64,000 nucleotides of DNA from Candidatus Latescibacterota bacterium. GTDB lineage: Bacteria; Latescibacterota; UBA2968. The DNA is taken from positions 2,624,001 through 2,688,000 of the forward strand of contig OZ242010.1 in assembly GCA_965204745.1 (NCBI GenBank). Direction: 5' to 3'. The notes under the pieces were generated by a model. The model saw nothing but the letters and a program-made list of their open reading frames with translations. It was not told the origin of the DNA and did no database searches. Numbering within the stretch: position 1 is the first letter of the stretch; each line of letters opens with the position of its first letter. Below are positions 1 to 64,000 of this stretch, one piece after another. The position numbers and the translations under genes are program-made.

Positions 1-1
1 G

Positions 2-499
2 CAACCGCTATCCGTGGCCGATTTTTCGCAAGCGGACGGGTTGTCGATGAGCGATATCGCCTTGGCCTTCTGGGTTGGGCCGAGCGATTCGACAACCACA
101 GGGCCTTTTCACAAGCGCGGGCTCGAGGTGATTCCCATGGCGTCAAAGGCGTTTCGGCCCGATCAAAATGCGTTTGTCTATTTTGAAGTGTACAATTTGA
201 AACGCGATGAATTTGGACAGACGAAATACCGCGTGGACTATTCTTTTCGCGCCGAGGAAAAGGGGATCGCGCCCGTGCGTGCGCTGCGCGGCATAGGCCG
301 TTTTTTGCGCTTGCAGGAAAAGCGGCGCGAGGTGGTGATTTCCTACGAGCAATCCGGAGGCGCGCCCGAAGATGTGGCGTATGTCGAATTGGATTTGAAA
401 GACGCGGAGCCGGGCGGGCAAGAAGTGCGCGTCAAAGTGACGGACTTGCTGGCCGACCGCGAGGTGGAGAAAAAAATTGCGTTTAAGATCGCGCCGTAG
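2..499 (+). CDS. C-terminal part of a probable GWxTD-domain protein (5' end outside window)
   Basis: Frame is open from the window edge. 'LSMSDIALA...VYFEVYNLKRDEFGQTKYRVDY...VTDL' resembles the Ig-like C-terminus of GWxTD proteins. Confidence 0.6.
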   Translation, partial: QPLSVADFSQADGLSMSDIALAFWVGPSDSTTTGPFHKRGLEVIPMASKAFRPDQNAFVYFEVYNLKRDEFGQTKYRVDYSFRAEEKGIAPVRALRGIGRFLRLQEKRREVVISYEQSGGAPEDVAYVELDLKDAEPGGQEVRVKVTDLLADREVEKKIAFKIAP

Positions 500-502
500 T
501 CC

Positions 503-2155
503 CTAGAACGCCCTGATCATCCGCACGTGTACCATGCCTTGGTCAAAGCTCTCTTTCCAGGGCAATCCGTAGTCGATGCCAAGCGTGCCCATCCCGCTAG
601 TTGCCAAAAGTCCCAGGCCGTAGGAAAGGGGATATTGGCTCGCCTCTGCGCCGCTGATCCGCCCGGCATCGACAAAGGCGAAAACCCGAGTCTTTGGCCC
701 CAGCAACCGGCGGCATTCCACATTGACCCATCCCGCGGTTGTTCCCCCAAATTGCTCTTCCCGATAGCCCCGCAGGGATTGCGTGCCGCCAAGCCAAATC
801 CACGCGGTTTCTGGCACCCCCCTCGTTTGCCCCACCCACGAGGCACGCGCCCGCCCCGCGATGGCAAATTGCCTGCCCAAAGGCCGCGACACCTGCCCAT
901 CGGCCGTCCATCGCACGCGCCTGATCCCGGGCGCGACCTCGCCGATTTCGCCCTTAAACTCGGCTTGCCAACCGTGCGTCTCATCCACGCGCCGGTCGAT
1001 CCGCACGCCCATCTCGAGAGACCACATCTTCTCGGCATCGTAAAATCCCAAACCCGTTGAATCGGGCAATACGCGGCTGTGTGCAAGCCCGCCGAACAAA
1101 TGCGTGCCTGCGGATACGGAAACATCTGCGCCCGCGCCAAATCGCTGCGTCACGTACCCGGCCCGTTCGTGCATTTCCACGCGGCCCCATGCCGAGATCG
1201 CGCTGTTGAACACATATGGTTCGCGGTACGAAACGCGCAAGTGAGACGCGCCCTCGTCCCTGCGCGACCACAGGGCATAGCCCTCGCGCCCGCCGCCGGA
1301 AAAGTTCAAGACGTCGAGCGCGATTGCCCCGGTCAAGGTCTGCCCCGAACCGAGGCCGAGGCCGCCTTCGATGCGCGTGTGGCGCGATTCCTCCAGCCCG
1401 ATCACAAGGGCCTTTTCCTCCCCGGTAGGCACGAGTTCGGCTTTGTGAACGCGGTCGATGAAGGGTAGATTTTGCAACCGCTGCACAAACGCATCTACGC
1501 GCCGCTGGTCATAGACTTCGCCCACAGAGATATGCCGCAACAAAACATCGTCCCGCGTCACCTCATTCCCCTCGAACCGCACGGTATCAATGCGAACTAG
1601 CGGGCCGGGGGACACGTCAACCCGCACGCCCGCGCCATTCTCGCCCCATAGCACATCGGGACGCAACGCGCAAAACGGATAGCCTCGGTCTTCGTAAAAA
1701 CGCAACAGGCGATCCAAGTGCCGGTTCAAGTCGCTTTCGGTCAATACCGCGCCCTGTGCAAGCCCAAAGGCATCGCGCACATCTGACGGATCAAAGATCA
1801 ACTCGCCGCGCACTTGCACGGATGCAATCCGGGTTCGCGCACCTTCGGCGATTGCAAAAACGACCGTCGTTTTATCTCCGCGTACAATTTTGGGAAACGA
1901 TACTGCCACACGCCAGAAGCCCTGTTTTTTGTATTCTTCCAAAATGCGTTGCACATCCTTTCGCAACAACGCGGAATCCACACCTACGCCCGCTCGCGTG
2001 ACCAACCACCCCTGCACATCGCGCACGGGCACAGACCGCGCACCTTCAATTTGAACGCGCGCCACAATCGGGCGATCTTCCTCTGCTGACGCCACCAGCG
2101 GGAAAACCACAAGGGCAACCACGGATAAACACCTATAAACGCGGATGAAAGTCAA
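503..2155 (-). CDS. BamA/TamA (Omp85) family outer membrane protein with POTRA domains
   Basis: POTRA repeats (IEGARSV..., YEDRGYPF, FEGNEVTRDDVLLR), 'LGGTQSLRGY' motif, terminal Phe. Start is approximate because the longer ORF overlaps the toxin gene. Confidence 0.85.
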   Translation of the reverse strand: MTFIRVYRCLSVVALVVFPLVASAEEDRPIVARVQIEGARSVPVRDVQGWLVTRAGVGVDSALLRKDVQRILEEYKKQGFWRVAVSFPKIVRGDKTTVVFAIAEGARTRIASVQVRGELIFDPSDVRDAFGLAQGAVLTESDLNRHLDRLLRFYEDRGYPFCALRPDVLWGENGAGVRVDVSPGPLVRIDTVRFEGNEVTRDDVLLRHISVGEVYDQRRVDAFVQRLQNLPFIDRVHKAELVPTGEEKALVIGLEESRHTRIEGGLGLGSGQTLTGAIALDVLNFSGGGREGYALWSRRDEGASHLRVSYREPYVFNSAISAWGRVEMHERAGYVTQRFGAGADVSVSAGTHLFGGLAHSRVLPDSTGLGFYDAEKMWSLEMGVRIDRRVDETHGWQAEFKGEIGEVAPGIRRVRWTADGQVSRPLGRQFAIAGRARASWVGQTRGVPETAWIWLGGTQSLRGYREEQFGGTTAGWVNVECRRLLGPKTRVFAFVDAGRISGAEASQYPLSYGLGLLATSGMGTLGIDYGLPWKESFDQGMVHVRMIRAF

Positions 2156-2231
2156 AAGACAATACCTTGGTAAGAATTGGGATATAAGGTTGAAGGATGG
2201 GCAAAGTTGAGGAGCAATTACAGGTTCACTA

Positions 2232-2260
2232 TTGACACAATATAACAAATTCGTTATGTT
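2232..2260 (+). promoter_or_regulatory. Sigma70 promoter with overlapping operator for the TA operon
   Basis: TTGACA(2232)-17 nt-TATGTT(2255); inverted repeat ATAAC-N6-GTTAT (2242-2257). ATG lies 6 nt after the -10, so the mRNA is probably leaderless. Confidence 0.7.
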
Positions 2261-2266
2261 ATCCCA

Positions 2267-2629
2267 ATGGAATGGGAGATTACATATTACAGCGAAAAAG
2301 TACAACAAGATATCTTGCGCTTTCCGCCAAGTGTTCAAGCACGCTATTTTAATTTGACCGACAGGATGCAAAAATTTGGGCCTAATCTGGGTATGCCGCA
2401 TACACGAGCACTGGGCGGCGGGTTATTTGAACTCCGCTTGAGGGCCAAAGAGGGTATTGGTCGCGTGTTCTTTTGTACACTGACTTCGCGTGTGCAAAGT
2501 TCAGCCGGAAAAAGAAAAATTGTTATGCTCCACTGTTTCGTAAAAAAATCTTACAAGATACCGAAGAAAGAACTCGATATAGCTAGAAATCGACAATCAG
2601 AATTTCAGGGTTCTCAAAAATTATCCTGA
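2267..2629 (+). CDS. RelE/ParE (HigB/Gp49-like) toxin
   Basis: 'GPNLGMPHTRALGGGLFELR...GIGRVFF...IVMLHCFVKKS..P.KELDIA' is typical of Gp49/HigB; toxin-first gene order. Confidence 0.9.
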   Translation: MEWEITYYSEKVQQDILRFPPSVQARYFNLTDRMQKFGPNLGMPHTRALGGGLFELRLRAKEGIGRVFFCTLTSRVQSSAGKRKIVMLHCFVKKSYKIPKKELDIARNRQSEFQGSQKLS

Positions 2630-2671
2630 GCACGCCACTCATCCATCCGCATAACCGAAAAAGCGAAAAAA

Positions 2672-2956
2672 ATGATCAGTCACGAAGAATTGAAAAGACG
2701 AGCACTCGCAAACCCCGCAACAAGAGCCGAGTACGAGGCTCAAAAGCCGGAGTTTGAATTGCTGGACAAGATGCTCGAAGCGCGAAAACGCGCTGGCTTG
2801 ACGCAAAGTCAGGTCGCCGAAAAGATGGGCACAAAGGCAACGGCGATCACCCGCTTGGAGTCTGCCAACAGCCACCACTCGCCAAAAATCGAGACCCTGC
2901 GAAAATACGCCGAGGCAGTGGGGTGTCGGCTCAACATCGAGTTGATCCCCGATTGA
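2672..2956 (+). CDS. XRE HTH antitoxin (HigA-like)
   Basis: 'ARKRAGLTQSQVAEKMGTKATAITRLES..SPKIETLRKYAEAVG'. Confidence 0.9.
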   Translation: MISHEELKRRALANPATRAEYEAQKPEFELLDKMLEARKRAGLTQSQVAEKMGTKATAITRLESANSHHSPKIETLRKYAEAVGCRLNIELIPD

Positions 2957-3122
2957 CCGGTGGGACGGATTACGCAGATTACGCGGATTACCCCATACCG
3001 CCCCACCGCAAGCCCTATCCCTAAGTAAGAGGCAAGAGGTAAGAGGCGAGACCGGCCCACAACCCTTCCGCCGCTTCATCGTTCCCACTCCGCAGTGTCT
3101 TTCGCATCCCCCGCCGCCATAG

Positions 3123-3380
3123 AGACCTATCCCCCCGGCCCCCGTTATTTGCTTCGCTCATTGTAGGCTACACCTGTGCCTACAAGGAAAGGGGGAGCGC
3201 ATGGCTTTCTTGAAGGGTTGCATCCAGGGCTGTTCTGATGGCTTTGAGTGAATGGATAATGCCATGAAAATCCAACCCCCTATCGCGCAATCCCCTCGCA
3301 AGACCTCTCGCCATTCCCCTCGCAAAACCGCTCACCGTTCCCCCCTTCCTTTTAGGAAGGGGGGTTAGGGGGGTAGGTCC
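3123..3380. repeat. REP/MITE-like composite element (arm A ... inverted arm B)
   Basis: GACCTATCCCCC...AGGAAAGGGG arm and inverted CCCCCTTCCT..AGGAAGGGGGGTTAGGGGGGTAGGTCC arm; related copies at 10337, 10577, 36332, 40201, 43578 and 58007. Confidence 0.85.
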
Positions 3381-3387
3381 AGAAGTA

Positions 3388-3424
3388 AAGCCCGAGTTCA
3401 CTGTGAACCCGGGCTTTTGTTTTC
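3388..3424. terminator. Probable bidirectional intrinsic terminator
   Basis: AAAGCCCGAGTTCAC-T-GTGAACCCGGGCTTTTGTTTT hairpin downstream of the large surface-protein gene. Confidence 0.6.
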
Positions 3425-3446
3425 CCTTTCGCGTCTTTCGCATTTG

Positions 3447-3641
3447 TCAGCCTGATGAGCCAAAGTCGGCGGCGAAGATGAGGAAATCGTCGAATCCAAT
3501 TTCGCCATCGCCATCGCACCGGGCGTCATATCGCTCCTGTCCGAGCCGCGAGCCGAACTTATCCGCAAAGGTCAAGAAGTCGGCGAAATTCACATCGCCA
3601 TCGCCATCTTCATCTGTGGCGGTCAGGGAACAGGCTTTCAT
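3447..3641 (-). CDS. Orphan EF-hand/dockerin-like peptide, possibly a vestigial C-terminal domain
   Basis: Two 'DGDG.V/I.F.DFL.FA..FG' motifs; ATGA overlap with the stop of the large gene; no signal peptide. Confidence 0.5.
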   Translation of the reverse strand: MKACSLTATDEDGDGDVNFADFLTFADKFGSRLGQERYDARCDGDGEIGFDDFLIFAADFGSSG

Positions 3642-6600
3642 TGGAAGTGGGAGTCGGGATAGAGGCTTCGGATGTAGGGTTCAATGGCTTGAGCGGTCGT
3701 GCGCGTAGCATTTTGCTCGATGACGTTCCCTCTGAGGAGGGCCTCGTTCCGGAAGAAGAGGACGTATCGAATGATCAGGATTATATCCGAGAACAGCCTC
3801 ACATCGCCATCGCCATCCACATCGAGAATGTTCTGATTGACCAACGTGTCGAGGTAGGGTTCAATTTCTTGAGCGGTCTTGCGCGTGGCAGTTGGCTCGA
3901 TGACGTTCCCTCTGAGGAGGGCCTCTTCCCGGAAGAAGAGGACATATCGAATGACCAGGATTATATCCGAGAACAATCTCACCCGGCCATCGCCATCCAC
4001 ATCCAAGTTGGCACTCGGGGTTTCGTCATCGATAATCGTCCCTGTGCCTTGCGCCGTGCTTATGGTCGCATTGGTCGCACTGCTCAGCGTCACGATCACG
4101 GTCTCGTTCTGCTCATCATCCGAGTCGTCGGTCACAGAAACAGCGATGGTCTGGATGGTATCGCCTACCGCGAAGGTCAGGGTCCCTGCGGTAAGCGCGG
4201 TGTAATCTGTCCCCGAAGTCGCGGTGCCCGTGCCAGCGTCTGCATACGCCACCGTCACTTGTAACGTGTTGTGCGCTGGGCGTAGGTACACCCTAAAGGT
4301 CAGGGTCGCGCTGGTCGCGCCTTCAATCACGCTTGGCGAACCGATACTCAGCGTAGGCATGCCATCGTCATCGATAATCGTCCCGGTGCCTTGCGCCGTG
4401 CTTATGGTCGCATTGGTCGCACTGCTCAGCGTCACGATCACGGTCTCGTTCTGCTCATCATCCGAGTCGTCGGTCACAGAAACAGCGATGGTCTGGCTGG
4501 TCGTGCCCGCCGCGAAGGTCAGGGTTCCTGCGGTGAGCGCGGTGTAGTCTGTCCCCGAAGTCGCGGTGCCCGTGCTCGCGTCTGCATACGCCACCGTCAC
4601 CTCCTTGCCGCTCACCTCATTCAATCTAACGGTGAACGTCAGGGCAGTGCCCTCAACCGCACTTGGCGAACTAATCGAGAGCCTCGGCGGCGGGTCATCA
4701 TCGGTGATCGTTATCGCAGTTGGGAGGACCACACTGCCCTGGTCGTTGTCTGCCACAACGGTCACGGTCACGTCGCGATTAGGCGCGTCTCGGGTGTTGT
4801 CCACCGCTGTGATGACCACCGTGTCCGACGCGTTCGCGGTTTGCCCTGCCGCGATGGTGATCGTCGAATCCGTCCCCACCGTGTAAGCACCCGCCACCGG
4901 GCGCACCGTGATCGTCGTCGTTGCGCTCAATGGGTGTGCCAGCGTCGCGGTCACGGTGCTCATCCCACCGCTTTCCGAGATCGACGAGGGCGTCAGTGCC
5001 AACGTCACTATCGCGGGTTGGAGCTGAAATTGCACGGTGGTGTCCAGGCCGGCATACTTCAAGGCCGGATACTGATCCATCGCGCCAAAGGTCCACGGAT
5101 CGTCGTTGCCGGCTTGTCCGTCTATGTTGGCGTTCCAGCCGTAGTAGGTGTCGTTGCTGGTGGCACCGTAGGTGGTGGGGCTCTGGAGCTCGCTGGTCGT
5201 CTTGCCCGCAGCGCCGCTACCGCCGAAGCTGGTTTGGCGTCCGCTGGTTTGGGTGTCCCAGTAGCTGCCGCTAACCGTGCCCGTGCCGGCATTCGACTCG
5301 CCCAACAGCCCGCCGATAGATGTCATCGACCCGCTGGAGAGGCTGACTGCGCCGGTGGAGTAGGAGTTTGTTATGGAGCCGGCGGCGGCTTTTGAGCCTA
5401 CCAGCCCACCGAGGTTCTGAGTCGCGCTGACGGATGCGAGGGAGTAGCTTGTGGAAATGGCACCTCCGGTCCAGCCGACCAGACCGCCGACGACATTGTC
5501 GCCCGTCATGCTGCCGGTGGTGTAGCAGGCGACGATTTCGCCGCGATTGCCGCCGACCAGAATGCCACTAAAGTCGTCTGCCGTAACATCGGCGTCGGTT
5601 ACGCCCAGCGACTCGATGCGGGAGTTGGTGCCGGTGCCGCCGAACAGTGCTTGGTAGCTGACAGCGGAGCGGCTGATGAACAGGTTTTGGACGGTGTAGC
5701 CGTTGCCTTTGAAATCGCCTGTGTATCGTAACGCTGGGCTGGCGTCGGAGCCGATGGGCATCCAGCCTTGGCCGCTATTCCAGTAGGTGGTGTCTGCTTG
5801 GGTGATCGCGCCATCGTTGTTCTCGTCAAAGTCCAAGTTGTTGAGCAGTTCGTAGCCAGTGCAACCGCTGGAAGGGCAACCCTTGCTCGCTGACAAGTTC
5901 CCGTTGGGAAAGGCGGCGTTGTAGGCGGTCGTATCGGCGGTCGTGGCACTTGAGTCTATGGCACCATCGCCATTGATATCCCAGCGCATGGCATGCAGTT
6001 GTGCCAAGGTCGAGACCTCGAGGAGGCCATCGCTATCCGTGTCGTAATGCACGGGTTGGGCAGCGTACTGCGCCGTGGTGTCCAGGCCGGCAAACGTCAA
6101 GACCGGATACTGCTTTGTCGTGCCAAAGGTCCAGGGATCATCATCGTTGGTCCCCGAAGCATCTATGGTCAGATCGTCCCAGTTGGCATAGATGCCGCTC
6201 GCAGACGTGATCGATTGTAAGTCGGCAGTCAGCTTGCCCTCCGGCGCAACAGTATCGCTATCATCGACAATGCCGCTTGTTTGCGTGTCCCAGTAGCTAT
6301 CGGTCACTGTACCAGCCGAACTGCCCACCAAACCCCCTTTCGTACCGGCACCCGTGACTGCGCCCGTCGCGTAGCTGGCGGTCACGTCACTGCCGCTCGC
6401 GATTTGACCCACCAAACCGCCGCCCACCGCGCTACTGTGTCCCGCGAACACCGTGCCCAGCGCGTAAGACGCCACCACCTCGGTCTGATCGGTCAGCCAA
6501 CCCACCAAACCGCCGGCCATCCCGCCACTCGTCACATGTGCAGGAACCCGCACAGAGACGAGCGCGTAGCTGCTCACAATGCGATTAGTGCCCGAAGTGC

Positions 6601-9600
6601 GATAAGACCGACCAACCAAACCACCCACACCCCACTTCGACCCCGAAACGCGACCCGTCACATAACACGACGAGATGGTGCTCCCACCACCTTGATTACC
6701 GGCCAGACCACCCACGCGGTCAGCACCGGTCACATTCACATTCAACAACCCCAATCCCGAAACATCGCCATCAACCGCCTGGAACAATCCTGTATTATGC
6801 CGAGACCCCCGGTTGATGAACAGGTGGGAGATCGTCTTGTTGTTGCCTTTGAACGTGCCGCCGTAAGGCCCCACAGGGTCCCAGCCGGCGCCGCCATTCC
6901 AGTAGGTGGCGTCTGCTGCGGTGATCTCGCCGTCGCCGGAGGTGTCAAAGTCCAGGTTGGCGAGCAGTTCGTAGCCGGTGCATCCCGGGAAGCAACCCAT
7001 ACGGGTGGCGGTGTCCCGGTTTGGAAAAGCAGTGTTGTAGGCGGTCGTATCGGCGGTCGAGGCACTGGCGTCTATGGCACCATCGCCATCGAGATCCCAG
7101 CGCATGGCGTTGAGTTGCGCCAGCGTGGTGATAGCGATGAGGCCATCGCCATCGGTATCGTAATTGGTGAGACCTGTAGCGCGCATGACCTCAACCGATC
7201 CATCGCGCGCACCGGTCTTGCTGGCAATGACACGCACTGTGTAGGTCGTCCCCGACGCCAAGGGAATCTTGAGGAACGTAGCCGTGGGGGTGGCCTCACG
7301 CGCGGCGTCGTAGCTTTGCATGCCGGATTTCCACTGCACGGTGTATCCCGTCGCTTGACTCGCCGCACGCCAGTGTACGTACAAGGTGTCCCCATTAGAT
7401 GTCACTGCCACACGCGGCGGTATGCTCGGTTGCAACGCAAGTTGCGCGGTGGTATCCAGGCCGGCATACTTCAAGACCGGATACTGATTCGTCGCGCCAA
7501 AGTACCACGGATCGTCGTTGCCCGCTTGCCCGTCCAGATTTTGGTTCCAGTTGAGGTAGCTGCCGGTATAGCCGGTGGGGCTTTGGAGGGCGCTGGTGGT
7601 TAGACCGCCAAGGGTGTTGATGAGGGTCCCAGCGGTGGTGCTCTGCCCGGTGGTTTGGGTGTCCCAGCGGCCGTAGGTTATCGCCGCCGTGATTGAACCA
7701 CCCCGTTGTGCCGCCAGGCCGCCGGTGGCTGTGGTGCCGGTGCTGGTGTTGGAAACAGTGCCGATAGCATAGACAGCACTTATCGAGTTCGCGTCAGTGA
7801 CCTGCACTTGACCTATCAGGCCGCCCGCTTTGACGCCGGAGCCGGTGCCGGAAACGTTCCCGGTTGCGTAGCTGGAGCGCAGGTATTCGCCACTACCGAG
7901 ATTTATCTGCCCGATCAGGCCGCCCACTTTGAAGCTGAGGGCGTCGGTAACACCGGTGCCGGTGCCACTACCGGAAACATTCCCGGTCGCGTAGTTGGCG
8001 TAGCTGGGACCAGCCATATGCCCGATCAGGCCGCCCATTCTGCCGGTGCCGCTCCCGGAAACGTTCCCAGTCGCGTAGCTAACGCTGACCCGGTCCCCGG
8101 CCCAACCTATCAGGCCACCGGCGGCGATGGAGCCGGTGCCGGTGATGGTGACCGTCCCAGTGGCATAGGTGGAGTCGACGCTACCGGCGGCTGTCCCGAT
8201 CAGGCCGCCGATGAACAACGAATTGTTGTTCGTTCCGACCACATTGCAGGTGGCGTAGCTATCGCTGACGGTGCCATTGGAGTAGCCCAACAGACAGCCG
8301 GTATAGCCAGTGGCACTGGCACTGCTGGTGTTGTGGGTTACGGAGCCGCCGGCAACGTAGCTCCCGCGCACCGCGCCGCCGGCATTGAGGAGCCCCGCCA
8401 AGGCACCGGTTTGACCCACGTTGTTCGAACTGGCGGTGGAAGTGCGGGTGTTGGTGATATTCACGTCCAACAAGCCCACATCTCTAATCGTGCCGCTGAC
8501 ATCGCCGAACAGACCGACGAAACCGCCGCCGGTGGCGGTGCTGGTGCTGTCAGCGATAAACAAGTTGGAAATGGTGTTGTCATTGCCATCAAAGGTGGCG
8601 GAGAAGGCGGTTGCAGCGCCGGTGGACGCCACACCGATGGGCGTCCAGCCAGCGCCGCTGTTCCAGTAGGTGGCGTCTGCTGCGGTGATTGAGCCATCGT
8701 TGTTCTCGTCAAAGTCCAAGTTGTTGAGCAACTCGTAGCCGGTGCAACCGCCGGTGGCCGGGCAACCCATCCGGCCGCTACTGGCGGTAATGTCGCCGCC
8801 GAGAAAGGCGTTAGCATAGGCGATGGTGTCGGCGTTGGTGCCGGTGGGCAAGCCATCGCCGTTCAAGTCGTAGCGGATGGCGTTTAACTGCAACAGGGAA
8901 GTCACGTCAATCAGGCCGTCGTTGTCGCCGTCGTGGTCAACTACCCGCTGGCTGGGGGTTCTCAGGGTCGGGTCCTGGCTGGTGGTGCCGAAGTTCCACG
9001 GGTTGTCGGGGACACGATCACCGTCCACATCTACGTTCCAGTTGGCGTATATGCCGGTGTAGGTGATGGGATTTTGGAGATCGCTGGTGCTCTTGCCGGT
9101 AACGCCTGCGTTGCTACCGGGTAATGCGCCGGGAGCAACGACGCCGATGCCACCGGGCCGCTCGCTGGTTAAGGTATTCCAGTAATTGTTGGACTGGGTA
9201 TTGCTGGCACATGAGCATCCGAGCAACCCGCCGACGTTGTTGTTGCCGCTGACCCTGCCGATGGAGTAAGAGTTTGATATTAAGGCGAAAGTGCTAAAGC
9301 CCACCAGACCGCCGACATACTGCCCCCCGCTGACAGATGCAGTGGAATAGGTGGTGTTGATATCTCCGCCGTTAAAGCCGTTATAGCCTACTAATCCACC
9401 GGTTTGATCTCCGCCTTGCACTGCGCCGGTGACGTAGCAGGCGACGATTGGGCTTCCACTATTTCCGCCTGCCAGAATGCCGGTATTGTCTCTTCCCCGA
9501 ACGTTGGCGTTGGTTACGCCCAGGCTTTCTATGCGGCCGGATTGAATGGAGCCGAACAGTCCGACGTAGCCTGTGTTGTTTCGGCTGATGAACAGGTTGT

Positions 9601-10015
9601 TGATCGTGTAGCCGTTGCCCTTGAAATTGCCCGTGTATTTGTAGGCGTTTGTGCCGATGGGTAGCCAGCCGGCGCCGTTGTTCCAATAGGTGGCGTCTGC
9701 TGAGGTGATTGAGTTGTCGTTGTTCTCGTCAAAGTCCAAGTTGTTGAGCAGTTCGTAGCCATTACAGCCGGCGGACGGACACCCCATGCCCGAGGCGGGG
9801 TTACTGAAGGCGGTGAAATAGTTCGTAGAGTCGGTGCTCGACACAACACCATCGCCGTTGAGATCCCAACGAATGGCGTTGAGTTGCGCCAAGGAGGTGA
9901 CGTCAATCAGGCGGTCGTTGTCCGAGTCGTAGTCGGTTTGGGCAAAAGCCGGCCCCGATGCCATCAGCATGACCAGCGCGACCATAGCCAACAAGTGAGC
10001 GTAGCGGGACATCAT
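3638..10015 (-). CDS. 2125-aa secreted modular surface protein (4 GLUG-type beta-helix modules, FN3-like, 2 Calx-beta, 2 C-terminal DxDGDG repeats)
   Basis: Signal peptide ending AFA; four 'D.D.DGL......QL.A.R.D..GDG...GC.GYELL.NLDFD' modules; many 'GGLVG' repeats; 'GTATSGTDYT...GTLTFAAG' Calx-beta repeats. Confidence 0.85.
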   Translation of the reverse strand: MMSRYAHLLAMVALVMLMASGPAFAQTDYDSDNDRLIDVTSLAQLNAIRWDLNGDGVVSSTDSTNYFTAFSNPASGMGCPSAGCNGYELLNNLDFDENNDNSITSADATYWNNGAGWLPIGTNAYKYTGNFKGNGYTINNLFISRNNTGYVGLFGSIQSGRIESLGVTNANVRGRDNTGILAGGNSGSPIVACYVTGAVQGGDQTGGLVGYNGFNGGDINTTYSTASVSGGQYVGGLVGFSTFALISNSYSIGRVSGNNNVGGLLGCSCASNTQSNNYWNTLTSERPGGIGVVAPGALPGSNAGVTGKSTSDLQNPITYTGIYANWNVDVDGDRVPDNPWNFGTTSQDPTLRTPSQRVVDHDGDNDGLIDVTSLLQLNAIRYDLNGDGLPTGTNADTIAYANAFLGGDITASSGRMGCPATGGCTGYELLNNLDFDENNDGSITAADATYWNSGAGWTPIGVASTGAATAFSATFDGNDNTISNLFIADSTSTATGGGFVGLFGDVSGTIRDVGLLDVNITNTRTSTASSNNVGQTGALAGLLNAGGAVRGSYVAGGSVTHNTSSASATGYTGCLLGYSNGTVSDSYATCNVVGTNNNSLFIGGLIGTAAGSVDSTYATGTVTITGTGSIAAGGLIGWAGDRVSVSYATGNVSGSGTGRMGGLIGHMAGPSYANYATGNVSGSGTGTGVTDALSFKVGGLIGQINLGSGEYLRSSYATGNVSGTGSGVKAGGLIGQVQVTDANSISAVYAIGTVSNTSTGTTATGGLAAQRGGSITAAITYGRWDTQTTGQSTTAGTLINTLGGLTTSALQSPTGYTGSYLNWNQNLDGQAGNDDPWYFGATNQYPVLKYAGLDTTAQLALQPSIPPRVAVTSNGDTLYVHWRAASQATGYTVQWKSGMQSYDAAREATPTATFLKIPLASGTTYTVRVIASKTGARDGSVEVMRATGLTNYDTDGDGLIAITTLAQLNAMRWDLDGDGAIDASASTADTTAYNTAFPNRDTATRMGCFPGCTGYELLANLDFDTSGDGEITAADATYWNGGAGWDPVGPYGGTFKGNNKTISHLFINRGSRHNTGLFQAVDGDVSGLGLLNVNVTGADRVGGLAGNQGGGSTISSCYVTGRVSGSKWGVGGLVGRSYRTSGTNRIVSSYALVSVRVPAHVTSGGMAGGLVGWLTDQTEVVASYALGTVFAGHSSAVGGGLVGQIASGSDVTASYATGAVTGAGTKGGLVGSSAGTVTDSYWDTQTSGIVDDSDTVAPEGKLTADLQSITSASGIYANWDDLTIDASGTNDDDPWTFGTTKQYPVLTFAGLDTTAQYAAQPVHYDTDSDGLLEVSTLAQLHAMRWDINGDGAIDSSATTADTTAYNAAFPNGNLSASKGCPSSGCTGYELLNNLDFDENNDGAITQADTTYWNSGQGWMPIGSDASPALRYTGDFKGNGYTVQNLFISRSAVSYQALFGGTGTNSRIESLGVTDADVTADDFSGILVGGNRGEIVACYTTGSMTGDNVVGGLVGWTGGAISTSYSLASVSATQNLGGLVGSKAAAGSITNSYSTGAVSLSSGSMTSIGGLLGESNAGTGTVSGSYWDTQTSGRQTSFGGSGAAGKTTSELQSPTTYGATSNDTYYGWNANIDGQAGNDDPWTFGAMDQYPALKYAGLDTTVQFQLQPAIVTLALTPSSISESGGMSTVTATLAHPLSATTTITVRPVAGAYTVGTDSTITIAAGQTANASDTVVITAVDNTRDAPNRDVTVTVVADNDQGSVVLPTAITITDDDPPPRLSISSPSAVEGTALTFTVRLNEVSGKEVTVAYADASTGTATSGTDYTALTAGTLTFAAGTTSQTIAVSVTDDSDDEQNETVIVTLSSATNATISTAQGTGTIIDDDGMPTLSIGSPSVIEGATSATLTFRVYLRPAHNTLQVTVAYADAGTGTATSGTDYTALTAGTLTFAVGDTIQTIAVSVTDDSDDEQNETVIVTLSSATNATISTAQGTGTIIDDETPSANLDVDGDGRVRLFSDIILVIRYVLFFREEALLRGNVIEPTATRKTAQEIEPYLDTLVNQNILDVDGDGDVRLFSDIILIIRYVLFFRNEALLRGNVIEQNATRTTAQAIEPYIRSLYPDSHFQ

Positions 10016-10016
10016 A

Positions 10017-10196
10017 TCAGAATCCTCTCGAGGGGGGGGGGGGGGGGTACACTGTACTGATCATCCTAACAGATTGTTTTGCAATGAAATAGACCCACAC
10101 ACCAAGATGGGAATGGGCGACATGAACGCCTGTTTTCGCAGGGGAACGGTGGCCTCCAAACAGGTTTGAACAACGTCGAAAAATGGCAGTCAACAT
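10017..10196 (-). CDS. 59-aa leader ORF running through a poly-C tract, out of frame with the surface-protein gene
   Basis: AGGAGA Shine-Dalgarno 7 nt before ATG 10196; ORF ends ...YPPPPPSRGF* with the stop 1 nt before ATG 10015. Confidence 0.5.
   Translation of the reverse strand: MLTAIFRRCSNLFGGHRSPAKTGVHVAHSHLGVWVYFIAKQSVRMISTVYPPPPPSRGF
10032..10047. repeat. G16/C16 homopolymer tract
   Basis: 16 consecutive G on the + strand. Confidence 0.95.
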
Positions 10197-10336
10197 GTGA
10201 TCTCTCCTAAAAAATAGAGTGAGTTGTACAGGCATGGCTTTTGCCTGCGTGCGCCAAATAACGAATAACGATGGTGGAGTAAAATTAAGGTACCACGTCG
10301 TTTCTTGTCAAGCCTAAAAGTGACGATGGGAATTGT

Positions 10337-10773
10337 GACCTACCCCCTAGCCCCGTTACTCGCTCCGCTTCGTTGTAGGCTACGCCTGTGCCTGCGAGGA
10401 AGGGGGAACTGTGAGCGGTTTTGCGAGGGGAATGGCGATAGGTTTTTTGGGGTTCATGGCATTATCCATTCACGCAAAGCCATCAAAACAGCCATGGATA
10501 CAAACCTCCAAGAAAGCCATGCGCTCCCCCTTTCCTTGTAGGAAAGGGGGCCGGGGGGATAGGTCCTGCGAGGTGTGACCTACCCCCTAACCCCCTTCCT
10601 GCGAGGAAGGGGGAACTGTGAGTGGTTTTCCGAGGGATTGCGCGAGCGGGGTTTGGATTTTCATGGCGTGATCCATTCGCGCAAAGCCATCAAAACAGCC
10701 GGGGATACAAACCTTTAAGAAAGCCATGCGCTCCCCCTTTCCTCGTAGGAAAGGGGGCCGGGGGGATAGGTCC
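10337..10773. repeat. Two tandem REP/MITE-like composite elements
   Basis: Arm B(+) ... arm A(-) at 10337-10566 and at 10577-10773; internal sequence similar to the reverse complement of 3123-3380. Confidence 0.85.
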
Positions 10774-10852
10774 CCTCGCGCCACGCCATCAGAGCAATCA
10801 GAGCAATCAGAGCTAGAAGCCATGTCAGTGGTCACTGCGCGAATAGCAACGC

Positions 10853-10886
10853 AAAAAGGAGACACCATCAAGTGTCTCCTTTTTTT
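10853..10886. terminator. Bidirectional intrinsic terminator after dksA
   Basis: AAAAAGGAGACAC-CATCAA-GTGTCTCCTTTTTTT. Confidence 0.8.
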
Positions 10887-10910
10887 ATCGCGAGCGCGGC
10901 TCATCCTCAC

Positions 10911-11351
10911 CTATTCATCGTCATCGGTTGACAGGGGCAAATCTTCTTGCCTCAAAACGCGGCGGCGGGGCCGGCTGAATTGTTGGGGTGCGCGCTCGAG
11001 GCGTTCTTGAACTTGTACGGTATAACGCGCTGTGGGCACGGCCTCGAGGCGTGCGGGATGAATTGCCTCGCCCGATTCTTCGCAGAAGCCGTACGTGCGA
11101 TTTTCAATTTTTTGCAGGGCATTGTCGATTTCGGCCAATTCGTGCCGCTCGTGATTGCCCAAGGACGTCATCAATTCCACGGACGACGCCTTGCCCGCTG
11201 CGTCGAGTGGATCCGCGGCGACATTGCCTCTGATTTCGTCGAGGTCTTCGTCTTGACTGAGCACTTGCTTGAGCAACTCGCGCCTGCGCTCAATCAGAAG
11301 GTTCCGGTAAAATTCGAGCTTTTTCGCGCTCAAAGGTCGATGCTTTGCCAT
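10911..11351 (-). CDS. dksA: DksA/TraR family transcription factor, single-Cys type
   Basis: Coiled coil with 'ADPLDAA' (DxxDxA) tip; 'TYGFCEESGEAIHPARLEAVPTARYTVQVQ'. Confidence 0.85.
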   Translation of the reverse strand: MAKHRPLSAKKLEFYRNLLIERRRELLKQVLSQDEDLDEIRGNVAADPLDAAGKASSVELMTSLGNHERHELAEIDNALQKIENRTYGFCEESGEAIHPARLEAVPTARYTVQVQERLERAPQQFSRPRRRVLRQEDLPLSTDDDE

Positions 11352-11409
11352 TGCCTGCTGGCTCCCTTTAGGTTATTTGCCCAGGTGAAGTGACGGTTCC
11401 CGTTCGCCA

Positions 11410-11850
11410 TCACAGCAACGCGATCCCTCTCGAATGACAGATGTTCGCAAAATCGCGGAGATTGAACGTGAGCATCGCGTCTATGCGGACATTGGGGTCA
11501 TCGAGGATTGCACAGATCACGGCATCCACAAGGCTCATCGCGTTGCGTTGCGTTTTGGCCCGTGTAAGCGCGTCTTCGTAGGCGTCGAGCCGATATGGAG
11601 AATCGTTGAGCAATTCGATATGAGGGCCGCGAAGGATGCTTTCAAACCGCGCAATCGTTGATGGTCTCCGCGCAAACCGCGTGTTGATGGTCTCGTACAG
11701 AACCGGCCAAGGTATGACGAGAGAAAGGATTTCGAGCCATTCTCGTTTTTCGACAGCATCGGCGTGATAACGGTCCCTCTCGTTGAAGAGCGCGAAGAAG
11801 AAGCCCGAGTCCACCAGAAGTCTATAAGGCGTGGTCATCGACATCGACAT
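11410..11850 (-). CDS. PIN domain (VapC-like) ribonuclease
   Basis: 'LLVDSGFFFAL...D.YH', 'VLYETI', 'MSLVDAVI', 'LTFN.RDF'. Confidence 0.85.
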   Translation of the reverse strand: MSMSMTTPYRLLVDSGFFFALFNERDRYHADAVEKREWLEILSLVIPWPVLYETINTRFARRPSTIARFESILRGPHIELLNDSPYRLDAYEDALTRAKTQRNAMSLVDAVICAILDDPNVRIDAMLTFNLRDFANICHSRGIALL

Positions 11851-12157
11851 CGTCGTATTCCTCGTGCAGTCCGTAGCCCACCCAAGGCGCGCTCTTGCGG
11901 CGACCGATGAGGAAGTGCCCCCGTAGGCGCATTTTTTTTTGATAGACGATATATATCCGCGAGCGTTTGTCCAGTGCGACCGCGCCCTCTATCTCGGCCT
12001 TGAGAGATTCACACAGGGCTTCTCCGTCATGAGAAAACCAAAAACACGCCACGCTACTGCCGCATTCTTTTGCATTTTGATCATCGAGCCATGCGTACAG
12101 GCCTTCGTAATCGCCGCGCACACCGAGATCAAAAGACAGCCAAATCAATTTTTTCAC
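11822..12157 (-). CDS. Hypothetical protein coupled to the PIN gene (possible Cas2/VapD-like ferredoxin fold)
   Basis: GGAGG SD then GTG at 12157; 'IWLSFDLGVRGDYEGLYAWLD'; overlaps the PIN start. Confidence 0.7.
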   Translation of the reverse strand: MKKLIWLSFDLGVRGDYEGLYAWLDDQNAKECGSSVACFWFSHDGEALCESLKAEIEGAVALDKRSRIYIVYQKKMRLRGHFLIGRRKSAPWVGYGLHEEYDDVDVDDHAL

Positions 12158-12248
12158 GCGCTTATCCTCCAGCTTTTGGGGTGGCGATGCAAAAGTGAGA
12201 CAATTTATAGAATCAAAAAATAATGTCAAGTCAGGGAAATGGATCGCG

Positions 12249-13958
12249 CTATTTCCGAAGCGCGGTGAGAAAATCTTCTGCGGAAAGCGCGTTGAGCACG
12301 TCAGCGGGGGTTAGGCCGCCTTTGCGGGCGATGCCCAAGCCATAACGCATATTTTCGAGCTCTTCAATGCTGTGGGCGTCTGTGTTGATCGGAATTTGCA
12401 CGCCTTTTTTTTGGGCGTACTCCAGAAATCGCCAGTCCAGATCCAATCGGGCGGGATTGGCATTGATCTCGATTGCGGTGCGCGTGTTGGCGGCAACGTC
12501 GATAACCGCCCTCATGTCGACCGGATAGCCCTCGCGCGCGAGCAGCAACCGCCCCGTGGGATGGCCCAAAATATCGACATGCGGATTTTGAACCGCGCGA
12601 ATCAACCGGGCGGTGGCCTCTTTCTCGGTCATTGAAAACTTCGAATGCACGGATGCGACCACGAGATCAAATTCGGCCAAAAACGCATCGTCAAAATCCA
12701 AGCGTCCATCGCTCAAAATATCGACCTCGATTCCCTTCAATATCCGAATGCCCGCCACCTCAGCGGCAACCCGGTCGATCTCGTCCCACTGCGAACGCAC
12801 GCGGTCTTCGGTCAACCCATGGGCATAGGCGGCGGCCTTGCTGTGATCGCAAATGCCGATGTAGGTATGGCCCAGTGCTTTTGCGGCCCGCGCCATGGCC
12901 TCGATGCCGTGCCGCCCGTCGCTATATGTCGTGTGGATGTGAAGCGTGCCCTTGAGATCGGCTCGCGCGACCAACTCGGGCAAGGGGCCTCGTGCGGCGC
13001 GCTCGATCTCGCCTCTGCCCTCGCGCAATTCCGGGGGGATATAGTGCAGTCCCAGCGCGGCGAACAGTGCTTTCTCGTCGGGGCAATCCACGCCTTCATC
13101 GCCCTGAAACAACCCGGATTCATCGAGCTTCATCCCCCGATCCTTTGCCCGTTGTCGCATCGCGGCGTTGTGTTCTCGGCTACCTGTAAAATGGTGCAAT
13201 ACATGTGGAAAGGCCGCATCCTCCGCGATCAGCAACTCTGCGCGCATGCCCGAATCCAACACGACGTTCGCTTTGGTTTTGCCGCGGCCCGTCATCTCTT
13301 TCGCGCCGGGGTACTGGCCGAATGCCGTGGCGAGTTCCTCCCGGTCTTTCGCGCTCGCGACGATAATGACATCCTCGGTCGTTTCCGCGCATCGGCGCAC
13401 GTTGCCCGCGATAGCCAACCGCGTCACCCCCGGTTGCTCGGACAGGTACGCGCGCAATGCCTCGGCTTCGGTTTGTGCGGTGTGGCACAGGAATTGCCCG
13501 CGGTGTTGTTGCAAAAAGGACACGCCGCGCAGAATGCTTTGCGCGGTTTTTTTGCCAAAACCGCGCAGTTTTTCGATTTCGCCAGCCTCGCACGCCTTAG
13601 CGAGTGCATCCACGTCGGCAATGCCGAGTTGTTTGTAAATAGACCGCACCCGCTTCGCGCCCAAGCCGGGCACAGCGGTCATCTCGAACAACCCCTCGGG
13701 CAGGGCCTCGCGCAACTCGTTCAGGCCCGGCAACTCGCCGGTTTCGATCATGGTTTCGATCATGCCCCCGATCTTGCTGCCGATGGAGCGCACGGATTCC
13801 AATTCGCCGCGCGCGCTCAAGTCCGTGGCGGGTTCTTGCAGTTGGTCAATTTGCCGCGCTGCTCGGGCGTACAACCGAATGCGATACGGGTGTTCGCCGT
13901 GCAGTTCCATCAGCGTGGTCAGGTCTGTCAGCGCGTTTGCAATGTCTTTGTTGGTCAT
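12249..13958 (-). CDS. polX: DNA polymerase X / PHP 3'-5' exonuclease
   Basis: HhH motifs, 'HFTGSREHN', 'YIPPELREG'; PHP motifs HIHTTYSDG, CDHS, GIEVDI, GHP, NTDAH. Confidence 0.95.
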   Translation of the reverse strand: MTNKDIANALTDLTTLMELHGEHPYRIRLYARAARQIDQLQEPATDLSARGELESVRSIGSKIGGMIETMIETGELPGLNELREALPEGLFEMTAVPGLGAKRVRSIYKQLGIADVDALAKACEAGEIEKLRGFGKKTAQSILRGVSFLQQHRGQFLCHTAQTEAEALRAYLSEQPGVTRLAIAGNVRRCAETTEDVIIVASAKDREELATAFGQYPGAKEMTGRGKTKANVVLDSGMRAELLIAEDAAFPHVLHHFTGSREHNAAMRQRAKDRGMKLDESGLFQGDEGVDCPDEKALFAALGLHYIPPELREGRGEIERAARGPLPELVARADLKGTLHIHTTYSDGRHGIEAMARAAKALGHTYIGICDHSKAAAYAHGLTEDRVRSQWDEIDRVAAEVAGIRILKGIEVDILSDGRLDFDDAFLAEFDLVVASVHSKFSMTEKEATARLIRAVQNPHVDILGHPTGRLLLAREGYPVDMRAVIDVAANTRTAIEINANPARLDLDWRFLEYAQKKGVQIPINTDAHSIEELENMRYGLGIARKGGLTPADVLNALSAEDFLTALRK

Positions 13959-14303
13959 TCAAAACCACCTTGAAATGTCGTGGACATTGGGGAATGAAGA
14001 TGTATTTTACAGCGGTGAGACGGGATTTTAGCCACAAAAGGCACAAAAAGGGTGCAACTGGCGATAGCTCGTTCAAAGGCGAGCAGTGTGTAGGGGCGAT
14101 GCCCCCGTGCTCGCCCGAAGTCAGTGGTCAGTAGTCAGTAGTCAGTCCCCACCCCGCCCAACTCCCTTTGGTGAGCCGTAAGACGGGAGACGGGAGGTAG
14201 CCCCGCCACCGCCCAAGTAGTCAGTGGTCAGTTCCCATCCCAAAAACAACTGACCGTTGATCGCTTGCACACATCAATATAGATGGGGAAAGGCAGCGCG
14301 TCA

Positions 14304-15365
14304 ATGAATGGAAAATTGAAAATCGCAGTCGTCGGGTTGGGGCGGATTGGGTGGCGGTTTCACTTTCAGCAGGCCCTTGCATCCGACCAATTTGAACTCG
14401 TCTCAGTGGTCGATCCCCTGCCCGACCGGTTGGCCGAGGCCCGCGTTGCAGCGGGGTGTGAGACCCTGACGGCGTTTGACGAGTTGTGGTCGCGGCCCGC
14501 GCCGGATGTGGTGGTCATTGCCACGCCGACCACCTTGCACGAAAGCATGACGATTCGCGCCTTAGAGGCGGGGTGTCACGTCATTCTCGAAAAGCCCATG
14601 ACCACGTCCATTGCGTCGGCGGATAGGATGATCGCCCAAGCGCGAAAATGCGACCGCCGCATCTTTCTCTATCAACCCCATCGCCTCACGCCTGAAACGC
14701 AAACCGCGCGCGAGGTGATTCAAAGCGGGTTGCTAGGGCCTGTGTATGCGATTCACCGGGGCGTGTATCGGTATGTGCGCCGCAATGATTGGCAGAGTTT
14801 GCGGAAAAACGGCGGGGGTATGTTGAACAATTACGGCGCGCATTACATCGACCAACTCATCTATCTCTCGGACGATTCGTCCGTTGCAGAAGTCGATTGC
14901 AAGCTCTGGGCTATCGCCACCCGAGGCGACGCGGACGACGTGGTCAAGGCGTGGATCAAAAAGGAGTCTGGGCAACTCTTGGACATGCAGATCAATCAGG
15001 CATCGGCTTATGACATGCCCACCTGGCATATTTGCGGGCACTACGGCACGGCCATTCGCACGGGCAATGCGTTCAAGGTGCGGTATTACGACCCGGCAGC
15101 AGCGCGACCGCTGTCGGTTATCGAAGGCGCGGCGCCCGACCGCAGTTACGACAACTACGACCGGTTGCCGTGGCGGGAAAAGGAGTTTCCCATTGCACGA
15201 GACAAACAGCGCGATTTTTACGCCAATATCTACGATGTGATTGTCGCCGATGCCGCGCCCCACATTCGCATCGAGGAATCGCGCGAACTCATGCGCGTGA
15301 TGGATTTGTGCCGGCGAGGCAATCGGGATTTTGTGGATGAACCCCAAACAAAGGATGTGCGATGA
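14304..15365 (+). CDS. Gfo/Idh/MocA oxidoreductase
   Basis: 'VVGLGRIG', 'IATPTTLH', 'LEKPM', 'GGGMLNNYGAHYID'. Confidence 0.9.
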   Translation: MNGKLKIAVVGLGRIGWRFHFQQALASDQFELVSVVDPLPDRLAEARVAAGCETLTAFDELWSRPAPDVVVIATPTTLHESMTIRALEAGCHVILEKPMTTSIASADRMIAQARKCDRRIFLYQPHRLTPETQTAREVIQSGLLGPVYAIHRGVYRYVRRNDWQSLRKNGGGMLNNYGAHYIDQLIYLSDDSSVAEVDCKLWAIATRGDADDVVKAWIKKESGQLLDMQINQASAYDMPTWHICGHYGTAIRTGNAFKVRYYDPAAARPLSVIEGAAPDRSYDNYDRLPWREKEFPIARDKQRDFYANIYDVIVADAAPHIRIEESRELMRVMDLCRRGNRDFVDEPQTKDVR

Positions 15366-16216
15366 AATTGTCACTCACTTCTGTCATGCTTCCCAGATGG
15401 GATTTGGAGACCACCTTTGCAAAACTCGCAACACACGGGTACGAGGGCATTGAACTCCGCTGTCGGTACAATCCCGAAGACCCGGATGCAGAACCGTCCA
15501 ACTGGGGCCGGCATCTCACCGACGTCAGCCCGGACAATATCGCGGCCAAGGCGGCGCAGATCCGCGACCTGTCGCAACAAACCGGGGTGCGCGTGTGCGC
15601 CCTCGCGCCCAATTTTACGTGCGATCAGACCGAGATTATCGACAAAATTTTCAACGGCGCGCTCGCCATCGACCCGGACAATCCCCCGCTCATTCGCATC
15701 GGCGCACAACGGCACGACCGATCCCGGCCCTATTTGCCGCAATTCTTGGACGCACGCGCGGGCTTTGCCCATCTGGTTGAACGGGCGCACGATTGCGGGG
15801 TCAAGATCATCTACGAGATTCACGTCGGCACGATTGCGGTGAGCGCATCTCGGGCTATCGAGCTCCTAAACAATTTCGACCCCAATCACATCGGCGCGAT
15901 TTTCGATGTGCCCAACATGATCCGCGTTGGCCTTGAGGACAGCAAGATGGGCCTCGAACTCCTCGGCCCGTACCTCGCGCATGTACACATCGGCAATGCC
16001 ACGCCCGTGCAAACCCAACGCGACGCCACCGGAAGCATGCACTGGCAATGGGATTTTTGCGACCTGCGAGAAGGCATGGCCGATATCCCCCAAATCATCC
16101 AAGACCTCAAGGACGTGGGGTATCAGGGCTACATCTCGCTCGAAGAATTTGGCCCGGGCGACGACGAAAAGAAAATCAGCGGCGAAGGGGCGTATTTGAA
16201 GGAGTTGATCGGGTAG
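15362..16216 (+). CDS. Sugar-phosphate isomerase/epimerase (xylose-isomerase-like TIM barrel)
   Basis: 'GYEGIELR', 'YEIH', 'FDVPN', 'HVHIGN', 'GYQGYISLE'. Confidence 0.85.
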   Translation: MKLSLTSVMLPRWDLETTFAKLATHGYEGIELRCRYNPEDPDAEPSNWGRHLTDVSPDNIAAKAAQIRDLSQQTGVRVCALAPNFTCDQTEIIDKIFNGALAIDPDNPPLIRIGAQRHDRSRPYLPQFLDARAGFAHLVERAHDCGVKIIYEIHVGTIAVSASRAIELLNNFDPNHIGAIFDVPNMIRVGLEDSKMGLELLGPYLAHVHIGNATPVQTQRDATGSMHWQWDFCDLREGMADIPQIIQDLKDVGYQGYISLEEFGPGDDEKKISGEGAYLKELIG

Positions 16217-16272
16217 TGGTCAGTGGTCAGTGGTCAGTGGTCAGTGGTCAGTGGTCAGTGGTCAGTGGTCAG
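16216..16272 (+). repeat. Heptamer tandem repeat (GTGGTCA)x8
   Basis: Read directly; shorter arrays near 14120, 14220, 23559, 23712, 36200, 44165 (reverse) and 60157 (reverse). Confidence 0.95.
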
Positions 16273-16363
16273 TCCGCCCCGCCCAACCCCCTTCGATGAG
16301 ACGCAAGACGTGAGATGGAAGTTTAGCCACGAGCGGGGTACAACTGCTCCAGCAGTTCAAGTG

Positions 16364-16522
16364 CTTTTGTAACAGGACGATATGCGTCAGCCTGCAAGGT
16401 GGGTTGCAACATGGATGTGGGTTGCCAGACGGCCTTGCGCGCTGTGCGTGATGGCTTTAGCTGATGGGCTTTTGAGATGGCAGGGGTGCCATGGCTTCGC
16501 TGAATGACTGCGGTACGTCAAG
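16364..16522 (+). repeat. Partial copy of the 59651-60006 element
   Basis: Shares 'TTTGTAACAG.AC.ATATGCGTCAGCCTGCAA.GTGGGTTGCAACATGGA...CTGAATGACTGCG....GTCAAGG'. Confidence 0.85.
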
Positions 16523-16629
16523 GGCTTCGCTCGTTGTCCACATATCGCATCACATGAGGACAACAGAAATTCAATTTGGTATTATATCTGTCCTCGTGTA
16601 CAACGCCTGAATTGAAGGTATGAAGAAAG

Positions 16630-16887
16630 ATGACGTTCAGGATTTCAGCACATGCACGTCGGGAAATGTTGCGAAGGGGGATTTCAGAACTATGGGTTCG
16701 CAATATTACGGAAAACCCGGGGCAGATTGTTCCGGTGCGAGAGGGGAAGAAAGCATATCAATCTCTGAAAGCGTTGAAAGGCAAGACATATCTCGTACGT
16801 GTCATTGTCGCCGATGACGAAGACCCCTGTGTTGTCGTTACAGTTTATCTCACGAGTAAAATTGGAAAGTATTGGAGGCCCGCATGA
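16630..16887 (+). CDS. DUF4258-type putative toxin (RelE-like fold)
   Basis: 'FRISAHARREMLRRGISE...LVRVIV...VVVTVY.TSKI.KYW'. Confidence 0.8.
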   Translation: MTFRISAHARREMLRRGISELWVRNITENPGQIVPVREGKKAYQSLKALKGKTYLVRVIVADDEDPCVVVTVYLTSKIGKYWRPA

Positions 16888-17078
16888 AAGTGAACTACGA
16901 TTCTGAAGTCGATGTGTTGCGTATCATTTTGAAAGACACGCCGATTGAGGAAAGCGATGAAGAAAAGCCGGGCGTCGTTCTGGATTATGACAAGGATGGC
17001 AATATCGTTGGGCTTGAAGTTTTGGATGCGTCTTTGCGCGTGGAGAATCCCAAAGCCGTTGAATATGCTGTAGAATAA
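16884..17078 (+). CDS. DUF2283 putative antitoxin
   Basis: 'MKVNYDSEVDVLRI...ESDE..PGVVLDYDKDGNIVGLEVLDAS'. Confidence 0.9.
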   Translation: MKVNYDSEVDVLRIILKDTPIEESDEEKPGVVLDYDKDGNIVGLEVLDASLRVENPKAVEYAVE

Positions 17079-17201
17079 CGCGCTATCCGCCCAACCCTTT
17101 GTCTGAATCGCGGACTAAAAATCCGTCCGCTCGCGCCAAACAAAAAGCCCGGGTTCGCAATGAACGCGGGCTCGTGTTTTACGCCGTATGTGTTCTGCGC
17201 T

Positions 17202-18002
17202 TCAGTACCCCATGCTTCGCAGGTACTCGCGGTTGGATTTTGCCGCTTCTGCTGAGGATTTGGGTGGATAGGGGCGGTCGAGTTCGACGGATATCCAGCC
17301 GTCATAGCCGATAGCTTCGAGTTTTTCCAATGTGGCTTTTGCGTCAAAGCCGAGGTTGCCCGCGCCGAGTTCTGCGAATCGCGCTTCTGCGTTAAACTGC
17401 CCAGTGCGGTGGTTCCACGTTGCGGGATCATCGGCGTGAACATCTTTCAAATGCACATGACCAATGCGATCTCGCAACACCGCGCTGTCAAACACGCGCA
17501 TGGGATCGCTGCCCGATGCTAAGAGGTGCCCGGTGTCGTAGAGCAACCACAAATCGGGCGCGGCGGTCATCAGTTTTTCCGCGTCTTCGACGGTCTCGAT
17601 CAGGGTTCGCATGTGCGCGTGGTGAAAGCCCTTCACATGGTGCGCGGCGCAATAGGCCAGCAGGTCGTCCAGGGTACGCGCCGCGGTTTCGATATCCGCA
17701 TCGCTCGGTTCATCGCCGCCCCATGCCGCGCGCCTGAGCGAGGGCACTTCTGCGGCCTCGTTGCCCAATGCGATATTGTACCGAATCCTATCGCGTGGGG
17801 TCGACCCGCCCACGTTGACCAGATGCAGGCCATGGCTTCTTGCGAGATTGGCCTTATCGACCAGATCGTCGGCATGTTCAATTCTCAGACCTTCCACGCC
17901 ATCCCATCCGGCTTCGGCGACTTCTGCCAACACCTTTTCGGGATGCTCATGTTGCTCTCCCCGAAACTGAATCAAATGACAAGCCAACTTGAATGTGCCC
18001 AT
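17202..18002 (-). CDS. Sugar-phosphate isomerase/epimerase (IolE-like TIM barrel)
   Basis: 'GWDGVEG', 'FHHAHMRT.IET', 'YDTGH', 'HVHLKD', 'FAELGAG', 'YDGWISVELD'. Confidence 0.85.
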   Translation of the reverse strand: MGTFKLACHLIQFRGEQHEHPEKVLAEVAEAGWDGVEGLRIEHADDLVDKANLARSHGLHLVNVGGSTPRDRIRYNIALGNEAAEVPSLRRAAWGGDEPSDADIETAARTLDDLLAYCAAHHVKGFHHAHMRTLIETVEDAEKLMTAAPDLWLLYDTGHLLASGSDPMRVFDSAVLRDRIGHVHLKDVHADDPATWNHRTGQFNAEARFAELGAGNLGFDAKATLEKLEAIGYDGWISVELDRPYPPKSSAEAAKSNREYLRSMGY

Positions 18003-18176
18003 CCTGCATCCTTTCTGAAGAGTGGTTGTCGATCGGCGTTGATACTGTTTTTGGTGACTTGCGAAAAATTCCCAGTACGATTTATTTCGGGTTGACTTTT
18101 GAATCGCACAAGCGTAATTTGTCAACAACTTACGCGAACTTCCGTCGGTGGACAATTCAATTCAGGAGGTACTGAC

Positions 18177-18473
18177 ATGGCAATGACATTTGAGGAACTC
18201 GACAAGCAACAAGGCATACATGAACGCCGCCTTGAGACAATGGAAAAACGGCAAGACAAACAGGACGACGCGCTTGCAGAGATGAACGCGCACATCGGGG
18301 ATGTCGACAGGCGTCAAGCGAAACTGGAAGGGATTATAGAAGAAATTAGCGGCACGTTGGTCGAAATCAAGGAAGGACAGCGAGAATTGAGAAACGGGCA
18401 ATGGCGGCTCGTTCTGTTGATTTTTGGTGCATGGGTAACTTTGGCGGGGTTGATCCTGTTCAAACTGAGTTGA
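18177..18473 (+). CDS. Small coiled-coil protein with a C-terminal TM helix
   Basis: AGGAGG SD; heptad pattern followed by 'WRLVLLIFGAWVTLAGLILF'. Confidence 0.75.
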   Translation: MAMTFEELDKQQGIHERRLETMEKRQDKQDDALAEMNAHIGDVDRRQAKLEGIIEEISGTLVEIKEGQRELRNGQWRLVLLIFGAWVTLAGLILFKLS

Positions 18474-18503
18474 TTTCAACACGCCCCTCAAACACCGTGC
18501 GAT

Positions 18504-18543
18504 AAGGCGACCTGTTTTGAAGTAGGTCGCCTTGATTTTTTTT
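18504..18543 (+). terminator. Intrinsic terminator
   Basis: AAGGCGACCT...AGGTCGCCTT followed by a T-run. Confidence 0.75.
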
Positions 18544-18550
18544 AAGAACT

Positions 18551-20497
18551 ATGAACTCACCCGATCCCACACCGCAGAGTGAACCGGCGCGGCACATCAC
18601 CACGCGCGCCATTGTCGTCGGTTTGATCCTCACCGTCGCGATCTGCTGGTTTGCCACGGATACGACTTATCGGTTGCGCGCCTCTCGCGTCTCGTTGGGC
18701 CACATGCCCATGTCGCTGTGGCTGCCGTTTCTGCTCATCTTTTTTCTCAATCCGTTGCTGAAAAAAATTCGGCGCGATTGGATGCTTCGCCCCGGCGAGT
18801 TGGGGCTCATCCTGTGTATGGGCTTTATCGGCAGCGTGTTTCCGACGAAAAATGTCGCGGGGCGTCTCATCGCGGTGCTCGCCAGCCCGTATTACAAAGC
18901 CACGCCGGAAAACCGATGGGCGGAATTTACGCATGAACACCTTCAGGCATGGGCCGTGCCGAGCAATCAGGCGGGTGACATCGCGCATCTGTGGGAGGGC
19001 TTGCCCGCGCATCTGTCGATTCCGTGGCAGGTGTGGGCAGGGCCGCTCTTTTGGTGGTTCACGTTTTTCTTCGCGCTGTTCTTCGCGTGTTTTTGCATCG
19101 CGGTCATTTTACGCAAGCAATGGGTGGAATACGAACGCCTCGCGTTTCCCTTGGCGCAGTTGCCCACCTTGATGATTCAGGACACGGCGGCCGGGCGGAT
19201 CGGGTTCCTCAAAAACGGCTTGTTCTGGACCGGGTTCGGCATCGCCTCGTTCATTTTGACTTGGAATATCCTGCCCCTGTTCTGGCACAACCTGCCCTTT
19301 CTGCCCATTGGCCCCACCTATCGCACCACGATCTCATTTGGACACGATTTCCCGCCGCTTCAAATCAAGTTCAACTTTGTCATGGCGGCTTTTGGGTATC
19401 TCACCAACCTCGAAGTCCTGCTCTCCGTGTGGTTGTTCCATGTGTTGTCGCTGATTGAAATTGGGGTCTTGAACCGGTTTGGCGTCGCGGTGGGCAAGGA
19501 TTTTGGCAGCGGCTTGTTGCTCCAGCAAGTCGGCGGGTTCGCGGCGTTCGCGCTGTTTGGCCTCTTCATGGCGCGGCAACACATCGGGGCCGCGATCCGC
19601 GCTGCGTGGCGCGCCGACGCAGATGACGAGGCCGAACTCCTGTCTTACCGCACCGCGCTCATCGGCTTGGTCGTTGCCCTGATCTACGCGAGTGCGTGGA
19701 TGTACGCGCTGGGCATTTCGCCGCTGGGCATTGCCATGCAACTCGGCCTGTTGTTTATCTACTTCATTGGCTTGGCAAAAATCGTCGCGGAGACCGGGCT
19801 CGTGTACGTGGAGACCCCGTTGCGGACGCAGGAACTCGCCGCAGCCGCGCTCGGCACAAGGGTGCAAACCCCGGATCACGTGGGGATGGCGTTGGCGGCC
19901 AACAGCGTGGAAAGCCATCGGGAATACGCCCTGCCCTCGCTCGCACACACGGCCAAGGTCCACGATATCTTTCGATGGACGCGCAACCGCATGGTCGCGG
20001 CCCTCATCCTCGCGTTTGTGGTGGGCTTTGTCGTTTCGATTGGGTACACGCTCAAGTTGTGTTACGGCGCGACTGGCGCGGCCAATATCCGCCACGTTTT
20101 TGTTTTTGGCGGGTACAGCCAGCGCATGTTTGACCGCGTGGTCTCTTGGGCGTCCGAGCCGACGTTTTTTGGCGATATCGAATGGCGTTTTTTGGCCGCG
20201 GGCGCGCTCGGCACGTTGTTTTTGAGCCTGATGCGCCTGCGGTTTGCGTGGTGGCCCCTGCATCCGGTCGGGTTCACCGTGGGCTATGTCTATCCGGTTC
20301 GGGTCACGGCATTCACGGTCTTTCTCGTCTGGGCATTCAAGTCTATCGTGTTGCGCGTGGGCGGCATTCGCCTGTACCGCAATTTGCAACCCTTTTTCAC
20401 CGGGCTTTTAATCGGCTATACCCTGGGCGTCGGCCTATCTACGCTCATCGACCACCTCTACTTCCCCGGCAACGGCCACATGGTGCATTCGTGGTGA
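18551..20497 (+). CDS. Polytopic membrane protein (DUF6785/DUF6784-like putative transporter)
   Basis: 'YYKATPENRW', 'LRKQWVEYERLAFPLAQLP', 'WWPLHPVG', 'PFFTGLLIG'; many TM helices. Confidence 0.75.
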   Translation: MNSPDPTPQSEPARHITTRAIVVGLILTVAICWFATDTTYRLRASRVSLGHMPMSLWLPFLLIFFLNPLLKKIRRDWMLRPGELGLILCMGFIGSVFPTKNVAGRLIAVLASPYYKATPENRWAEFTHEHLQAWAVPSNQAGDIAHLWEGLPAHLSIPWQVWAGPLFWWFTFFFALFFACFCIAVILRKQWVEYERLAFPLAQLPTLMIQDTAAGRIGFLKNGLFWTGFGIASFILTWNILPLFWHNLPFLPIGPTYRTTISFGHDFPPLQIKFNFVMAAFGYLTNLEVLLSVWLFHVLSLIEIGVLNRFGVAVGKDFGSGLLLQQVGGFAAFALFGLFMARQHIGAAIRAAWRADADDEAELLSYRTALIGLVVALIYASAWMYALGISPLGIAMQLGLLFIYFIGLAKIVAETGLVYVETPLRTQELAAAALGTRVQTPDHVGMALAANSVESHREYALPSLAHTAKVHDIFRWTRNRMVAALILAFVVGFVVSIGYTLKLCYGATGAANIRHVFVFGGYSQRMFDRVVSWASEPTFFGDIEWRFLAAGALGTLFLSLMRLRFAWWPLHPVGFTVGYVYPVRVTAFTVFLVWAFKSIVLRVGGIRLYRNLQPFFTGLLIGYTLGVGLSTLIDHLYFPGNGHMVHSW

Positions 20498-20501
20498 CGC
20501 C

Positions 20502-21563
20502 TCATCGCTGCGAGAATTTCAGGCAGACGGGGAGGGGGACTTTTGCGGTGTGTCCCGTCTCCGTCAATTTTCCGGTTTGGTGGTCGATGGCGAAAGAGAC
20601 GATTGTGCCGCTGGCCTGATTCTCTGCGAGCAGGTGGTTGCCATCCGGGGACAGCGCGATGTTGCGCGGGGTTTGTCCACCGGTGGGATGGATATCGACC
20701 GGCGTTAGGGTGCCCGTGGGTTTGTCGATAGCGAAGATCGCCACGCTGTCGTGCCCGCGGTTCGATCCGTACACAAAGTCGGCGGTGACGTGAATATCCG
20801 CTGTGTGGCTGGTGCCCGAGAAGTCGTCGGGCAAGGTGGCGATAGATTGGCGCGGGGTTAAGGCGCCCGTGCTTGCGTCTCGGGCATAGACCGTGATGGT
20901 ATTGCCGATTTCGTTGATGAGATAGGCGTAGTGCCCGTCCGGGTGAAAGGCAAAGTGGCGCGGGCCTTGTCCGGGCGCGACTGAAACAGAGGGCGGATCG
21001 TTGGCGATGAGTTTGCCATTGGCGAGGTCGAGTTGGTAAATCAAGATTTTGTCCAACCCCAGGTCCGCGACATAGACATAGCGGTTATCGGGCGAGATAT
21101 TGGCAGAATGGGCGTGCGGGCCTTGTTGTCGTTGCGGGTTGACGCTGCTGCCCTCGTGCTGGACAAAATCCGATGCTTCGCCCAACGCGCCATTGTCGGC
21201 AATGGGCAACAGACAGGTGCTGCCGCCGCCGTAATTTGCGACCACGGCGTACCGGCCCGTGGCGTCGATGCTGACATGACACGGGCCGGTGCCTTTTGTG
21301 GATTGCTGGTTGATGAGGGTGAGGCCGTCCCCGCGGATGGCAAACGCGCTGATCGCGCCCGCTCGCTCGCCTTCGTATTCGCCCACTTCATTGACCGCAT
21401 AGAGAAAGCGACCACTCGGGTGAATGGCGAGGAAAGAAGGGTTTTCACTCTCGACGCTGCCCACCGGGGTCAGCGCGCCGGTGTCCGCGTCATAGCGGTG
21501 GATGTAGATGCCTTTGCTGCCCTCGCGGGTATAAGTGCCGATGTAAGCGGTGATGTCGCTCAT
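20502..21563 (-). CDS. pgl: 6-phosphogluconolactonase (lactonase beta-propeller)
   Basis: 'YIGTYT', 'NPSFL', 'ANYGGG', 'RQQGPHAH', 'DLGLD', 'GPRH', 'SNRGHDS'. Confidence 0.92.
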   Translation of the reverse strand: MSDITAYIGTYTREGSKGIYIHRYDADTGALTPVGSVESENPSFLAIHPSGRFLYAVNEVGEYEGERAGAISAFAIRGDGLTLINQQSTKGTGPCHVSIDATGRYAVVANYGGGSTCLLPIADNGALGEASDFVQHEGSSVNPQRQQGPHAHSANISPDNRYVYVADLGLDKILIYQLDLANGKLIANDPPSVSVAPGQGPRHFAFHPDGHYAYLINEIGNTITVYARDASTGALTPRQSIATLPDDFSGTSHTADIHVTADFVYGSNRGHDSVAIFAIDKPTGTLTPVDIHPTGGQTPRNIALSPDGNHLLAENQASGTIVSFAIDHQTGKLTETGHTAKVPLPVCLKFSQR

Positions 21564-21583
21564 GGGAATCTCCTTGTTGTGTT

Positions 21584-22681
21584 TTACGACTGGCTCAAAA
21601 TTGTCACGACCATATCCCCAAAATCGCTGGTGGAGAGCACGTTTTTGGGATCGGTGGTTTCGCCGGCGAGTTCGGAAGTGGCGTATCCCCGTTCGAGAAT
21701 TTCAAACATCGCGTTCCACAAGGCGTTGGATTCCGCTTTCATGCCCAGGCATTTGTCGAGGAGAAATGCAATGCTGCCGATCATGGAATAGGGATTGGCG
21801 ATGTTTTGACCGGCAATGTCGGGCGCCGAACCATGCGCGGGTTCGACGTAGCCTTTCTCCGGGCCGATACACGCCGAAGGCATCAGGCCCAAAGACCCGA
21901 GCAGGCCGCCCGCCTGATCCGTGAGAATGTCGCCCTGCATGTTTTCGAGGAGCATGACGCCGTTGAATTGCGTGGGATTTTTGACGAGTTGAAAAGCCGC
22001 GTTATCCACGAGGATGGGGACGCATTCGACATCGTCGTATTCCCTTGCCATGTCCTCGATGATGGCGTTCCAAAACCGCGAGGTCGCCAGCACATTGGCT
22101 TTGTGAACGTGGGTCAAGGTGGCGCCCAAACGGCGGGCTTCGTCAAATGCGATTTTGCCAATGGCACGCACCTGTTTTTCGGTGTAGATGCAGTCGTCGC
22201 GCGCGTATTTCATGCCGGTGCCCGCGCCTTCTTCTTTGTCGCCAAAATAAATGCCGCCCACGAGTTCCCGAATCATGAGAATGTCGATGCCGTCTTTGAT
22301 GACGCTGTCGCGCAAGGGCGAGAACGAGGCGAGGGATTTGGGCAATCGGATCGGGCGGTAGTTGGCATAGGTGTTGAATCGCTTTCGCAACGGCAGGATC
22401 GCGCCGAGTTCTGGGCTTGACGCGGCCGGGATTTTGCCCATTTCTTCGAGCGAAAGCCCCACTGGCCCTTTGACGATGGCGTCTGCCCGGTCGCAGATGG
22501 CTTTTGTTTGCTCGGGAAACGGACTGCCTTCATCAAAATACGCCCGTGCGCCAAAGGGCGCGTATTCGATCACAAATTCGTGGTCGAATTTTTTTTCTAT
22601 GGTGCGAAGGGCTTTGATGCCCTCGCGCATGATTTCAGGGCCAATGCCGTCGCCTTCGAGCACGGCGAGGGTTTTTTTCAT
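21584..22681 (-). CDS. leuB: 3-isopropylmalate dehydrogenase
   Basis: 'GDGIGPEI', 'RELVGGIYFG', 'KANVL', 'EPAHGSAPDIAGQNIANP'. Confidence 0.92.
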   Translation of the reverse strand: MKKTLAVLEGDGIGPEIMREGIKALRTIEKKFDHEFVIEYAPFGARAYFDEGSPFPEQTKAICDRADAIVKGPVGLSLEEMGKIPAASSPELGAILPLRKRFNTYANYRPIRLPKSLASFSPLRDSVIKDGIDILMIRELVGGIYFGDKEEGAGTGMKYARDDCIYTEKQVRAIGKIAFDEARRLGATLTHVHKANVLATSRFWNAIIEDMAREYDDVECVPILVDNAAFQLVKNPTQFNGVMLLENMQGDILTDQAGGLLGSLGLMPSACIGPEKGYVEPAHGSAPDIAGQNIANPYSMIGSIAFLLDKCLGMKAESNALWNAMFEILERGYATSELAGETTDPKNVLSTSDFGDMVVTILSQS

Positions 22682-22715
22682 GGAAAGCCCTTTCTGGAAA
22701 AGTGGTTGGTGGGGC

Positions 22716-23468
22716 CTATCCTCCGGCCCCGTTAGGGGGCATGAGTTCGGACGCGGCTTCTCTATCCAAGATAAATGTACAATCGGGATGCGTCTGTAAA
22801 AAACTCGCAGGACAGGCCGGCTGTGGGAGGGCCTGAACCGCACGGGCAATGGCTCGGGCTTTGCGCTGACCCGTTGCCAAAAGGAGAATGCGTTTGGCGT
22901 CGCAAATGGTGGCTATACCCACGGTAAGGGCCTGTTTGGGCACGTCATCGGGCTGCGCGAAAAAGCGGCTGTTGGTTGCCCGCGTGTCTTCTGTAAGATC
23001 GACCAGACGGGTGCGCGAATCGGGCGGACTGCCGGGTTCGTTAAACGCGATGTGACCGTTGCGCCCCATGCCGAGCAACCACAGGTCAATGCCCCCGCAC
23101 GCACGGATTTTGGCTTCAAAAGCGCGGCACTCGCATTCGGGATCGGCGGCGATGCCATTGGGAATATGCGTGTTCCAAAGCCGAATATCTACATGGGCAA
23201 AGAACCGCTGGTTCATAAAATGGCGGTAGCTCTGGCAATGATCGCCATCTAACCCGCGGTACTCGTCGAGATTGAAGGTGGTCAGGCGCGCAAAGCTCAG
23301 GCCCTCTCGGTTGGCGCGAATGAGTTCGGAATAGGTTTTCACCGGGGTCGCGCCGCTCGCCAGACCGAGCACGGCATCGGGCTTTCGGCGGATGAGTTCG
23401 GCGATTTCCAATGCCGCGGTTCGCGCCACTTTGTCGGGCGTATCGCAGATGTGGAGTTGGATGGGCAT
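22716..23468 (-). CDS. nagB: Glucosamine-6-phosphate deaminase
   Basis: 'LGLASGATP', 'TFNLDEY', 'GGIDL.LLGMGRNGHIAFNEPGS'. Confidence 0.92.
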   Translation of the reverse strand: MPIQLHICDTPDKVARTAALEIAELIRRKPDAVLGLASGATPVKTYSELIRANREGLSFARLTTFNLDEYRGLDGDHCQSYRHFMNQRFFAHVDIRLWNTHIPNGIAADPECECRAFEAKIRACGGIDLWLLGMGRNGHIAFNEPGSPPDSRTRLVDLTEDTRATNSRFFAQPDDVPKQALTVGIATICDAKRILLLATGQRKARAIARAVQALPQPACPASFLQTHPDCTFILDREAASELMPPNGAGG

Positions 23469-23990
23469 AAGGAAGCGGGCAGTGGTAAAAGGTGAGACGG
23501 AAGACGGGAGAGGTAAGACGGGAGACGCAAGAGGGGAGAGGCAAGAAATAAGTGCCAAGTGGTCAGTGGTCAGTGGTCAGTAGTCAGTCCCCGCCCATCG
23601 CCGCCCAAAGGCGGTTCGCAGATCAGGCAGAGGGCGCAGATGTAGGGGCGATGCTCCCGTGTTCGCCCAAAGATACAAGAGGGGAGATAGCCCTGCCACC
23701 GCACCGCCCAAGTGGTCAGTGGTCAGTTACCTCGCACCGCCCCCAAGCGATAGCTGTACTGATTGCTGACCGCGAACGACCAACCGCTTGGGGCCGGGGG
23801 TTGGGCGGACTGACAACGGACAACCGACAACTGATACCATAAAAACTTGCATTGTATTGTCGTCCATTTTCGAGAACAAACTTGCTTGATCGCATTTTAA
23901 GGCTAGATGGTCCGATCACTGACCATCAGACACACAACAGGCTCCGTCCTGAGATAGGGGCGGAGCCTGTGCATTGCGGATCGATAGGCA

Positions 23991-24977
23991 TTAGAATTGA
24001 TAGGAATAATACAAGGCAATGCCCTGTTCTTTTGCATAAGCTGCAACGCCTTCCGATGAAATCATATGCGTCACGAGGATGGGCAAGACCTCTCCAAATA
24101 GTGGTTTTAAGTGGTCCAGCCTGGTGAAAATAAAGCGATTGATATGCCTTTCGGACAACTGGCTTTTGCTTTCCCCGAGAATGACCACTTCTCGCCCATT
24201 TTTCAGCCCTTTGCCAAAGATGTTCACCTCGAGAGAACGGTTTTTGTCGTCCGTGAGGTAGGTGCGAATCAGTCTATCCTGAACCTCAATTCCATAATCG
24301 GCCTTAAGGAGATCGGGCAACGCACGATAGGCCGCATTTTCGAGGGTATAACCCACTGTCATAGCGAGTCCGCCGAGTTGCGAGCGGGTTTTACCGTGTT
24401 CTTTGACCAAGGTGTCGAGCCTTTCTGTCAAGGTGTCGAGTCGTTCTTCAGAACGCGCTTGGGCCGCCTCCACGCGGTCAAGCCGCTTTTCAGAACGGAT
24501 TTGGGCCTCGGTGAGTTTTTCAATGGCCGCTTCAATGCGGTCAAGTCGTTCTTCAGAACGCGCTTGGGCCGCTTCAATGCGGTCGAGTCGTTCTTCGGAA
24601 CGCGCTTGGGCCTCGGCGAGTTTTTCGATAGCCGCCTCAATGCGGTCGAGTCGTTCTTCAGAACGCGCTTGGGCCTCGGTGAGTTTCTCGATAGCCGCCT
24701 CAATGCGATCCAGCCGTTCTTCCACGCGATCCAGTCGTTTTTCAGAACGCACTTGGGCCGCCGTGAGTTTTTCGATAGCCATCTCCACGCGGTCAAGGCG
24801 TTTTTCGGAACGCGCTTGGGCAATGGCGAGGTCTTTGACAGCATCCTTGAGATCTCGCATATCGACTGAGGTCGCTAAGCCGACGTATCCTTCGCGCAAT
24901 ACCTCGGTGAGGGTTTGGATTTGATCTTCGGTAAATGTATCTCCGAGTTTGCGTTTGATGTCATTTGCATCGAACAT
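23991..24977 (-). CDS. Heptad-repeat coiled-coil protein with a C-terminal PD-(D/E)XK-like domain
   Basis: Repeated 'EAQARSEERLDRIEAAIEKL' units (21/63-bp DNA repeats); C-terminus 'LEVNIFG...VILGESKSQL'. Confidence 0.75.
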   Translation of the reverse strand: MFDANDIKRKLGDTFTEDQIQTLTEVLREGYVGLATSVDMRDLKDAVKDLAIAQARSEKRLDRVEMAIEKLTAAQVRSEKRLDRVEERLDRIEAAIEKLTEAQARSEERLDRIEAAIEKLAEAQARSEERLDRIEAAQARSEERLDRIEAAIEKLTEAQIRSEKRLDRVEAAQARSEERLDTLTERLDTLVKEHGKTRSQLGGLAMTVGYTLENAAYRALPDLLKADYGIEVQDRLIRTYLTDDKNRSLEVNIFGKGLKNGREVVILGESKSQLSERHINRFIFTRLDHLKPLFGEVLPILVTHMISSEGVAAYAKEQGIALYYSYQF

Positions 24978-25145
24978 TGCGTTTTCTCCTTTCGATACTG
25001 GTGGTTTGTTGGCGCGAAAAATATACTCAGATTTGACGTTTTTGACAAGGCGCGTTTTATCTTTTTTTTGAAAAACACAACCGTGGGGTCTCCTTGGAAA
25101 TGACGGGTTGCCCGTTGGGGCAATGGCGGTCGGATAGATTTAAGC

Positions 25146-25182
25146 AAAATACCGCAACAGATCTGCTGCGGTATTTTTTTTT
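25146..25182. terminator. Hairpin terminator after the HU gene
   Basis: AAAATACCGCA.CAG-AT-CTG.TGCGGTATTTT. Confidence 0.7.
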
Positions 25183-25193
25183 GAGGGGGCTCG

Positions 25194-25499
25194 TCATTCG
25201 AGGTCTGCGAGGGGTGTTGAGAGGGCGTCTCGGAGGATTTTGCCGGGTTTGAAGCCCACTTTGCGGCGGGCGGGTACAAAAACTTCGTCACCTGTTCGGG
25301 GATTGCGCGCACGCGGGCGAGCATTGGTGCGTTTGACATCCCAACTGCCAAAGCCTCGAATTTCGATGCGTTCGCCTTCCATAATGGCGTCTGCGAGCGT
25401 TTCAAAGAGTATGTCCACGGCTTGTTTGGCCGTCGTGGTCTGACAATTCATTTCATCTGCAAGTAGTTTCGTCAAGTCCGCTTTGGTGATGGTTTGCAC
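25194..25499 (-). CDS. HU/IHF family DNA-binding protein
   Basis: 'TKADL', 'GERIEIRGFGSW', 'ARNPRTG', 'FKPGK'. Confidence 0.92.
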   Translation of the reverse strand: MQTITKADLTKLLADEMNCQTTTAKQAVDILFETLADAIMEGERIEIRGFGSWDVKRTNARPRARNPRTGDEVFVPARRKVGFKPGKILRDALSTPLADLE

Positions 25500-25576
25500 G
25501 GACAACCCCTTCCACATAACGCGAGAGCAAAAAATAACGGCGACCTCGTTGCGGATCACCGATGATTTGGAATGGT

Positions 25577-25653
25577 TGGTGGGCGCACAGGGACTCGAAC
25601 CCCGGACCAACGGATTATGAGTCCGTTGCTCTAACCAACTGAGCTATGCGCCC
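25577..25653 (-). tRNA. tRNA with CAT anticodon, most likely tRNA-Ile2 (lysidine type)
   Basis: GGGCGCATAGCTCAGTTGGTTAGAGCA-ACGGA-CTCATAA-TCCGT-TGGTC-CGGGGTTCGAGTCCCTG-TGCGCCC-A-CCA folds as a cloverleaf; G1-C72 is paired, so it is not an initiator tRNA. Confidence 0.93.
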
Positions 25654-25716
25654 AAGTCAATTCACACGGGCAAAGATAAAGAACAAAGGCCATCGGTGCA
25701 ACCGAAAATTGTGTAC

Positions 25717-27498
25717 TTATTCCGGTTCGGCCATCGCCTTGCGCCGGGCCGTGAGTTGGCGGTGTTTTTCCAGTGTGGCGCGCAGGTCGTCCGGAGAGAG
25801 GGGGCGGCGCAACTGGGTTTTGAGCTGTTCGAGTTCGCGGTCGAGTTTTTTGCGTTGAAACGCGTGGATGTAATCCCCGATGGGAATGACGTCCGGAGTT
25901 GCCATGCCGAGTTCCAAGGCCAACTCGGTCAAAATGCGCCCGAGGCGATCATCCCCACATTGGTCGATGAGGTGCGCGGCGCCCGTGCTGTGTTTTTGTC
26001 GGCGGTTGTGGGCGATCATCTGTGCGATGTGCCTGTACGCGCTGTTCGTAAAATCCTCGGGTGAAATTTCTCGGAACACGGCATCGGCGGTTTCGGGATG
26101 TTGCATCATCAGGGTGAGCAATTCGCGCTCGTAGCGCGGACGGGCGTCAAATTCGGGGGCGGGCTGGTCGTTTTGCGGACGCGATGCCCGGTTCTGCGAC
26201 GGGGCGCTACGTTGGGTTTGCGCGATGTGGATGAGGGCGTCTTCACCCAAGCCGAGTTTTTCCGCGATGTCTTTGATGAGAAATGATTTGCGCGCATCGT
26301 CTTTGAGGCGGGCGATGAGGGCCGCGAAGGCGTGTGCGGCGCGGGTTTTGCCATCGATGGTCGAGAGGTCGTCTTGCGCGGCGAATTGTCGCATGAGAAA
26401 ATCCACTGCGGGCGCGGCGCGTTCTGCGAGTTTGAGAAACCCCTCTGCGCCGTGGGCGCGCACATAGCTGTCCGGGTCGTGGCCTTCGGGCAAGGTGACG
26501 ACGCGGACCTCGAGGCCGACTTCAAAGAGCGAGCCGATGCCGCGCATGGCCGCGGTCGCGCCGGCCGCGTCTCCGTCAAATACGAGAACGGTTTTGGGCG
26601 CGTATCGCCGCAACAGGCGTGCGTGGTCCGGCGTGAGTGCGGTGCCGGATGATGCGACTGCGTTTTCAATGCCGTGTTGCGCGAGGGCGATGAGGTCCAT
26701 ATACCCTTCGACGACGAGCGCGACACCCGCGTTGCGAATGGCGTCTCGGTCGCGCCACAGGCCGTACAGGGTCGCGCTTTTGTTGTACACGGGCGTTTCC
26801 GGCGAGTTGATGTATTTGGCCCGATCGTCCGGATCCAGGGCGCGCGCGCCAAACGCGACGGGACGCCCGGTGGCCGCGTGGATGGGAAAGGCGATGCGAT
26901 TGCGAAACCGGTCGTAAAATCCGCCTTTTGGGTTGGGCGCGACCAAGCCCGCGCGCTCGAGGAGTTGCGGGGAGAACCCCCTGCGCGTGGCAACTTGCAA
27001 AAAGCCATCCCACCTATCGAGGGCGTACCCGAGTGCAAACGAGTCGATGATGCCGCGGGTGATGCCGCGGTCTGTGAGGTAAGCCATCGCGCCCGACGCG
27101 CGTTTGTCCTGCGTGAGCATGTGGTGGAAGTATTTGACCGCGAGTTCATTGGCGCGATAGAGTTGGTCGAAAACCCGTTGCTGTTCGGGGTCATCTGGGC
27201 GCGCATCGGGTAGGGCAATGCCGGCGCGATCCGCGACTTGGCGCACCGCTTCGATAAAGCTGATGGTTTCGATATCGCGCAAAAACGTAAAGACATTCCC
27301 ACCCGCGCCGCACGCAAAGCACTTGTAGATCTGCTTGTCTTGCGACACGGAGAAGGATGGCGTGGAATCGTCGTGGAAGGGACACAGCCCGACGAAGTTT
27401 TTGCCCCGCTGGGTCAGCGCGACGTGGTGGCCCACGACCTCGACGATATCGACCGCCAAGCGCACTTGATCGATGACGGTTTCTGGAATGCGCGGCAT
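25717..27498 (-). CDS. dnaG: DNA primase
   Basis: 'CPFH...CFACG' zinc ribbon, 'YDRFRNRI.FPI', 'KYINSPET', 'VEGYMD', 'FDGDAAG', 'DPD'. Confidence 0.97.
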   Translation of the reverse strand: MPRIPETVIDQVRLAVDIVEVVGHHVALTQRGKNFVGLCPFHDDSTPSFSVSQDKQIYKCFACGAGGNVFTFLRDIETISFIEAVRQVADRAGIALPDARPDDPEQQRVFDQLYRANELAVKYFHHMLTQDKRASGAMAYLTDRGITRGIIDSFALGYALDRWDGFLQVATRRGFSPQLLERAGLVAPNPKGGFYDRFRNRIAFPIHAATGRPVAFGARALDPDDRAKYINSPETPVYNKSATLYGLWRDRDAIRNAGVALVVEGYMDLIALAQHGIENAVASSGTALTPDHARLLRRYAPKTVLVFDGDAAGATAAMRGIGSLFEVGLEVRVVTLPEGHDPDSYVRAHGAEGFLKLAERAAPAVDFLMRQFAAQDDLSTIDGKTRAAHAFAALIARLKDDARKSFLIKDIAEKLGLGEDALIHIAQTQRSAPSQNRASRPQNDQPAPEFDARPRYERELLTLMMQHPETADAVFREISPEDFTNSAYRHIAQMIAHNRRQKHSTGAAHLIDQCGDDRLGRILTELALELGMATPDVIPIGDYIHAFQRKKLDRELEQLKTQLRRPLSPDDLRATLEKHRQLTARRKAMAEPE

Positions 27499-27499
27499 G

Positions 27500-29434
27500 T
27501 TATCCCTCCACCCAATCTCCCCCTGCGCGGATGAGGGCGATCAGTTCGTCAACCGCGCCTGCTGCGGGGATGTTGCGTTTGACGATGTCTTTGCCCTTGT
27601 AGAGCGTGATTTTGCCGGGGCCGCTGCCCACGTACCCGTAATCCGCGTCGGCCATTTCTCCGGGGCCGTTGACGATGCAGCCCATAATGCCAATTTTGAC
27701 GCCTTTGAGGTGGTTGGTGTGGCGCCTGATGAGGGCGGTCGTTTCTTGCAGGTCGAACAGGGTGCGCCCGCACGAGGGGCAAGAGATGTATTCGGTTTTG
27801 GAGATGCGCGTGCGCGTGGCTTGCAAAATGCCAAAAGCCGTGCGGCACGGAAGTTGCGCGGCTGTGTGATCGGAGTCGTCCACCGTTTCGAGCCACAGGC
27901 CATCGCCCAAGCCGTCGATGAGCAGGCCCCCGCAATCCGTGGCAGCGTGGAGCATAAACGCATCATCGGTCGCGTACCTGCGGCGGAGGATGACGGGAAT
28001 GTCGCACTCCCATTCCGCGAGCAGGCAAAAGGCGCGGCGCAACGCCGGCAAGGCGTGCGTGTTGTGGGTTTGCAGAACGAGCACGGCATTGGGATCGGCC
28101 TTCAGCGCGCGGATGAGCGGGGCATCGAGGTGGGCGAGTTTGGCGCGGACAAAGACGATGTGATCAAAGATGCGCGGCGCTCGCAAGTAGGCGTCCGCAG
28201 AGAACAGCGGATGGGCATTGGAAGCGGGCGACCAGGCACGGGCATTTTGGATCGAGCCGAGTGTGCCGGGCAGTTCAAAATCCAAGGCGCGGTTGCCGAT
28301 GTGGATGAAGTCGACGGCCATGTCCGCGATGTGCCACTTGTCGAGCGCGGGGTCGTACGCGTACCCCAAGGGTTGAAGCGATTCCGGGGCGATGGGGCTT
28401 TGGGGCGTGGCGATGACCACCGGCACATTGGGCTTGCCGATTTTTTCGATCCTTCGGGTTTCGCGGCGCGCGTACGCAAATGGGTCGATAGGCGATGTCG
28501 CGATGGGCGGGATGGGCGCGTGGTCTTTGCGCGTGCCATACCGGGCGACGAGTGCTCGGGCGACCGGGATTTCGGCTTCGGGGTCTTCGGTGAGGGAGAC
28601 GCGGATCGTATCGCCCAAGCCATCTTCGAGCAACGCGCCGATGCCCGCGGCGGATTTGATGCGCCCGTCTTCCCCGTCGCCGGCTTCTGTCACCCCCAGA
28701 TGGAGTGGGTAATTCATGCCCTCGGCCATCATTTTGTGGACCAGCAGGCGGTACGCCTGAACCATCACTTGGGGATTGCTGGCTTTCATGGAAAACACGA
28801 TGTCCCGATAGCCGAGGTCCTGGCAGATCCGCGCAAACTCGAGGGCCGATTCGACCATGCCCAGGGGCGTGTCCCCGTACCGGCTCATGATGCGGTCGGA
28901 CAGGGAGCCGTGGTTGGTGCCGATCCGCATGACCGTGCCGTGGTCCTTGCAGATCTCGACGAGCGGCGCGAACCTGTCGCGGATGCGGTGGAGTTCGTCG
29001 GCGTATTGCGCGTCCGTGTATTCGACGATCTGGAACTTCTTTTTGTCCGCGTAATTGCCGGGGTTCACGCGCACTTTTTCCACGAGTCGCGCTGCGATTT
29101 CAGCCGCGTGTGGGGTGTAGTGAATATCGGCCACCAAGGGCGTATCATAGCCCGCGGCCCGAAGTTTCTTTTTGATGGTTGCGAGGTTGCGGGCTTCGTT
29201 TTGACTCGGCGCTGTCACGCGCACGTATTCGCACCCAGCGCGGATCATGCGAATGGCTTGGGCCACCGTGCCGTCGGTGTCTCGCGTGTCGGTCGTGGTC
29301 ATCGACTGCACGCGAATGGGATGGTCGCCGCCGAGTGGCACGCCGCCGATATCGACTTCGCGGGTTTTGAACCGGGCGTATTCCGTGAGGGAGTTGCAGT
29401 ACTTGCCCGGGGCGATGAGGAGGTCGCTGGTCAT
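27500..29434 (-). CDS. ispG: HMBPP synthase (long, three-domain form)
   Basis: 'PIRVQSMTTTDT', 'RVNPGN', 'RIGTNHGSLS', 'YPLHLGVTEAG', 'SCPSCGR', 'MGCIVNGPGE'. Confidence 0.97.
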   Translation of the reverse strand: MTSDLLIAPGKYCNSLTEYARFKTREVDIGGVPLGGDHPIRVQSMTTTDTRDTDGTVAQAIRMIRAGCEYVRVTAPSQNEARNLATIKKKLRAAGYDTPLVADIHYTPHAAEIAARLVEKVRVNPGNYADKKKFQIVEYTDAQYADELHRIRDRFAPLVEICKDHGTVMRIGTNHGSLSDRIMSRYGDTPLGMVESALEFARICQDLGYRDIVFSMKASNPQVMVQAYRLLVHKMMAEGMNYPLHLGVTEAGDGEDGRIKSAAGIGALLEDGLGDTIRVSLTEDPEAEIPVARALVARYGTRKDHAPIPPIATSPIDPFAYARRETRRIEKIGKPNVPVVIATPQSPIAPESLQPLGYAYDPALDKWHIADMAVDFIHIGNRALDFELPGTLGSIQNARAWSPASNAHPLFSADAYLRAPRIFDHIVFVRAKLAHLDAPLIRALKADPNAVLVLQTHNTHALPALRRAFCLLAEWECDIPVILRRRYATDDAFMLHAATDCGGLLIDGLGDGLWLETVDDSDHTAAQLPCRTAFGILQATRTRISKTEYISCPSCGRTLFDLQETTALIRRHTNHLKGVKIGIMGCIVNGPGEMADADYGYVGSGPGKITLYKGKDIVKRNIPAAGAVDELIALIRAGGDWVEG

Positions 29435-29465
29435 GGAAAGGCCGTTTGGAAAAATGAGCTGTCCG

Positions 29466-30251
29466 TCATTGGCTTTCAGCCGTTGCGCTGTTGGTCGTTT
29501 GGTAGGGCGGCCTGATCGCCGACGCATCCTGCCGCATGAACAGGTTTTCTTCGATGGGAATGTGTTCGTCCGCGCTGTTGATGAGGTCGCGGGCCGTGTT
29601 GTGGGTAAAGGAGATGATCTCGACGCGCGGGCCAAGGGTTTTGACGAGATCGACCAGCGGGACAAAATCGCCATCGCCAGAGACGAGGATCACCACGTCG
29701 AGTTTATCCACAAGCCCCATGATGTCGATGGCCATGCCCATGTCCCAATCGCCTTTGGCGGATCCGTCGCTGCGCTGGCGCAAATCCTTGCGCCGAACTT
29801 CGTAGCGCCTTTGCTGGAGCATAGAAATAAAGTTGCTTTGATCGGTGTTGGGCGATTGCACGACATAAGCTATCGCACGGATCAGGCGGCGTTTGCCCAC
29901 GCTGAGTTCGAGCAGTTTTTCAAAATCGAGCCGCGCATTGAACTCGTTTGCCGCGTAAAAGATATTCTGCACATCGACGAAAATCCCGACCCGCAATTCG
30001 GTATCGGGAATGTCTGTGTAGCGGTGAGATCGGCGTTCGGCACTGGCTTGCAAAGCCGCGATGGTTTTCTGGATTTCATCGAGCGTGGAAAAAATTGCCT
30101 GTCGTTCCCGCGCGCCGCTAATGGCTTCTTTGAAAACCCGCGCTTTGATGTCTTGGATCTCTCGCATTGGAAACGCGATCCGATCTGTTTTTTCCTCGAT
30201 GCGCGCAAGTGTTTGTTGGATTTCTCGAATTTGATCTTTGAGGTCTGCCAT
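29466..30251 (-). CDS. NYN (LabA/DUF88) domain protein with an N-terminal coiled coil
   Basis: 'IFVDVQNI', 'KGDWDMGMAID', 'SGDGDFVPLV'. Confidence 0.9.
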   Translation of the reverse strand: MADLKDQIREIQQTLARIEEKTDRIAFPMREIQDIKARVFKEAISGARERQAIFSTLDEIQKTIAALQASAERRSHRYTDIPDTELRVGIFVDVQNIFYAANEFNARLDFEKLLELSVGKRRLIRAIAYVVQSPNTDQSNFISMLQQRRYEVRRKDLRQRSDGSAKGDWDMGMAIDIMGLVDKLDVVILVSGDGDFVPLVDLVKTLGPRVEIISFTHNTARDLINSADEHIPIEENLFMRQDASAIRPPYQTTNSATAESQ

Positions 30252-30271
30252 GTGTTCTGGAGTCTCCCATC

Positions 30272-31045
30272 TTAGAGGTGAGGTGCGGCTGCGCCGAGGG
30301 CGAGGGCGAATTTGCCCGGGTGGTCGAGTGCTGCGCGATCCGGATGTGGCAACCGCGATGTGTCGATATTGCGAAATGTCGGGTATGCGATGAAGTCGCG
30401 GTCTGCGTGCGGTTTGTCTGCGGACAGATAGACCCGGTTGCAGGCGGGTCGGGCGTGCGCGTCAACAGCGGTTAATACGCCATTTTTAACGGCGATGCAA
30501 ACCGAATTTGCAGAATCGCGGTGGACAGCCACTCGTGGGCCGGGTTGCCAGATACCTGCGATTCGTCCGGCGTAAAACAAGGCGAGCGGCGCGGCGATGA
30601 GGTGGATGCGGGTTTGGCCCAAGGCGCGGCACAGGGTCGCGTGTGCGTGGATGATGTCTTTGCGGATGGCGGTCCAAAAAGCCGCACGGCCCGCCGGCAG
30701 GAAGTCGATCTCAAAATTGTCGATTGGCGAGATGAGAGCTTGGGATGCCTCCCACATCATGTGCTCGCGGCGGTCTTCCTCTGATGCGACTTCAAGGGGC
30801 ACTTTTTGGATGTGGTACAAACCATCCGATAGTGCGAATGACAAGGGGCCGAGGGGTTCGGGCAAGCGATCCAGTGCAGCGCGCAATGCTTTGACAAATG
30901 GCGCGGGCACTTCGGTATCAAACGCCCATGAAGCCGATACTCGCCGGGCCGAAAGCCCCTTTAGCCGATACGCATCGTCCGATTTTTCGAGGCAGACCAC
31001 GCGCAGGGAATCGCCCGAAATGTGAATGCCCGTGGCTGTGTTCAT
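30272..31045 (-). CDS. PilM-like (actin-like fold) hypothetical protein
   Basis: N-terminus 'GIHISGDSLRVV', 'HMMWEASQ.L..PID...IDF', C-terminus 'FALALGAA'. Confidence 0.55.
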   Translation of the reverse strand: MNTATGIHISGDSLRVVCLEKSDDAYRLKGLSARRVSASWAFDTEVPAPFVKALRAALDRLPEPLGPLSFALSDGLYHIQKVPLEVASEEDRREHMMWEASQALISPIDNFEIDFLPAGRAAFWTAIRKDIIHAHATLCRALGQTRIHLIAAPLALFYAGRIAGIWQPGPRVAVHRDSANSVCIAVKNGVLTAVDAHARPACNRVYLSADKPHADRDFIAYPTFRNIDTSRLPHPDRAALDHPGKFALALGAAAPHL

Positions 31046-31470
31046 GGCGTGCTCACGTGGGGGCGCAACCGCTCGAGGGTTTTCGCGCCGATCCCCTTGA
31101 CCTTTGTGATGTCCTCAACGCGCTTAAACGCGCCGTTCTGCTCGCGGTATGCCACGATGCGCGCTGCGATTTGAGGCCCAATCCCGGGCAACCGCTCGAG
31201 CTCTTTTGCCGTTGCTCGGTTGAGGTCGATCAATGCCCCGGTTGCTTTTGTTTTCCCTGTGGCAGATGGCACAGCCGCGACGGGCTTTTGGACTTCGAGA
31301 TCGGCGATGCTATCCCGCGCATGCTCTTCGGGAACAGGCACGGCACTTTTTTGCACCTCAAAGTCGGGAACGCGCTCTGGGTCTCGGCTGTCGATATACG
31401 CGATCACAATGCCCACGATGAGAATGCAGCAGAGTAGCAATAGGATGATTTGTTCGTTTCGATTGAACAT
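31042..31470 (-). CDS. comEA: Competence protein ComEA (HhH DNA-binding)
   Basis: N-terminal TM helix; 'IDLNRAT..EL..LPGIGP..A.RIV.YR...G.F...EDI..VKGIG'. Confidence 0.92.
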   Translation of the reverse strand: MFNRNEQIILLLLCCILIVGIVIAYIDSRDPERVPDFEVQKSAVPVPEEHARDSIADLEVQKPVAAVPSATGKTKATGALIDLNRATAKELERLPGIGPQIAARIVAYREQNGAFKRVEDITKVKGIGAKTLERLRPHVSTP

Positions 31471-31515
31471 GGGAGAAGCCGTAAGAGGTAAGAGGTAAGA
31501 TACTCTCTTAAAAGG

Positions 31516-32523
31516 TCAAGGGGTTTTCGGGGTGATTCGATAGAATTTTTCGCCCTCAAAATCTTGGTCATGGCGCAACATGCCCCAGATCGAATGGAGC
31601 AACTTTCGCATCACCGCAACGATAGCCTGCAAAGGTTTCTTGCCGCGGGCGATGAGTTGGTCATAGAAGGCTTTGACATGGCCTTCGTGTCTGATGGCCA
31701 CCCAGGCAGGCATATAGAGGGCATGGCGGAGGTACTTATTCCCGGTTTTCGAGATGCGTCTTTGTGGATTGGCGGTTCCGGATTGTTTGGGTTTGGGATC
31801 CAGGCCTGCATGTGCGACCCACTGGGGCGGTTGCATCTCCTCTGGCAAAAGGGTCAACTCGGCCAAGAGCCGCAAGGCACTCGTTTGCGCGATGCCAGGC
31901 GTCGAGCAGAGGCGTTGGTAGGCACGCTTGAGGGGCTCATCGTGCAAAACGAGATCGAGGGCTTGGCTTTCCAAGTATGCAATCCGGCGTTTGAAGTGTC
32001 GAATATTCACCTGAATATCGCGTGCGATGAGACGTGTGCTGCGGATGTGGTAGCTCTGCGCGTGGTTGCGGCTCTGTTCGCGGATGATCTCCTGCTTGAG
32101 TTGGTCAATGCGTCTGGTGAGGGCTTGCAGTTGAAGCCGTTGCTCGCTCGGCGCTTGCCAAGGCACAAAAGGCATGCGCTCGGCATAGTCGAGGATCAAC
32201 AACGCATCCTTCGCATCCGTCTTCGCCCGTTGCATGCAGGCTTGGGCGTACTTGCTCATCGCTTTGGGATTGACGACCATGACCTTTGTGTGGCGATGCC
32301 GATGCAAGGCCAAGGCCACCCCCAAACTGTAAAGCCCGGTCGCTTCGAGGCACACAGAGACCATGTGCCCGCCCTTCGTGAGCCACTTCAGCAACCGCTT
32401 ATGCGCTTGGGGATCATTGGCAAAGGTCGCTTGCATGACAGCTTGTCCGGGTCTGGACAGGGCAACGGACAACGTGCGGGCACTGACATCAATGCCGGCA
32501 AAAGCGGGGTGAGATTTCGACAT
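31516..32523 (-). CDS. IS110 DEDD recombinase/transposase
   Basis: 'GIDVS', 'CLEATG', 'AKTDAKDA' (DEDD) and C-terminal 'AGLDP..KQSG...ISKTGNKYLRHALY'. Confidence 0.95.
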   Translation of the reverse strand: MSKSHPAFAGIDVSARTLSVALSRPGQAVMQATFANDPQAHKRLLKWLTKGGHMVSVCLEATGLYSLGVALALHRHRHTKVMVVNPKAMSKYAQACMQRAKTDAKDALLILDYAERMPFVPWQAPSEQRLQLQALTRRIDQLKQEIIREQSRNHAQSYHIRSTRLIARDIQVNIRHFKRRIAYLESQALDLVLHDEPLKRAYQRLCSTPGIAQTSALRLLAELTLLPEEMQPPQWVAHAGLDPKPKQSGTANPQRRISKTGNKYLRHALYMPAWVAIRHEGHVKAFYDQLIARGKKPLQAIVAVMRKLLHSIWGMLRHDQDFEGEKFYRITPKTP

Positions 32524-32599
32524 GGGGGCCTCCTGTGATGAGGGGGTTGTAAGGGATCTGGTGCGCGCTCGGGGTCGCGTCCCGACCATTGACGCCAAG

Positions 32600-32770
32600 T
32601 CTACCGGTCTTGTATATGCAGCCTCAAGGGGCTTAGATACTCTTCGGCATAGACCCGGCGGTCGGGGGGCCTATCTTACCTACAAGGTCATCGCCTTCAA
32701 GAGGGGCCGGCCTTCCCCGAGCCGGGCATCAAGATGGCTTATCTCGATACGAGGGCGCAACTCCTAATTA
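32600..32770 (-). ncRNA. Putative bridge RNA of the IS110 element
   Basis: Two internal-loop hairpins containing AGGUAAG (matches target right), AGAGUAUCU (matches donor left) and AUACAAG (donor-right type); ends approximate. Confidence 0.75.
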
Positions 32771-32973
32771 ACCCTTACTTCCAAGATACAAGAGGTAAGA
32801 GGCTAGAGGTAAGAAGTGAGAGGTGAGAAGTGAGAGGCGAGATGGAGGGTTAGCCACAAAAGGCACAAAAGGCACAAAAGGAGTACAGGGCGATAGCCGT
32901 TCAAAGGCACGAGCGGAGTACAACTGGCGATAGCCCGTTCAAAGGCACGAGCGGGCAACTGGCGACAACCCGT

Positions 32974-34068
32974 TCAAAGGCGAGCAGTGTGTAGGGGCGA
33001 TGCCCCTGTGCTTGTTTTTCGCCTTTCGCGTCTTGCGTCTTGCGTCTCACCTCTTCCCGCTTGTTTTTCGCCTTTCGCGTCTTGCGTCTTGCGTCTCACC
33101 TCTTCCCGCTCGATTTCAAAGCCCAAGTCGGCGATCATGCGATGGGTGGCTTCCACATCGAGGCCGCCCGTGGTCAAATACCCTTCCATGAAGAGCGAGT
33201 TGGCCGGGTAGAGCGCGAGGGGTTGGAGGGAGCGGAGATTTTTTTCTCGCCCGCCCGCGACTCGGATTTCGGTCGCTGGGTTGACAAAGCGGAATACGCA
33301 CAAGGCGCGCAGGCAGTCGTGCGGGGTCAGGGCGTTGTGATCGGACAGGGGCGTGCCCGGGATGGGGTGCAGGAAATTGACCGGAATGGAGTTGACGCCC
33401 AAATCGCGCAAGGACACGGCCATGGCGATGATGTCCGCGTGGGTTTCGCCCATGCCAATGATGCCGCCGCTACACGTCTCGAGGCCGGCTTTTTGGATGT
33501 TGTACAGGGTTTCCAGGCGGTCTTCGTACGCGTGCGTAGAGACGATGTTCGGGGTGTGCGCTCGGCTGGTATTGAGGTTGTGGTTGACGCGATCCACACC
33601 GGCGTCTTTGAGGCGCTGCGCGTTTTCTGCGGTGAGCAGGCCCAAGCAACAGCAGATGTCGATATCGACTTCGCGTTTGATTTGGCGCACGGTGTCGGTC
33701 AGGGCGTCCAATTCCCCGTTGGTGGGCGCGCGCCCACTGGTGACGATGCAGTAGCGATACGCGCCGTTTTTATGGGCTTGGCGCGCGGCATCCACGATTT
33801 CACGGGCAGGCCGCAGGGGGTATTTGTCGATAGTTGCGGTGGAGATGGATGATTGCGAGCAATAGGCGCAGTCTTCCGGGCACAAGCCGCTTTTGGCATT
33901 CATCAAAACATGGATGTGGACTTTGCGCCCGAAGTGGTGGCGGCGCACCTGAAAGGCCGCGTGCAACAAGGGCAAAATGTCGCGGTCCGGAGTTTGCAGA
34001 ACCGCGTGCATGTCAGCGGTTGACAGGCCGTCGCCACAGAGGGCTTTGTCGGCATAATCGGTGTACAT
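32974..34068 (-). CDS. bioB: Biotin synthase, with a repeat-derived C-terminal tail
   Basis: 'NAKSGLCPEDCAYCSQS' radical-SAM motif, 'NHNLNTS', 'CSGGIIGMGE', 'SIPVNFL', 'ANSLF..GYLTT'. Confidence 0.95.
   Translation of the reverse strand: MYTDYADKALCGDGLSTADMHAVLQTPDRDILPLLHAAFQVRRHHFGRKVHIHVLMNAKSGLCPEDCAYCSQSSISTATIDKYPLRPAREIVDAARQAHKNGAYRYCIVTSGRAPTNGELDALTDTVRQIKREVDIDICCCLGLLTAENAQRLKDAGVDRVNHNLNTSRAHTPNIVSTHAYEDRLETLYNIQKAGLETCSGGIIGMGETHADIIAMAVSLRDLGVNSIPVNFLHPIPGTPLSDHNALTPHDCLRALCVFRFVNPATEIRVAGGREKNLRSLQPLALYPANSLFMEGYLTTGGLDVEATHRMIADLGFEIEREEVRRKTQDAKGEKQAGRGETQDARRERRKTSTGASPLHTARL
33012..33109. repeat. 49-bp tandem duplication inside the bioB 3' end
   Basis: TTGTTTTTCGCCTTTCGCGTCTTGCGTCTTGCGTCTCACCTCTTCCCGC occurs twice in tandem. 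Confidence 0.9.
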
Positions 34069-34148
34069 AGTGCGTCCTGAATTTGTGTGATGGTCGGGCG
34101 GAGATTCGCAACTCGATGGCCGCCAAAGTCGTCCAACGCCTGTACCTT

Positions 34149-34670
34149 TTAGCGGTAAAACGCCAAGCCAATGGCCGCGGTGGCGACAATGGCCAGGGCC
34201 GGATGCAGGTTGAGAAAGTAGATGGCGACAAACGCGCCGCAGGCGATGAGGCCCGTGTGCCAAGAGGTGACGGATTTGGGACACATTTCCCAGATCACGA
34301 CGAGCAACAACCCGACCACGGCCGGGCGCACGGCTTTGAGCATGGCCTGCACGAGCGGGGTGTCTTTGTATTTGAGGAAGAACAGGGCGAGGATCATCAT
34401 CATGAGCAACGAGGGGAAGACCGTGCCAAAGAGGGCGACCAAGAGGCCGGGGATATGGGCGACTTTGTACCCGATGTACGCGGCCATTTTGGTGGCGATG
34501 GGACCGGGCAGGGCATAGCCCATCGCAAGGGCGTCTGTAAATTCCTCGATAGTCATCCAGCCGTTGACATCCACGACTTCCTCTTGGACGAGGGGGATCA
34601 TCGAAGGCCCGCCGCCGTACGCGAAGACGCCGACTTTGGTGAATGAGATGAACAAGCGCAACAGGTCCAT
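34149..34670 (-). CDS. Short-chain chromate transporter (CHR family)
   Basis: 'FTKVGVFAYGGG', 'LPGPIA', 'RPAVVGL'. Confidence 0.9.
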   Translation of the reverse strand: MDLLRLFISFTKVGVFAYGGGPSMIPLVQEEVVDVNGWMTIEEFTDALAMGYALPGPIATKMAAYIGYKVAHIPGLLVALFGTVFPSLLMMMILALFFLKYKDTPLVQAMLKAVRPAVVGLLLVVIWEMCPKSVTSWHTGLIACGAFVAIYFLNLHPALAIVATAAIGLAFYR

Positions 34671-34771
34671 TGCGTTCCTCCTCTTTGTTTTGCGTGCGAA
34701 TTTGCAATATATCCTTTTCGCGGATTTGAGACAAGGCCATTTATCGGCATCTTGAAACGCGCCCGCTGATT

Positions 34772-35122
34772 TTACCTCCCCAACATCCTGCCCAAAGGTC
34801 GCCCGCCCACCAGGTGCATGTGAATGTGATACACCTCTTGCCCCCCGTTGCGGTTGCAGTTGATGATCAGGCGATACCCGTCTGCGGCAATCCCCTCATC
34901 CGCTGCGAGTTTCGCCGCCACAGTCAGCATGCGGCCCAGCGCGGGTTCGTCTTCTGTGGTCGCGTCATTCACCGTCGGAATCAATTTGTTGGGGACGATT
35001 AACACATGCGTGGGGGCTTGGGGATTGATGTCCCGAAATGCCGTCACTAGATCGTCCTGATACACGATATCCGCGCTGATTTCGCGGCGGATAATTTTGC
35101 TGAAAATCGTTTCTTCTGCCAT
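34772..35122 (-). CDS. hinT: HIT family nucleotide-binding protein
   Basis: 'TIFSKII', '[17 protein letters not shown]', '[15 protein letters not shown]'. Confidence 0.93.
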
Positions 35123-35296
35123 GGTGCTCTCCTGTGTTGGACGTTTGAACGCGCTGCATGATAGCGAATGGGCGTCATTTTGCCAACCAAATGTTTGCGA
35201 TAAAAAATTCTTGAAGTTATCCATGCAACCCTGTATATTGACCTTTCCATTCCGCCGCGTGTTGATGGCTCACACAAAAAGACACTGGAGGTCACC

Positions 35297-35461
35297 ATGG
35301 CCAAGCGACAGGGCAACCGCATACTCGTCAAAATGAAAAGCACGGAAAGTTCGCACTATTACCACACGGAAAAAAATCGGCAAAATCATCCCGACCGCCT
35401 CGAACTCAAAAAATTCGATCCCACATTGCGTAAGCATGTGCTCTATCGAGAAGACAGATAA
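35297..35461 (+). CDS. rpmG: 50S ribosomal protein L33 (Cys-free type); missing from the ORF track
   Basis: GGAGG SD; [54 protein letters not shown]. Confidence 0.93.
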
Positions 35462-35476
35462 CAAGGAGATTTTTCT

Positions 35477-35719
35477 ATGGCCAGACGTTGTAGCATCACG
35501 GGAAAGGGACCGCTCGCCGGCAATCATGTGTCCCATTCCAACCGCAAAGTTAAACGGGTGCAAAAGCCCAATCTAAAAAGCAAACGCATTTACGTGCCCG
35601 AACTCGGTCGCTTTGTGCGTATCAAACTCTCGGCTCGCGCCCTGCGTACCGTGAACAGGAAAGGGCTGTTGCCTTTTCTCAAAGACCGGGGCCTTTCACT
35701 GGAGGAAGTCGCGCTGTAA
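35477..35719 (+). CDS. rpmB: 50S ribosomal protein L28
   Basis: 'MARRCSITGKGPLAGNHVSHSNRKVKR...PNL'. Confidence 0.95.
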   Translation: MARRCSITGKGPLAGNHVSHSNRKVKRVQKPNLKSKRIYVPELGRFVRIKLSARALRTVNRKGLLPFLKDRGLSLEEVAL

Positions 35720-35734
35720 CACATAACTATCTCG

Positions 35735-35880
35735 GATTCAGGTCGCCAATAGGGAAAACGGTGAAAATCCGTTGCGGTCCCGCCGCTGTAACTGGAGATG
35801 CTCCTCGCCTGTATGCCACTGGCAACGCGCTGGGAAGGCGCGAGAAGCGATGATCCAGAAGCCAGAAGACCTGCCTGAAT
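35735..35880 (+). ncRNA. Cobalamin (AdoCbl) riboswitch
   Basis: AGGT..AATAGGGAA..CGGTGAAAATCCG..GCGGTCCCGCCGCTGTAA ... GCCACTG ... GGGAAGGC ... AGCCAGAAGACCTGCC (B12 box); lies upstream of btu genes. Confidence 0.93.
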
Positions 35881-35962
35881 CTCAGACCTTGTTCGTTTCC
35901 TCGTGGATTGGGAAAAAGGTGAGAGAATGTCGGTAATGCGGTGTACCGCGTACTGAATCTGT

Positions 35963-35998
35963 CCCTGATTTCTGTGAGGAAATCGGGGATTTTTTTGG
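35963..35998 (+). terminator. Terminator, probable riboswitch expression platform
   Basis: CCCTGATTTC...GAAATCGGGG followed by ATTTTTTT. Confidence 0.65.
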
Positions 35999-36331
35999 TT
36001 AAAGGTGAGACGGGAGAGGTAAGACGGGAGAGGTAAGACGGGAGAGGTAAGACGTAAGAAGGCCACAAAAAGCACGAGCGGGGTACAACTGGCGACAGCC
36101 AGTTCAAAGGCACAAAAGGGGTACAACTAGCGATAGCCCGTTCAAAGACACAAAAGGTAGTAGCATGTAGGGGTGCGGGCCTGTGCTCGCCCGAAGCAGT
36201 AGTCAGTGGTCAGTATGTTGTGTTGACATTTTATTTTTTTTCACTTTACGCACCGATTAGCAAACGTGTTGCTTGCTCATTTAAGGCGTTTCCTTTGATG
36301 GCTTAGGGTTGCTCTGATGGCGTTTTGCGAG

Positions 36332-36515
36332 GGGACCTATCCCCCGGCCCCTTTCCTACGAGGAAAGGGGAGTAAAGCTCCTTTGATGGCTTAGGTTGAT
36401 CTGATGGCGTTGACCGAGGGCATAAAGCGATTAAAAATCCCTCATCAATCCCCTCGCAAAACCGCTCACTGTTCCCCCCTTCCTCGCAGGAAGGGGGGCT
36501 AGGGGGGTAGGTCCC
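36332..36515. repeat. REP/MITE-like composite element
   Basis: Arm A(+) ... arm B(-). Confidence 0.85.
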
Positions 36516-36643
36516 GATAAGGAGCGACTATTCCAGTTTCTCAAACCGAGAGCATATCCTGCAAATAGTGCCTGATTTTCCCGATAAACACCTCAACGGG
36601 GCGGTGCCCCCGTGCCCGGTCGAATCGGCGAAAGGTGAACGCC

Positions 36644-37756
36644 ATGTCCAACATCAAAATACTATTCCTCTGTTGCATCGCGGTTTGGGGCGCGGTTGTG
36701 CCCATCGAGGCGCGATTGAATTTGCATTATGCACGCGGTTTCCGGGTGGATTATTTCAAAGGGTACAAGGTCGTCACCGTGCATGCACGCCAGCGCGGTG
36801 CAGAGGCATCGTTTCAGTACGTGTTGGTGCAGCGCGGGCATGCGCGGCCCGATGGGTATGAGGGCGTTCCGCATATCGAAATCCCGGTGCGGACTTTGAT
36901 TGCGACCTCCACTACGCACTTGCCGCACATCGAAAAGCTCGGTGAACTCGACCGTCTCATTGCGATAGACAACATCAAATACGTCAATTCACAGGCCATC
37001 AATCGGCGTTTTGAAGCCGGCAAATTGACCGAAATCGGGCGGGGCACGGCCATGGATAGAGAAAAGGTCTTGGTGCTCCAACCCGATCTCCTCATCACAG
37101 ACGCGGCCGATAACACCCATCTCGCGCTACAACAGGCCGGCATCCCGGTTGTGATAAACGCCGCGTACGCCGAACCCTCTTTGCTCGGTCGCGTGGAGTG
37201 GATCAAACTGATCGCTGCTTTTTTTGACAAAGAAGAACGGGCATCCGCCCAATTTGACGGGGTGGTTGCCCGCTACGAGGCGCGCAAAGCATTGACGCAA
37301 CATTTGCCGGCAAGTGCTCGCCCCTCGGTGTTTGTAGGCTCGCTCTGGCGCGGAACGTGGTTTATGTCCGGCGGCGAGACGTACGCGGCGCAACTGCTCA
37401 AAGACGCGGGCGCGAATTACCTGTGGGCAGACGACGACTCGCAACAGAGTTTGTCGCTCGATTTTGAAACAGTGTACGAAAAGGCGCACGATGCGGATTG
37501 CTGGATCACCATGCAAAATGCGTGGGTGTCTCGAAGCGATGTTGCGACTGCGGACGAGCGGTACCAAACATTCTCCGCCTTCAAATCCGGGCAAATTTTC
37601 AACGCCAATGCACGTCTCAACAAATACGGCGGCAATGATTACTGGGAAACCGGGCTGATAGAACCCGACATGCTCTTGGCTGACATCATCAAGATTCTGC
37701 ATCCCAATTTGCTACCAGACCACCAACTCAAATACTACCGAAAACTCGATCCGTAG
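36644..37756 (+). CDS. Cobalamin/Fe-siderophore ABC substrate-binding protein (BtuF-like)
   Basis: 'YARGFRV', 'EPSLLGRVEWIK', 'GGNDYWETG...PDMLLADIIKILHP'. Confidence 0.88.
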   Translation: MSNIKILFLCCIAVWGAVVPIEARLNLHYARGFRVDYFKGYKVVTVHARQRGAEASFQYVLVQRGHARPDGYEGVPHIEIPVRTLIATSTTHLPHIEKLGELDRLIAIDNIKYVNSQAINRRFEAGKLTEIGRGTAMDREKVLVLQPDLLITDAADNTHLALQQAGIPVVINAAYAEPSLLGRVEWIKLIAAFFDKEERASAQFDGVVARYEARKALTQHLPASARPSVFVGSLWRGTWFMSGGETYAAQLLKDAGANYLWADDDSQQSLSLDFETVYEKAHDADCWITMQNAWVSRSDVATADERYQTFSAFKSGQIFNANARLNKYGGNDYWETGLIEPDMLLADIIKILHPNLLPDHQLKYYRKLDP

Positions 37757-37869
37757 TCCGAATCCAATGGTTTAGAACAAGGGAAAACGCACGGGCGGAC
37801 GATGGGCAGAGTGGGGCACGCACGGACGAGGTGGAAGGGATGGGCGGGCCGCTGGGCGGAGACTTTTTT

Positions 37870-40065
37870 ATGCGCTACATCATTTTCTTTCTGTGCTTGC
37901 ACACCCCGCTTTGGGCCGCGCAACTCGTCGGGCGGGTCGTTGATGCAGAGACCCAGAGGCCCGTCGCAAATGCGAGTGTTCGCATCCACAATGCCGCGGT
38001 TGCGACTCAGACGGATGGAACTGGACGCTTTGCGTTTCTCGATCTGTCGCTCGGCCCTTATACCCTCGCCATATCCCATGTGGCCTACGACTCGGTCGAG
38101 CGCGCCGTGCAGGCGACCGAAACCGGCGAACTTTTGATCGCGCTTTCGCCCAAAACGCTTTCGCTCGACGAACTCTCGGTCATCGCGGATCCCAGCGGCA
38201 CGGGCGATATTTACAGGCATTCGGCGTATGCGACCGTGATCACGCGCGAATATTTTGACGGGCGAGAAACCTCCTTGCCCGATGTATTGGCCGAAGCCGT
38301 GGGCGTGCAGGTCAAACGCTTGGGGGGCTTGGGCGCGTTCAGCGCGATTTCCCTGCGCGGATCATCCGCCGATCAGGTCGAGGTCTATCTCGATGGCATG
38401 TTGCTCAATGCCGCGGTTGGCGGGGGCGTCGACCTCGGCAATCTCCCGCTCGCGCACGTCGGGCAAATTGAAATCTATCGCGGCGCGGGGGGCAATGGCT
38501 TGGGCGGCGCGGTGCATGTGCGGACGCGCCCCACCGCCGAGCAGGGATCGCGCGAGATTCGCGGATCGTGGGGGTCGTTTGACACGCGATCACTCAGCGG
38601 CGCGATAGCGGGCGGGGTTGGGCAGTCGCGGTTTTTGGCGGTGGCCGATTACGCACACAGCGACAACGATTTTGGATTTCTCGACGACAATGGCACGGAA
38701 TACAATGCCGATGACGATGCGTGGCACAGTCGGCAGAACAACGCCCACCTATCGGTCAATTTTTTGGGCAAATGGCGGCACGCATTCGGCACGCGCAGAA
38801 CCCTGTCCGTCCAAGAGACCGCGTACTGGAAACGCCAGGGCATCCCCGGCATTGGCAACAACCAATCGCAACATGCCCAACTACGCGCCTTCCGAACCTT
38901 TACTGAAATCGCTTATGAAGATCGCGCCTTGTTGCGCGGCATCACCCTGCGCCAGTCGCTCTATTTTACCCATACCAAAGAGCGGTTCCGCGATCTCGAT
39001 GGCGAAATCGGCATTGGCCGCCAAGACAACGATTACCGCACGCGCACGTACGGATGGCGAGGTCAGATCCAAACCGTTCTCTTGTCGTGCGGTGATATTG
39101 CGGCATCGCTCGACCTGCATCGCGAGACCTATTTGCCCACGACCCGCATCGGCACGAGCGTCAATTTGTTCGACAGCCAGCGGTGGATCATGTCTGCGCG
39201 CGCGCGCCTGGACATCCCGTTGCCGCGCAATATCGGCTTATGGTCTTTTGGCGTGGAACAACGCCGCATCCACAGTTCGTTCACCGGTGCCAATCCCTTC
39301 AATTTTTCGCCTCTCGCGCCCGATTCGACCCATAAGCGCGATTTGACCAGCTTGCGGTCGGGCGTGCGACTTGACCTGACGCCCAACACAATGCTCAAAG
39401 CCAATGCCGGGCGCGTGTTTCGAGTGCCTTCTTTTTACGAACTTTTCGGCGACCGCGGCGGCATCGTGGGCAATGTCGATCTCGTGCCGGAGCGCGGGCG
39501 CACTTGGGATGCGGGTCTGCGTTATGCAGACGAGACGACCGAGCTAGAGGGCGCGTATTTTGACCATCGCTATGAAAATTTGATCCAGTTTGTCCACACG
39601 TCACAAGCCACGGCGCGCCCGGTCAACATCGGCAATGCGCGCGTGCATGGGCTTGAGTTCACCGCGCAAAAACGCTTTGGCGACCACGTCAATCTGTCGG
39701 GTAATTACACTTTTCAGCGCGCCAAAGACAAATCCGATATCCCCCATCTCAGCGGCAATACCTTGCCCAACCGCCCGCCCCACGCGCTTTTTGCCCGCAT
39801 CGCGACGCGCATGGGCCGTTGCACGGTTTTTTACGATTACACGTTTGAAGATGGCAATTTTCTCGACCGCGCCAATCGCCGCCCATTGTCCGCGCGGCAC
39901 ATTCACAACGCGGGCGTAAAAATACCGGTCGAGCGACGGGTTCGCATTGGCCTTGAGGCGAAAAATTTGAGCGGTTCACAAATCGCCGATACCTGGGGCT
40001 ATCCCCTGCCGGGACGGGCGTTTTTTATCAGCATATCCACAGGAGGAACCACAGATGAACACTGA
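37870..40065 (+). CDS. TonB-dependent receptor (BtuB-like)
   Basis: CarboxypepD_reg-like N-terminus; plug 'ISLRGSSADQVEVYLDG'; 'RVPSFYELF', 'GNVDLVPE', 'GYPLPGRAF'. Confidence 0.9.
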   Translation: MRYIIFFLCLHTPLWAAQLVGRVVDAETQRPVANASVRIHNAAVATQTDGTGRFAFLDLSLGPYTLAISHVAYDSVERAVQATETGELLIALSPKTLSLDELSVIADPSGTGDIYRHSAYATVITREYFDGRETSLPDVLAEAVGVQVKRLGGLGAFSAISLRGSSADQVEVYLDGMLLNAAVGGGVDLGNLPLAHVGQIEIYRGAGGNGLGGAVHVRTRPTAEQGSREIRGSWGSFDTRSLSGAIAGGVGQSRFLAVADYAHSDNDFGFLDDNGTEYNADDDAWHSRQNNAHLSVNFLGKWRHAFGTRRTLSVQETAYWKRQGIPGIGNNQSQHAQLRAFRTFTEIAYEDRALLRGITLRQSLYFTHTKERFRDLDGEIGIGRQDNDYRTRTYGWRGQIQTVLLSCGDIAASLDLHRETYLPTTRIGTSVNLFDSQRWIMSARARLDIPLPRNIGLWSFGVEQRRIHSSFTGANPFNFSPLAPDSTHKRDLTSLRSGVRLDLTPNTMLKANAGRVFRVPSFYELFGDRGGIVGNVDLVPERGRTWDAGLRYADETTELEGAYFDHRYENLIQFVHTSQATARPVNIGNARVHGLEFTAQKRFGDHVNLSGNYTFQRAKDKSDIPHLSGNTLPNRPPHALFARIATRMGRCTVFYDYTFEDGNFLDRANRRPLSARHIHNAGVKIPVERRVRIGLEAKNLSGSQIADTWGYPLPGRAFFISISTGGTTDEH

Positions 40066-40200
40066 TGAACACTGATGGACAGATTAGGTTCTGTTGACAT
40101 TGACGAGCAAAGCAACTGGCTTGAGCGATTTATCGAGAAAATCAAGCCCTATCTCAGGATATGCTCTCGATTTGAGAAACTGGAACAGTCGCTCCTTATC

Positions 40201-40527
40201 GGGACCTACCCCCCTAACCCCCCTTCCTGCGAGGAAGGGGGGAACGCGGATGGGTTTTGCGAGGGTGTTGATGAGGGATTTTTAATCGCTTTATGCTCTA
40301 TCGGGACCTACCCCCTAACCCCGTTACTCGCTACGCTTCGTTGTAGGCTACGCCTGTGCCTGCGAGGAAGGGGGGAACGCGGATGGGTTTTGTGAGGGGA
40401 TGGTGTGAGGGATATTTAATCGCTTTATGCCCTCGTGCAACGCCATCAGAGCAACCCAGAGCGAGAAGCCATCAAAGGAGCTTTACTCCCCTTTCCTCGT
40501 AGGAAAGGGGCCGGGGGATAGGTCCCC
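40201..40527. repeat. REP/MITE-like cluster
   Basis: Arm B(+), arm B(+ with insert), arm A(-). Confidence 0.85.
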
Positions 40528-40692
40528 TCGGTCAACGCCATCAAAGGACCAAACGCCTTAGAGGCGCGGGCCGAGGTCACGCACACGGCGGGATGAGGAC
40601 GGGATGGGCACGCACGGGCGGTTGGGCGGTGAGGTGAGGCCGCACGGGCGGCGGGGTGGAGAGGTGGACTGAACTTTTCAAAGGAGCGTATC

Positions 40693-41844
40693 ATGAAGTT
40701 GTTTGTGATTTTGGTGTCCTGTTTGATTGTCGCTTGTTTGATGGCGGCGTGTGAAAAAAAAGACAACCCTATGACAAGTGACCCCGATTTGGCATTGCAG
40801 ACAAATCTGGCGGTTATGACGACGACGGATTACAATAGTGGCAACCTGTCCAGTTTGGATTTGCAGACGCACGTCGCGACCCGCGATCACCTGACGATTC
40901 ATTCCGATGCTGTGGTGCGCGTTTATCGGGACGAGGTGTACGTCCTCAACCGGTTGGGACAAGACAATGTGATCGTTTTGAACAGCGGGGATTTGAAGAC
41001 GCCGCTGACGCAGTATTCAACTGGCAATGGCAGCAACCCGCACGACTTGGCGTTTGTCAGCGAGGATAAGGCGTACATCTCGCGGTACGAACGCACGCAG
41101 TTGCTCGTCGTCAATCCGGTGACGGGCGATTCCCTGGGCGCGGTTGATCTGTCGGGATTTGCCGACGCGGATGGCTTGCCCGAGATGTCTCAACTCGCCC
41201 TGTACGGCAATCGCCTGTTTGTCGCGTGTCAGCGTTTGGACAGGGACAATGGCTATGTGCCTGCGGATGTTTCGATTATTGCGGTCATTGACGTAACAAC
41301 CGATCAGGTGGTGGATGTGGATGAGAACGCCGCGGGCGTGCAGGGCGTTGCGATGGCGGGCAAGAATCCCGCAGGCGCGGTGCAACGCGGTGGGAAGTGG
41401 ATATTGAGCACGGTCAATACGTTTGCGGATTTGACGGATGGCGGTATAGAAGTGATCGATCTGGCAAATTTGAGGAGCGAGGGCATCGCCCTTGGCGAGA
41501 TGGCTTTGGGCGGCAATTTGAGTTCTCTGACGATGGTTTCCGATAGCGAGGGGTATGTCGTCGTCACAGATGCGAATTTTGCCAATGCGGTCAAACGCTT
41601 TGATTTGGCAACGCAGTTTGTGTCCCCGAGTTTGGAGGGTCTTTCGGGCGGATTCGTCCCCGGTTTGGGCGCGTTTGGCAACGGGTTGTACGTGTTGGAC
41701 CGGGGCAGTTTTACCGATCCCGCATCTGCTGGCGTGAAGGTTTTCGATGTGAATACCCATCAACTCGTCGCCGGCCCCATCAGCACGGGGTTGCCGCCTT
41801 CGAGCATTGCATTTGTGGGTAGCCCCGCGGATTCTGGCGGATGA
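40693..41844 (+). CDS. Beta-propeller lipoprotein (YncE/BtuG-like cobalamin capture protein)
   Basis: Lipobox 'LMAAC'; 'YVLNR', 'NPHDLAFVS..KAYISRY', 'DADGLPEM'; B12 operon context. Confidence 0.75.
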   Translation: MKLFVILVSCLIVACLMAACEKKDNPMTSDPDLALQTNLAVMTTTDYNSGNLSSLDLQTHVATRDHLTIHSDAVVRVYRDEVYVLNRLGQDNVIVLNSGDLKTPLTQYSTGNGSNPHDLAFVSEDKAYISRYERTQLLVVNPVTGDSLGAVDLSGFADADGLPEMSQLALYGNRLFVACQRLDRDNGYVPADVSIIAVIDVTTDQVVDVDENAAGVQGVAMAGKNPAGAVQRGGKWILSTVNTFADLTDGGIEVIDLANLRSEGIALGEMALGGNLSSLTMVSDSEGYVVVTDANFANAVKRFDLATQFVSPSLEGLSGGFVPGLGAFGNGLYVLDRGSFTDPASAGVKVFDVNTHQLVAGPISTGLPPSSIAFVGSPADSGG

Positions 41845-41856
41845 TTGGAGGGTTGA

Positions 41857-42396
41857 ATGAAAAAGCGACACGTCAAAAAGGGCTTGGTCATGGTCAATAC
41901 CGGCGATGGCAAGGGCAAGACCACCGCCGCGCTGGGGGTGATGACCCGCGCATGGGGGCGCAAAATGCGCGTGGGGGTGATTCAGTTTTTGAAGCACGAG
42001 AACGCCAATTTCGGCGAGATTCGCGCGGCCAGACGCATGGCAATCGACTGGATTGGCACAGGGGATGGGTGGACGTGGAAGAGCAAGGACATCGATGAGA
42101 CGCAGGCGCGGGCATTGCGCGGTTGGGAACTGGCACAGGAGCGCATTGCGAGCGGAGAATACGATCTGTTTATTTTGGACGAGTTCACGTATCTGATGGA
42201 TTTTGGCTGGTTGGATGCGACCGAGGTGGTGGCCTGGCTGCGCGAGAACAAGCCCGAGATGTTGCACGTCATCATCACGGGCCGAAACGCGCCCGATGCG
42301 TTGATCGCCCATGCCGATTTGGTGACAGAGATGCGAGAGATCAAGCATCCGTTCCGCGATCAGGATATCGTCGCGCAGCCGGGGATCGATTTTTAG
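41857..42396 (+). CDS. cobO: Cob(I)yrinic acid a,c-diamide adenosyltransferase
   Basis: '[13 protein letters not shown]', 'QFLK', 'LDEFT', 'ITGRNAP', 'ADLVTEM..IKHP', 'GIDF'. Confidence 0.95.
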
Positions 42397-42505
42397 ATAC
42401 GAATAGACGCACGGGCGTAGCCTACAACACAGCGCAACCAGTCCTGCACCCAAAACCAGTGGTCAGTCTCCGCTTTCGAGCAGATGCTACGCCGGTTGCG
42501 TTTGG

Positions 42506-43555
42506 ATGGTTATGCAGGCGAGCCCGTTCGATGTGGAAATACAACCCGTGACCGATCCCGTTCTCACAACCCAAAATCTCGCTGTGGGGTATGACCGCCC
42601 GCGTCGCGTCGTGGCCGGCGAGATCGACTTGTCGCTCATGCGCGGGGAATTTGTGTGTTTGCTCGGGCCCAATGGCGCGGGCAAATCCACGCTTATACGC
42701 ACACTCGCGGGCATGCAACCGCCGCTCGCTGGGCGCATCTATCTCATGGGCAAAGCCCTCGCGGCGCTATCTGCAACCGACAGAGCGCGCACCCTTAGCG
42801 TGGTGCTCACAGATCGCATCGGCGTCGGCATCGCAGTGGCCCGCGATTTGGTCGCCTTGGGGCGATACCCGCACACCAACTGGATCGGTCGCCTCACGGA
42901 TGAAGATGAACGGGCCGTTTCATGGGCACTTCAAGCCGCGGGCGCATCGCACCTCGCGCATCGCAATGTGGCCGAACTCAGCGATGGGGAGCGTCAAAAA
43001 GTGATGATCGCCCGCGCCCTGGCACAACAGCCCGATCTTTTGATTTTGGACGAACCCACGGCTTTTCTCGATCTGCCCCGCCGCGTGGAAATCATGGCCT
43101 TGTTGCGAAACCTCGCACACGCCACCGGCAAAGCGATCTTGCTTTCCACGCACGACTTGGACTTGGCCCTGCGCTGTGCGGATCGAATCTGCCTATTGCC
43201 CATCGATGGCGCGATGCAAACCGGCGCGCCCGAGGATCTGATCCTCAACGGGGCTTATGAACGCGCATTCCAAAGCGAGGGCATCCGCTTTGACGCGGAC
43301 ACCGGGGCCTTTGTGCTCGCCGCACAACGCGGGCATTCCGCTGTTTCGGTTTCGGGACAAGGGCGAGTCGCCCATTGGACAAAGCACGCACTCAACCGCG
43401 CCGGGTTCCGCGTGACAGATGCACTATCGGCTTGCCACATCAGCATTCGGGAAGGCGATCCCCCTTCTTGGCGCGTAGAACGCGATGGCGCGGTTCGGGA
43501 ACACGCCTCGATTTGCGAATTGATCGCGTCGCTCGGGTGTCTGAATCGGGATTGA
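42506..43555 (+). CDS. ABC transporter ATP-binding protein (BtuD/FecE-like)
   Basis: 'GPNGAGKST', 'LSDGERQK', 'LDEPTAFLD', 'STHDL'. Confidence 0.92.
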   Translation: MVMQASPFDVEIQPVTDPVLTTQNLAVGYDRPRRVVAGEIDLSLMRGEFVCLLGPNGAGKSTLIRTLAGMQPPLAGRIYLMGKALAALSATDRARTLSVVLTDRIGVGIAVARDLVALGRYPHTNWIGRLTDEDERAVSWALQAAGASHLAHRNVAELSDGERQKVMIARALAQQPDLLILDEPTAFLDLPRRVEIMALLRNLAHATGKAILLSTHDLDLALRCADRICLLPIDGAMQTGAPEDLILNGAYERAFQSEGIRFDADTGAFVLAAQRGHSAVSVSGQGRVAHWTKHALNRAGFRVTDALSACHISIREGDPPSWRVERDGAVREHASICELIASLGCLNRD

Positions 43556-43577
43556 CACCTGCGAAAGACGAGAAAGA

Positions 43578-44087
43578 GGGACCTATCCCCCGGCCCCGTT
43601 ATTCGCTTTGCTCATTGTAGGCTACGCCTGTGCCTACGAGGAAAGGGGGAGCGCATGGCTTTCTTGAAGGGTTGCATCCAAGGCTGTTTTGATGGCTTTG
43701 GGACCTATCCCCCGGCCCCTTTCCTGCAAGGAAAGGGGAGTAAAGTTTCTTTGATGGCTTATATCAATGGCTACTCTGATAGCGTTGTGCGAGAGTACCT
43801 ATCCCCCGGCCCCGTTATTCGCTTCGCTCATTGTAGGCTACGCCTGTGCCTACGAGGAAAGGGGAGTAAAGCTCCTTTGATGGCTTCTTTTGTGAGGGGA
43901 CCTATCCCCCGGCCCCTTTCCTACGAGGAAAGGGGAGTAAAGTGCCTTTGATGGCTTCTCGCTATGGTTGCTCTGATGGCGTTGACCGAGGGCATAAAGC
44001 GATTAAAATCCCTCACCCCATCCCCTCGCAAAACCGCTCACTGTTCCCCCCTTCCTCACAGGAAGGGGGGTTAGGGGGGTAGGTCCC
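43578..44087. repeat. REP/MITE-like array (four A arms plus an inverted B arm) inside the btu operon
   Basis: Repeated ACCTATCCCCCGGCCCC near 43578, 43700, 43797 and 43897. Confidence 0.88.
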
Positions 44088-44215
44088 AATAAGGCATAAA
44101 GCGATTGCGAAAGCCGCGAAAGAGAGCGGACGGGCACGCACGGGTGGCTGGGGGGAGAGGTGGACTGACTACTGACTACTGACCACTGACTACTGATTCT
44201 AAACCATACATCGCC

Positions 44216-45286
44216 ATGTCTCTACCCATAGAACATAAAACGCAGAGAGGGTCTCGGCGCGTTGTCGCGTTGGGGTTGTTCCCATTGCTCTTGATCGCGT
44301 TTGGTTTGAGTTTGTCCCTCGGGTCGGTTCGCATTCCCCTGACAGATCTGTTGGGCATTCTCGTGGGCCGCGACGCGTCTGTTCCCGCATGGGTGGTCAT
44401 CGTTCACACCATCCGCTTGCCCAAAGCCCTGACCGCTGTGTTGGCGGGCGCCGCGCTTTCCGCGAGTGGGTTGCAAATGCAAACGCTTTTTCGCAATCCA
44501 TTGGCCGATCCCTTTGTGCTCGGCATCAATGCGGGTGCCAGTTTGGGCGTTGCTATCGTGGTGCTGAGTGTGGGATCAATCGGCGGCGTGCTCATCGCTG
44601 GCTTGGGCCTTTTGGGCGATTTGAGTTTGGTCGTCGCGGCCAGTTTGGGCGCAGGGGCCGTGCTCGGCTGCGTGTTGCTCATTTCCGCCCGAGTGCAAAG
44701 CGCGATGACCCTGCTCATTCTCGGCCTGATGTTCGGGTACGCGACCGGGGCCTTTGTCAGCATTTTGATTTATTTTGGCGTTCCCGAACAAATCCAATCC
44801 TACATTTTGTGGACGTTTGGGAGCTTTGGCAGTGTGACGTGGCGGCAAATGCCCGTGTTCTCGGCTGCGATTTTCCTCGGTCTCGCGCTGGCGTTTTCGT
44901 GCGTCAAGCCGCTCAACGCGCTGTTGCTCGGGGAAAATTACGCCCGCAGCATGGGCTTGAATGTCAAACGCGCCCGCGTGTGGATTTTGGTCAACGCATC
45001 CATCCTATCAGGCGCGACCACGGCGTTTTGCGGCCCCATCGCGTTTTTGGGCCTGGCCGTGCCCCATCTCTGCCGCAGCTCGTTGCACACATCCGACCAT
45101 CGCGTGCTGATGCCCGCTGTCACCTGTTTGGGCGCGACACTGGCCCTGTTGGCCGATCTGATCGCCCACTTGCCGGGCAGCCAATACGCCTTGCCCCTCA
45201 ATGCGGTGACATCCCTCATCGGCGCGCCCATCGTAATCGGCTTCATCCTCCACCGCAAAAACCTGATCCAAGCGAATATCCATTGA
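44216..45286 (+). CDS. ABC permease (BtuC/FecCD)
   Basis: 'IRLPKA', 'MQTLFRNPLADPFVLGI', 'LGENYARSMG', 'GPIAFLGLAVPHL'. Confidence 0.93.
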   Translation: MSLPIEHKTQRGSRRVVALGLFPLLLIAFGLSLSLGSVRIPLTDLLGILVGRDASVPAWVVIVHTIRLPKALTAVLAGAALSASGLQMQTLFRNPLADPFVLGINAGASLGVAIVVLSVGSIGGVLIAGLGLLGDLSLVVAASLGAGAVLGCVLLISARVQSAMTLLILGLMFGYATGAFVSILIYFGVPEQIQSYILWTFGSFGSVTWRQMPVFSAAIFLGLALAFSCVKPLNALLLGENYARSMGLNVKRARVWILVNASILSGATTAFCGPIAFLGLAVPHLCRSSLHTSDHRVLMPAVTCLGATLALLADLIAHLPGSQYALPLNAVTSLIGAPIVIGFILHRKNLIQANIH

Positions 45287-45351
45287 CTTTTTGCGGTCAG
45301 TGCTCTATTTTGTTATCCACATGAAGCCAAAACAAAAACTTGGAAATTGTC

Positions 45352-45627
45352 ATGCCACCCGTCACTGTCACACTGGATACCGATTTGGCTACCTTGTTGC
45401 AGAAACGCGATCAGCCCATTCAGAAAACGGCTCGCGAAATGATCATTCTGGAGCTCTACCGTCAAGGAAGCATATCCAGCGGCAAGGCGGCGCAATTACT
45501 GAACCTGTCGCGCTGGGAGTTTATCCAACATGCATCCCAACTGGGCATTGCTTTCTTTGATCTCAACGCTGAGGAATGGCAACGCGAACGGCTTCGGGCT
45601 GATGAGGCCGAACCATTGACTTTTTGA
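45352..45627 (+). CDS. UPF0175 family protein (orphan antitoxin-like)
   Basis: 'LELYRQGSISSGKAAQLLNLSRWEF'. Confidence 0.85.
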   Translation: MPPVTVTLDTDLATLLQKRDQPIQKTAREMIILELYRQGSISSGKAAQLLNLSRWEFIQHASQLGIAFFDLNAEEWQRERLRADEAEPLTF

Positions 45628-45652
45628 GGTCCGTTCTCTCTTTTCTACAAGT

Positions 45653-45931
45653 ATGAATTTTCACACCAAACATCCGCTCGTCAAAGCACTGATCGCCGTA
45701 TTGCTCGTTGGCGCGTTTGCCTGTGCGGTTGGGCACATGCTCGATCACGGGATGCACGAAGACCATTGCGCGATTTGCCATTGGGTTTACGGTGGCACTT
45801 ATCTCGTCAGTGCCGCAGTCGCGCTCGGTGCCTTGTACGTGCATTGTTTTCTCTTTTGGTCGAATCCGACATTTTTCCCCCACCTGTTTTTCCTCGCGCC
45901 GAAAGGCCGTTCCCCTCCAGCAGTCTCCTGA
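45653..45931 (+). CDS. DUF2946-like leader protein (His/CxxC, C-terminal RSPP)
   Basis: 'GHMLDHGMHEDHCAICH' ... 'KGRSPPAVS*'; upstream of a TonB receptor. Confidence 0.65.
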   Translation: MNFHTKHPLVKALIAVLLVGAFACAVGHMLDHGMHEDHCAICHWVYGGTYLVSAAVALGALYVHCFLFWSNPTFFPHLFFLAPKGRSPPAVS

Positions 45932-46151
45932 AAATCAGTTTCCCTTTCCGCAAACCTCTGCATCTGACCCTTTCGCTCATCGTTGAGGATGGGTACAGGT
46001 GTACCTCTTTGGGCGATCACAGGGGCACCGCCCCTACATCGCCTCTGAACTGGCTGTTGCCAGTTGTACCACTTTTGTGCCTTTGAACTGGCTGTTGCCA
46101 GTTGTACCTCGCTTGTGCCTTTTGTGGCTATCGCCTTTTGTGGCTATCGCC

Positions 46152-46196
46152 TTTTGTGCCTTTTGTGCCTTTTGTGCCTTTTGTGCCTTTTGTGGC
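46152..46196 (+). repeat. 9-mer tandem repeat (TTTTGTGCC)x5
   Basis: Read directly; reverse-orientation copies (CACAAAAGG) near 14033, 32855 and 36064. Confidence 0.9.
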
Positions 46197-46219
46197 TCAT
46201 CTTACTTCAGGAGACTTCC

Positions 46220-46693
46220 ATGTTTTTTCGATTGAAATATCTCGTGGCAGTGCTGGCCCTGTGTGTGGTCGGCTGTGGCAGTGATGATCCCGTGTCCCCG
46301 CAGGAAGAACATTTCGAACCCGAGGGCTTGGTCCTCATCGAATCCGGCAGGCGATTCTTTCGCTACTTTCAGGGAGAGATCGACGCCGGTAGTGGTCGGG
46401 ACGATCACCTCGACGTACCACTTGGCGATGAGACCCCCCACTGGCGCGTCCAATTTTTGGACGAAAATGGCGATGACCTCGCCTCCCCGGATGATACGGA
46501 ATTCACCTTGGGCTGGGAAATTGCCGATGAAACCATCGTCGAAGTCGTCCAAGACGAGGGTGACGAGGGCAAATTTGAATTTCACCTACACGGCCTCAAA
46601 GAAGGAGAAACCACCATCAGACTGCTGGTAAACCACGGAGGCCACGCAGACTTCCGCACGACGCCCCTTCCCGTGCATGTCGTCGCGCAATAA
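46220..46693 (+). CDS. Acidic lipoprotein associated with the TonB receptor
   Basis: AGGAGA SD; lipobox 'VVGC'; 'EEHFEPEG', 'NHGGHADFRTTP'. Confidence 0.8.
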   Translation: MFFRLKYLVAVLALCVVGCGSDDPVSPQEEHFEPEGLVLIESGRRFFRYFQGEIDAGSGRDDHLDVPLGDETPHWRVQFLDENGDDLASPDDTEFTLGWEIADETIVEVVQDEGDEGKFEFHLHGLKEGETTIRLLVNHGGHADFRTTPLPVHVVAQ

Positions 46694-46765
46694 GCGCGTC
46701 CCCTAGCTTTGGACGGGATGGAGTTGCTATCCCGTCCATTTATTTTCTCAGGAGTCCAGTATGAA

Positions 46766-46941
46766 ATTGAAAATGTCAGCATCAGCTGGGACGGGGGCGC
46801 AGGGGTCGCCACGAGCAATGAGCGCGGGCGATTCGTCTTGCACTTGTTCCCGGGCATGCACCACCTCTCCTTTTCGCGCACTGGCTACCGCACAGCGCGC
46901 AGGAAAGTCGTGGTTCTCGCCGGGAAAATGCCCTTTTTGTA
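46766..46941 (+). pseudogene. Diverged partial duplicate of the receptor 5' region (47046-47221)
   Basis: About 175-bp direct repeat offset by 280 nt; its cognate frame ends in TAA at 46940-46942. Confidence 0.75.
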
Positions 46942-46943
46942 AA

Positions 46944-49112
46944 TTGCCCATCCTCTTTCCCCTCGTCTATATTCTCGCGCTCGGCGCGGCGGAGGGGGCA
47001 GTGTTGCTCGAAGGCTATATTTTTGACCGCACAACCCAACGTGCGATTGAAAATGTCGGCATTAGCTGGGACGAGGGCGCAGGAGTTGCCACGAGCAATG
47101 CGCGCGGGCGATTCGTCTTGCGCTTGTCCCCGGGCGCGCACCACCTCTCCTTTTCGCGCATTGGCTACCGCACAGCGCGCAGGGAAGTCGCGGTTCTCGC
47201 CGGGAAAATGCCCATCTTGTACATCGCGATGACCGCGCGGGAAATCGAATTGGACACCCTGGACGTGGTCGCCAAAACCGCTGAAACCCGCTTTGAAGCC
47301 CTCCACGAACTCACGGGCACGCTCGCGGGAGACGAACTCGAACGGAAATACAGCCGCACCCTCGCGGAAACGATCAAAAATGAAATCGGCGTTGCCATTC
47401 GCAGCATGGGGCCTGCGCCCGCGCGCCCGGTCATTCGCGGCTTGAGTGGGGACCGCGTGCAGATCAACTTGGATGGGATTCGCACGCGCGACTTGTCTGC
47501 CACCTCAGCGGATCACGCGGTCGCGCTCGAACCCTACGGCATCCAACGCCTCGAAATCATCCGCGGCCCGCGCACCTTGCTCCACAGCGCGTCCGCCATT
47601 GGCGGGGTGATCAATGCGGTCAAATACAAAATCCCCGAAACCCAACCGCATCGCGTTTCTGGCAACGCGGGCGCGTACGGGGAAACGATCAATCGCGGGT
47701 ATCTCTCCGCAACATCCATCACAACGCCTGTGGGACCGCTCGCCCTGTACGCGGAAACCACGTACCGCGATACGCGGGATGTGCAGACGCCTATCGGCAA
47801 GTTGGACAACACGGCCATCGACACGCGCACGTACACCCTCGGCCTGTCATACCCCACGCGCAGGGGGTACATCGGCGCGTCCTTTGACCAATTCACCACG
47901 GAATACGGCGTACCCGGCGGCTTTATCGGCGCGCATCCCAATGGCGCGGATTTGGACATTTCGCGCCGCGTCTTTGATGGCAAGGCCGCCTACACCTTTG
48001 ACCACGCGGTGATCGATGGGGTCGAAGCGAGTTTTGCCAAAACGTTTTATCACCATTTTGAATACGAATCCAGCGGCAGCATCGGCTCGGAATTTCTGTT
48101 TCACACGTACAACGCGGACCTCGAGTTGCACGTCGGCCCGTCCCGCATCGCCTTCGGCTTTGACCACACCAATCTCAAACTCGGGGGATATGCTTTTACC
48201 CCGCCCACGCGCGAACAAAACGCGACTGTGGGCCTGTACCGCGAATGGACGCATCGCCAACTCGAACTTCAAGCCGCGGCTCGCTACACCTACGCCCAAT
48301 TTGACCCGCGCCCCGATGCCCGAACCCGCGTGGGCCTGGATGTGGATCGCACCTTTCACACCTGGTCCGCGGCCATCAGCCCGCTCGTATCCCTGTCCGA
48401 CGGATTGCGTGCTGGCCTCGGCCTGAGCAGGTCGCAGCGCGTGCCCACTATCGAAGAACTCTACAACGAAGGCCCGCACTTGGCCGCGTACACGTACGAG
48501 GTGGGCAATGTCGATCTCCACGCGGAAACGAGCATCGGCGTGGAGGTGTTTTTTCACTACTTGCGCCCGGGCTTTGATTTTGTCCTCAGCGGCTATTGGA
48601 ACGAGTTCGACACCTATATCGCCCCGCGCAATACCGGGGCGATCAATTTTACCCAACTCTTGCCGATCTACGCCGCCGATGGCATCGCCGCGCGGTTTTT
48701 GGGCGCGGAAATGCACATGGGCTGGCGGCCCGATGCCCGGCTCAATTTGGAATTGAACAGCAGCTACGTGCGCGGTCAAAACCGGACCGATCACCTGCCC
48801 CTGCCGGAAATGCCCCCGCTCAAACTCAATGCCGAAGCGACTTATCGCTTTCCCCTTTTCGCCCTGGGCTTGACCGCCGAGTTCGCCGCGGCTCAAAACC
48901 GCGTGGACACGCACGAGACCCCAACGGATCGCTACATCGTCACGGGCGCGTTCTTACAACGCCACTTCCAAACCGCCCACACCCGGCACACGGTGATGCT
49001 CTCGGTCCACAACCTTTTCAACCGAGAATACCGCAACCACCTCTCGCGCATTCGCTCCGTCATGCCAGAACCGGGGCGCAACGTGCGGTTGAATTACAAG
49101 GTGTATTTTTAG
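46944..49112 (+). CDS. TonB-dependent receptor (ZnuD-like metal receptor)
   Basis: 'RSMGPAPARPVIRGLSGDRV', 'SADHAV', 'RGPRTLL', 'ELYNEGPHLA', 'YRNHLSRI...PEPGRN'; start uncertain. Confidence 0.88.
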   Translation: MPILFPLVYILALGAAEGAVLLEGYIFDRTTQRAIENVGISWDEGAGVATSNARGRFVLRLSPGAHHLSFSRIGYRTARREVAVLAGKMPILYIAMTAREIELDTLDVVAKTAETRFEALHELTGTLAGDELERKYSRTLAETIKNEIGVAIRSMGPAPARPVIRGLSGDRVQINLDGIRTRDLSATSADHAVALEPYGIQRLEIIRGPRTLLHSASAIGGVINAVKYKIPETQPHRVSGNAGAYGETINRGYLSATSITTPVGPLALYAETTYRDTRDVQTPIGKLDNTAIDTRTYTLGLSYPTRRGYIGASFDQFTTEYGVPGGFIGAHPNGADLDISRRVFDGKAAYTFDHAVIDGVEASFAKTFYHHFEYESSGSIGSEFLFHTYNADLELHVGPSRIAFGFDHTNLKLGGYAFTPPTREQNATVGLYREWTHRQLELQAAARYTYAQFDPRPDARTRVGLDVDRTFHTWSAAISPLVSLSDGLRAGLGLSRSQRVPTIEELYNEGPHLAAYTYEVGNVDLHAETSIGVEVFFHYLRPGFDFVLSGYWNEFDTYIAPRNTGAINFTQLLPIYAADGIAARFLGAEMHMGWRPDARLNLELNSSYVRGQNRTDHLPLPEMPPLKLNAEATYRFPLFALGLTAEFAAAQNRVDTHETPTDRYIVTGAFLQRHFQTAHTRHTVMLSVHNLFNREYRNHLSRIRSVMPEPGRNVRLNYKVYF

Positions 49113-49503
49113 GTCGTGTGTGCCCATCCACTCCCGAGGCCCGCGCTTGCCACACAAGCGCGGGCCAACGGCTCTCCACCCGTGCGTTCCCTGCCCACCT
49201 CTCCGTGTGCGTGACCCCGGCTTTGCGCGCCAGTAGCATCAGTTCCACCTACCCTCCATCACCCGTAGAGACGGGCCAAACCACTGCTCAAATTCATTCG
49301 CAAATTCAACCTACCCTCTAGCCCCGTAGGGATAGGCCCCCGTGCCTGTCCGTGCATATAGCGGTGGATGGCAGGGATCGAAAATCGCGAATGGCGAAAC
49401 GCTGACCGCTATTTGGTTGCCCATCTCACTTGGGGCGTTTATATTGGGCGCGGCTGAAGCAGGACAAAGCGGTGTTCACAACTTGAACCCAAAGGATGGT
49501 AGC

Positions 49504-51630
49504 ATGGATATAATCTCAAGAGATAGAAAATGGCGAGAAGAGCGCACGTTGCAAAAGGCTCTTGCCAAATGCCGCCGTGCAGCTCAGGAAGGATACGAGA
49601 TCGCGAGTAAGAACCTTGACGGAATCAAGATCGCCATAGATGGGGTTTCGGCTGATTTGAAACAAAACTTGTCAAGCCTGAATCATAGACAAGTCAATAC
49701 GAACGACGTCGACGTTCAGCTTCAAAAACAACGCCAACAAGCGGTCTCAGAACTCTATCAGTTGTACAAAAAATCGCGTGCCTCATTGGAAGAGAAACGT
49801 GCGCAGTTGGACAAATTTTCCATTGCCCTCTTTGGTCGCACGATGACTGGCAAGTCAACATTGATGGAAATTTTGACCAACGGCGACGGTTCATCTATCG
49901 GTAAGGGATCCCAACGCACGACCCGGGACGTGCGTAGCTATGACTGGAAAGGGCTTGAAGTTACCGATGTGCCTGGTATAGCCGCGTTTGAAGGCAGAGA
50001 GGACGAAGAAAAGGCATTTGAGGCCGCTGTGCTATCGGACTTGGTGCTCTTTCTCATCACAGACGACGCACCACAAAACGAAGAAGCCAAGTGTCTCGCC
50101 CGCGTTCGGGCACTTGGCAAGCCGATTCTGGGTATCTGTAACGTTAAAGCCGCTCTCAACAATGCAGATGATGTAAGCCTTTTTTTTCGAAGGAATTGGT
50201 TCAAGCGCAAACGAAAGGATCTCGATGCTATCGTCCGACAATTCCACGAGTTTGCGGAAAGAGACAGTCCGGGTAGCCGAATTTCCTTCGCATATACCCA
50301 TTTGCAGTTAAAGTTCCTGTCTCAACAACCTGGGTACGAGCCGCAGAAGGAAGATTTGGAATCTGCGAGTCGCTTCAACCGCGTTGAAGAACAAATCATT
50401 TTGGAGGTGATCAGCCGTGGAACATTCTTGCGATGGAAGAGCTTCATTGATGGCACTGTCGTTCCAATGCTCAAGTTTAGCGACACACTTTTGGATTTTA
50501 GTGCCCAAAACTCGTCCAGTGATCGCGCTGACAAGAGGCGACAAGTCGAGTCGTGGTCTGATCGATTTCGCAAAAGTGGGAAAGAACGTATTGATATGTT
50601 CATCGAGAAAGAAGTGGGCTCGCTACGCGCTAAAATTTCGGGATTCGTGGAAGACAACTACGAGGCGCGCGATGCTGGCGAGTGCTGGAACCGCTTAGTC
50701 GAGAATCAAGGCATAGATCGAAAGGCAGAGAAACTTGTCGAGCAAATCGTGAATGAATGTAAAGACGAACTGTCAGAAATAGCACCGCAACTTAAATCCG
50801 AACTAAATTTCGTCGGTCGGTTTTCTGGCGACCGCAGGATTAGTATGGATTCTATATTTGACTCAAAACGCGTTTGGAACTGGGGGACCAAACTTCTTTT
50901 TGCGCTTAGTCTTGCCGCCGCTCTTTTTGTCAACGGTCCCCTCGGCTGGGTTGCTGGGGCTACTGCGGCAGTAGTTGGAGTAATCGGGCGGCTCTTCTCG
51001 GGACTCTTTAAGGACAGAGAGGCGAAGGTGCGAAAGCAACGCGCACAACTCGAAAGCAGGCTCAAACGAGATATTAAAAAGATAGAACGTAACCTCCAAA
51101 AGCAACTTGGTGATTGGTTCCACCAAGACCTGCTCAAAAAGCAAGTCTCTGTCTGTCTCGACGAATTCTCGGCTATCACATCGAATCTCTTCAAATTGGC
51201 GGATTCACAAAGAAATCTGGCGTGGGAACTCAACAAGCATCAGAAACGTCTGCACCGCATCCTGATCGACAAAGCACTTGGGCAACTTGGACATAAAGAC
51301 TGTGGGAACCTCATTTCGGATATAGCCCGAGTGTCTGGACTGGCAATTATGCTGCTGATTGAGCCTAACACGACATTCCCCGGAGAAGTGCGTAGGGATT
51401 TAGAGAAACTGCTTGGGGAAAAGGTATTCGTAGTCAACACCCGCAACAAAGTCTCAATTTTAGCCCAAGCCATTGGGCTCGACTGCGACCGGAGTAAAGT
51501 CAGTATCGAATCAGACATTCAAGTGGCACACATTCCGGTAGATGATCTCGATAAGGTTGGCATCTCTCGTATCCGGCTCGCACAGCAGTTGACCGAACTG
51601 CATGTGATGAAATCAAAAGGGAGGGTATAA
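49504..51630 (+). CDS. Dynamin-like GTPase with TM hairpin and C-terminal NusA-like KH region
   Basis: G1 GRTMTGKST, G2 RTT, G3 DVPG, G4-like NVK; helical stalk; hydrophobic 'LLFALSLAAALFVNGPLGWVAG'; lower GC than the flanks. Confidence 0.8.
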   Translation: MDIISRDRKWREERTLQKALAKCRRAAQEGYEIASKNLDGIKIAIDGVSADLKQNLSSLNHRQVNTNDVDVQLQKQRQQAVSELYQLYKKSRASLEEKRAQLDKFSIALFGRTMTGKSTLMEILTNGDGSSIGKGSQRTTRDVRSYDWKGLEVTDVPGIAAFEGREDEEKAFEAAVLSDLVLFLITDDAPQNEEAKCLARVRALGKPILGICNVKAALNNADDVSLFFRRNWFKRKRKDLDAIVRQFHEFAERDSPGSRISFAYTHLQLKFLSQQPGYEPQKEDLESASRFNRVEEQIILEVISRGTFLRWKSFIDGTVVPMLKFSDTLLDFSAQNSSSDRADKRRQVESWSDRFRKSGKERIDMFIEKEVGSLRAKISGFVEDNYEARDAGECWNRLVENQGIDRKAEKLVEQIVNECKDELSEIAPQLKSELNFVGRFSGDRRISMDSIFDSKRVWNWGTKLLFALSLAAALFVNGPLGWVAGATAAVVGVIGRLFSGLFKDREAKVRKQRAQLESRLKRDIKKIERNLQKQLGDWFHQDLLKKQVSVCLDEFSAITSNLFKLADSQRNLAWELNKHQKRLHRILIDKALGQLGHKDCGNLISDIARVSGLAIMLLIEPNTTFPGEVRRDLEKLLGEKVFVVNTRNKVSILAQAIGLDCDRSKVSIESDIQVAHIPVDDLDKVGISRIRLAQQLTELHVMKSKGRV

Positions 51631-51633
51631 CCC

Positions 51634-53352
51634 ATGAAAACCTTAAAACTTCGGCAATGGGCCGAAAAGGGGCAGGCCCTGCTCAATAGGGCAAAAAGCG
51701 TCCTCAAAGACGCGCCTCTTGACAAAGTGCGGGACTTTGCACAGCGAGTTCCGGGAGAAGTGGCACCTCCTGACGAATCCGTGCAAGTGGTCTTTGCTGG
51801 TCAATACAGTGCCGGCAAGTCTTCGATTCTCAAGGCACTGACCGGAGAAGACATCGAGATTGGGGCCGCCATCACGACTCAAAAAGTGCAACAACTCGAC
51901 TGGAAAGGAATCAAAGTGACCGATACACCTGGCGTCCACACGGAGTTGCGGCCCGATCAAGACGCAATAACGTACGAGGCGATCAGCAAAGCCGATCTCT
52001 TGGTCTTTGTCATTACCAACGAATTGTTTGACTCCCATATCGCGGAGCATTTTAGGAAACTCGCCATTGATCGGGAAAAAGCCCACGAAATGCTGTTGGT
52101 TGTGAACAAGATGCAACGATGTGCCGAGGGGAATACACCAGAAGTTCAGAACACAATTCAGGAAGACCTCCGAAAAGTCCTCGCACCGTTCACCCCGGAA
52201 CAACTTCGCATCTCTTTTGTGGACGCCGAATCCGAACTTGAGGCCCGCGCAGACCGGGATGAGGAGCTTCGCAGAATTTTCCGGCGAAGAAGTGGCTTTG
52301 ATGGCTTTATTGATAATCTCGATGCGTTTGTGGAGGAAAAGGGGTTGGCTGCGCGTTATACGACATCGCTCTACACGCTCGAACAGGTGCTCCAAGAGGC
52401 CCTTGCCGCCGAGGCGAGCGATGATATCGATGTAGATGCTTTGCAAGAATTGCTTACTCAGCAACGACGTGCATTAGTGAATGGTAAGGCACAGGTTTCT
52501 CAGTCCGTGGAAAGTAAGGTCCAACAGACTGTAAATGAGATTAGGGAGGAAGGACGCAAGGCGGCGGACCTAATTCGTGGAGGCGCGAACTCCGAGGCTG
52601 TCAATCGGAAATTAACGGTTGCCCAAGGGCGCGTTGAAAAGCAGGCGGATGAGTTGTCGGGACTCATTCAAAAAACGATGGAAGAGGGTATCAGCAATCT
52701 CGCGGGGAGGGTGACGCAAATTGCGGAGAGCGAATTAGCTAAAGAGTTGCTATCGAGGCTAAGAAAAAGAGTCCAAGATCTCGACATGGATCCTGAGACG
52801 TTGTCTAAGATGAAACAAGGTGGAGATGTAACCTACCGACTTGGATCGTTTCTAGTAAGTAAGTCTTTTACTCCCACAACCTCGACCTTCTCCGGTCTGT
52901 TCAAACTCAACCAGTATTCGGGTACAGCAACTCACGGTATGGTTAAAACCACTGGTCATTTTTTTGGGAAATCCTTTAAGTCGTGGGAGGCGGTAAAGTG
53001 GACCCGTAGGATCGCAAATGCTAGTCGGGTTTTGGCTGTATTAGGGATGCTTTTGACCATTTTGACTCAGATCATAGAAGACGCCAGGGCTGCCAAGCTG
53101 GAACAGGAATTGCGCGAAGGCCGGGCGGCGGTGCGGGCAGGATTTGACGAAGCCGCCCATGCGGTTGAACTCCATTTCGATGAAGAGACCAACACCTATG
53201 TCGACGAAACCATCGGCAAGCGCATTGCAGAGGTGGATGAGCAACTCGAGGAACTTAGAGATATGCAGCAATCGCGTAGCGAGCTCTTCCAAGAACTCAC
53301 GGGCCTGTTGGAAGATACCCGATCACTCATCTCGGAAATGCACGCGTCGTAA
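51634..53352 (+). CDS. LeoA/HP0731-like dynamin-like GTPase
   Basis: G1 GQYSAGKSS, G3 DTPG, G4 NKM; LeoA-type 'GHFFGKSFKSWEAVK' paddle. Confidence 0.82.
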   Translation: MKTLKLRQWAEKGQALLNRAKSVLKDAPLDKVRDFAQRVPGEVAPPDESVQVVFAGQYSAGKSSILKALTGEDIEIGAAITTQKVQQLDWKGIKVTDTPGVHTELRPDQDAITYEAISKADLLVFVITNELFDSHIAEHFRKLAIDREKAHEMLLVVNKMQRCAEGNTPEVQNTIQEDLRKVLAPFTPEQLRISFVDAESELEARADRDEELRRIFRRRSGFDGFIDNLDAFVEEKGLAARYTTSLYTLEQVLQEALAAEASDDIDVDALQELLTQQRRALVNGKAQVSQSVESKVQQTVNEIREEGRKAADLIRGGANSEAVNRKLTVAQGRVEKQADELSGLIQKTMEEGISNLAGRVTQIAESELAKELLSRLRKRVQDLDMDPETLSKMKQGGDVTYRLGSFLVSKSFTPTTSTFSGLFKLNQYSGTATHGMVKTTGHFFGKSFKSWEAVKWTRRIANASRVLAVLGMLLTILTQIIEDARAAKLEQELREGRAAVRAGFDEAAHAVELHFDEETNTYVDETIGKRIAEVDEQLEELRDMQQSRSELFQELTGLLEDTRSLISEMHAS

Positions 53353-53369
53353 GGTTGCGCTTGGGCGCG
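53346..53369 (+). repeat. 24-bp direct repeat, copy 1
   Basis: GTCGTAAGGTTGCGCTTGGGCGCG, identical to 55044-55067. Confidence 0.9.
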
Positions 53370-53435
53370 TTGTGGCTACAGATCGAATGGGGTTGGGTGG
53401 GCTGATTGCTGGCGATAGAAAAGGAAACTTTCCCC

Positions 53436-55004
53436 ATGCGCTTTTTTAATACCGCCGGGCCTGTAGTGGCTGAAGACCATTACTGTATCCCGCCCTTAGA
53501 ACGGCTAAATCTCGTCGAGGTGCGTCGACTCATCCGGGACAAACGCTACTTCGTCCTGCACGCGCCTCGGCAGACGGGCAAGACCTCGGCTCTGCTGGCC
53601 TTGCGCGACCTGCTCAACGCCGAAGGCGCGTACCGTTGCGTGTACGCCAATATCGAAGGCGGGCAGGCCATGCGCGAAGATGTGGAACAGGTCATGCGCG
53701 TCATTCTGGGCGAGTTGGCACTCCGGGCGAGTTTGCTGGGCGATGAGTTTCTGGACGAGATTTGGCCCGACATCTTGACCAAGAGCGGGCCGGGTGCTGC
53801 GTTGCGCGTGGCCTTGACGCGCTGGGCCAATGCGGATCCGAAACCGCTGGTGTTGCTCATCGACGAGATAGACGCGCTGATCGGCGACTCGCTCCTATCT
53901 GTGTTGCGGCAGTTGCGCGCTGGCTACGACCAGCGTCCAAAGTATTTTCCGCAAAGCATAGTGCTGTGCGGAATACGCGATGTGCGCGATTACCGCATCC
54001 ATTCCGGTTCTGCAAATGCCGTCATTGCAGGGGGCAGCGCGTTTAATATTAAATCGCGCTCGTTGCGATTGGGCGACTTCTCGCAGGACGAGGTGCGCGC
54101 CTTGCTCGCACAGCATACAAAGGAGACGGGGCAGGCGTTCACCCCCGACGCACTGGACGCGATCTGGCATCAGACGCAGGGGCAACCGTGGCTGGTCAAC
54201 GCCTTGGCAGATCAAACCTGCTTCCGAGATGGTGCCGAGGATCGAAGCGATCCCGTCACTGCTACCGCTGTCGTCGAGGCGAAAGAGCAACTCATCCTGC
54301 GCCGCGAAACGCACCTCGATCAGTTGACCGACAAACTCCAAGAAGAGCGCGTGCGGCGCATTGTCGAACCGATCTTGAGCGGCGGCGATGAGGAACGCCA
54401 CTTCACGGATCGCGATTTGGGGTATGTACAGGATCTCGGGCTCGTGGGTCAAGATCAACCGTATCGCATCGCCAATCCGATCTACGCCGAAGTCGTGCCC
54501 CGCGAATTGACATGGGTGGTCCAAGGGGAATTTGAGCAGGAAACGGTCTGGTACATCCAGGCCGATGGCAGTTTGGATGTGGTCAAATTGCTGGCCGAGT
54601 TCCAGACCTTTTTCCGCGAACATTCCGAGCATTGGGTCAAGCGATTCGCGTATCAAGAGGCCGGCCCCCAGTTGCTGTTACAGGCGTTTTTGCAAAGGAT
54701 CATGAATAGCGGTGGGCGTATCGAACGCGAGTATGGCTTGGGCCGCATGCGTACCGATCTGCTCATCATCTGGCCGCAGGGCGAGCGCAAATTCGTGATC
54801 GAGTGCAAAGTGCTCCGCAAGACCTTGGAACGGACTATCGCCGAGGGTTTGGAACAGACCGCAGACTACATGGATCGCTGCGATGCAGAGGCGGGGCATC
54901 TGGTGATCTTTGACCGCCGCGAGGATCGGCGTTGGCCGGACAAGATATTTCGGGATCGCCGAGCGTCTGACAGTGGCGTTGAGATCGAGGTATGGGGGAT
55001 GTGA
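53436..55004 (+). CDS. AAA ATPase fused to a C-terminal PD-(D/E)XK nuclease-like domain
   Basis: 'MRFFNTAGP', Walker A 'APRQTGKT', Walker B 'LLIDEID', 'EREY.LG..RTDL...VIECK'. Confidence 0.88.
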   Translation: MRFFNTAGPVVAEDHYCIPPLERLNLVEVRRLIRDKRYFVLHAPRQTGKTSALLALRDLLNAEGAYRCVYANIEGGQAMREDVEQVMRVILGELALRASLLGDEFLDEIWPDILTKSGPGAALRVALTRWANADPKPLVLLIDEIDALIGDSLLSVLRQLRAGYDQRPKYFPQSIVLCGIRDVRDYRIHSGSANAVIAGGSAFNIKSRSLRLGDFSQDEVRALLAQHTKETGQAFTPDALDAIWHQTQGQPWLVNALADQTCFRDGAEDRSDPVTATAVVEAKEQLILRRETHLDQLTDKLQEERVRRIVEPILSGGDEERHFTDRDLGYVQDLGLVGQDQPYRIANPIYAEVVPRELTWVVQGEFEQETVWYIQADGSLDVVKLLAEFQTFFREHSEHWVKRFAYQEAGPQLLLQAFLQRIMNSGGRIEREYGLGRMRTDLLIIWPQGERKFVIECKVLRKTLERTIAEGLEQTADYMDRCDAEAGHLVIFDRREDRRWPDKIFRDRRASDSGVEIEVWGM

Positions 55005-55043
55005 GGAAGGCCGGCGAAATGGGGCATGGTTGCGTACTGTCAG

Positions 55044-55067
55044 GTCGTAAGGTTGCGCTTGGGCGCG
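55044..55067 (+). repeat. 24-bp direct repeat, copy 2
   Basis: Identical to 53346-53369. Confidence 0.9.
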
Positions 55068-55101
55068 ACTCGTTGCACAATTTTGAACCGGGAGTTTTGA
55101 C

Positions 55102-55806
55102 GTGCATCATCCGAAAAAAGAAAAACCCGATCTCCTCGAGCGCGGCGCGCCTGTCGATGGTGAGTCGCAGGTGAGTGATCGGCGGCTCTACATGCAGTTG
55201 CAGGTCTTCACGGGGGTTCGGGATGTGGCCGCTGTGGTTCGCGCACTCGACCAAAGCGGCCTCGAGTACGCGCTCTATTTGGACGCGCACGACCCTTGTG
55301 GTATTGGCGTCGTCTTTCTCGCGAAATCGCCCGATCTGTTTGTGACCGACATCCGCGCCGCGCTCACCCGCGAGCCCTTCTGTTCCTACACGCGCCGGCC
55401 CGAACTCGCCATGCTCGGGCGCACGTACGCCACGGGCTACGAACCGGACCTCGAGTACGCGCTCATCACCCGGCCGCGCAACAATGTGCTCAACCCCGAA
55501 TGGCCCTGGGCGATATGGTATCCCTTGCGCCGCAACGGGGATTTCGCCCGCCTCAACCACAAAGAACAACGCGCAATTCTCATGGAACACGCCGCGATTG
55601 GGCGCGCTTATGGCCGCGAGAATCACGCGCACGACATTCGCTTGGCCTGCTATGGCCTCGATCCCAACGACAATGATTTTGTCATCGGCTTAATCGGAGC
55701 CGAACTCCATCCCCTCTCTCGCGTTGTGCAAGACATGCGAAAAACCCAACAAACCGCGCTCTACATGGAATCGCTGGGGCCGTTTTTTGTCGGAAAAAAA
55801 GTGTGA
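55102..55806 (+). CDS. Chlorite dismutase / coproheme decarboxylase (HemQ-like) family protein
   Basis: 'WAIWYPLRR', 'ILMEHAAIG', 'YGLDPNDNDFV', 'MRKT', 'GPFFVG'. Confidence 0.82.
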   Translation: MHHPKKEKPDLLERGAPVDGESQVSDRRLYMQLQVFTGVRDVAAVVRALDQSGLEYALYLDAHDPCGIGVVFLAKSPDLFVTDIRAALTREPFCSYTRRPELAMLGRTYATGYEPDLEYALITRPRNNVLNPEWPWAIWYPLRRNGDFARLNHKEQRAILMEHAAIGRAYGRENHAHDIRLACYGLDPNDNDFVIGLIGAELHPLSRVVQDMRKTQQTALYMESLGPFFVGKKV

Positions 55807-55846
55807 AAAGTCGCGTGTCCGAACGAGGCAAAGGAGTCATAAGTGC

Positions 55847-56197
55847 ATGAGTTGGCGTCCCTTCATCAAACTCTACCCATCCACGCTCGACATCATACAA
55901 CTGGGCGTCAATCTCATTGTTCGCACAGCTATTCTCACACTCGTGTTGAGTTGTTTCCTGCTCATTGGCCTGAGCTTCAATTGGCTGATAAACTTCGGAT
56001 TAGAGGTATTGGAAGCTCCTGAAATTGGCAAGAAGATATTGTCGCAGATCGCGCTTGTGTATATCTTGGTCGTAGGGGGCGCGGCTACGTTAACTAGCAC
56101 TATGGTCGTGGTTTATTTGACAATCGCCGACCTGCGTAATTTTCCGACCCAAGTGCCGAGCGATAAAAATGGAGGCGATGGTGATGCCAAATATTAA
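55847..56197 (+). CDS. Hypothetical two-TM membrane protein
   Basis: AAGGAG SD; two hydrophobic stretches; lower GC. Confidence 0.6.
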   Translation: MSWRPFIKLYPSTLDIIQLGVNLIVRTAILTLVLSCFLLIGLSFNWLINFGLEVLEAPEIGKKILSQIALVYILVVGGAATLTSTMVVVYLTIADLRNFPTQVPSDKNGGDGDAKY

Positions 56198-56762
56198 GCT
56201 CCTTCTCATGAGAGACTTCAAGTTGGCGATAATACACGCCACCGTGTGGATACTTTTGTTTTGGATTTCAGGATATCCCATAGATGAATGGGCTGTGACT
56301 GCGGTTGTCTTGTACATCCCGCTGTGGTTGTCAATAGAGATCGTTCTCAGGGTGGTATCCTTTACGGCAAGGCGTCTGTCCAATTACGTGAGCCGCGCCG
56401 CACAGAGGGCCGGGATAGAATTTCCCGAGAGTCGGCCTCATGGCCTTTCCAACAAGCGATGCCCTATCGCCGTATTTCTGATATTGTTCTCCACGATCAT
56501 TGGCCTTTCATTGAGCGTTGGCATACCCGCCGCTGGTCTGGTTGGACTCACACCTCTGCCATCTTATTTTTTTTGGGTAGCATTGGGATTTCTCTGTATC
56601 GGAGGGCTGGGCTTGTCGCTGATTTTTGGTATCGCAGCAACCATACTCGCTGTGGTTAACGCGCTACATGAAGGCTTGGGGCCGAGAATCACGCGCTCTC
56701 ACGCAATGACTCGGGATGTAGCCGTTGCCGCTGGGTTTTTCCAAGAATCTATGTCAGCGTAA
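56169..56762 (+). CDS. Hypothetical four-TM membrane protein
   Basis: Overlaps the previous gene; GGAGG SD; four hydrophobic segments. Confidence 0.6.
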   Translation: MEAMVMPNIKLLLMRDFKLAIIHATVWILLFWISGYPIDEWAVTAVVLYIPLWLSIEIVLRVVSFTARRLSNYVSRAAQRAGIEFPESRPHGLSNKRCPIAVFLILFSTIIGLSLSVGIPAAGLVGLTPLPSYFFWVALGFLCIGGLGLSLIFGIAATILAVVNALHEGLGPRITRSHAMTRDVAVAAGFFQESMSA

Positions 56763-56781
56763 ATGGAAATCGGAGTTGTCC

Positions 56782-57990
56782 ATGATCCAGCGGCTTGAAA
56801 CCCTTTATTATCGGTGCTTGCGCCATGTTGAACAGGACCTCGCGCGCTTCCACCTCTTGGCGGGCGCGAATGGCAGTGGGAAAACCGCCTTTCTCGACGC
56901 GCTGGCATTTCTCGGGGATTTCGTGCGCGATGGCCTTGACGCGGCCATTTACAGTCGGGCTAGCGACTTGCGCGACCTCACTTGGCACGGGCTTGCGGAC
57001 CGATTTGAAATCGCGGTTGAATTGCCCGTGCCCGAACGCGAATCCAATCTCTTTTCGGACCGGGACTTCTCGCGCTGTCGCTACGAACTCGCCATCGGCA
57101 CCATCGAAGAAACCGAGGCCATCGGCATTCTCTCTGAGCGCGTGCTCTTGCTCACGGACATCCAGCGGGACGCCCGCGCCATCCAAGAATCGCTCTTTCC
57201 AGTGGATGATCCCACGCCGCAAACCCTGGCCACGCGCCGGTTGCGCGGCATCAAAACCATCGTCAACAAAGTGCCGGGGGGCAACGACAAGTTTTACGAT
57301 GAATCCGGTGCGGGATGGGATCCCACCTTCAAACTCGGCGTGCGGCGTTCCGCACTCGGCAACCTGCCCGAAGACGAAGCGCGTTTCCCCATCGCCACTT
57401 GGCTCAAACACACCCTCTCAAACCGCATTCGCACCCTGACCTTCAACAGCGACCAACTCAGACAGCCCTGCCCGCCGGGGCAACCGCTCGACCTGTTGCC
57501 CGACGCCGGCAACCTGCCATGGGTCGTCGCGGCGATAGAGAAAAACGCGCCGCACAGGCATGCGGCGTGGCTTGCGTGCTTGCACGCGGTTTTGCCGGGC
57601 CTATCGGCTGTTCACGCGGTTGTGCGTCCCGAAGACCAGCACGCCTATCTCGTGGTCAACCACCACAACGACCTCGAAACCCCGTCGTGGATGTTGTCAG
57701 ACGGCACCCTGCATCTGCTCGCCCTGACCCTGCTCGCCCATGCGCCGGATTACGCTGGAACATGCCTCATCGAAGAACTCGAAAACGGCCTTCACGCCGC
57801 CGCTATCGAACCGGTCTTCAACGCACTCTGCACCGTGCCAACCGCCCAAATTTTGGCAACCACGCACTCGCCCATCATTCTCAACTGCGCGGATCCCGAC
57901 CAAGTGCTTTGCTTCATCACCACGGAAACAGGCGCGACTCAGGTGGAGCGGTCAGCGGTCAGCAAACCAAAGCGAAACGCCGATAGCTGA
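56782..57990 (+). CDS. AAA_21/ABC-type ATPase, resembling the MADS Mad3 ATPase
   Basis: 'LYYRCLRHV', Walker A 'GANGSGKT', signature 'LSDGT', Walker B 'LIEELENGLH', H-loop 'TTHSP'. Confidence 0.8.
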   Translation: MIQRLETLYYRCLRHVEQDLARFHLLAGANGSGKTAFLDALAFLGDFVRDGLDAAIYSRASDLRDLTWHGLADRFEIAVELPVPERESNLFSDRDFSRCRYELAIGTIEETEAIGILSERVLLLTDIQRDARAIQESLFPVDDPTPQTLATRRLRGIKTIVNKVPGGNDKFYDESGAGWDPTFKLGVRRSALGNLPEDEARFPIATWLKHTLSNRIRTLTFNSDQLRQPCPPGQPLDLLPDAGNLPWVVAAIEKNAPHRHAAWLACLHAVLPGLSAVHAVVRPEDQHAYLVVNHHNDLETPSWMLSDGTLHLLALTLLAHAPDYAGTCLIEELENGLHAAAIEPVFNALCTVPTAQILATTHSPIILNCADPDQVLCFITTETGATQVERSAVSKPKRNADS

Positions 57991-58006
57991 TGGGACACAA
58001 ATTATT

Positions 58007-58226
58007 GGGACCTACCCCCCCTGGCCCCCGTTACTCGCTTCGCTTCGTTGTAGGCTACGCCTGTGCCTGTGAGGAAGGGGGGAATGGCGAGAGGTTGTGC
58101 GAGGAGTTTGGGTTTCCAGGGCGTGATCTATTTGCTCAAAGCCATCAGAACAGCTAGGGATACAAACCTTCAAAAAGCCATGCGCTCCCCCTTTCCTTGT
58201 AGGAAAGGGGGCCGGGGGGATAGGTC
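58007..58226. repeat. REP/MITE-like composite element
   Basis: Arm B(+ with insert) ... arm A(-). Confidence 0.85.
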
Positions 58227-58410
58227 CTACGAGGAAGCGGGAAGAACCTCTCTCGTTGCGGAGAGGAGCCGGAGGAATGGATGGCTCGTCCAGGTCTTTG
58301 GGCGATTGGTCGCGGCTTGCTTCCTACTCGCTTTCTACTCTTAATTCGCATTGTCAGTGGTCAGTCCCCGCCCTATCCCCCGAAATCACTCCGCGCTTCG
58401 ATTCGATGCT

Positions 58411-59625
58411 ATGATCTCTGAGCTTCTCAACCGCCGGTTCATCGCCCTGCTCATCGTCTCCTTTTTCAGCAGCTTTGTCGCTGCCCCGGTCAGCACCCTG
58501 TTGCCCATCTACGTGGAAGCGGATTTGCGCGGCACGCCCTTCTTTTCTGCGGGATTGCGTGCGGCCTTTCTCATTTTGGGCGGTGTCTTTGCCGTGCCTG
58601 CGGGGCGCCTGTCCGACGTTTGGGGCGTCAAACCCGTGTATGTGCTCGGCACTTTGGGGCCCGTGCTCGCCGGGGCGATCTTCTTCAGCGGCGATCCCCT
58701 CCTGTTGATGGCGCTGTGTACGGGCATTGGCATTTCGTTTGGCTTCAACAGCGCGGGGGGGCAAAGCTATTTGATCAGCGCGGCGCCTGCTTCTGTGATC
58801 GGCATGGCATCGGCCGGGTATTTTTTAGGCAATACCCTCGGCTCTGCTTCGGGCAACTTGCTCTCTGGCCCCATCGCCGACGCGTTTGGGTTCCAATCCC
58901 TCGGCCTTTTAGTCGCGCTCGCAGGCGTGGGCCTCGTCCTGATGAGCATGGTGATCCTCCCTGTGATTCCCTCGCCGCAATCGGTTGACCGCAGGCACGA
59001 CTTGTCCGCGCTGATGCACCTGTTTCGCCGGCTCGACCTGTGCCTCTTGTTGGGCATTCGCTACTTGCCGACCAGTTATTGGGGGGCCGTCACCCTGCTC
59101 TTGCCCCTGCTCATCTTCCGCATCACGGGCACGAGCAAAGCCGCCACGGATTACACCGCGATCAGCCTGACCATTGCCGCGTGTTTTCAAGTGCTCACCG
59201 GACGACTTTGCGACCGCATGGGCCGCTGGCGTCCCATCCTCGTTTCCGCGTCCCTCGTCGCCATCAGCGCGCTCGGCCTCGCCCTGACCGCCCATCGCCT
59301 CGCGGGCATTTACGTCTTTGGCATCCTCGCAACCGCCTCGGCTTGGTCGCTTTCGACCACGATGCCGGGCCTCATCCAACTCATCGCACGCGAAAACGAA
59401 AAAGGCCGCGTCGTTGGCGCGGCTCACTTGGCTTGGAGTATGGGCATGCTGTCCGGCAGCTTGGGCGGCGGCAAACTCATCGACCGGGGCATTGCCTGGC
59501 CCTTTGGCATCTCAGTCTTGTTTTGCCTCGGCGCACTCGCCTGCGGCATCGGTCTCTATCGCTTGCATGGAAAAAACAACCACGGGCAGGTCCCGACAGG
59601 TGCAAACCGGGATGACCATAGATGA
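58411..59625 (+). CDS. MFS transporter
   Basis: About 12 TM helices; motif A 'GRLSDVWGVK' and 'GRLCDRMGRW'. Confidence 0.92.
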   Translation: MISELLNRRFIALLIVSFFSSFVAAPVSTLLPIYVEADLRGTPFFSAGLRAAFLILGGVFAVPAGRLSDVWGVKPVYVLGTLGPVLAGAIFFSGDPLLLMALCTGIGISFGFNSAGGQSYLISAAPASVIGMASAGYFLGNTLGSASGNLLSGPIADAFGFQSLGLLVALAGVGLVLMSMVILPVIPSPQSVDRRHDLSALMHLFRRLDLCLLLGIRYLPTSYWGAVTLLLPLLIFRITGTSKAATDYTAISLTIAACFQVLTGRLCDRMGRWRPILVSASLVAISALGLALTAHRLAGIYVFGILATASAWSLSTTMPGLIQLIARENEKGRVVGAAHLAWSMGMLSGSLGGGKLIDRGIAWPFGISVLFCLGALACGIGLYRLHGKNNHGQVPTGANRDDHR

Positions 59626-59650
59626 ACGCGGATGGACTTGGGTGGACTAG

Positions 59651-60006
59651 GTTGTGTTGACATTTTATTTTTTTTGACGTTACGCACAGATTGGCAAATG
59701 TGTTGCTTGATCATTTAATGCGTTTGGTCCTACAGCCTCGTTGGTTGCCTTTGATGCCTTCGGCGACTTACTTTTTTTCAACAGCAAAAAAAAGTAAGCA
59801 AAAAATGCCGCTCTCAAACGCCGAGAGGCTTGCACAGCGCAAAGCGCTTTTGTAACAGCACAATATGCGTCAGCCTGCAAAGTGGGTTGCAACATGGAGG
59901 TTGGTTGCGAGATGGCCTTGCGCGCTGTGCGTGATGGCTTGAGCTGATGGGCTTTTGCGATGGCATGGTTGCAATGGCTTCTCTGAATGACTGCGAAATG
60001 TCAAGG
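59651..60006. mobile_element. Putative MITE with TTGACATTT...AAATGTCAA inverted ends
   Basis: Left part also at 36217-36291, right part also at 16364-16522; internal T-run/A-run hairpin. Confidence 0.6.
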
Positions 60007-60271
60007 AGAGCACTGGTTGATAGCATTTGGGGATTGCATGCGCGGACAGGCCCCGTGCCTGTCCCTACGGTTGATGAAGACAAGATGAGGCAACGAACTG
60101 CGAACTGCGCGGTGGTCGGGTTGGGTGAGCACTTGGGGCGGATGGGCTTGGGTGGACTGACAACTGACAACTGACTACTGACTACTTGGGGCGGTGGCGG
60201 GGTTGCCTCACCTCTCCCGTCTTACGTCTCACCGAAGGGGGTTGGGCAGGACACGCACGGGCACGCACAGT

Positions 60272-60892
60272 TCATCCGCGTTTATTTTTTTTCCGTCTCT
60301 CCAAAAACCGCGCCTTGCCCCCGTGGCAGGTTTGGCAGGTTGCGGGTTTGCCCGTTTGGATATCCAGCAAGCGATCCGTGAACTGCTCCATCATCATGCG
60401 CGCGGCAACCTTGTTGGGCGTGGGCGCGACCGGATCGAGGCGACCATCGCGCCTTCGCACATGGCAGTAGTCGCACGCCTTGACCCCCAGTGCGGTCTGC
60501 ATGGCTTTCATCAGCGCCACAATTTCACCGCGCGACATCCCCGCCAACCGCGAGGGCTTGGCCGCGCTGGTATCGCGCACCACAAAGCGCGCTGTGCCCT
60601 TGTGACAAAAGGCACAATCGATGGCTTGCCCCGCTGTCGTCACCAATCCATTGACAAAGTGGCGATTCATATCATGCGCGGTTTCTTTGCGTGGCGAGGG
60701 GGCTTTGTAATCGCGCTCGCCGTCCTCGGTCTCAGACGGATGGCAGTATTGGCACGTAACCCCCAGGGCGTTTGAAATCGCCTCCATGCCTTCCTCGCTC
60801 GTGTCGAGTGCGCGTCGGTCGTCTGCGCGTATGGTTGCCCAAACCAAAACAACCGCGCACATAAAAACAAAGCGTTTCACACAAGTCCTCAT
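60272..60892 (-). CDS. Tetraheme c-type cytochrome (duplicated diheme, PufC-like family)
   Basis: Signal peptide; CQYCH, CAFCH, CDYCH and CQTCH; 'M...ALGV.C.YCH' occurs twice. Confidence 0.82.
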   Translation of the reverse strand: MRTCVKRFVFMCAVVLVWATIRADDRRALDTSEEGMEAISNALGVTCQYCHPSETEDGERDYKAPSPRKETAHDMNRHFVNGLVTTAGQAIDCAFCHKGTARFVVRDTSAAKPSRLAGMSRGEIVALMKAMQTALGVKACDYCHVRRRDGRLDPVAPTPNKVAARMMMEQFTDRLLDIQTGKPATCQTCHGGKARFLERRKKNKRG

Positions 60893-62235
60893 AAAATTCG
60901 ACCGTCCACCCCATCGGCACAGGTCAGTCCCAACAGATTCATCATCGTCGGCAAAACATCCATCACAGTTGCATCTTCGCACCCCAAACCGGGCGCGTTG
61001 ACAAACCACAGCGCATCGTCAAATGCATGCGTGCCATTCACCGGACTGGGTTCGAGCAAAACGCGCTTGTCAAAACCGCCCTTCAAGTCGTATCCCGGCG
61101 CGGGCACTGCGATAAAATCTGGCGCCGCATCGAGATCATCTCCCCAAAAAGCCTCCTCGCGCATCAGCACGCGGTCAATGACGCGCTCGCCGGTATCGGG
61201 ATCGCGTATCGCCATCAACCCGGCTGTCACATCTCGCCTCACCTGCTCGTATTCCGCCCCCATCGACACACAACCCTCGCGCTCTCTGCCCCTCGCGTTC
61301 ACGTAGAACCGCCCGGGCAGCAGGGAATAACACCGGGTTTGCGGCGATAAATGTCGCAACTGCTCGGGATCGGGCACTGCGTAGGACAACATCCCGGCCT
61401 GCTGTAACCACGCATTCAAATGCACTTCGCGCTGCAAGGTGCAAAATCCGTGATCCGACAGAATCATCAACAGCGTATCCCCGTACATCCGGGCATGCAA
61501 TTCCCCGATGATTTCATCCACCCGCGCGTAAAACCGCTTGAACCAAGCGGTGGATTGCTCATCCCCGCGCTCGACATCGCCCCAGAGAAAGTGGTGCAAG
61601 CGGTCCGTATCCATAAAATGCGCGATGAACAAATCCCAGGCTTCGCGGGCGTAATATCGGAACATCGCCTCTGCGCGTCGGTCGAGCGCGTAAAAAATCT
61701 CGTCGAGAAATTTCTCGCGGTTCTCCCGCGCTTGCCATGCGTCGATATCGATCAAATACCCCATAGACGCCAGTTCCGAAGCGACCGACGCCGGATAAGT
61801 CGCGCCATTCAACGCCGGTGCCAAAAAGCCAGAAATCAGAATGCCATTGACCGGGCGCGGCGGAAACGTGGTCGGCACGCCCATTGAAAAAACCCGCCGT
61901 CCCATGCCGCTGAAGAGATCGACCCAGGTCTCGGCTTTCAGCGTTCTCGAAGACGGGATAAACATCTCGTGCGTTTGTGGCACGCGGTCGATAAACCCAA
62001 AAATCCCGTGTTTGCCGGGGTTGCACCCAGTCGCGATGGACGCCCATGCCGTTGACGATACCGTCGGCACGACCGAGGTCATAGACATCAACGCCCCCTG
62101 TGCGATCAACCCCTGAAAATTGGGCATCACCCCGTCGGCGATCAACCGTTGCAACAAGCTGTATGGCATGCCATCTAAGCCCAGCACAACTGCGCGGCGA
62201 AATTCGGCCTTGTTTTGTCGAAAAAAATTGGGCAT
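60889..62235 (-). CDS. Alkaline phosphatase superfamily nucleotide pyrophosphatase/phosphodiesterase
   Basis: 'VLGLDG', 'PTVSSTAW..IATG.NPGKHGIFGF', 'DRLHH', 'SDHGF', 'GTH'. Confidence 0.9.
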   Translation of the reverse strand: MPNFFRQNKAEFRRAVVLGLDGMPYSLLQRLIADGVMPNFQGLIAQGALMSMTSVVPTVSSTAWASIATGCNPGKHGIFGFIDRVPQTHEMFIPSSRTLKAETWVDLFSGMGRRVFSMGVPTTFPPRPVNGILISGFLAPALNGATYPASVASELASMGYLIDIDAWQARENREKFLDEIFYALDRRAEAMFRYYAREAWDLFIAHFMDTDRLHHFLWGDVERGDEQSTAWFKRFYARVDEIIGELHARMYGDTLLMILSDHGFCTLQREVHLNAWLQQAGMLSYAVPDPEQLRHLSPQTRCYSLLPGRFYVNARGREREGCVSMGAEYEQVRRDVTAGLMAIRDPDTGERVIDRVLMREEAFWGDDLDAAPDFIAVPAPGYDLKGGFDKRVLLEPSPVNGTHAFDDALWFVNAPGLGCEDATVMDVLPTMMNLLGLTCADGVDGRIL

Positions 62236-62257
62236 GAGCTCTCTCTAATTTACCCTC

Positions 62258-64000
62258 TCACCTCTTCCCTCTCACCTCTTCCCTCTCACCTTTCTCATTG
62301 GGTTGCTTCTCGCTTTGTTTGCGTTTGAGCGCGAAGATCATGTCGAGGTTTTGCAACTGCTCGGTCAGTTTGTCCAAGGCCGTGAGGTCGGGGAGGGCGA
62401 TGGGTTCGCGGATGATGCGTTGAATGTCCGGATGGTCGAAAATGCGTTGGGATGCAGGTTCGTACCCCTCGGCTTGTACGCGAATCCGGCTCGTCGCGGG
62501 TGCCCAGATTTGAAATGTATTGTCGCGCGTCTCGGTCTCGAAGATCGTGCGTCCAATGGGGTCGAGCACCTGGACGACAGCACGGGATACGGAAGAGCTA
62601 TCGGTCAATGTGCCGCGTATGATGGCTTGAACCGGTTGGGGAGGCGCAAAGTTTTCGGTTTCAAAGAAGATCGGATTGGTCAGTGCCACGCGCGACGTGT
62701 CTGTGCCATAGCAACGGGCGAGATACCAGCTATCGACTGAGTCCTCGAGGGTGGTCGAGATGCGGATCTGCCGGGGGTGGTCTGCCAAATCCCAATGCTG
62801 GACCACCTTTGCATTGCGGATGAGTTCGACGCGCGTCAAGTACGCGGCGGCGTCTGCGGCGGACCATGCGCGGATCGTCGCCCGTCTGTTGCGGCCCGCG
62901 GGCAATTGGTCGCCTGGGCCGGCTGCAAAAACAGAGAACGAGACCAAAGGCCCGTTGGTGATCGCGTTTTGACCTTTGGCGATGGCATCCGTCAGTTTGC
63001 TCGGGGTCAGGTTGCCGAGCACTTGAGTGTACGTGCGAAAGTGCCCGTCGGTCGAAAATGCGGTGCCCGCAATGCGATAGCCCCGGTTGAGCAGCGCGAA
63101 CCACGTTGCCCGTGCTTGGGGATGCGCGATGTTGAGCGCGTCAAAGGCCGGGCCGGCGAGTAAGTCAAAGGCCAGACTGGTGTTGCCGGATGTGCCAAAG
63201 AGGTCTGCGTATTCCACGATGCCGCGATCTAACTGCGCCCGCGCATGCACTTCAAACCCGGGTTGTTCGGCGTCATCGATCCCGGTGGCGCCCAAGACCC
63301 AGTGTTTGCCCCACGGGTGTTCGATAGATTTGCCGCGCAGGGTTGGGAGCAACTCGTCCTGCACCGGTGCTGACAATGCCATCCAGTCCAGTTCTCGGGC
63401 GCGTGCAACGGTGTAATCATCAGCGATGGGGGGGACAAAGGTCGAGTCTTCCAGTTCAGGGGGATGCAGGATAGGGGAGGCATTGTCAAAAAGATCGCCG
63501 ACCACCCACCCGTGCGCGCGGAGATCGGCCCAGGCTTTGAAGGGCAATGCCACGCTTTGGTCGCGCTTGGTCGCGAAGTGTAAGACCTGGGGTTCGGGGG
63601 ACAAGTGCGTATAATCGCGCACTGCGGACACGGTGACTTGACCGGGTGGGATGTCGATGACAAACGCGCCGTCGGCAACAAACCCGGGTTCTGTGCCAAA
63701 CCCGGGTTGCAAAACCGCGCCCGAGGAATCCGCGACAATGACCCGGGCCGCTAAGGGTTGTTCCGTGTCCGCGTCAAAAAGGCGCCCGCGCAATCGGGCG
63801 GCGTTTTTATCGGCGACATAAGCGCGGGCGATGAGGTGGGCGAATCGCGCGCGCACCCAGACCCCGCCCACATTTTCAGCGGTGTCTCGCAAGGTGGCCG
63901 TTGCGATGCCATTTTTGATTTTTGCCCAGGGGTCTATTTGCCCGCGGCTCGCTTCAAACAGGACCACGGCCCCGTCATAGTCCACCTCGCCCCGTTCTGC
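62258..64000 (-). CDS. CehA/McbA-like metallohydrolase domain protein (5' end outside window; apparently degenerate)
   Basis: 'HGWVVGDL', 'WFALLNRGYRIAGTA.ST', 'ITNGPLV', 'VELIRN', 'WY.AR', 'ALTNPIFF'. Confidence 0.65.
   Translation of the reverse strand, partial: AERGEVDYDGAVVLFEASRGQIDPWAKIKNGIATATLRDTAENVGGVWVRARFAHLIARAYVADKNAARLRGRLFDADTEQPLAARVIVADSSGAVLQPGFGTEPGFVADGAFVIDIPPGQVTVSAVRDYTHLSPEPQVLHFATKRDQSVALPFKAWADLRAHGWVVGDLFDNASPILHPPELEDSTFVPPIADDYTVARARELDWMALSAPVQDELLPTLRGKSIEHPWGKHWVLGATGIDDAEQPGFEVHARAQLDRGIVEYADLFGTSGNTSLAFDLLAGPAFDALNIAHPQARATWFALLNRGYRIAGTAFSTDGHFRTYTQVLGNLTPSKLTDAIAKGQNAITNGPLVSFSVFAAGPGDQLPAGRNRRATIRAWSAADAAAYLTRVELIRNAKVVQHWDLADHPRQIRISTTLEDSVDSWYLARCYGTDTSRVALTNPIFFETENFAPPQPVQAIIRGTLTDSSSVSRAVVQVLDPIGRTIFETETRDNTFQIWAPATSRIRVQAEGYEPASQRIFDHPDIQRIIREPIALPDLTALDKLTEQLQNLDMIFALKRKQSEKQPNEKGEREEVRGKR

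Follow-up and report, generated by a model that had tools for sequence, protein, structure and literature searches.

Known IS110-group elements

Insertion sequences of the IS110 group have a long non-coding left end and a short right end (PMC11208160, cited here in part). According to the parts of the published accounts used here, IS621 has a promoter at its circle junction, a CT core and two guide-bearing internal loops, and its target is a REP element (PMC11208160, PMC11208158). In the first loop the left target guide (LTG) has the sense of left target and core, the right target guide (RTG) is the complement of core and right target, and the second loop treats the donor in the same way. The RTG of wild-type IS621 pairs over 4 nt and the LTG over 9 nt, and the left end measures 191 bp (PMC11208160, PMC11208158, in part). 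Its handshake guides stand 3' of the RTG and pair with donor positions 6-7, and the catalytic residues of its transposase are D11, E60, D102, D105, and S241 (PMC11208158, in part). The supplement of PMC11208160 tabulates IS110 orthologues by the thousand, each together with its RNA and target, and the element described here or its relatives may already be in its tables.

The locus analyzed here is an insertion sequence of the IS110 family, similar to IS621, that occupies the minus strand of a 64,000-nt window (the whole stretch of DNA that was analyzed) from contig OZ242010.1 of a Candidatus Latescibacterota bacterium. The kind of element is already known and its guide logic is very readable. 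In all likelihood it is active or was so recently, and its long left end encodes a bridge RNA.

Boundaries, copies, and transposase

The element and its protein-coding part comprise the following features:

31498-32792, minus strand: full element with both CT core copies counted (1293 bp with one CT core copy)
31498-31499, minus strand: core CT of the right junction
32791-32792, minus strand: core CT of the left junction, the true left boundary, where homology among the 52 copies stops
31500-31506, minus strand: left donor half (LD) AGAGTAT (final 7 nt of the right end), which with the core equals the left donor guide (LDG) in sense (9/9)
32786-32790, minus strand: right donor half (RD) TGTAT, nucleotides 1-5 of the left end
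31493-31497, minus strand: right target half (RT) TACCT, adjoining the right-end core in the flank and, taken with that core, complementary to the RTG AGGUAAG (7/7)
31516-32523, minus strand: IS110-family RNA-guided transposase gene (335 aa, stop included in the span), identified by Pfam, NCBIfam, and PDB alignments
32529-32534, minus strand: AGGAGG ribosome-binding site, 5 nt ahead of the ATG and invariant in 20 aligned left ends

Of the 52 full copies in the genome, 30 are identical over 1295 nt, and all 52 have a CT core at both junctions. The sequence common to all 52 reaches window position 32792 (CT-TGTATCTTGG) and the DNA beyond varies, so the left end lies 7 nt further out than position 32785, where the preliminary description had ended the element. 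That error arose because a further CT, located 7 nt inward from the left boundary, together with the 7-nt direct repeat GTATCTT present once at each element end, misled the first reading. The left end (267 nt, 32524-32790) is non-coding and opens with two CT-headed heptamers, CTTGTAT and then CTTGGAA, and the right end comprises 16 nt after the stop codon (31500-31515). Long terminal inverted repeats are absent, and the long non-coding left end with a short right end is the layout of the IS110 group. Flanks of the copies differ beyond a 12-bp site, even among the 30 identical ones; one copy, c602780, has a chimeric left end.

In the corrected register the donor junction reads AGAGTAT-CT-TGTAT and the family target CCCCT-CT-T(A/G)CCT, which represents two adjoining heptamer units, and the window copy's own site is TTACCT-CT-TACCT. 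The left half of the donor initially reconstructed as AGAGTAT-CT-TGGAA is retained and its right half is replaced by TGTAT. For the target given as CTTGTAT-CT-TACCT, the right half TACCT stands and the left half has to be given up in favor of CCCCT, which with the core precedes the element in 41 of the 45 main-type copies, or of TTACCT in the window copy.

The transposase matched the Pfam models DEDD_Tnp_IS110 (PF01548, E 1.2e-24) and Transposase_20 (PF02371, E 4.8e-20), scored 213.8 bits with NCBIfam NF033542 (cut-off 140), and had full-length PDB matches to ISCro4 (E 7.6e-40) and IS621 (E 5.8e-36). Its GIDVS, LEATG, KTDAKDA, and RISKTG segments line up with the catalytic motifs of IS621 and ISCro4, and an N-terminal DEDD RuvC-like domain followed by a C-terminal Tnp domain with a catalytic serine is predicted from the sequence. 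The open reading frame is intact in 51 of the 52 full copies. The initial assignment of an IS110 element to the minus strand is confirmed by the intact 335-aa frame and its Pfam and NCBIfam matches.

The heptamer arrays said to flank the window copy were recovered by TRF with a period of 7:

32793-32842, minus strand: left flank heptamer array (TRF period 7, 7.4 copies), whose first unit CTTACCT (32793-32799) serves the window copy as left target half
31471-31497, minus strand: short right flank heptamer array that abuts the ATG (31470) of a ComEA-like gene

Seven in-phase CT-headed units stand left of the core in this copy, which lies 27 nt upstream of the start codon of the ComEA-like gene. 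An open frame of at least 150 aa covers 75% of the reconstructed empty sites of the copies versus 92% of random positions, the stop-poor CT-rich DNA giving spurious frames.

Predicted bridge RNA structure and guides

The left end is predicted to specify an RNA with two stem-loops, each with an internal loop, in which the following segments were located:

32579-32724, minus strand: bridge RNA core with a target-binding and a donor-binding loop module (covariance model R1 match, RNAalifold consensus, pair counts)
32700-32706, minus strand: LTG CCCCUCU, part of the 5' strand of internal loop 1, in the same sense as CCCCT-CT
32684-32697, minus strand: target-module apical stem-loop with an AAGG/CCUU stem (RNAalifold consensus, pair counts)
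32675-32681, minus strand: RTG AGGUAAG, complementary to CT-TACCT, with a G:U wobble that fits CT-TGCCT
32672-32674, minus strand: handshake guide AU(A), adjoining the RTG on its 3' side and complementary to donor positions 6-7 (AT)
32635-32643, minus strand: LDG AGAGUAUCU, matching right end plus core at 9/9 positions
32620-32633, minus strand: donor-module apical stem-loop, with one pair changed on both sides in 9 sequences
32609-32615, minus strand: right donor guide (RDG) AUACAAG, complementary to CT-TGTAT (core plus first 5 nt of the left end)

The four RNA segments proposed at the outset were found in place, namely AGGUAAGAUA (32672-32681), GGCCCCUCU (32700-32708), the LDG, and AUACAAG, and after the boundary correction every listed segment fits the published bridge-RNA strand geometry. 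Across 16 distinct sequences 94.6% of the cells pair, 14 of 31 helix pairs are changed on both sides, and slid controls pair at 33-54%; this diverse alignment was fitted to the model, which favors the structure. Among close relatives the helices are nearly invariant, with just two pairs changed on both sides. The guides lie in internal loops between the covarying helices, and both the consensus and the pair counts place them in loops rather than stems, in agreement with the two hairpins first proposed. A further 5' stem-loop ahead of the target module is predicted in the window copy and is lost when 20 relatives are folded as a consensus. Both bases of the handshake guide pair in 13 of 15 elements, including L074 (GU versus donor AC), and the donor-loop counterpart of this guide, viewed by eye, fits at its first base.

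The suggested folding and comparison with covariance models yielded the consensus fold with two loops, and an Rfam scan of 31000-33500 returned chance-level matches (E at least 1.5), none of them a bridge RNA; Rfam 15 may hold no such model. A blastn search of the left end against E. coli genomes gave no match.

Guide-to-flank matching within the genome

The preliminary description had proposed an IS621-like recombinase whose bridge RNA is programmed to the heptamer repeats of the host, and the flanks of the other genomic copies agree with it: in-phase CT-headed heptamer runs hold 51 of the 52 copies versus 2.3% of random CT sites, and the guides fit the sites. Pairing of a copy's guides with its own flanks at 14/14 positions (Watson-Crick or G:U/G:T) was seen in 43/52 copies, and none of 10000 shuffles of guides among copies was as good as the observed arrangement. 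The exceptions include the window copy, whose LTG matches its own site at only 5/7 positions (TTACCT versus CCCCU, two mismatches), three other copies with two LTG mismatches, two copies with three RTG mismatches, and c602780, whose guides do not fit its own flanks (11/14). Guide variants are found in matching sites: the subfamily with UCCCUCU/AGGUGAG sits in TCCCT-CT-CACCT and the subfamily with CGCCUCU/AAGUAAG in CGCCT-CT-TACTT.

Occupancy depends on mismatches. Perfect 12-mer sites are occupied in 20 of 25 cases, sites with one wobble-compatible difference in 18 of 88, sites with one true mismatch in 0 of 149, and sites with two in 4 of 801.

Relatives and empty sites in other genomes

When 151 genomes of the phylum were searched with a two-loop covariance model, 13 had homologues. 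The relatives (G028, which is OY282377; G007, which is OZ251458; and G131, G105, G054, G066, G136, G085, and G081) share the bridge-RNA architecture and mostly the same donor ends (AGAGTAT-CT-TGTAT), with a protein identity of 76-84% within the genus. In a comparison of 12 lineages, in which related genomes are non-independent samples, 113 of 120 non-core guide positions pair with the element's own flanks versus an average of 5.4/10 for foreign flanks, and 0 of 20000 permutations reached the observed pairing sum. The claimed correspondence of guides and flanks therefore exceeds chance both within the genome and across lineages. One relative with a changed right end (GAAAAC-CT) has its LDG and handshake guide altered to match.

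The target guides differ among relatives. Guides to heptamer units occur only in G000 and G007, both rich in CT-heptamer arrays; G028 has one array match, and its relatives of the element aim at CCCC-CT-TTTCT. More distant relatives target sites such as CT-AACGT or CT-CACGC. The RTG of the G007 relatives pairs at 5/7 positions only.

Two orthologous loci in sister genomes are free of the element. At the one in G007 the site reads CCGTCTCCCCT-CT-CACCT (CCCCT-CT-CACCT), with a single CT and no TGTAT. Insertion takes place at the core dinucleotide with no other target duplication. For the locus of the window copy, downstream of bioB in G028 and G007, only repeats matched and no empty allele was found.

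Predicted junction promoter and proposed cycle

Two hexamers in the element ends resemble promoter elements:

31514-31519, minus strand: TTGACC, -35-like hexamer in the right end, overlapping the transposase stop codon
32783-32788, minus strand: TATCTT, -10-like hexamer in the left end, which would be used in the circle junction only

At the computed circle junction TTGACC stands 18 nt upstream of TATCTT (17 nt in the other subfamilies and in G028), a sequence match that suggests a promoter rebuilt upon circularization; a promoter scan found no such promoter in the integrated form, and the junction promoter of the G007 relatives scored below the scan threshold. No circle junction was seen in the assembled contigs (X1, X2, X5, X7), whose uncovered parts are uninformative. 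A skip joint 31500 -> 32789 (1288 nt, shorter side 20) in one X2 contig was rejected as an excision product, as it fits neither 1293 (empty site) nor 1286 (repeat-mediated deletion), and was taken as another heptamer array.

By analogy with IS621, the element would circularize with the junction AGAGTAT-CT-TGTAT, and a sigma-70-type promoter TTGACC-N17/18-TATCTT created there would drive transcription of bridge RNA and transposase. The donor-binding loop (AGAGUAUCU and AUACAAG) would then hold the junction and the target-binding loop (CCCCUCU and AGGUAAG) the 12-bp CCCCT-CT-T(A/G)CCT in CT-rich heptamer arrays of the host. Catalysis would be carried out by the DEDD/Ser recombinase, which would swap strands at the CT core with the aid of the AU handshake guide, and the resulting insertion would leave no target duplication past the core.

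Additional CTTGTATCTT motifs

Outside the element CTTGTATCTT occurs 156 times versus about 6 occurrences expected from base composition; most of these motifs head REP-like hairpins. The motif joined to such a hairpin gave 143, 193, and 57 matches in the three element-bearing genomes and 0-3 in 18 others. The hairpin itself is genus-wide, its head missing in 21 of 22 cases viewed in other genomes, and the three element-bearing genomes form one subclade (bioB 89-94% identical versus 79-81% for the rest). The motif often follows 5 nt that resemble a left target half (CCCCT 18 times, TCCCC 14 times). AGAGAGTATCT occurs only 5 times outside the element. A search for a MITE with both element ends gave 75 outside GAGTATCT sites without shared context and without a preferred spacing to CTTGTATCTT.

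Alternative explanations

The guide positions depend on the register of recombination. Use of the inner register, with recombination at the CT at 32784-32785, an element spanning 31498-32785, the donor AGAGTAT-CT-TGGAA, and the target CTTGTAT-CT-TACCT, would account for the GTATCTT repeat at both ends, for the complementarity of AGGUAAGAUA to the 10-nt TATCTTACCT inside that target, and for the excess of CTTGTATCTT. We nevertheless consider it highly improbable, since no loop segment matches CTTGTAT-CT in the LTG sense (AUACAAG is its complement and RDG-like), the AUA is already explained as the handshake guide to donor TAT, subfamilies and lineages that differ in the LTG differ correspondingly in the bases left of CTTGTAT, the orthologous empty site lacks TGTAT, the junction promoter forms in the outer register only, and free CTTGTATCTT(A/G)CCT sites number only two among the matches listed. 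A combination of two registers 7 nt apart, which adds to the main explanation and does not replace it, appears unlikely but deserves more weight: transposition would normally use the outer CT, and occasional recombination or slippage between the GTATCTT repeats in the inner register would delete 1286 bp, removing the element and leaving a CTTGTAT heptamer in the target as an LT-CT-TGTAT-CT-RT scar, from which CTTGTATCTT would originate. The number of extra motifs, the confinement of abundant motif-hairpin units to the three element-bearing genomes, the headless hairpins elsewhere in the genus, the left-target-like bases before the motif, and a published preprint according to which recombination can proceed with no more than the core and one matched arm are in favor of it. 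On the other side, a single origin and the spread of a REP variant within one subclade explain the counts, no scar was found at a current-type target and no free CTTGTATCTT(A/G)CCT site with CCCCT on its left among the matches listed, present copies have no CT-TYGGG guide, and no partner right end accompanies the motifs, as the scarcity of AGAGAGTATCT also indicates. If a second register were nonetheless in use, the element would add a 7-nt unit to its target repeats, the 156 motifs would be scars or their amplified descendants, including the head of the REP lineage, and the donor loop would gain more than 100 right-donor half-sites for rearrangements.

Two further readings leave the register aside and doubt the RNA guidance or the transposition itself. 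It is very doubtful that the protein or the DNA structure of the repeats sets the sites, the RNA matches being a by-product of low-complexity sequence: partial matches are common in CT-rich repetitive arrays, as the average of 5.4/10 for foreign guides illustrates, and one guide pair rich in wobbles gives good scores at most sites, but among otherwise similar array sites a single true mismatch lowers occupancy from 80% to 0%, relatives of the same family occupy non-repeat sites that match their own loops, and no shuffle was as good as the observed arrangement. Equally hard to sustain is a view of the copies as fossils spread by duplication or recombination of repeat-rich DNA. Repeat-rich flanks could promote such recombination and the left end of c602780 is chimeric, but 30 copies identical over 1295 nt have differing flanks past the 12-bp site, 51 of 52 frames are intact, homology between copies ends sharply at the CT cores with none seen beyond the element, and sister genomes lack the element at two orthologous loci. 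RNA-guided transposition in the outer register is therefore the reading adopted here.

Significance

The genome provides a natural and internally controlled case of bridge-RNA programming, with several guide variants in matching sites of one genome. Rules of natural specificity can be read from it without an experiment: the element fills 80% of perfect sites and tolerates one wobble-compatible difference, but does not tolerate one true mismatch. The design of a 7-nt RTG is likewise readable from natural copies, and about 80 copies in three genomes can be annotated with the boundaries and guide positions as corrected here. The element uses short tandem repeats as its target, of which slippage keeps making new variants, and sister genomes with and without heptamer repeats have correspondingly different target loops. 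A limited literature search found no description of heptamer repeats as the target of an IS110 element.

Comparison with described systems

The donor of IS621 is ACAGTAT-CT-TGTAT, and the donor of the present element differs from it at one position. Donor positions A6, T7, T9, T10, and T12, named for IS621 in the part of PMC11208158 used here, agree in the element. The transposases can be aligned end to end with the catalytic motifs kept, and the two elements further share the long left and very short right end, the CT core, the handshake AU after the RTG, the junction promoter predicted here, and two guide-bearing internal loops with the same strand logic, the RNA being compared through part of the published description. 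The same partial accounts set IS621 apart in several respects. IS621 targets a REP element, whereas the element targets the point where two units of a heptamer tandem repeat meet; pairing spans 7 nt for its RTG versus 4 nt in IS621 and 7 nt for its LTG versus 9 nt; and 267 nt precede the ATG in the left end versus a left end of 191 bp. The target position 7 of the element is T, as in the donor, and the first handshake base can also pair with the element's own target. Among solved structures the best match is ISCro4 (PDB 9t56, E 7.6e-40, residues 7-326 of 335), a comparison that concerns the protein only. ISPpu9 and ISPpu10 of Pseudomonas putida, as far as described in the parts of the literature used here, are likewise multi-copy IS110 elements inserted in one class of intergenic host repeat, which in their case is a palindromic REP and in the case of the present element a tandem heptamer array.

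Copies and Boundaries of the Element

The genome to which the window belongs (G000) consists of one 5.48-Mb contig and contains 52 full-length copies of the element, 30 of which are identical over 1295 nt. In 52/52 copies the common sequence begins with CT-TGTATCTTGG and finishes with AAGAGAGTAT-CT, and the sequence outside varies. Because homology extends to CT-TGTATCTTGG, the left end was placed at 32792 and not at 32785, the boundary in the preliminary description, which had chosen the second CT, 7 nt inside the left end; that choice looks natural, since the heptamer GTATCTT is present at both element ends. Given the corrected ends, two of its half-sites (donor right and target left) had to be replaced, and the coordinates of its four RNA segments all proved exact. 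The element measures 1293 bp with one core copy counted.

Features of the element and its surroundings (window coordinates)
31481-31500: heptamer array
31498-32792, minus strand: IS110-family element
31516-32523, minus strand: transposase ORF, 335 aa, Pfam DEDD_Tnp_IS110 and Transposase_20
32791-32842: heptamer array

The boundaries were confirmed by an orthologous empty site in the sister genome G007, where the genes that flank copy c5239579 are present and the element is absent. Upstream (5') of the shared start codon G000 reads ...ccgtctcccct/CT[element]CT/tacctctcacgcc..., and G007 reads ...CCGTCTCCCCT-CT-CACCTGCCTTATG, with a single CT and without TGTAT. The element is also missing from G007 at another locus (c1409186), where a heptamer array is found; the flanks of this locus are widely separated in the other sister genome, G028, so that it is uninformative there. 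A region syntenic to the window's own locus was sought in the sister genomes and none was found. At G000:C1:1121591-1124182 two copies stand head to tail with only TACCT as spacer, the second occupying the site made by the right junction of the first.

Assignment of the Guides

In published work on bridge RNAs the core is included in all four guides, and PMC11208158 places handshake guides directly 3' of the right target guide; once strands have been exchanged, these base-pair to positions 6-7 of the other DNA. The corrected ends give every RNA segment a role in this geometry, including AUACAAG, previously left unexplained.

Guide segments of the bridge RNA and their partners
AGAGUAUCU: left donor guide (LDG), partner AGAGTAT-CT, 9/9
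AUACAAG: right donor guide (RDG), complement of CT-TGTAT, 7/7
CCCCUCU: left target guide (LTG), partner CCCCT-CT
AGGUAAG: right target guide (RTG), complement of CT-TACCT
AUA after the RTG: handshake guide, partner the donor's TAT

The 10-nt match noted earlier at the right junction arises because the handshake AUA adjoins the RTG. The left flank of the window's copy is TTACCT-CT, which fits the LTG at 5/7 positions; CCCCT-CT stands on the left in 41/45 copies with the main guides (CCCCUCU/AGGUAAG).

Guide-Flank Pairing and Heptamer Arrays

Counting G:U and G:T as pairs, 43/52 copies pair with their own flanks at 14/14 guide positions, and the remaining nine at 13 (two copies), 12 (four) or 11 (two plus one). 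The observed sum was 709/728, compared with 694 ± 2.4 when guide pairs were shuffled among copies (0/10000 as high). The genome holds ten left-end variants, whose guide letters vary together with the flanks: UCCCUCU/AGGUGAG goes with the site TCCCT-CT-CACCT, and CGCCUCU/AAGUAAG with CGCCT-CT-TACTT. Genome-wide occupancy of sites for the main guides drops steeply with mismatch.

Occupancy of genomic sites for the main guides
Perfect 12-mer sites: 20/25
One wobble-compatible difference: 18/88
One true mismatch: 0/149
Two true mismatches: 4/801

For IS621, one preprint reports that matching the core plus a single arm can be enough; by analogy, this would fit four copies, including that in the window, with a perfect right and an imperfect left arm. 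A separate copy (G000:C1:602780-604074), whose left end looks like a chimera of two subfamilies, carries the guides UGCCUCU/AAGUAAG and pairs with its own flanks at only 11/14 positions; a different subfamily has guides that match these flanks, TCCCT-CT...CT-CACCT, at every position. Possible causes are the RNA of another copy acting in trans or recombination after insertion.

Genome-wide, TRF identified 1119 arrays of period 7. Beside the core, 51/52 copies have two or more additional CT-headed heptamers in phase, and 36 have four or more, compared with two such heptamers at 2.3% of 20000 random CT sites. The 12-bp target site is formed by two adjoining units, CTCCCCT and CTTACCT. Guide-flank pairing, occupancy and the location of 51/52 copies in arrays support the original proposal of an IS621-like recombinase with a bridge RNA programmed to heptamer repeats, and the element is a clean natural example of such programming to short tandem repeats.

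In the window the element lies between BioB-like and ComEA-like genes, 27 nt ahead of the ComEA-like ATG, so that the arrays can count only as putative safe harbours. CT-rich heptamer arrays directly abut the start codons of this ComEA-like gene (window 31471-31497) and, in G000 and G007, of a gene that begins ATGTCCGACATCC; G028 has no array at the latter. A second large heptamer-array family in G000 (units AACTGAC, ACCACTG and ACTACTG; 446 arrays by TRF) is not used by the element, and composite intergenic repeats combine CT-rich arrays, this second array type and the REP-like hairpin described below. Beside the element (window 32855-32981 and 33010-33110), the 9-mer CACAAAAGG forms an array of 3 copies, a 35-mer forms one of 3.2 copies, and 49 nt are perfectly duplicated in tandem.

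Predicted Structure of the Bridge RNA

In a single-sequence fold parts of the guides pair with each other, as expected for a repeat target, whose left half partly complements its right half. In the RNAalifold consensus of 20 left ends the guides occupy two internal loops, both bounded by a basal stem and an apical stem-loop; a 5' hairpin predicted in this copy is not kept. Together with the pair counts, this consensus answers the earlier concern that the guides might fall in stems. Within this set of 20 close relatives, 97.9% of cells are paired under an IS621-like structure, with both-side changes in only two pairs. In a wider alignment of 16 distinct sequences, fitted to the model and hence favouring the structure, 94.6% of cells pair and both-side changes occur in 14/31 pairs, with slid controls at 33-54%.

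Relatives in Other Genomes

Two Latescibacterota MAG chromosomes (G028 and G007) together contain 25 copies at 76-84% identity, as found by a protein-based scan. Matches to the CT-heptamer pattern number 919 in G000, 401 in G007 and 1 in G028. The G007 elements carry CGCCUCU and are located in CTCGCCT-CT-CCCGT arrays; those of G028 have UCC(U/C)CCU and AGAAAAG guides and occupy CCCC-CT-TTTCT sites that are not part of arrays. When the two loop modules were searched for with a covariance model, homologues were detected in 13/151 genomes of the phylum; 17 further genomes of the genus had none. In 15 elements with readable ends and nine different right halves, the RTG pairs at 7/7 positions in 11, 6/7 in three and 5/7 in one. 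Across 12 lineages 113/120 non-core positions are paired with the element's own flanks, and the mean with foreign flanks is 5.4/10; 0/20000 permutations reached the observed sum, a figure in which kinship of the lineages overstates their independence. In one relative (L074) the right end is GAAAAC-CT, the LDG GGAAAACCC and the handshake guide GU, so that both guides have changed along with the donor.

Three relatives in one genome (G105) have AT as core at the left junction and CT at the right; their LTG ends in AU and their RTG pairs with CT, and in one copy the left junction reads AT-CT. These sequences suggest that target and donor cores differ here.

Computed Circle Junction and REP-Like Hairpins

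In the computed circle junction of this element and its G028 relatives, TTGACC of the right end stands 17-18 nt ahead of TATCTT of the left end, and nothing comparable was found on scanning the element as integrated; with TTGAAC, the G007 relatives score slightly under the scan threshold. As a predicted motif pair this matches the promoter rebuilt on excision that is described in published work. A conserved stretch in four copies (G000:C1:5298620, 5302716, 3554614 and 3552748) contains ACTGTAT-CT-TGTATCC, which resembles an intact IS110 donor junction within chromosomal DNA.

The motif CTTGTATCTT, which comprises the core and the initial 8 nt of the left end, is found at 156 places outside the element in G000 (about 6 expected), for example at G000:C1:149716, 536074, 2158463 and, inside the window's range, 2647679. 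About 100 of the 156 head a REP-like hairpin (GGGCGAGCAC..CATCGCCC), and about 17 sit between conserved GGAGAGATGTTATTCCCC and CCTCGTAGGCACAGGCG. Such a head could be a scar of recombination at the inner CT, a captured end or a half-site; partner right ends were sought in the genome and not found. Head and hairpin together match 143 times in G000, 193 in G028 and 57 in G007, and 0-3 times in each of 18 further congeneric genomes, being abundant only in the carriers of the element family. A hairpin variant with a compensatory stem change is genus-wide, the head being absent in 21/22 cases viewed. Since these three genomes form one subclade (bioB 94% and 89% identical, versus 79-81% for the rest), the economical reading is a single origin of the headed REP variant and its subsequent spread. 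One further genome (G033), without a bridge-RNA match to the covariance model, contains a single REP-like hairpin headed by CTTGTATCTT (G033:C1:5427560-5427720), with a heptamer-like CTCTTACGT before it.

Transposase and Comparison with Known Elements

The transposase scores 213.8 bits (cut-off 140) against the NCBIfam model 'IS110 family RNA-guided transposase'. Its ATG is preceded by an AGGAGG site and a non-coding left end of 267 nt, and the right end past its stop codon comprises 16 nt. Among solved structures it aligns over the whole length with ISCro4 (E 7.6e-40) and IS621 (E 5.8e-36). The catalytic residues given in PMC11208158 are D11, E60, D102, D105 and S241; GIDVS, LEATG, KTDAKDA and RISKTG of the transposase fall on the motifs of IS621 and ISCro4.

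Follow-up and report, generated by a model that had tools for sequence, protein, structure and literature searches.

What does a NusA-like tandem of KH domains do at the end of a dynamin-like GTPase, and does the gene pair that carries it belong to a known system? The pair lies on the forward strand of the window, a 64,000-nt stretch of a Candidatus Latescibacterota contig (OZ242010.1, positions 2,624,001 to 2,688,000), and its features are collected in Table 1. The first gene, leoBC, occupies an open reading frame at 49342-51630 (+), and its probable start was placed at the ATG at 49504 because an AGGA motif lies 10 nt upstream and the homologues are of equal length. The TAA stop codon (51628-51630) is followed by CCC and then by the ATG of leoA, leaving an intergenic gap of 3 nt. 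The GC content is 0.48-0.52 across the pair (seven 500-nt bins, 49500-52999), compared with 0.58-0.62 in 47000-49499 and 0.57-0.62 in 53500-55499. An earlier note on this DNA had described two adjacent GTPase genes, 3 nt apart and lower in GC than their flanks, each with G motifs, a helical stalk and a hydrophobic tip. Spacing and composition are as it stated, a motif scan and hydrophobicity windows recovered the G motifs and tip in both proteins, and the stalk is seen in the LeoBC model. The P-loops are intact in both GTPases, and LeoA carries further G motifs at residues 97-100 (DTPG) and 158-161 (NKMQ).

Table 1 Features of the leoBC-leoA pair, in window positions
Feature	Position	Strand	Description and evidence
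leoBC	49504..51630	+	708-aa dynamin-like GTPase, gene 1 of Eleos pair; PADLOC LeoBC, Pfam MMR_HSR1, Foldseek
LeoBC GTPase domain, residues ~101-275	49804..50328	+	Motif positions, model secondary structure
LeoBC P-loop GRTMTGKS, residues 111-118	49834-49857	+	Motif scan
LeoBC DVPG, residues 155-158	49966-49977	+	Motif scan
LeoBC NVKA, residues 213-216	50140-50151	+	Motif scan
LeoBC hydrophobic tip/paddle, residues 457-502	50872..51009	+	Top Kyte-Doolittle windows (19 residues)
LeoBC long return helix, residues 505-594	51016..51285	+	Single helix H505-594 in model
LeoBC KH1-like half, residues 604-648	51313..51447	+	Beta-beta-alpha-beta; GXXG loop and preceding helix deleted
LeoBC KH2-like half, residues 649-703	51448..51612	+	Alpha-beta-beta-alpha-beta; loop shortened, GXXG lost; conserved R.RLAQQLT helix
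leoA	51634..53352	+	572-aa dynamin-like GTPase, gene 2, without KH tail; PADLOC LeoA, Pfam Dynamin_N, motifs
LeoA P-loop GQYSAGKS, residues 56-63	51799-51822	+	Motif scan
LeoA hydrophobic tip, residues ~460-481	53011-53076	+	Most hydrophobic 19-residue windows

Both proteins matched the PADLOC profiles of an Eleos-type pair, as had been proposed. LeoBC aligned to the LeoBC profile with E 3.6e-98 and 328 bits (residues 15-640 on positions 6-594 of 601), and LeoA to the LeoA profile with E 7.8e-113 and 376.5 bits (positions 6-555 of 559). In Pfam, LeoBC matched MMR_HSR1 (E 1e-11) and LeoA matched Dynamin_N (35.1 bits, cut-off 27). The 325-bit cut-off of NCBIfam NF041922 (LeoA/HP0731 family dynamin-like GTPase) was not reached by LeoA (58.9 bits) or LeoBC (13.7 bits). 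A full-length model of LeoBC gave BDLP (2j69, 6e-9), ETEC LeoA (4aur, 2.2e-8) and IniA as its top Foldseek matches in the PDB; with MFN1, MxA/B and Cj-DLP these span E values from 6e-9 to 1.6e-4, and the highest TM scores (0.30-0.32) were to 5oxf/5owv. The model runs from N-terminal long helices through the G domain, a helical stalk, a low-confidence hydrophobic tip and a 90-residue return helix to a C-terminal alpha/beta module, and it shows the BDLP-type layout of G domain, helical neck/trunk and hydrophobic tip, with membrane binding predicted for the latter. The paddle, which by analogy with the BDLP family would bind membrane, falls within residues 436-504, where pLDDT is below 50, and BDLP-type topology suggests that the return helix leads back toward the G domain. 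The two genes are adjacent on the same strand with LeoBC before LeoA, the gene layout of Eleos, and a LeoA-like gene lies immediately 3' of LeoBC in 77 of 80 related loci.

The genomic setting points to an accessory element. At E<=1e-20, matches were confined to 4 of the 18 other genomes of the genus and none of the 12 sister-family genomes had one, and of eight neighbouring genes in the window a single one recurs beside the pair, in one of the 80 related loci. This patchy distribution, the low GC and the non-recurring neighbours indicate acquired status; the related loci span many phyla, and some relatives are plasmid-borne. The locus is thus very probably an Eleos module of two genes, LeoBC ahead of LeoA, that was gained by horizontal transfer and in which each protein is a dynamin-like GTPase bearing a hydrophobic membrane tip. 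Its direct flanks do not form a classical defence island, with a TonB-dependent receptor upstream and an AAA ATPase without a PADLOC match downstream. Such flanks, which are not clearly defence genes, would also suit a housekeeping or niche pair of membrane-remodelling dynamins active in vesicle release or membrane repair and not in defence, the role first put forward for ETEC LeoABC, as would the parts of Michie et al. 2014 (PMC4159319) that tied leoA and leoB to vesicle release, and profile matches cannot tell function. We consider a non-defence role very unlikely, given the patchy distribution, the low GC, the plasmid-borne relatives and an AAA_21/HEC-01A-like ATPase 3.4 kb downstream; moreover, passages of the Millman et al. 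2022 preprint report that the two-gene system protects against phages and that defence systems adjoin it in 60% of cases.

The same preprint passages describe this two-gene dynamin-like system in Bacillus (now Rossellomorea) vietnamensis NBRC 101237, where it defended against the jumbo phages AR9 and PBS1 and where a P-loop mutation in either protein abolished defence; the name Eleos was given in the Cury et al. 2022 preprint, in the text available. The window pair shares with the B. vietnamensis system the adjacent, same-strand arrangement, the LeoBC type first and the LeoA type second, and the intact P-loops. It comes from another phylum, however, and its LeoBC is ~25-27% identical to Bacillaceae-type LeoBC. 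The pair is an unremarkable example of the known Eleos anti-phage system of two genes, for which phage protection is predicted here. The LeoA/LeoB/LeoC proteins of ETEC H10407 share with it the dynamin-like fold (4aur being the second-best Foldseek match) and the paired arrangement of LeoA with a LeoBC-type partner, there divided between LeoC (206 aa) and LeoB (572 aa) according to sections of Michie et al. 2014. In fused proteins the PADLOC LeoB profile (568 positions) stops at about residue 583-591, immediately ahead of the KH tail, which suggests that ETEC LeoB probably lacks that tail. Accounts of BDLP, Campylobacter DLP1/DLP2 and B. subtilis DynA describe, in the portions consulted, paired and tandem-encoded dynamin-like proteins that tether or fuse membranes, and DynA as also protective against phage. 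The structures of these proteins gave no match to the KH tail with Foldseek or VIA-align.

The tail itself, the last ~105 residues of LeoBC, is a homologue of the tandem KH1-KH2 domains found in NusA. An AlphaFold2 model built without templates reached a pLDDT of 94.7, and all 14 of its Foldseek matches in the PDB at E<=0.001 were NusA entries (TM 0.59-0.74). When the model was compared with 48,161 chains by VIA-align, seven entries scored a Z of at least 8.0, of which six were NusA or NusA2 (Z 11.1-9.3, rmsd 2.8-3.5, 116-122 of 125 residues aligned) and the seventh was eS7 (Z 8.0, rmsd 5.0). NusA ranked first with and without the Foldseek prefilter; the best superpositions of the predicted tail gave Z 11.0-11.2 and rmsd 2.7-3.1 Å over 121-122 of 125 residues, and the aligned range corresponds to residues 201-346 of E. 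coli NusA. Some of the top structural matches are NusA chains from lambda N and Q antitermination complexes, which reflects the structures that have been solved and not a contact. Profile comparison gave the same answer, with hhalign aligning the tail to NusA KH1-KH2 over 99 columns at 94.0% probability (E 1.4e-7, score 45.5), whereas the best of 21 controls (one reversed and 20 column-shuffled NusA templates) scored 17.1 (E 0.031) and all had E>=0.03. Against the genome's own NusA the aligned pairs are ARVSG/SREPG, LLGEKVFVV/LSNERIDIV, ILAQAIG/FLSRALS and RIRLAQQLTELHV/NARLAAQLTGWNV. A Bacillus-type tail bridges the two families, matching the window-type tail at 96.9% and NusA at 94.7% probability. 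Thus hhalign recovered exactly the segments that the earlier note had aligned by eye, with gaps at both GXXG loops, and AlphaFold2 with Foldseek, which it had named as a check, returned a NusA-like tandem KH fold.

Only 16-22% of the residues are identical to those of NusA, and these identities cluster in a small set of motifs, ARxPG, L.GE plus a hydrophobic strand, and RLAxQLTG, which we take to be a putative structural core. Like NusA KH1-KH2 (1hh2, 5lm9, 2asb, 1k0r), the tail consists of two type II KH folds in tandem; unlike NusA, it has neither the GXXG loops nor the helix before the first loop, is not accompanied by the N-terminal and S1 domains, and is joined to a dynamin-like GTPase. 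No Pfam KH family was detected in whole LeoBC at E<=1 or in the 125-aa tail at E<=0.01, and neither a KH family nor PF26594 occurs on any of the 120 homologues listed. LeoBC is not the NusA transcription factor itself: it has no NusA_N or S1 match, and the true NusA of this genome is encoded elsewhere (G000:C1:4054966-4055985).

The earlier note had seen this architecture as unusual, a view that did not survive the survey of relatives. The KH domain forms the C-terminal end of the LeoBC gene in 77 of the 80 related loci, from many phyla, and is also present in divergent Bacillus and Klebsiella plasmid clades, making it the normal C-terminus of fused LeoBC. Variable additions in the relatives (ankyrin, CBM) are placed at the N-terminus, away from the tail. 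In a Bacillaceae clade, 13 of 14 LeoBC proteins have kept a canonical KH2 GXXG motif, placed immediately ahead of the RLA helix, and all 14 match the NusA-specific Pfam family PF26594, which was found on 120 of 120 NusA proteins among the matches listed; Bacillus-type tails also gave sub-threshold matches to KH_NusA_C (E 6.5e-5 and 1.9e-4). The tail is present in a protein (P0208/P0339) from the same genus as the tested Eleos strain. From the 77 loci and the Bacillaceae clade with its GXXG motif and Pfam match, it follows that the KH tail belongs to the ancestral make-up of fused LeoBC proteins and is well conserved in them.

In contrast to the Bacillaceae type, the clade of the window has lost both GXXG loops, in keeping with the original description of a loop-less tail. 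Both are deleted in the hhalign and MAFFT alignments; in KH1 a gap of 9 columns (hhalign) or 10 (MAFFT) stands where NusA has DPVGACVGMKG. A KH1 GxxG is present in none of 96 aligned rows, and the three rows with a G..G in KH2 are unconserved chance occurrences. These losses bear on the earlier note's proposal that the tail is a NusA decoy, a look-alike bound by phage proteins that seize NusA, such as antiterminators, and so trigger the system. Decoy sensing in immunity has general precedent, and the homology to NusA in fold and in profile agrees with it. However, the deleted GXXG loops are surface-exposed and the most prominent surface features of NusA, the low identity lies in a few blocks, and lambda N and Nun contact NusA at its C-terminal acidic repeat and are not known to bind the KH pair. 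The tail is also alike in hosts of many phyla with differing NusA and therefore does not track the host protein. We regard a decoy as extremely doubtful.

The main rival to a protein-contact role is nucleic-acid sensing, in which the tail would still act as a sensor or tether, with phage RNA or ssDNA near the membrane, for example at a site of injection or early transcription, recruiting or activating the dynamin pair, and the window clade relying on non-canonical contacts. Its basis is the homology to the RNA-binding KH1-KH2 of NusA, the conserved Arg and Gln on the last helix of the tail, and the Bacillaceae clade, whose tails combine the GXXG and PF26594 with a net charge of +2 to +8. Yet the GXXG loop of KH domains is generally required for nucleic-acid binding, and in the window clade it is physically deleted while the net charge is near zero (median 0 in 7 window-type tails, +2 in 86 tails). 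This makes canonical RNA binding by the window-clade tail less likely, and we judge nucleic-acid sensing somewhat unlikely here.

We tentatively prefer, at rather less than even odds, that the tail of the window clade serves as a protein-contact or regulatory module, gating either assembly or the pairing of G domains. The lack of GXXG loops and of net positive charge favours this role, as do the GXXG-less KH-like folds that serve as protein-contact or regulatory modules, such as the KH-like domain of Der/EngA and DnaA domain I. Half-models of the tail matched DnaA domain I (Z 6.1 and 5.7), Der/EngA (5.2 and 4.3) and DciA (5.0) in VIA-align, values in the range that the tool calls common. Like the tail, the C-terminal KH-like domain of Der/EngA, DnaA domain I and DciA lack an RNA-binding loop; these modules bind proteins or ribosomes, and Der joins its KH-like domain to GTPase domains. 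They are single domains, whereas the tail is a NusA-type tandem, and no sequence relation of the tail to any of the three was found. Counting against the protein-contact role, R609, R689 and Q694-Q695, which could equally contact nucleic acid, are among the best-conserved residues of the tail (in alignment A2, Q695 and L696 never vary and Q694 hardly does). Since the sister clade keeps the GXXG and a charge of +2 to +8, the ancestral role may have been nucleic-acid binding that partly survives here. The whole explanation, an Eleos pair whose conserved KH tail has a protein-contact or regulatory role, has in our estimate a probability of about 0.55.

By the behaviour of the family, phage infection would bring LeoBC and LeoA together at the membrane by way of their G domains, and GTP hydrolysis would then remodel or seal that membrane. 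As the KH tail follows the 90-residue return helix, it would be expected to lie next to the G domain and the neck. Some form of sensing role is possible. One such scheme, which we think clearly unlikely, has the KH pair as the trigger reader of Eleos: the ancestral Bacillus type would grip nascent phage RNA or a membrane transcription complex, as NusA rides RNA polymerase, and so license GTP-driven remodelling, and the window clade would have exchanged RNA for a protein ligand. It would fit defence against jumbo phages that inject their own polymerase and, if true, would mean that a single immune system holds a natural series of forms, leading from a sensor of RNA to a sensor of protein.

The mechanism and trigger of Eleos are described as unknown in the portions of the literature consulted, and the KH tail may help explain how the system works. 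It is as conserved as any part of LeoBC outside the G domain, with conservation scores of 0.68 for KH1 and 0.66 for KH2 compared with 0.60 for the stalk and 0.75 for the G domain (the highest, alignment A2). At the C-terminal end, it is the one piece of LeoBC absent from LeoA, and natural variants with and without the RNA-binding loop exist. Together these properties offer a concrete handle on what Eleos senses and how its GTPases are gated. The two-gene system is already known; the loop-less NusA-like KH tail on LeoBC may be new. No description of a KH or NusA-like domain in LeoBC was found in the literature searched, and neither 'NusA' nor 'KH domain' appears in the available text of Michie 2014 (PMC4159319), Millman 2022 and Cury 2022.

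Some LeoBC proteins are named 'NusA-like protein' or 'Transcription elongation factor NusA' in databases. These names are mis-annotations of a dynamin-like GTPase, and the KH tail explains them. In a relative from Binatia (L052), LeoBC and LeoA form a single two-headed protein resembling DynA, and the tail has been deleted from this fusion.

The two GTPase genes are adjacent, leoA beginning 3 nt past the end of leoBC, and their GC content of 0.48–0.52 (49500–52999) lies below the 0.57–0.62 of both flanks, as had been read earlier from the sequence alone. Each protein carries P-loop, DxxG and N(x)K motifs and a single strongly hydrophobic stretch (residues ~457–502 in LeoBC, 460–481 in LeoA). 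PADLOC profiles identify the first protein as LeoBC (E 3.6e-98) and the second as LeoA (E 7.8e-113), in agreement with the Eleos/LeoA-type assignment of the earlier note. Pfam finds the GTPase core alone in LeoBC (MMR_HSR1), and both MMR_HSR1 and Dynamin_N above cut-off in LeoA; the curated NCBIfam LeoA/HP0731 model gives LeoA 58.9 bits, below its cut-off of 325. An AlphaFold2 model of full-length LeoBC (pLDDT 79.2) opens with two long N-terminal helices and the G domain; a helical stalk and a hydrophobic tip predicted with low confidence come next, and a 90-residue return helix precedes the final alpha/beta module. The best PDB matches of this model are BDLP (E 6e-9) and ETEC LeoA (E 2.2e-8), with IniA, mitofusins, Mx proteins and the Campylobacter DLP pair also retrieved. 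From the PADLOC profiles and the matches to dynamin-like proteins, we therefore assign the genes as an Eleos-type dynamin-like pair, an ordinary representative of a known type whose name comes from Cury 2022. According to the Millman 2022 preprint, an Eleos-type pair from Bacillus vietnamensis shielded B. subtilis from the jumbo phages AR9 and PBS1, defence was lost when the P-loop of either protein was mutated, and the authors describe the mechanism as unknown.

Features of the Eleos pair and its surroundings in the window
Feature	Position	Strand	Description
UPF0175-family protein	45340–45627	+	95 aa; PADLOC candidate PDC-S70, E 6e-12
TonB-dependent receptor	upstream of leoBC		
leoBC	likely start ATG 49504, stop 51628–51630; ORF open from 49342	+	708 aa; AGGA 10 nt upstream of ATG; length equal to homologues
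leoA	51634–53352	+	572 aa
AAA_22/AAA_35-type ATPase	53406–55004	+	532 aa; directly after leoA; no PADLOC match
Chlorite-dismutase-like protein, then membrane ORFs	downstream of the 532-aa ATPase		
AAA_21 ATPase	56725–57990	+	421 aa; PADLOC HEC-01A (E 1.4e-35), AriA, PtuA; 3.4 kb downstream of leoA

The last ~105 residues of LeoBC (the KH tail) are homologous to the KH1-KH2 tandem of NusA and, in a predicted model, share its fold. The last 125 residues (584–708; window 51253–51627) were modelled template-free from a 95-homologue alignment, giving a pLDDT of 94.7 and a pTM of 0.85. The predicted topology is helix-helix, then beta-beta-alpha-beta, then alpha-beta-beta-alpha-beta. All 14 Foldseek matches in the PDB at E<=0.001 were NusA or NusA-containing complexes (TM 0.59–0.74), upholding the tandem KH proposed in the earlier note; archaeal KH proteins came next, at E>=3e-3. 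VIA-align applied to the Foldseek list gave Z scores of 11.2–9.0 for NusA, with 120–123 residues aligned at an rmsd of 2.7–3.1 Å, covering residues 201–346 of the E. coli, 185–328 of the M. tuberculosis and 200–343 of the T. maritima protein. NusA again ranked first in an independent VIA-align search of 48,161 representative chains (four bacterial NusA, Z 11.0–11.1; archaeal NusA, 10.0; NusA2, 9.3), the next fold being ribosomal eS7 (Z 8.0, rmsd 5.0).

A profile-profile comparison with the KH1-KH2 region of 24 same-phylum NusA proteins, the genome's own included, aligned 99 columns with a score of 45.5 (probability 94%, E 1.4e-7), compared with a best score of 17.1 (E 0.031) for one reversed and 20 column-shuffled NusA templates. 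This alignment pairs the same segments that had been matched by eye, and its gaps fall exactly at both GXXG loops, whose absence had likewise been noticed: GxxG occurs at the KH1 site in none of 96 aligned rows, and three rows have a G..G at the KH2 site that is not conserved. The relation is visible via profiles or structure only: when the tail is compared with the NusA of the genome by pairwise BLASTP, just an 11-residue match results (E 0.49). Searches with the 125-residue tail did not detect the relation to NusA in PDB sequences (three matches, E 0.34–0.68), Pfam, PADLOC or PHROGs. ESM Atlas returned no usable match to the tail, the best BFVD viral structures reached a TM of 0.31–0.36 with none convincing, and profiles of the wide and narrower LeoBC alignments (A1 and A2) matched GTPase domains only, or nothing, among PDB sequences. 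That the tail acts as a NusA decoy is improbable despite the homology: identity to NusA is 16–22%, the shared positions seem to belong to core motifs and not to the surface, and the tail does not track the host's NusA across phyla.

The fusion is widespread. Using the tail as query, phmmer retrieved 84 proteins at E<=0.001 from 1.84 billion representatives, none of them NusA; the match reaches to within 20 residues of the protein end in 82 (the exceptions are P0141 and P0143). Forty-one of the 84 are 692–1052 aa long, and the shorter ones were taken for fragments or split genes. Among the 120 best full-length homologues (53–100% identity), 115 span 80 or more of the final 100 residues. A scan of species-representative genomes with A2 gave 169 relatives, the best 80 loci of which were kept; the closest are in Latescibacterota (63–72% identity), and other hosts include Binatia, Neisseria, Ferrovum, Bacillus, Heyndrickxia, many Clostridia, Dehalococcoidia, Bacteroidaceae and Collinsella. 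In this survey, of the kind the earlier note had suggested, 77 of the best 80 loci gave a tail-HMM match at the C-terminal end of the LeoBC frame, spanning the whole model in 74 and part of it in three (L090, L100 and L106). The tail-less loci are L052 (tail deleted), L089 (gene split, with the tail on its second part) and L093 (where the contig ends). A LeoA-like frame directly follows LeoBC in 77 of the same best 80, the three misses being contig edges. Conservation in A2 is higher in the tail (0.66–0.68) than in the stalk (0.60), and highest in the G domain (0.75). Conserved positions of the tail include R609, E639, R689, Q694 and Q695. The tail is notable as a family-wide NusA-derived domain of an antiviral dynamin, and we found no description of it in the literature searched.

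Extra domains in some LeoBC relatives are N-terminal and leave the tail in place: ankyrin repeats in P0136 (1052 aa) and P0132 (888 aa), and an AMPK1_CBM glycogen-binding module in P0177. These additions are possible variable sensor or targeting parts. We rejected the tail itself as a variable sensor cassette because the variation lies in the N-terminal additions and the tail stays constant. In the Binatia MAG locus (L052:6116-8806), a LeoBC relative with 60% identity over residues 15–587 runs in frame into LeoA, with the KH tail and the LeoA N-terminus deleted, producing a two-headed DynA-like protein; the fusion could be real or an assembly error. A rumen proteobacterium (L088) has tandem pairs (BC 151–2457, A 2563–4269, BC 4513–6681, A 6696–8390), with the tail in both LeoBC copies.

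More distant LeoBC-like genes (24–28% identity) were found by tblastn at E<=1e-20 in 20 plasmid records, 16 from Bacillus, three from Klebsiella and one from Pseudanabaena. In both records opened, one from B. cereus and one from Klebsiella, a LeoA-like gene follows, and PADLOC scores these pairs as strongly as the window genes (LeoBC, E 5.8e-102 to 3.5e-109; LeoA, E 1.8e-112 and 2.6e-126). The tail of the sister Bacillaceae clade (Bacillus-type) matches the profile of the window's clade (window-type) at 96.9% (E 1.7e-10) and that of NusA at 94.7% (E 6e-8). The KH1 deletion is common to both types; Bacillus-type tails keep the KH2 loop, which in 13 of 14 homologues is a canonical I-G-[RK]-x-G with N-I-R-L-A immediately after it. 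All 14 carry precomputed Pfam PF26594, which we take to be the second NusA KH domain. This family was found on all 120 NusA homologues listed, beside other NusA domains, and is therefore NusA-specific. Pfam also gives sub-threshold KH_NusA_C matches at the KH2 site (E 6.5e-5 and 1.9e-4), as well as KH_1 and KH_2. Net charge is +2 to +8 in Bacillus-type tails (median +5) versus −2 to +3 in window-type tails (median 0, n=7). The LeoBC family holds a natural loop-present and loop-absent series of the tail.

In public records some of these LeoBC-type dynamin-like GTPases, P0339 and P0340 among them, go under names such as 'Transcription elongation factor NusA' or 'transcription antitermination factor NusA-like protein', which probably stem from automatic annotation driven by the KH2 match. 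One NusA-named LeoBC is from Rossellomorea aquimaris, the genus in which B. vietnamensis is now placed. For the Klebsiella tail the match is weaker (HMM E 4.1e-7, hhalign 83%), with V-R-I-P-G, and I-G-K-D-H before the last helix, discernible by eye. The tail of a second Bacillota LeoBC (L116) went unrecognised except by hhalign (94.3%) and in a search with filters switched off (E 2.1e-6). Unlike the window LeoBC, the split LeoB of ETEC probably has no tail, because the PADLOC LeoB profile ends just before it.

Judging from the family, the G domains of the two membrane-anchored GTPases would pair, and GTP would be consumed in remodelling or sealing membrane during infection. The KH tail would lie near the G domain and neck, because the topology sets it after the return helix. 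The main rival account of the tail is that it binds nucleic acid. The KH2 loop of the Bacillus-type tail speaks for this and makes nucleic-acid binding the likelier ancestral role; in the window clade both loops are deleted and net positive charge is absent, and we regard such binding as rather unlikely. For the same reasons our tentative preference for this clade, with a probability of about 40%, is that the tail serves in protein contact or gating. Complex prediction of the tail (584–708, A2) with LeoA (LeoA alignment, A3) scored 0.00 in both runs, the controls not having been folded, which speaks neither for nor against binding.

The pair is accessory. LeoBC is matched at E<=1e-20 in four of 18 other genomes of the genus and none of 12 of the sister family, and at E<=1e-40 in three of 401 sampled Bacillota genomes, counting the one used as centre; tblastn against phage genomes found no LeoBC. 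Two of the four same-genus matches are close (65–67% identity), and both copies (G050:C1:5767966-5770062 and one in G046) show signs of damage or break-up: a TAA interrupts the frame of one, and the other meets a contig edge at residue 604, its tail lying on another contig with an in-frame TGA. In genome G007 of the same genus, a distant LeoBC-like protein of 809 aa (L114:1117-3546, reverse strand, 28% identity) retains the first half of KH1 only (HMM positions 2–66, E 1.3e-5), followed by a twice-repeated Pro/Ser/Lys-rich tail of ~55 residues.

Of eight neighbouring window genes searched in the related loci, only one was found again next to the pair, and in a single locus. We rejected a three-gene system with the 532-aa ATPase as third member, since in addition to lacking a PADLOC match this gene recurs in one of the 80 loci (L061; E 3.4e-97), ~2 kb downstream of the pair and on the other strand. 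Further downstream, 55500–56500 is low in GC (0.49–0.53) with small membrane ORFs, and the 421-aa AAA_21 ATPase may be part of another defence system. The UPF0175-family protein looks like an antitoxin.
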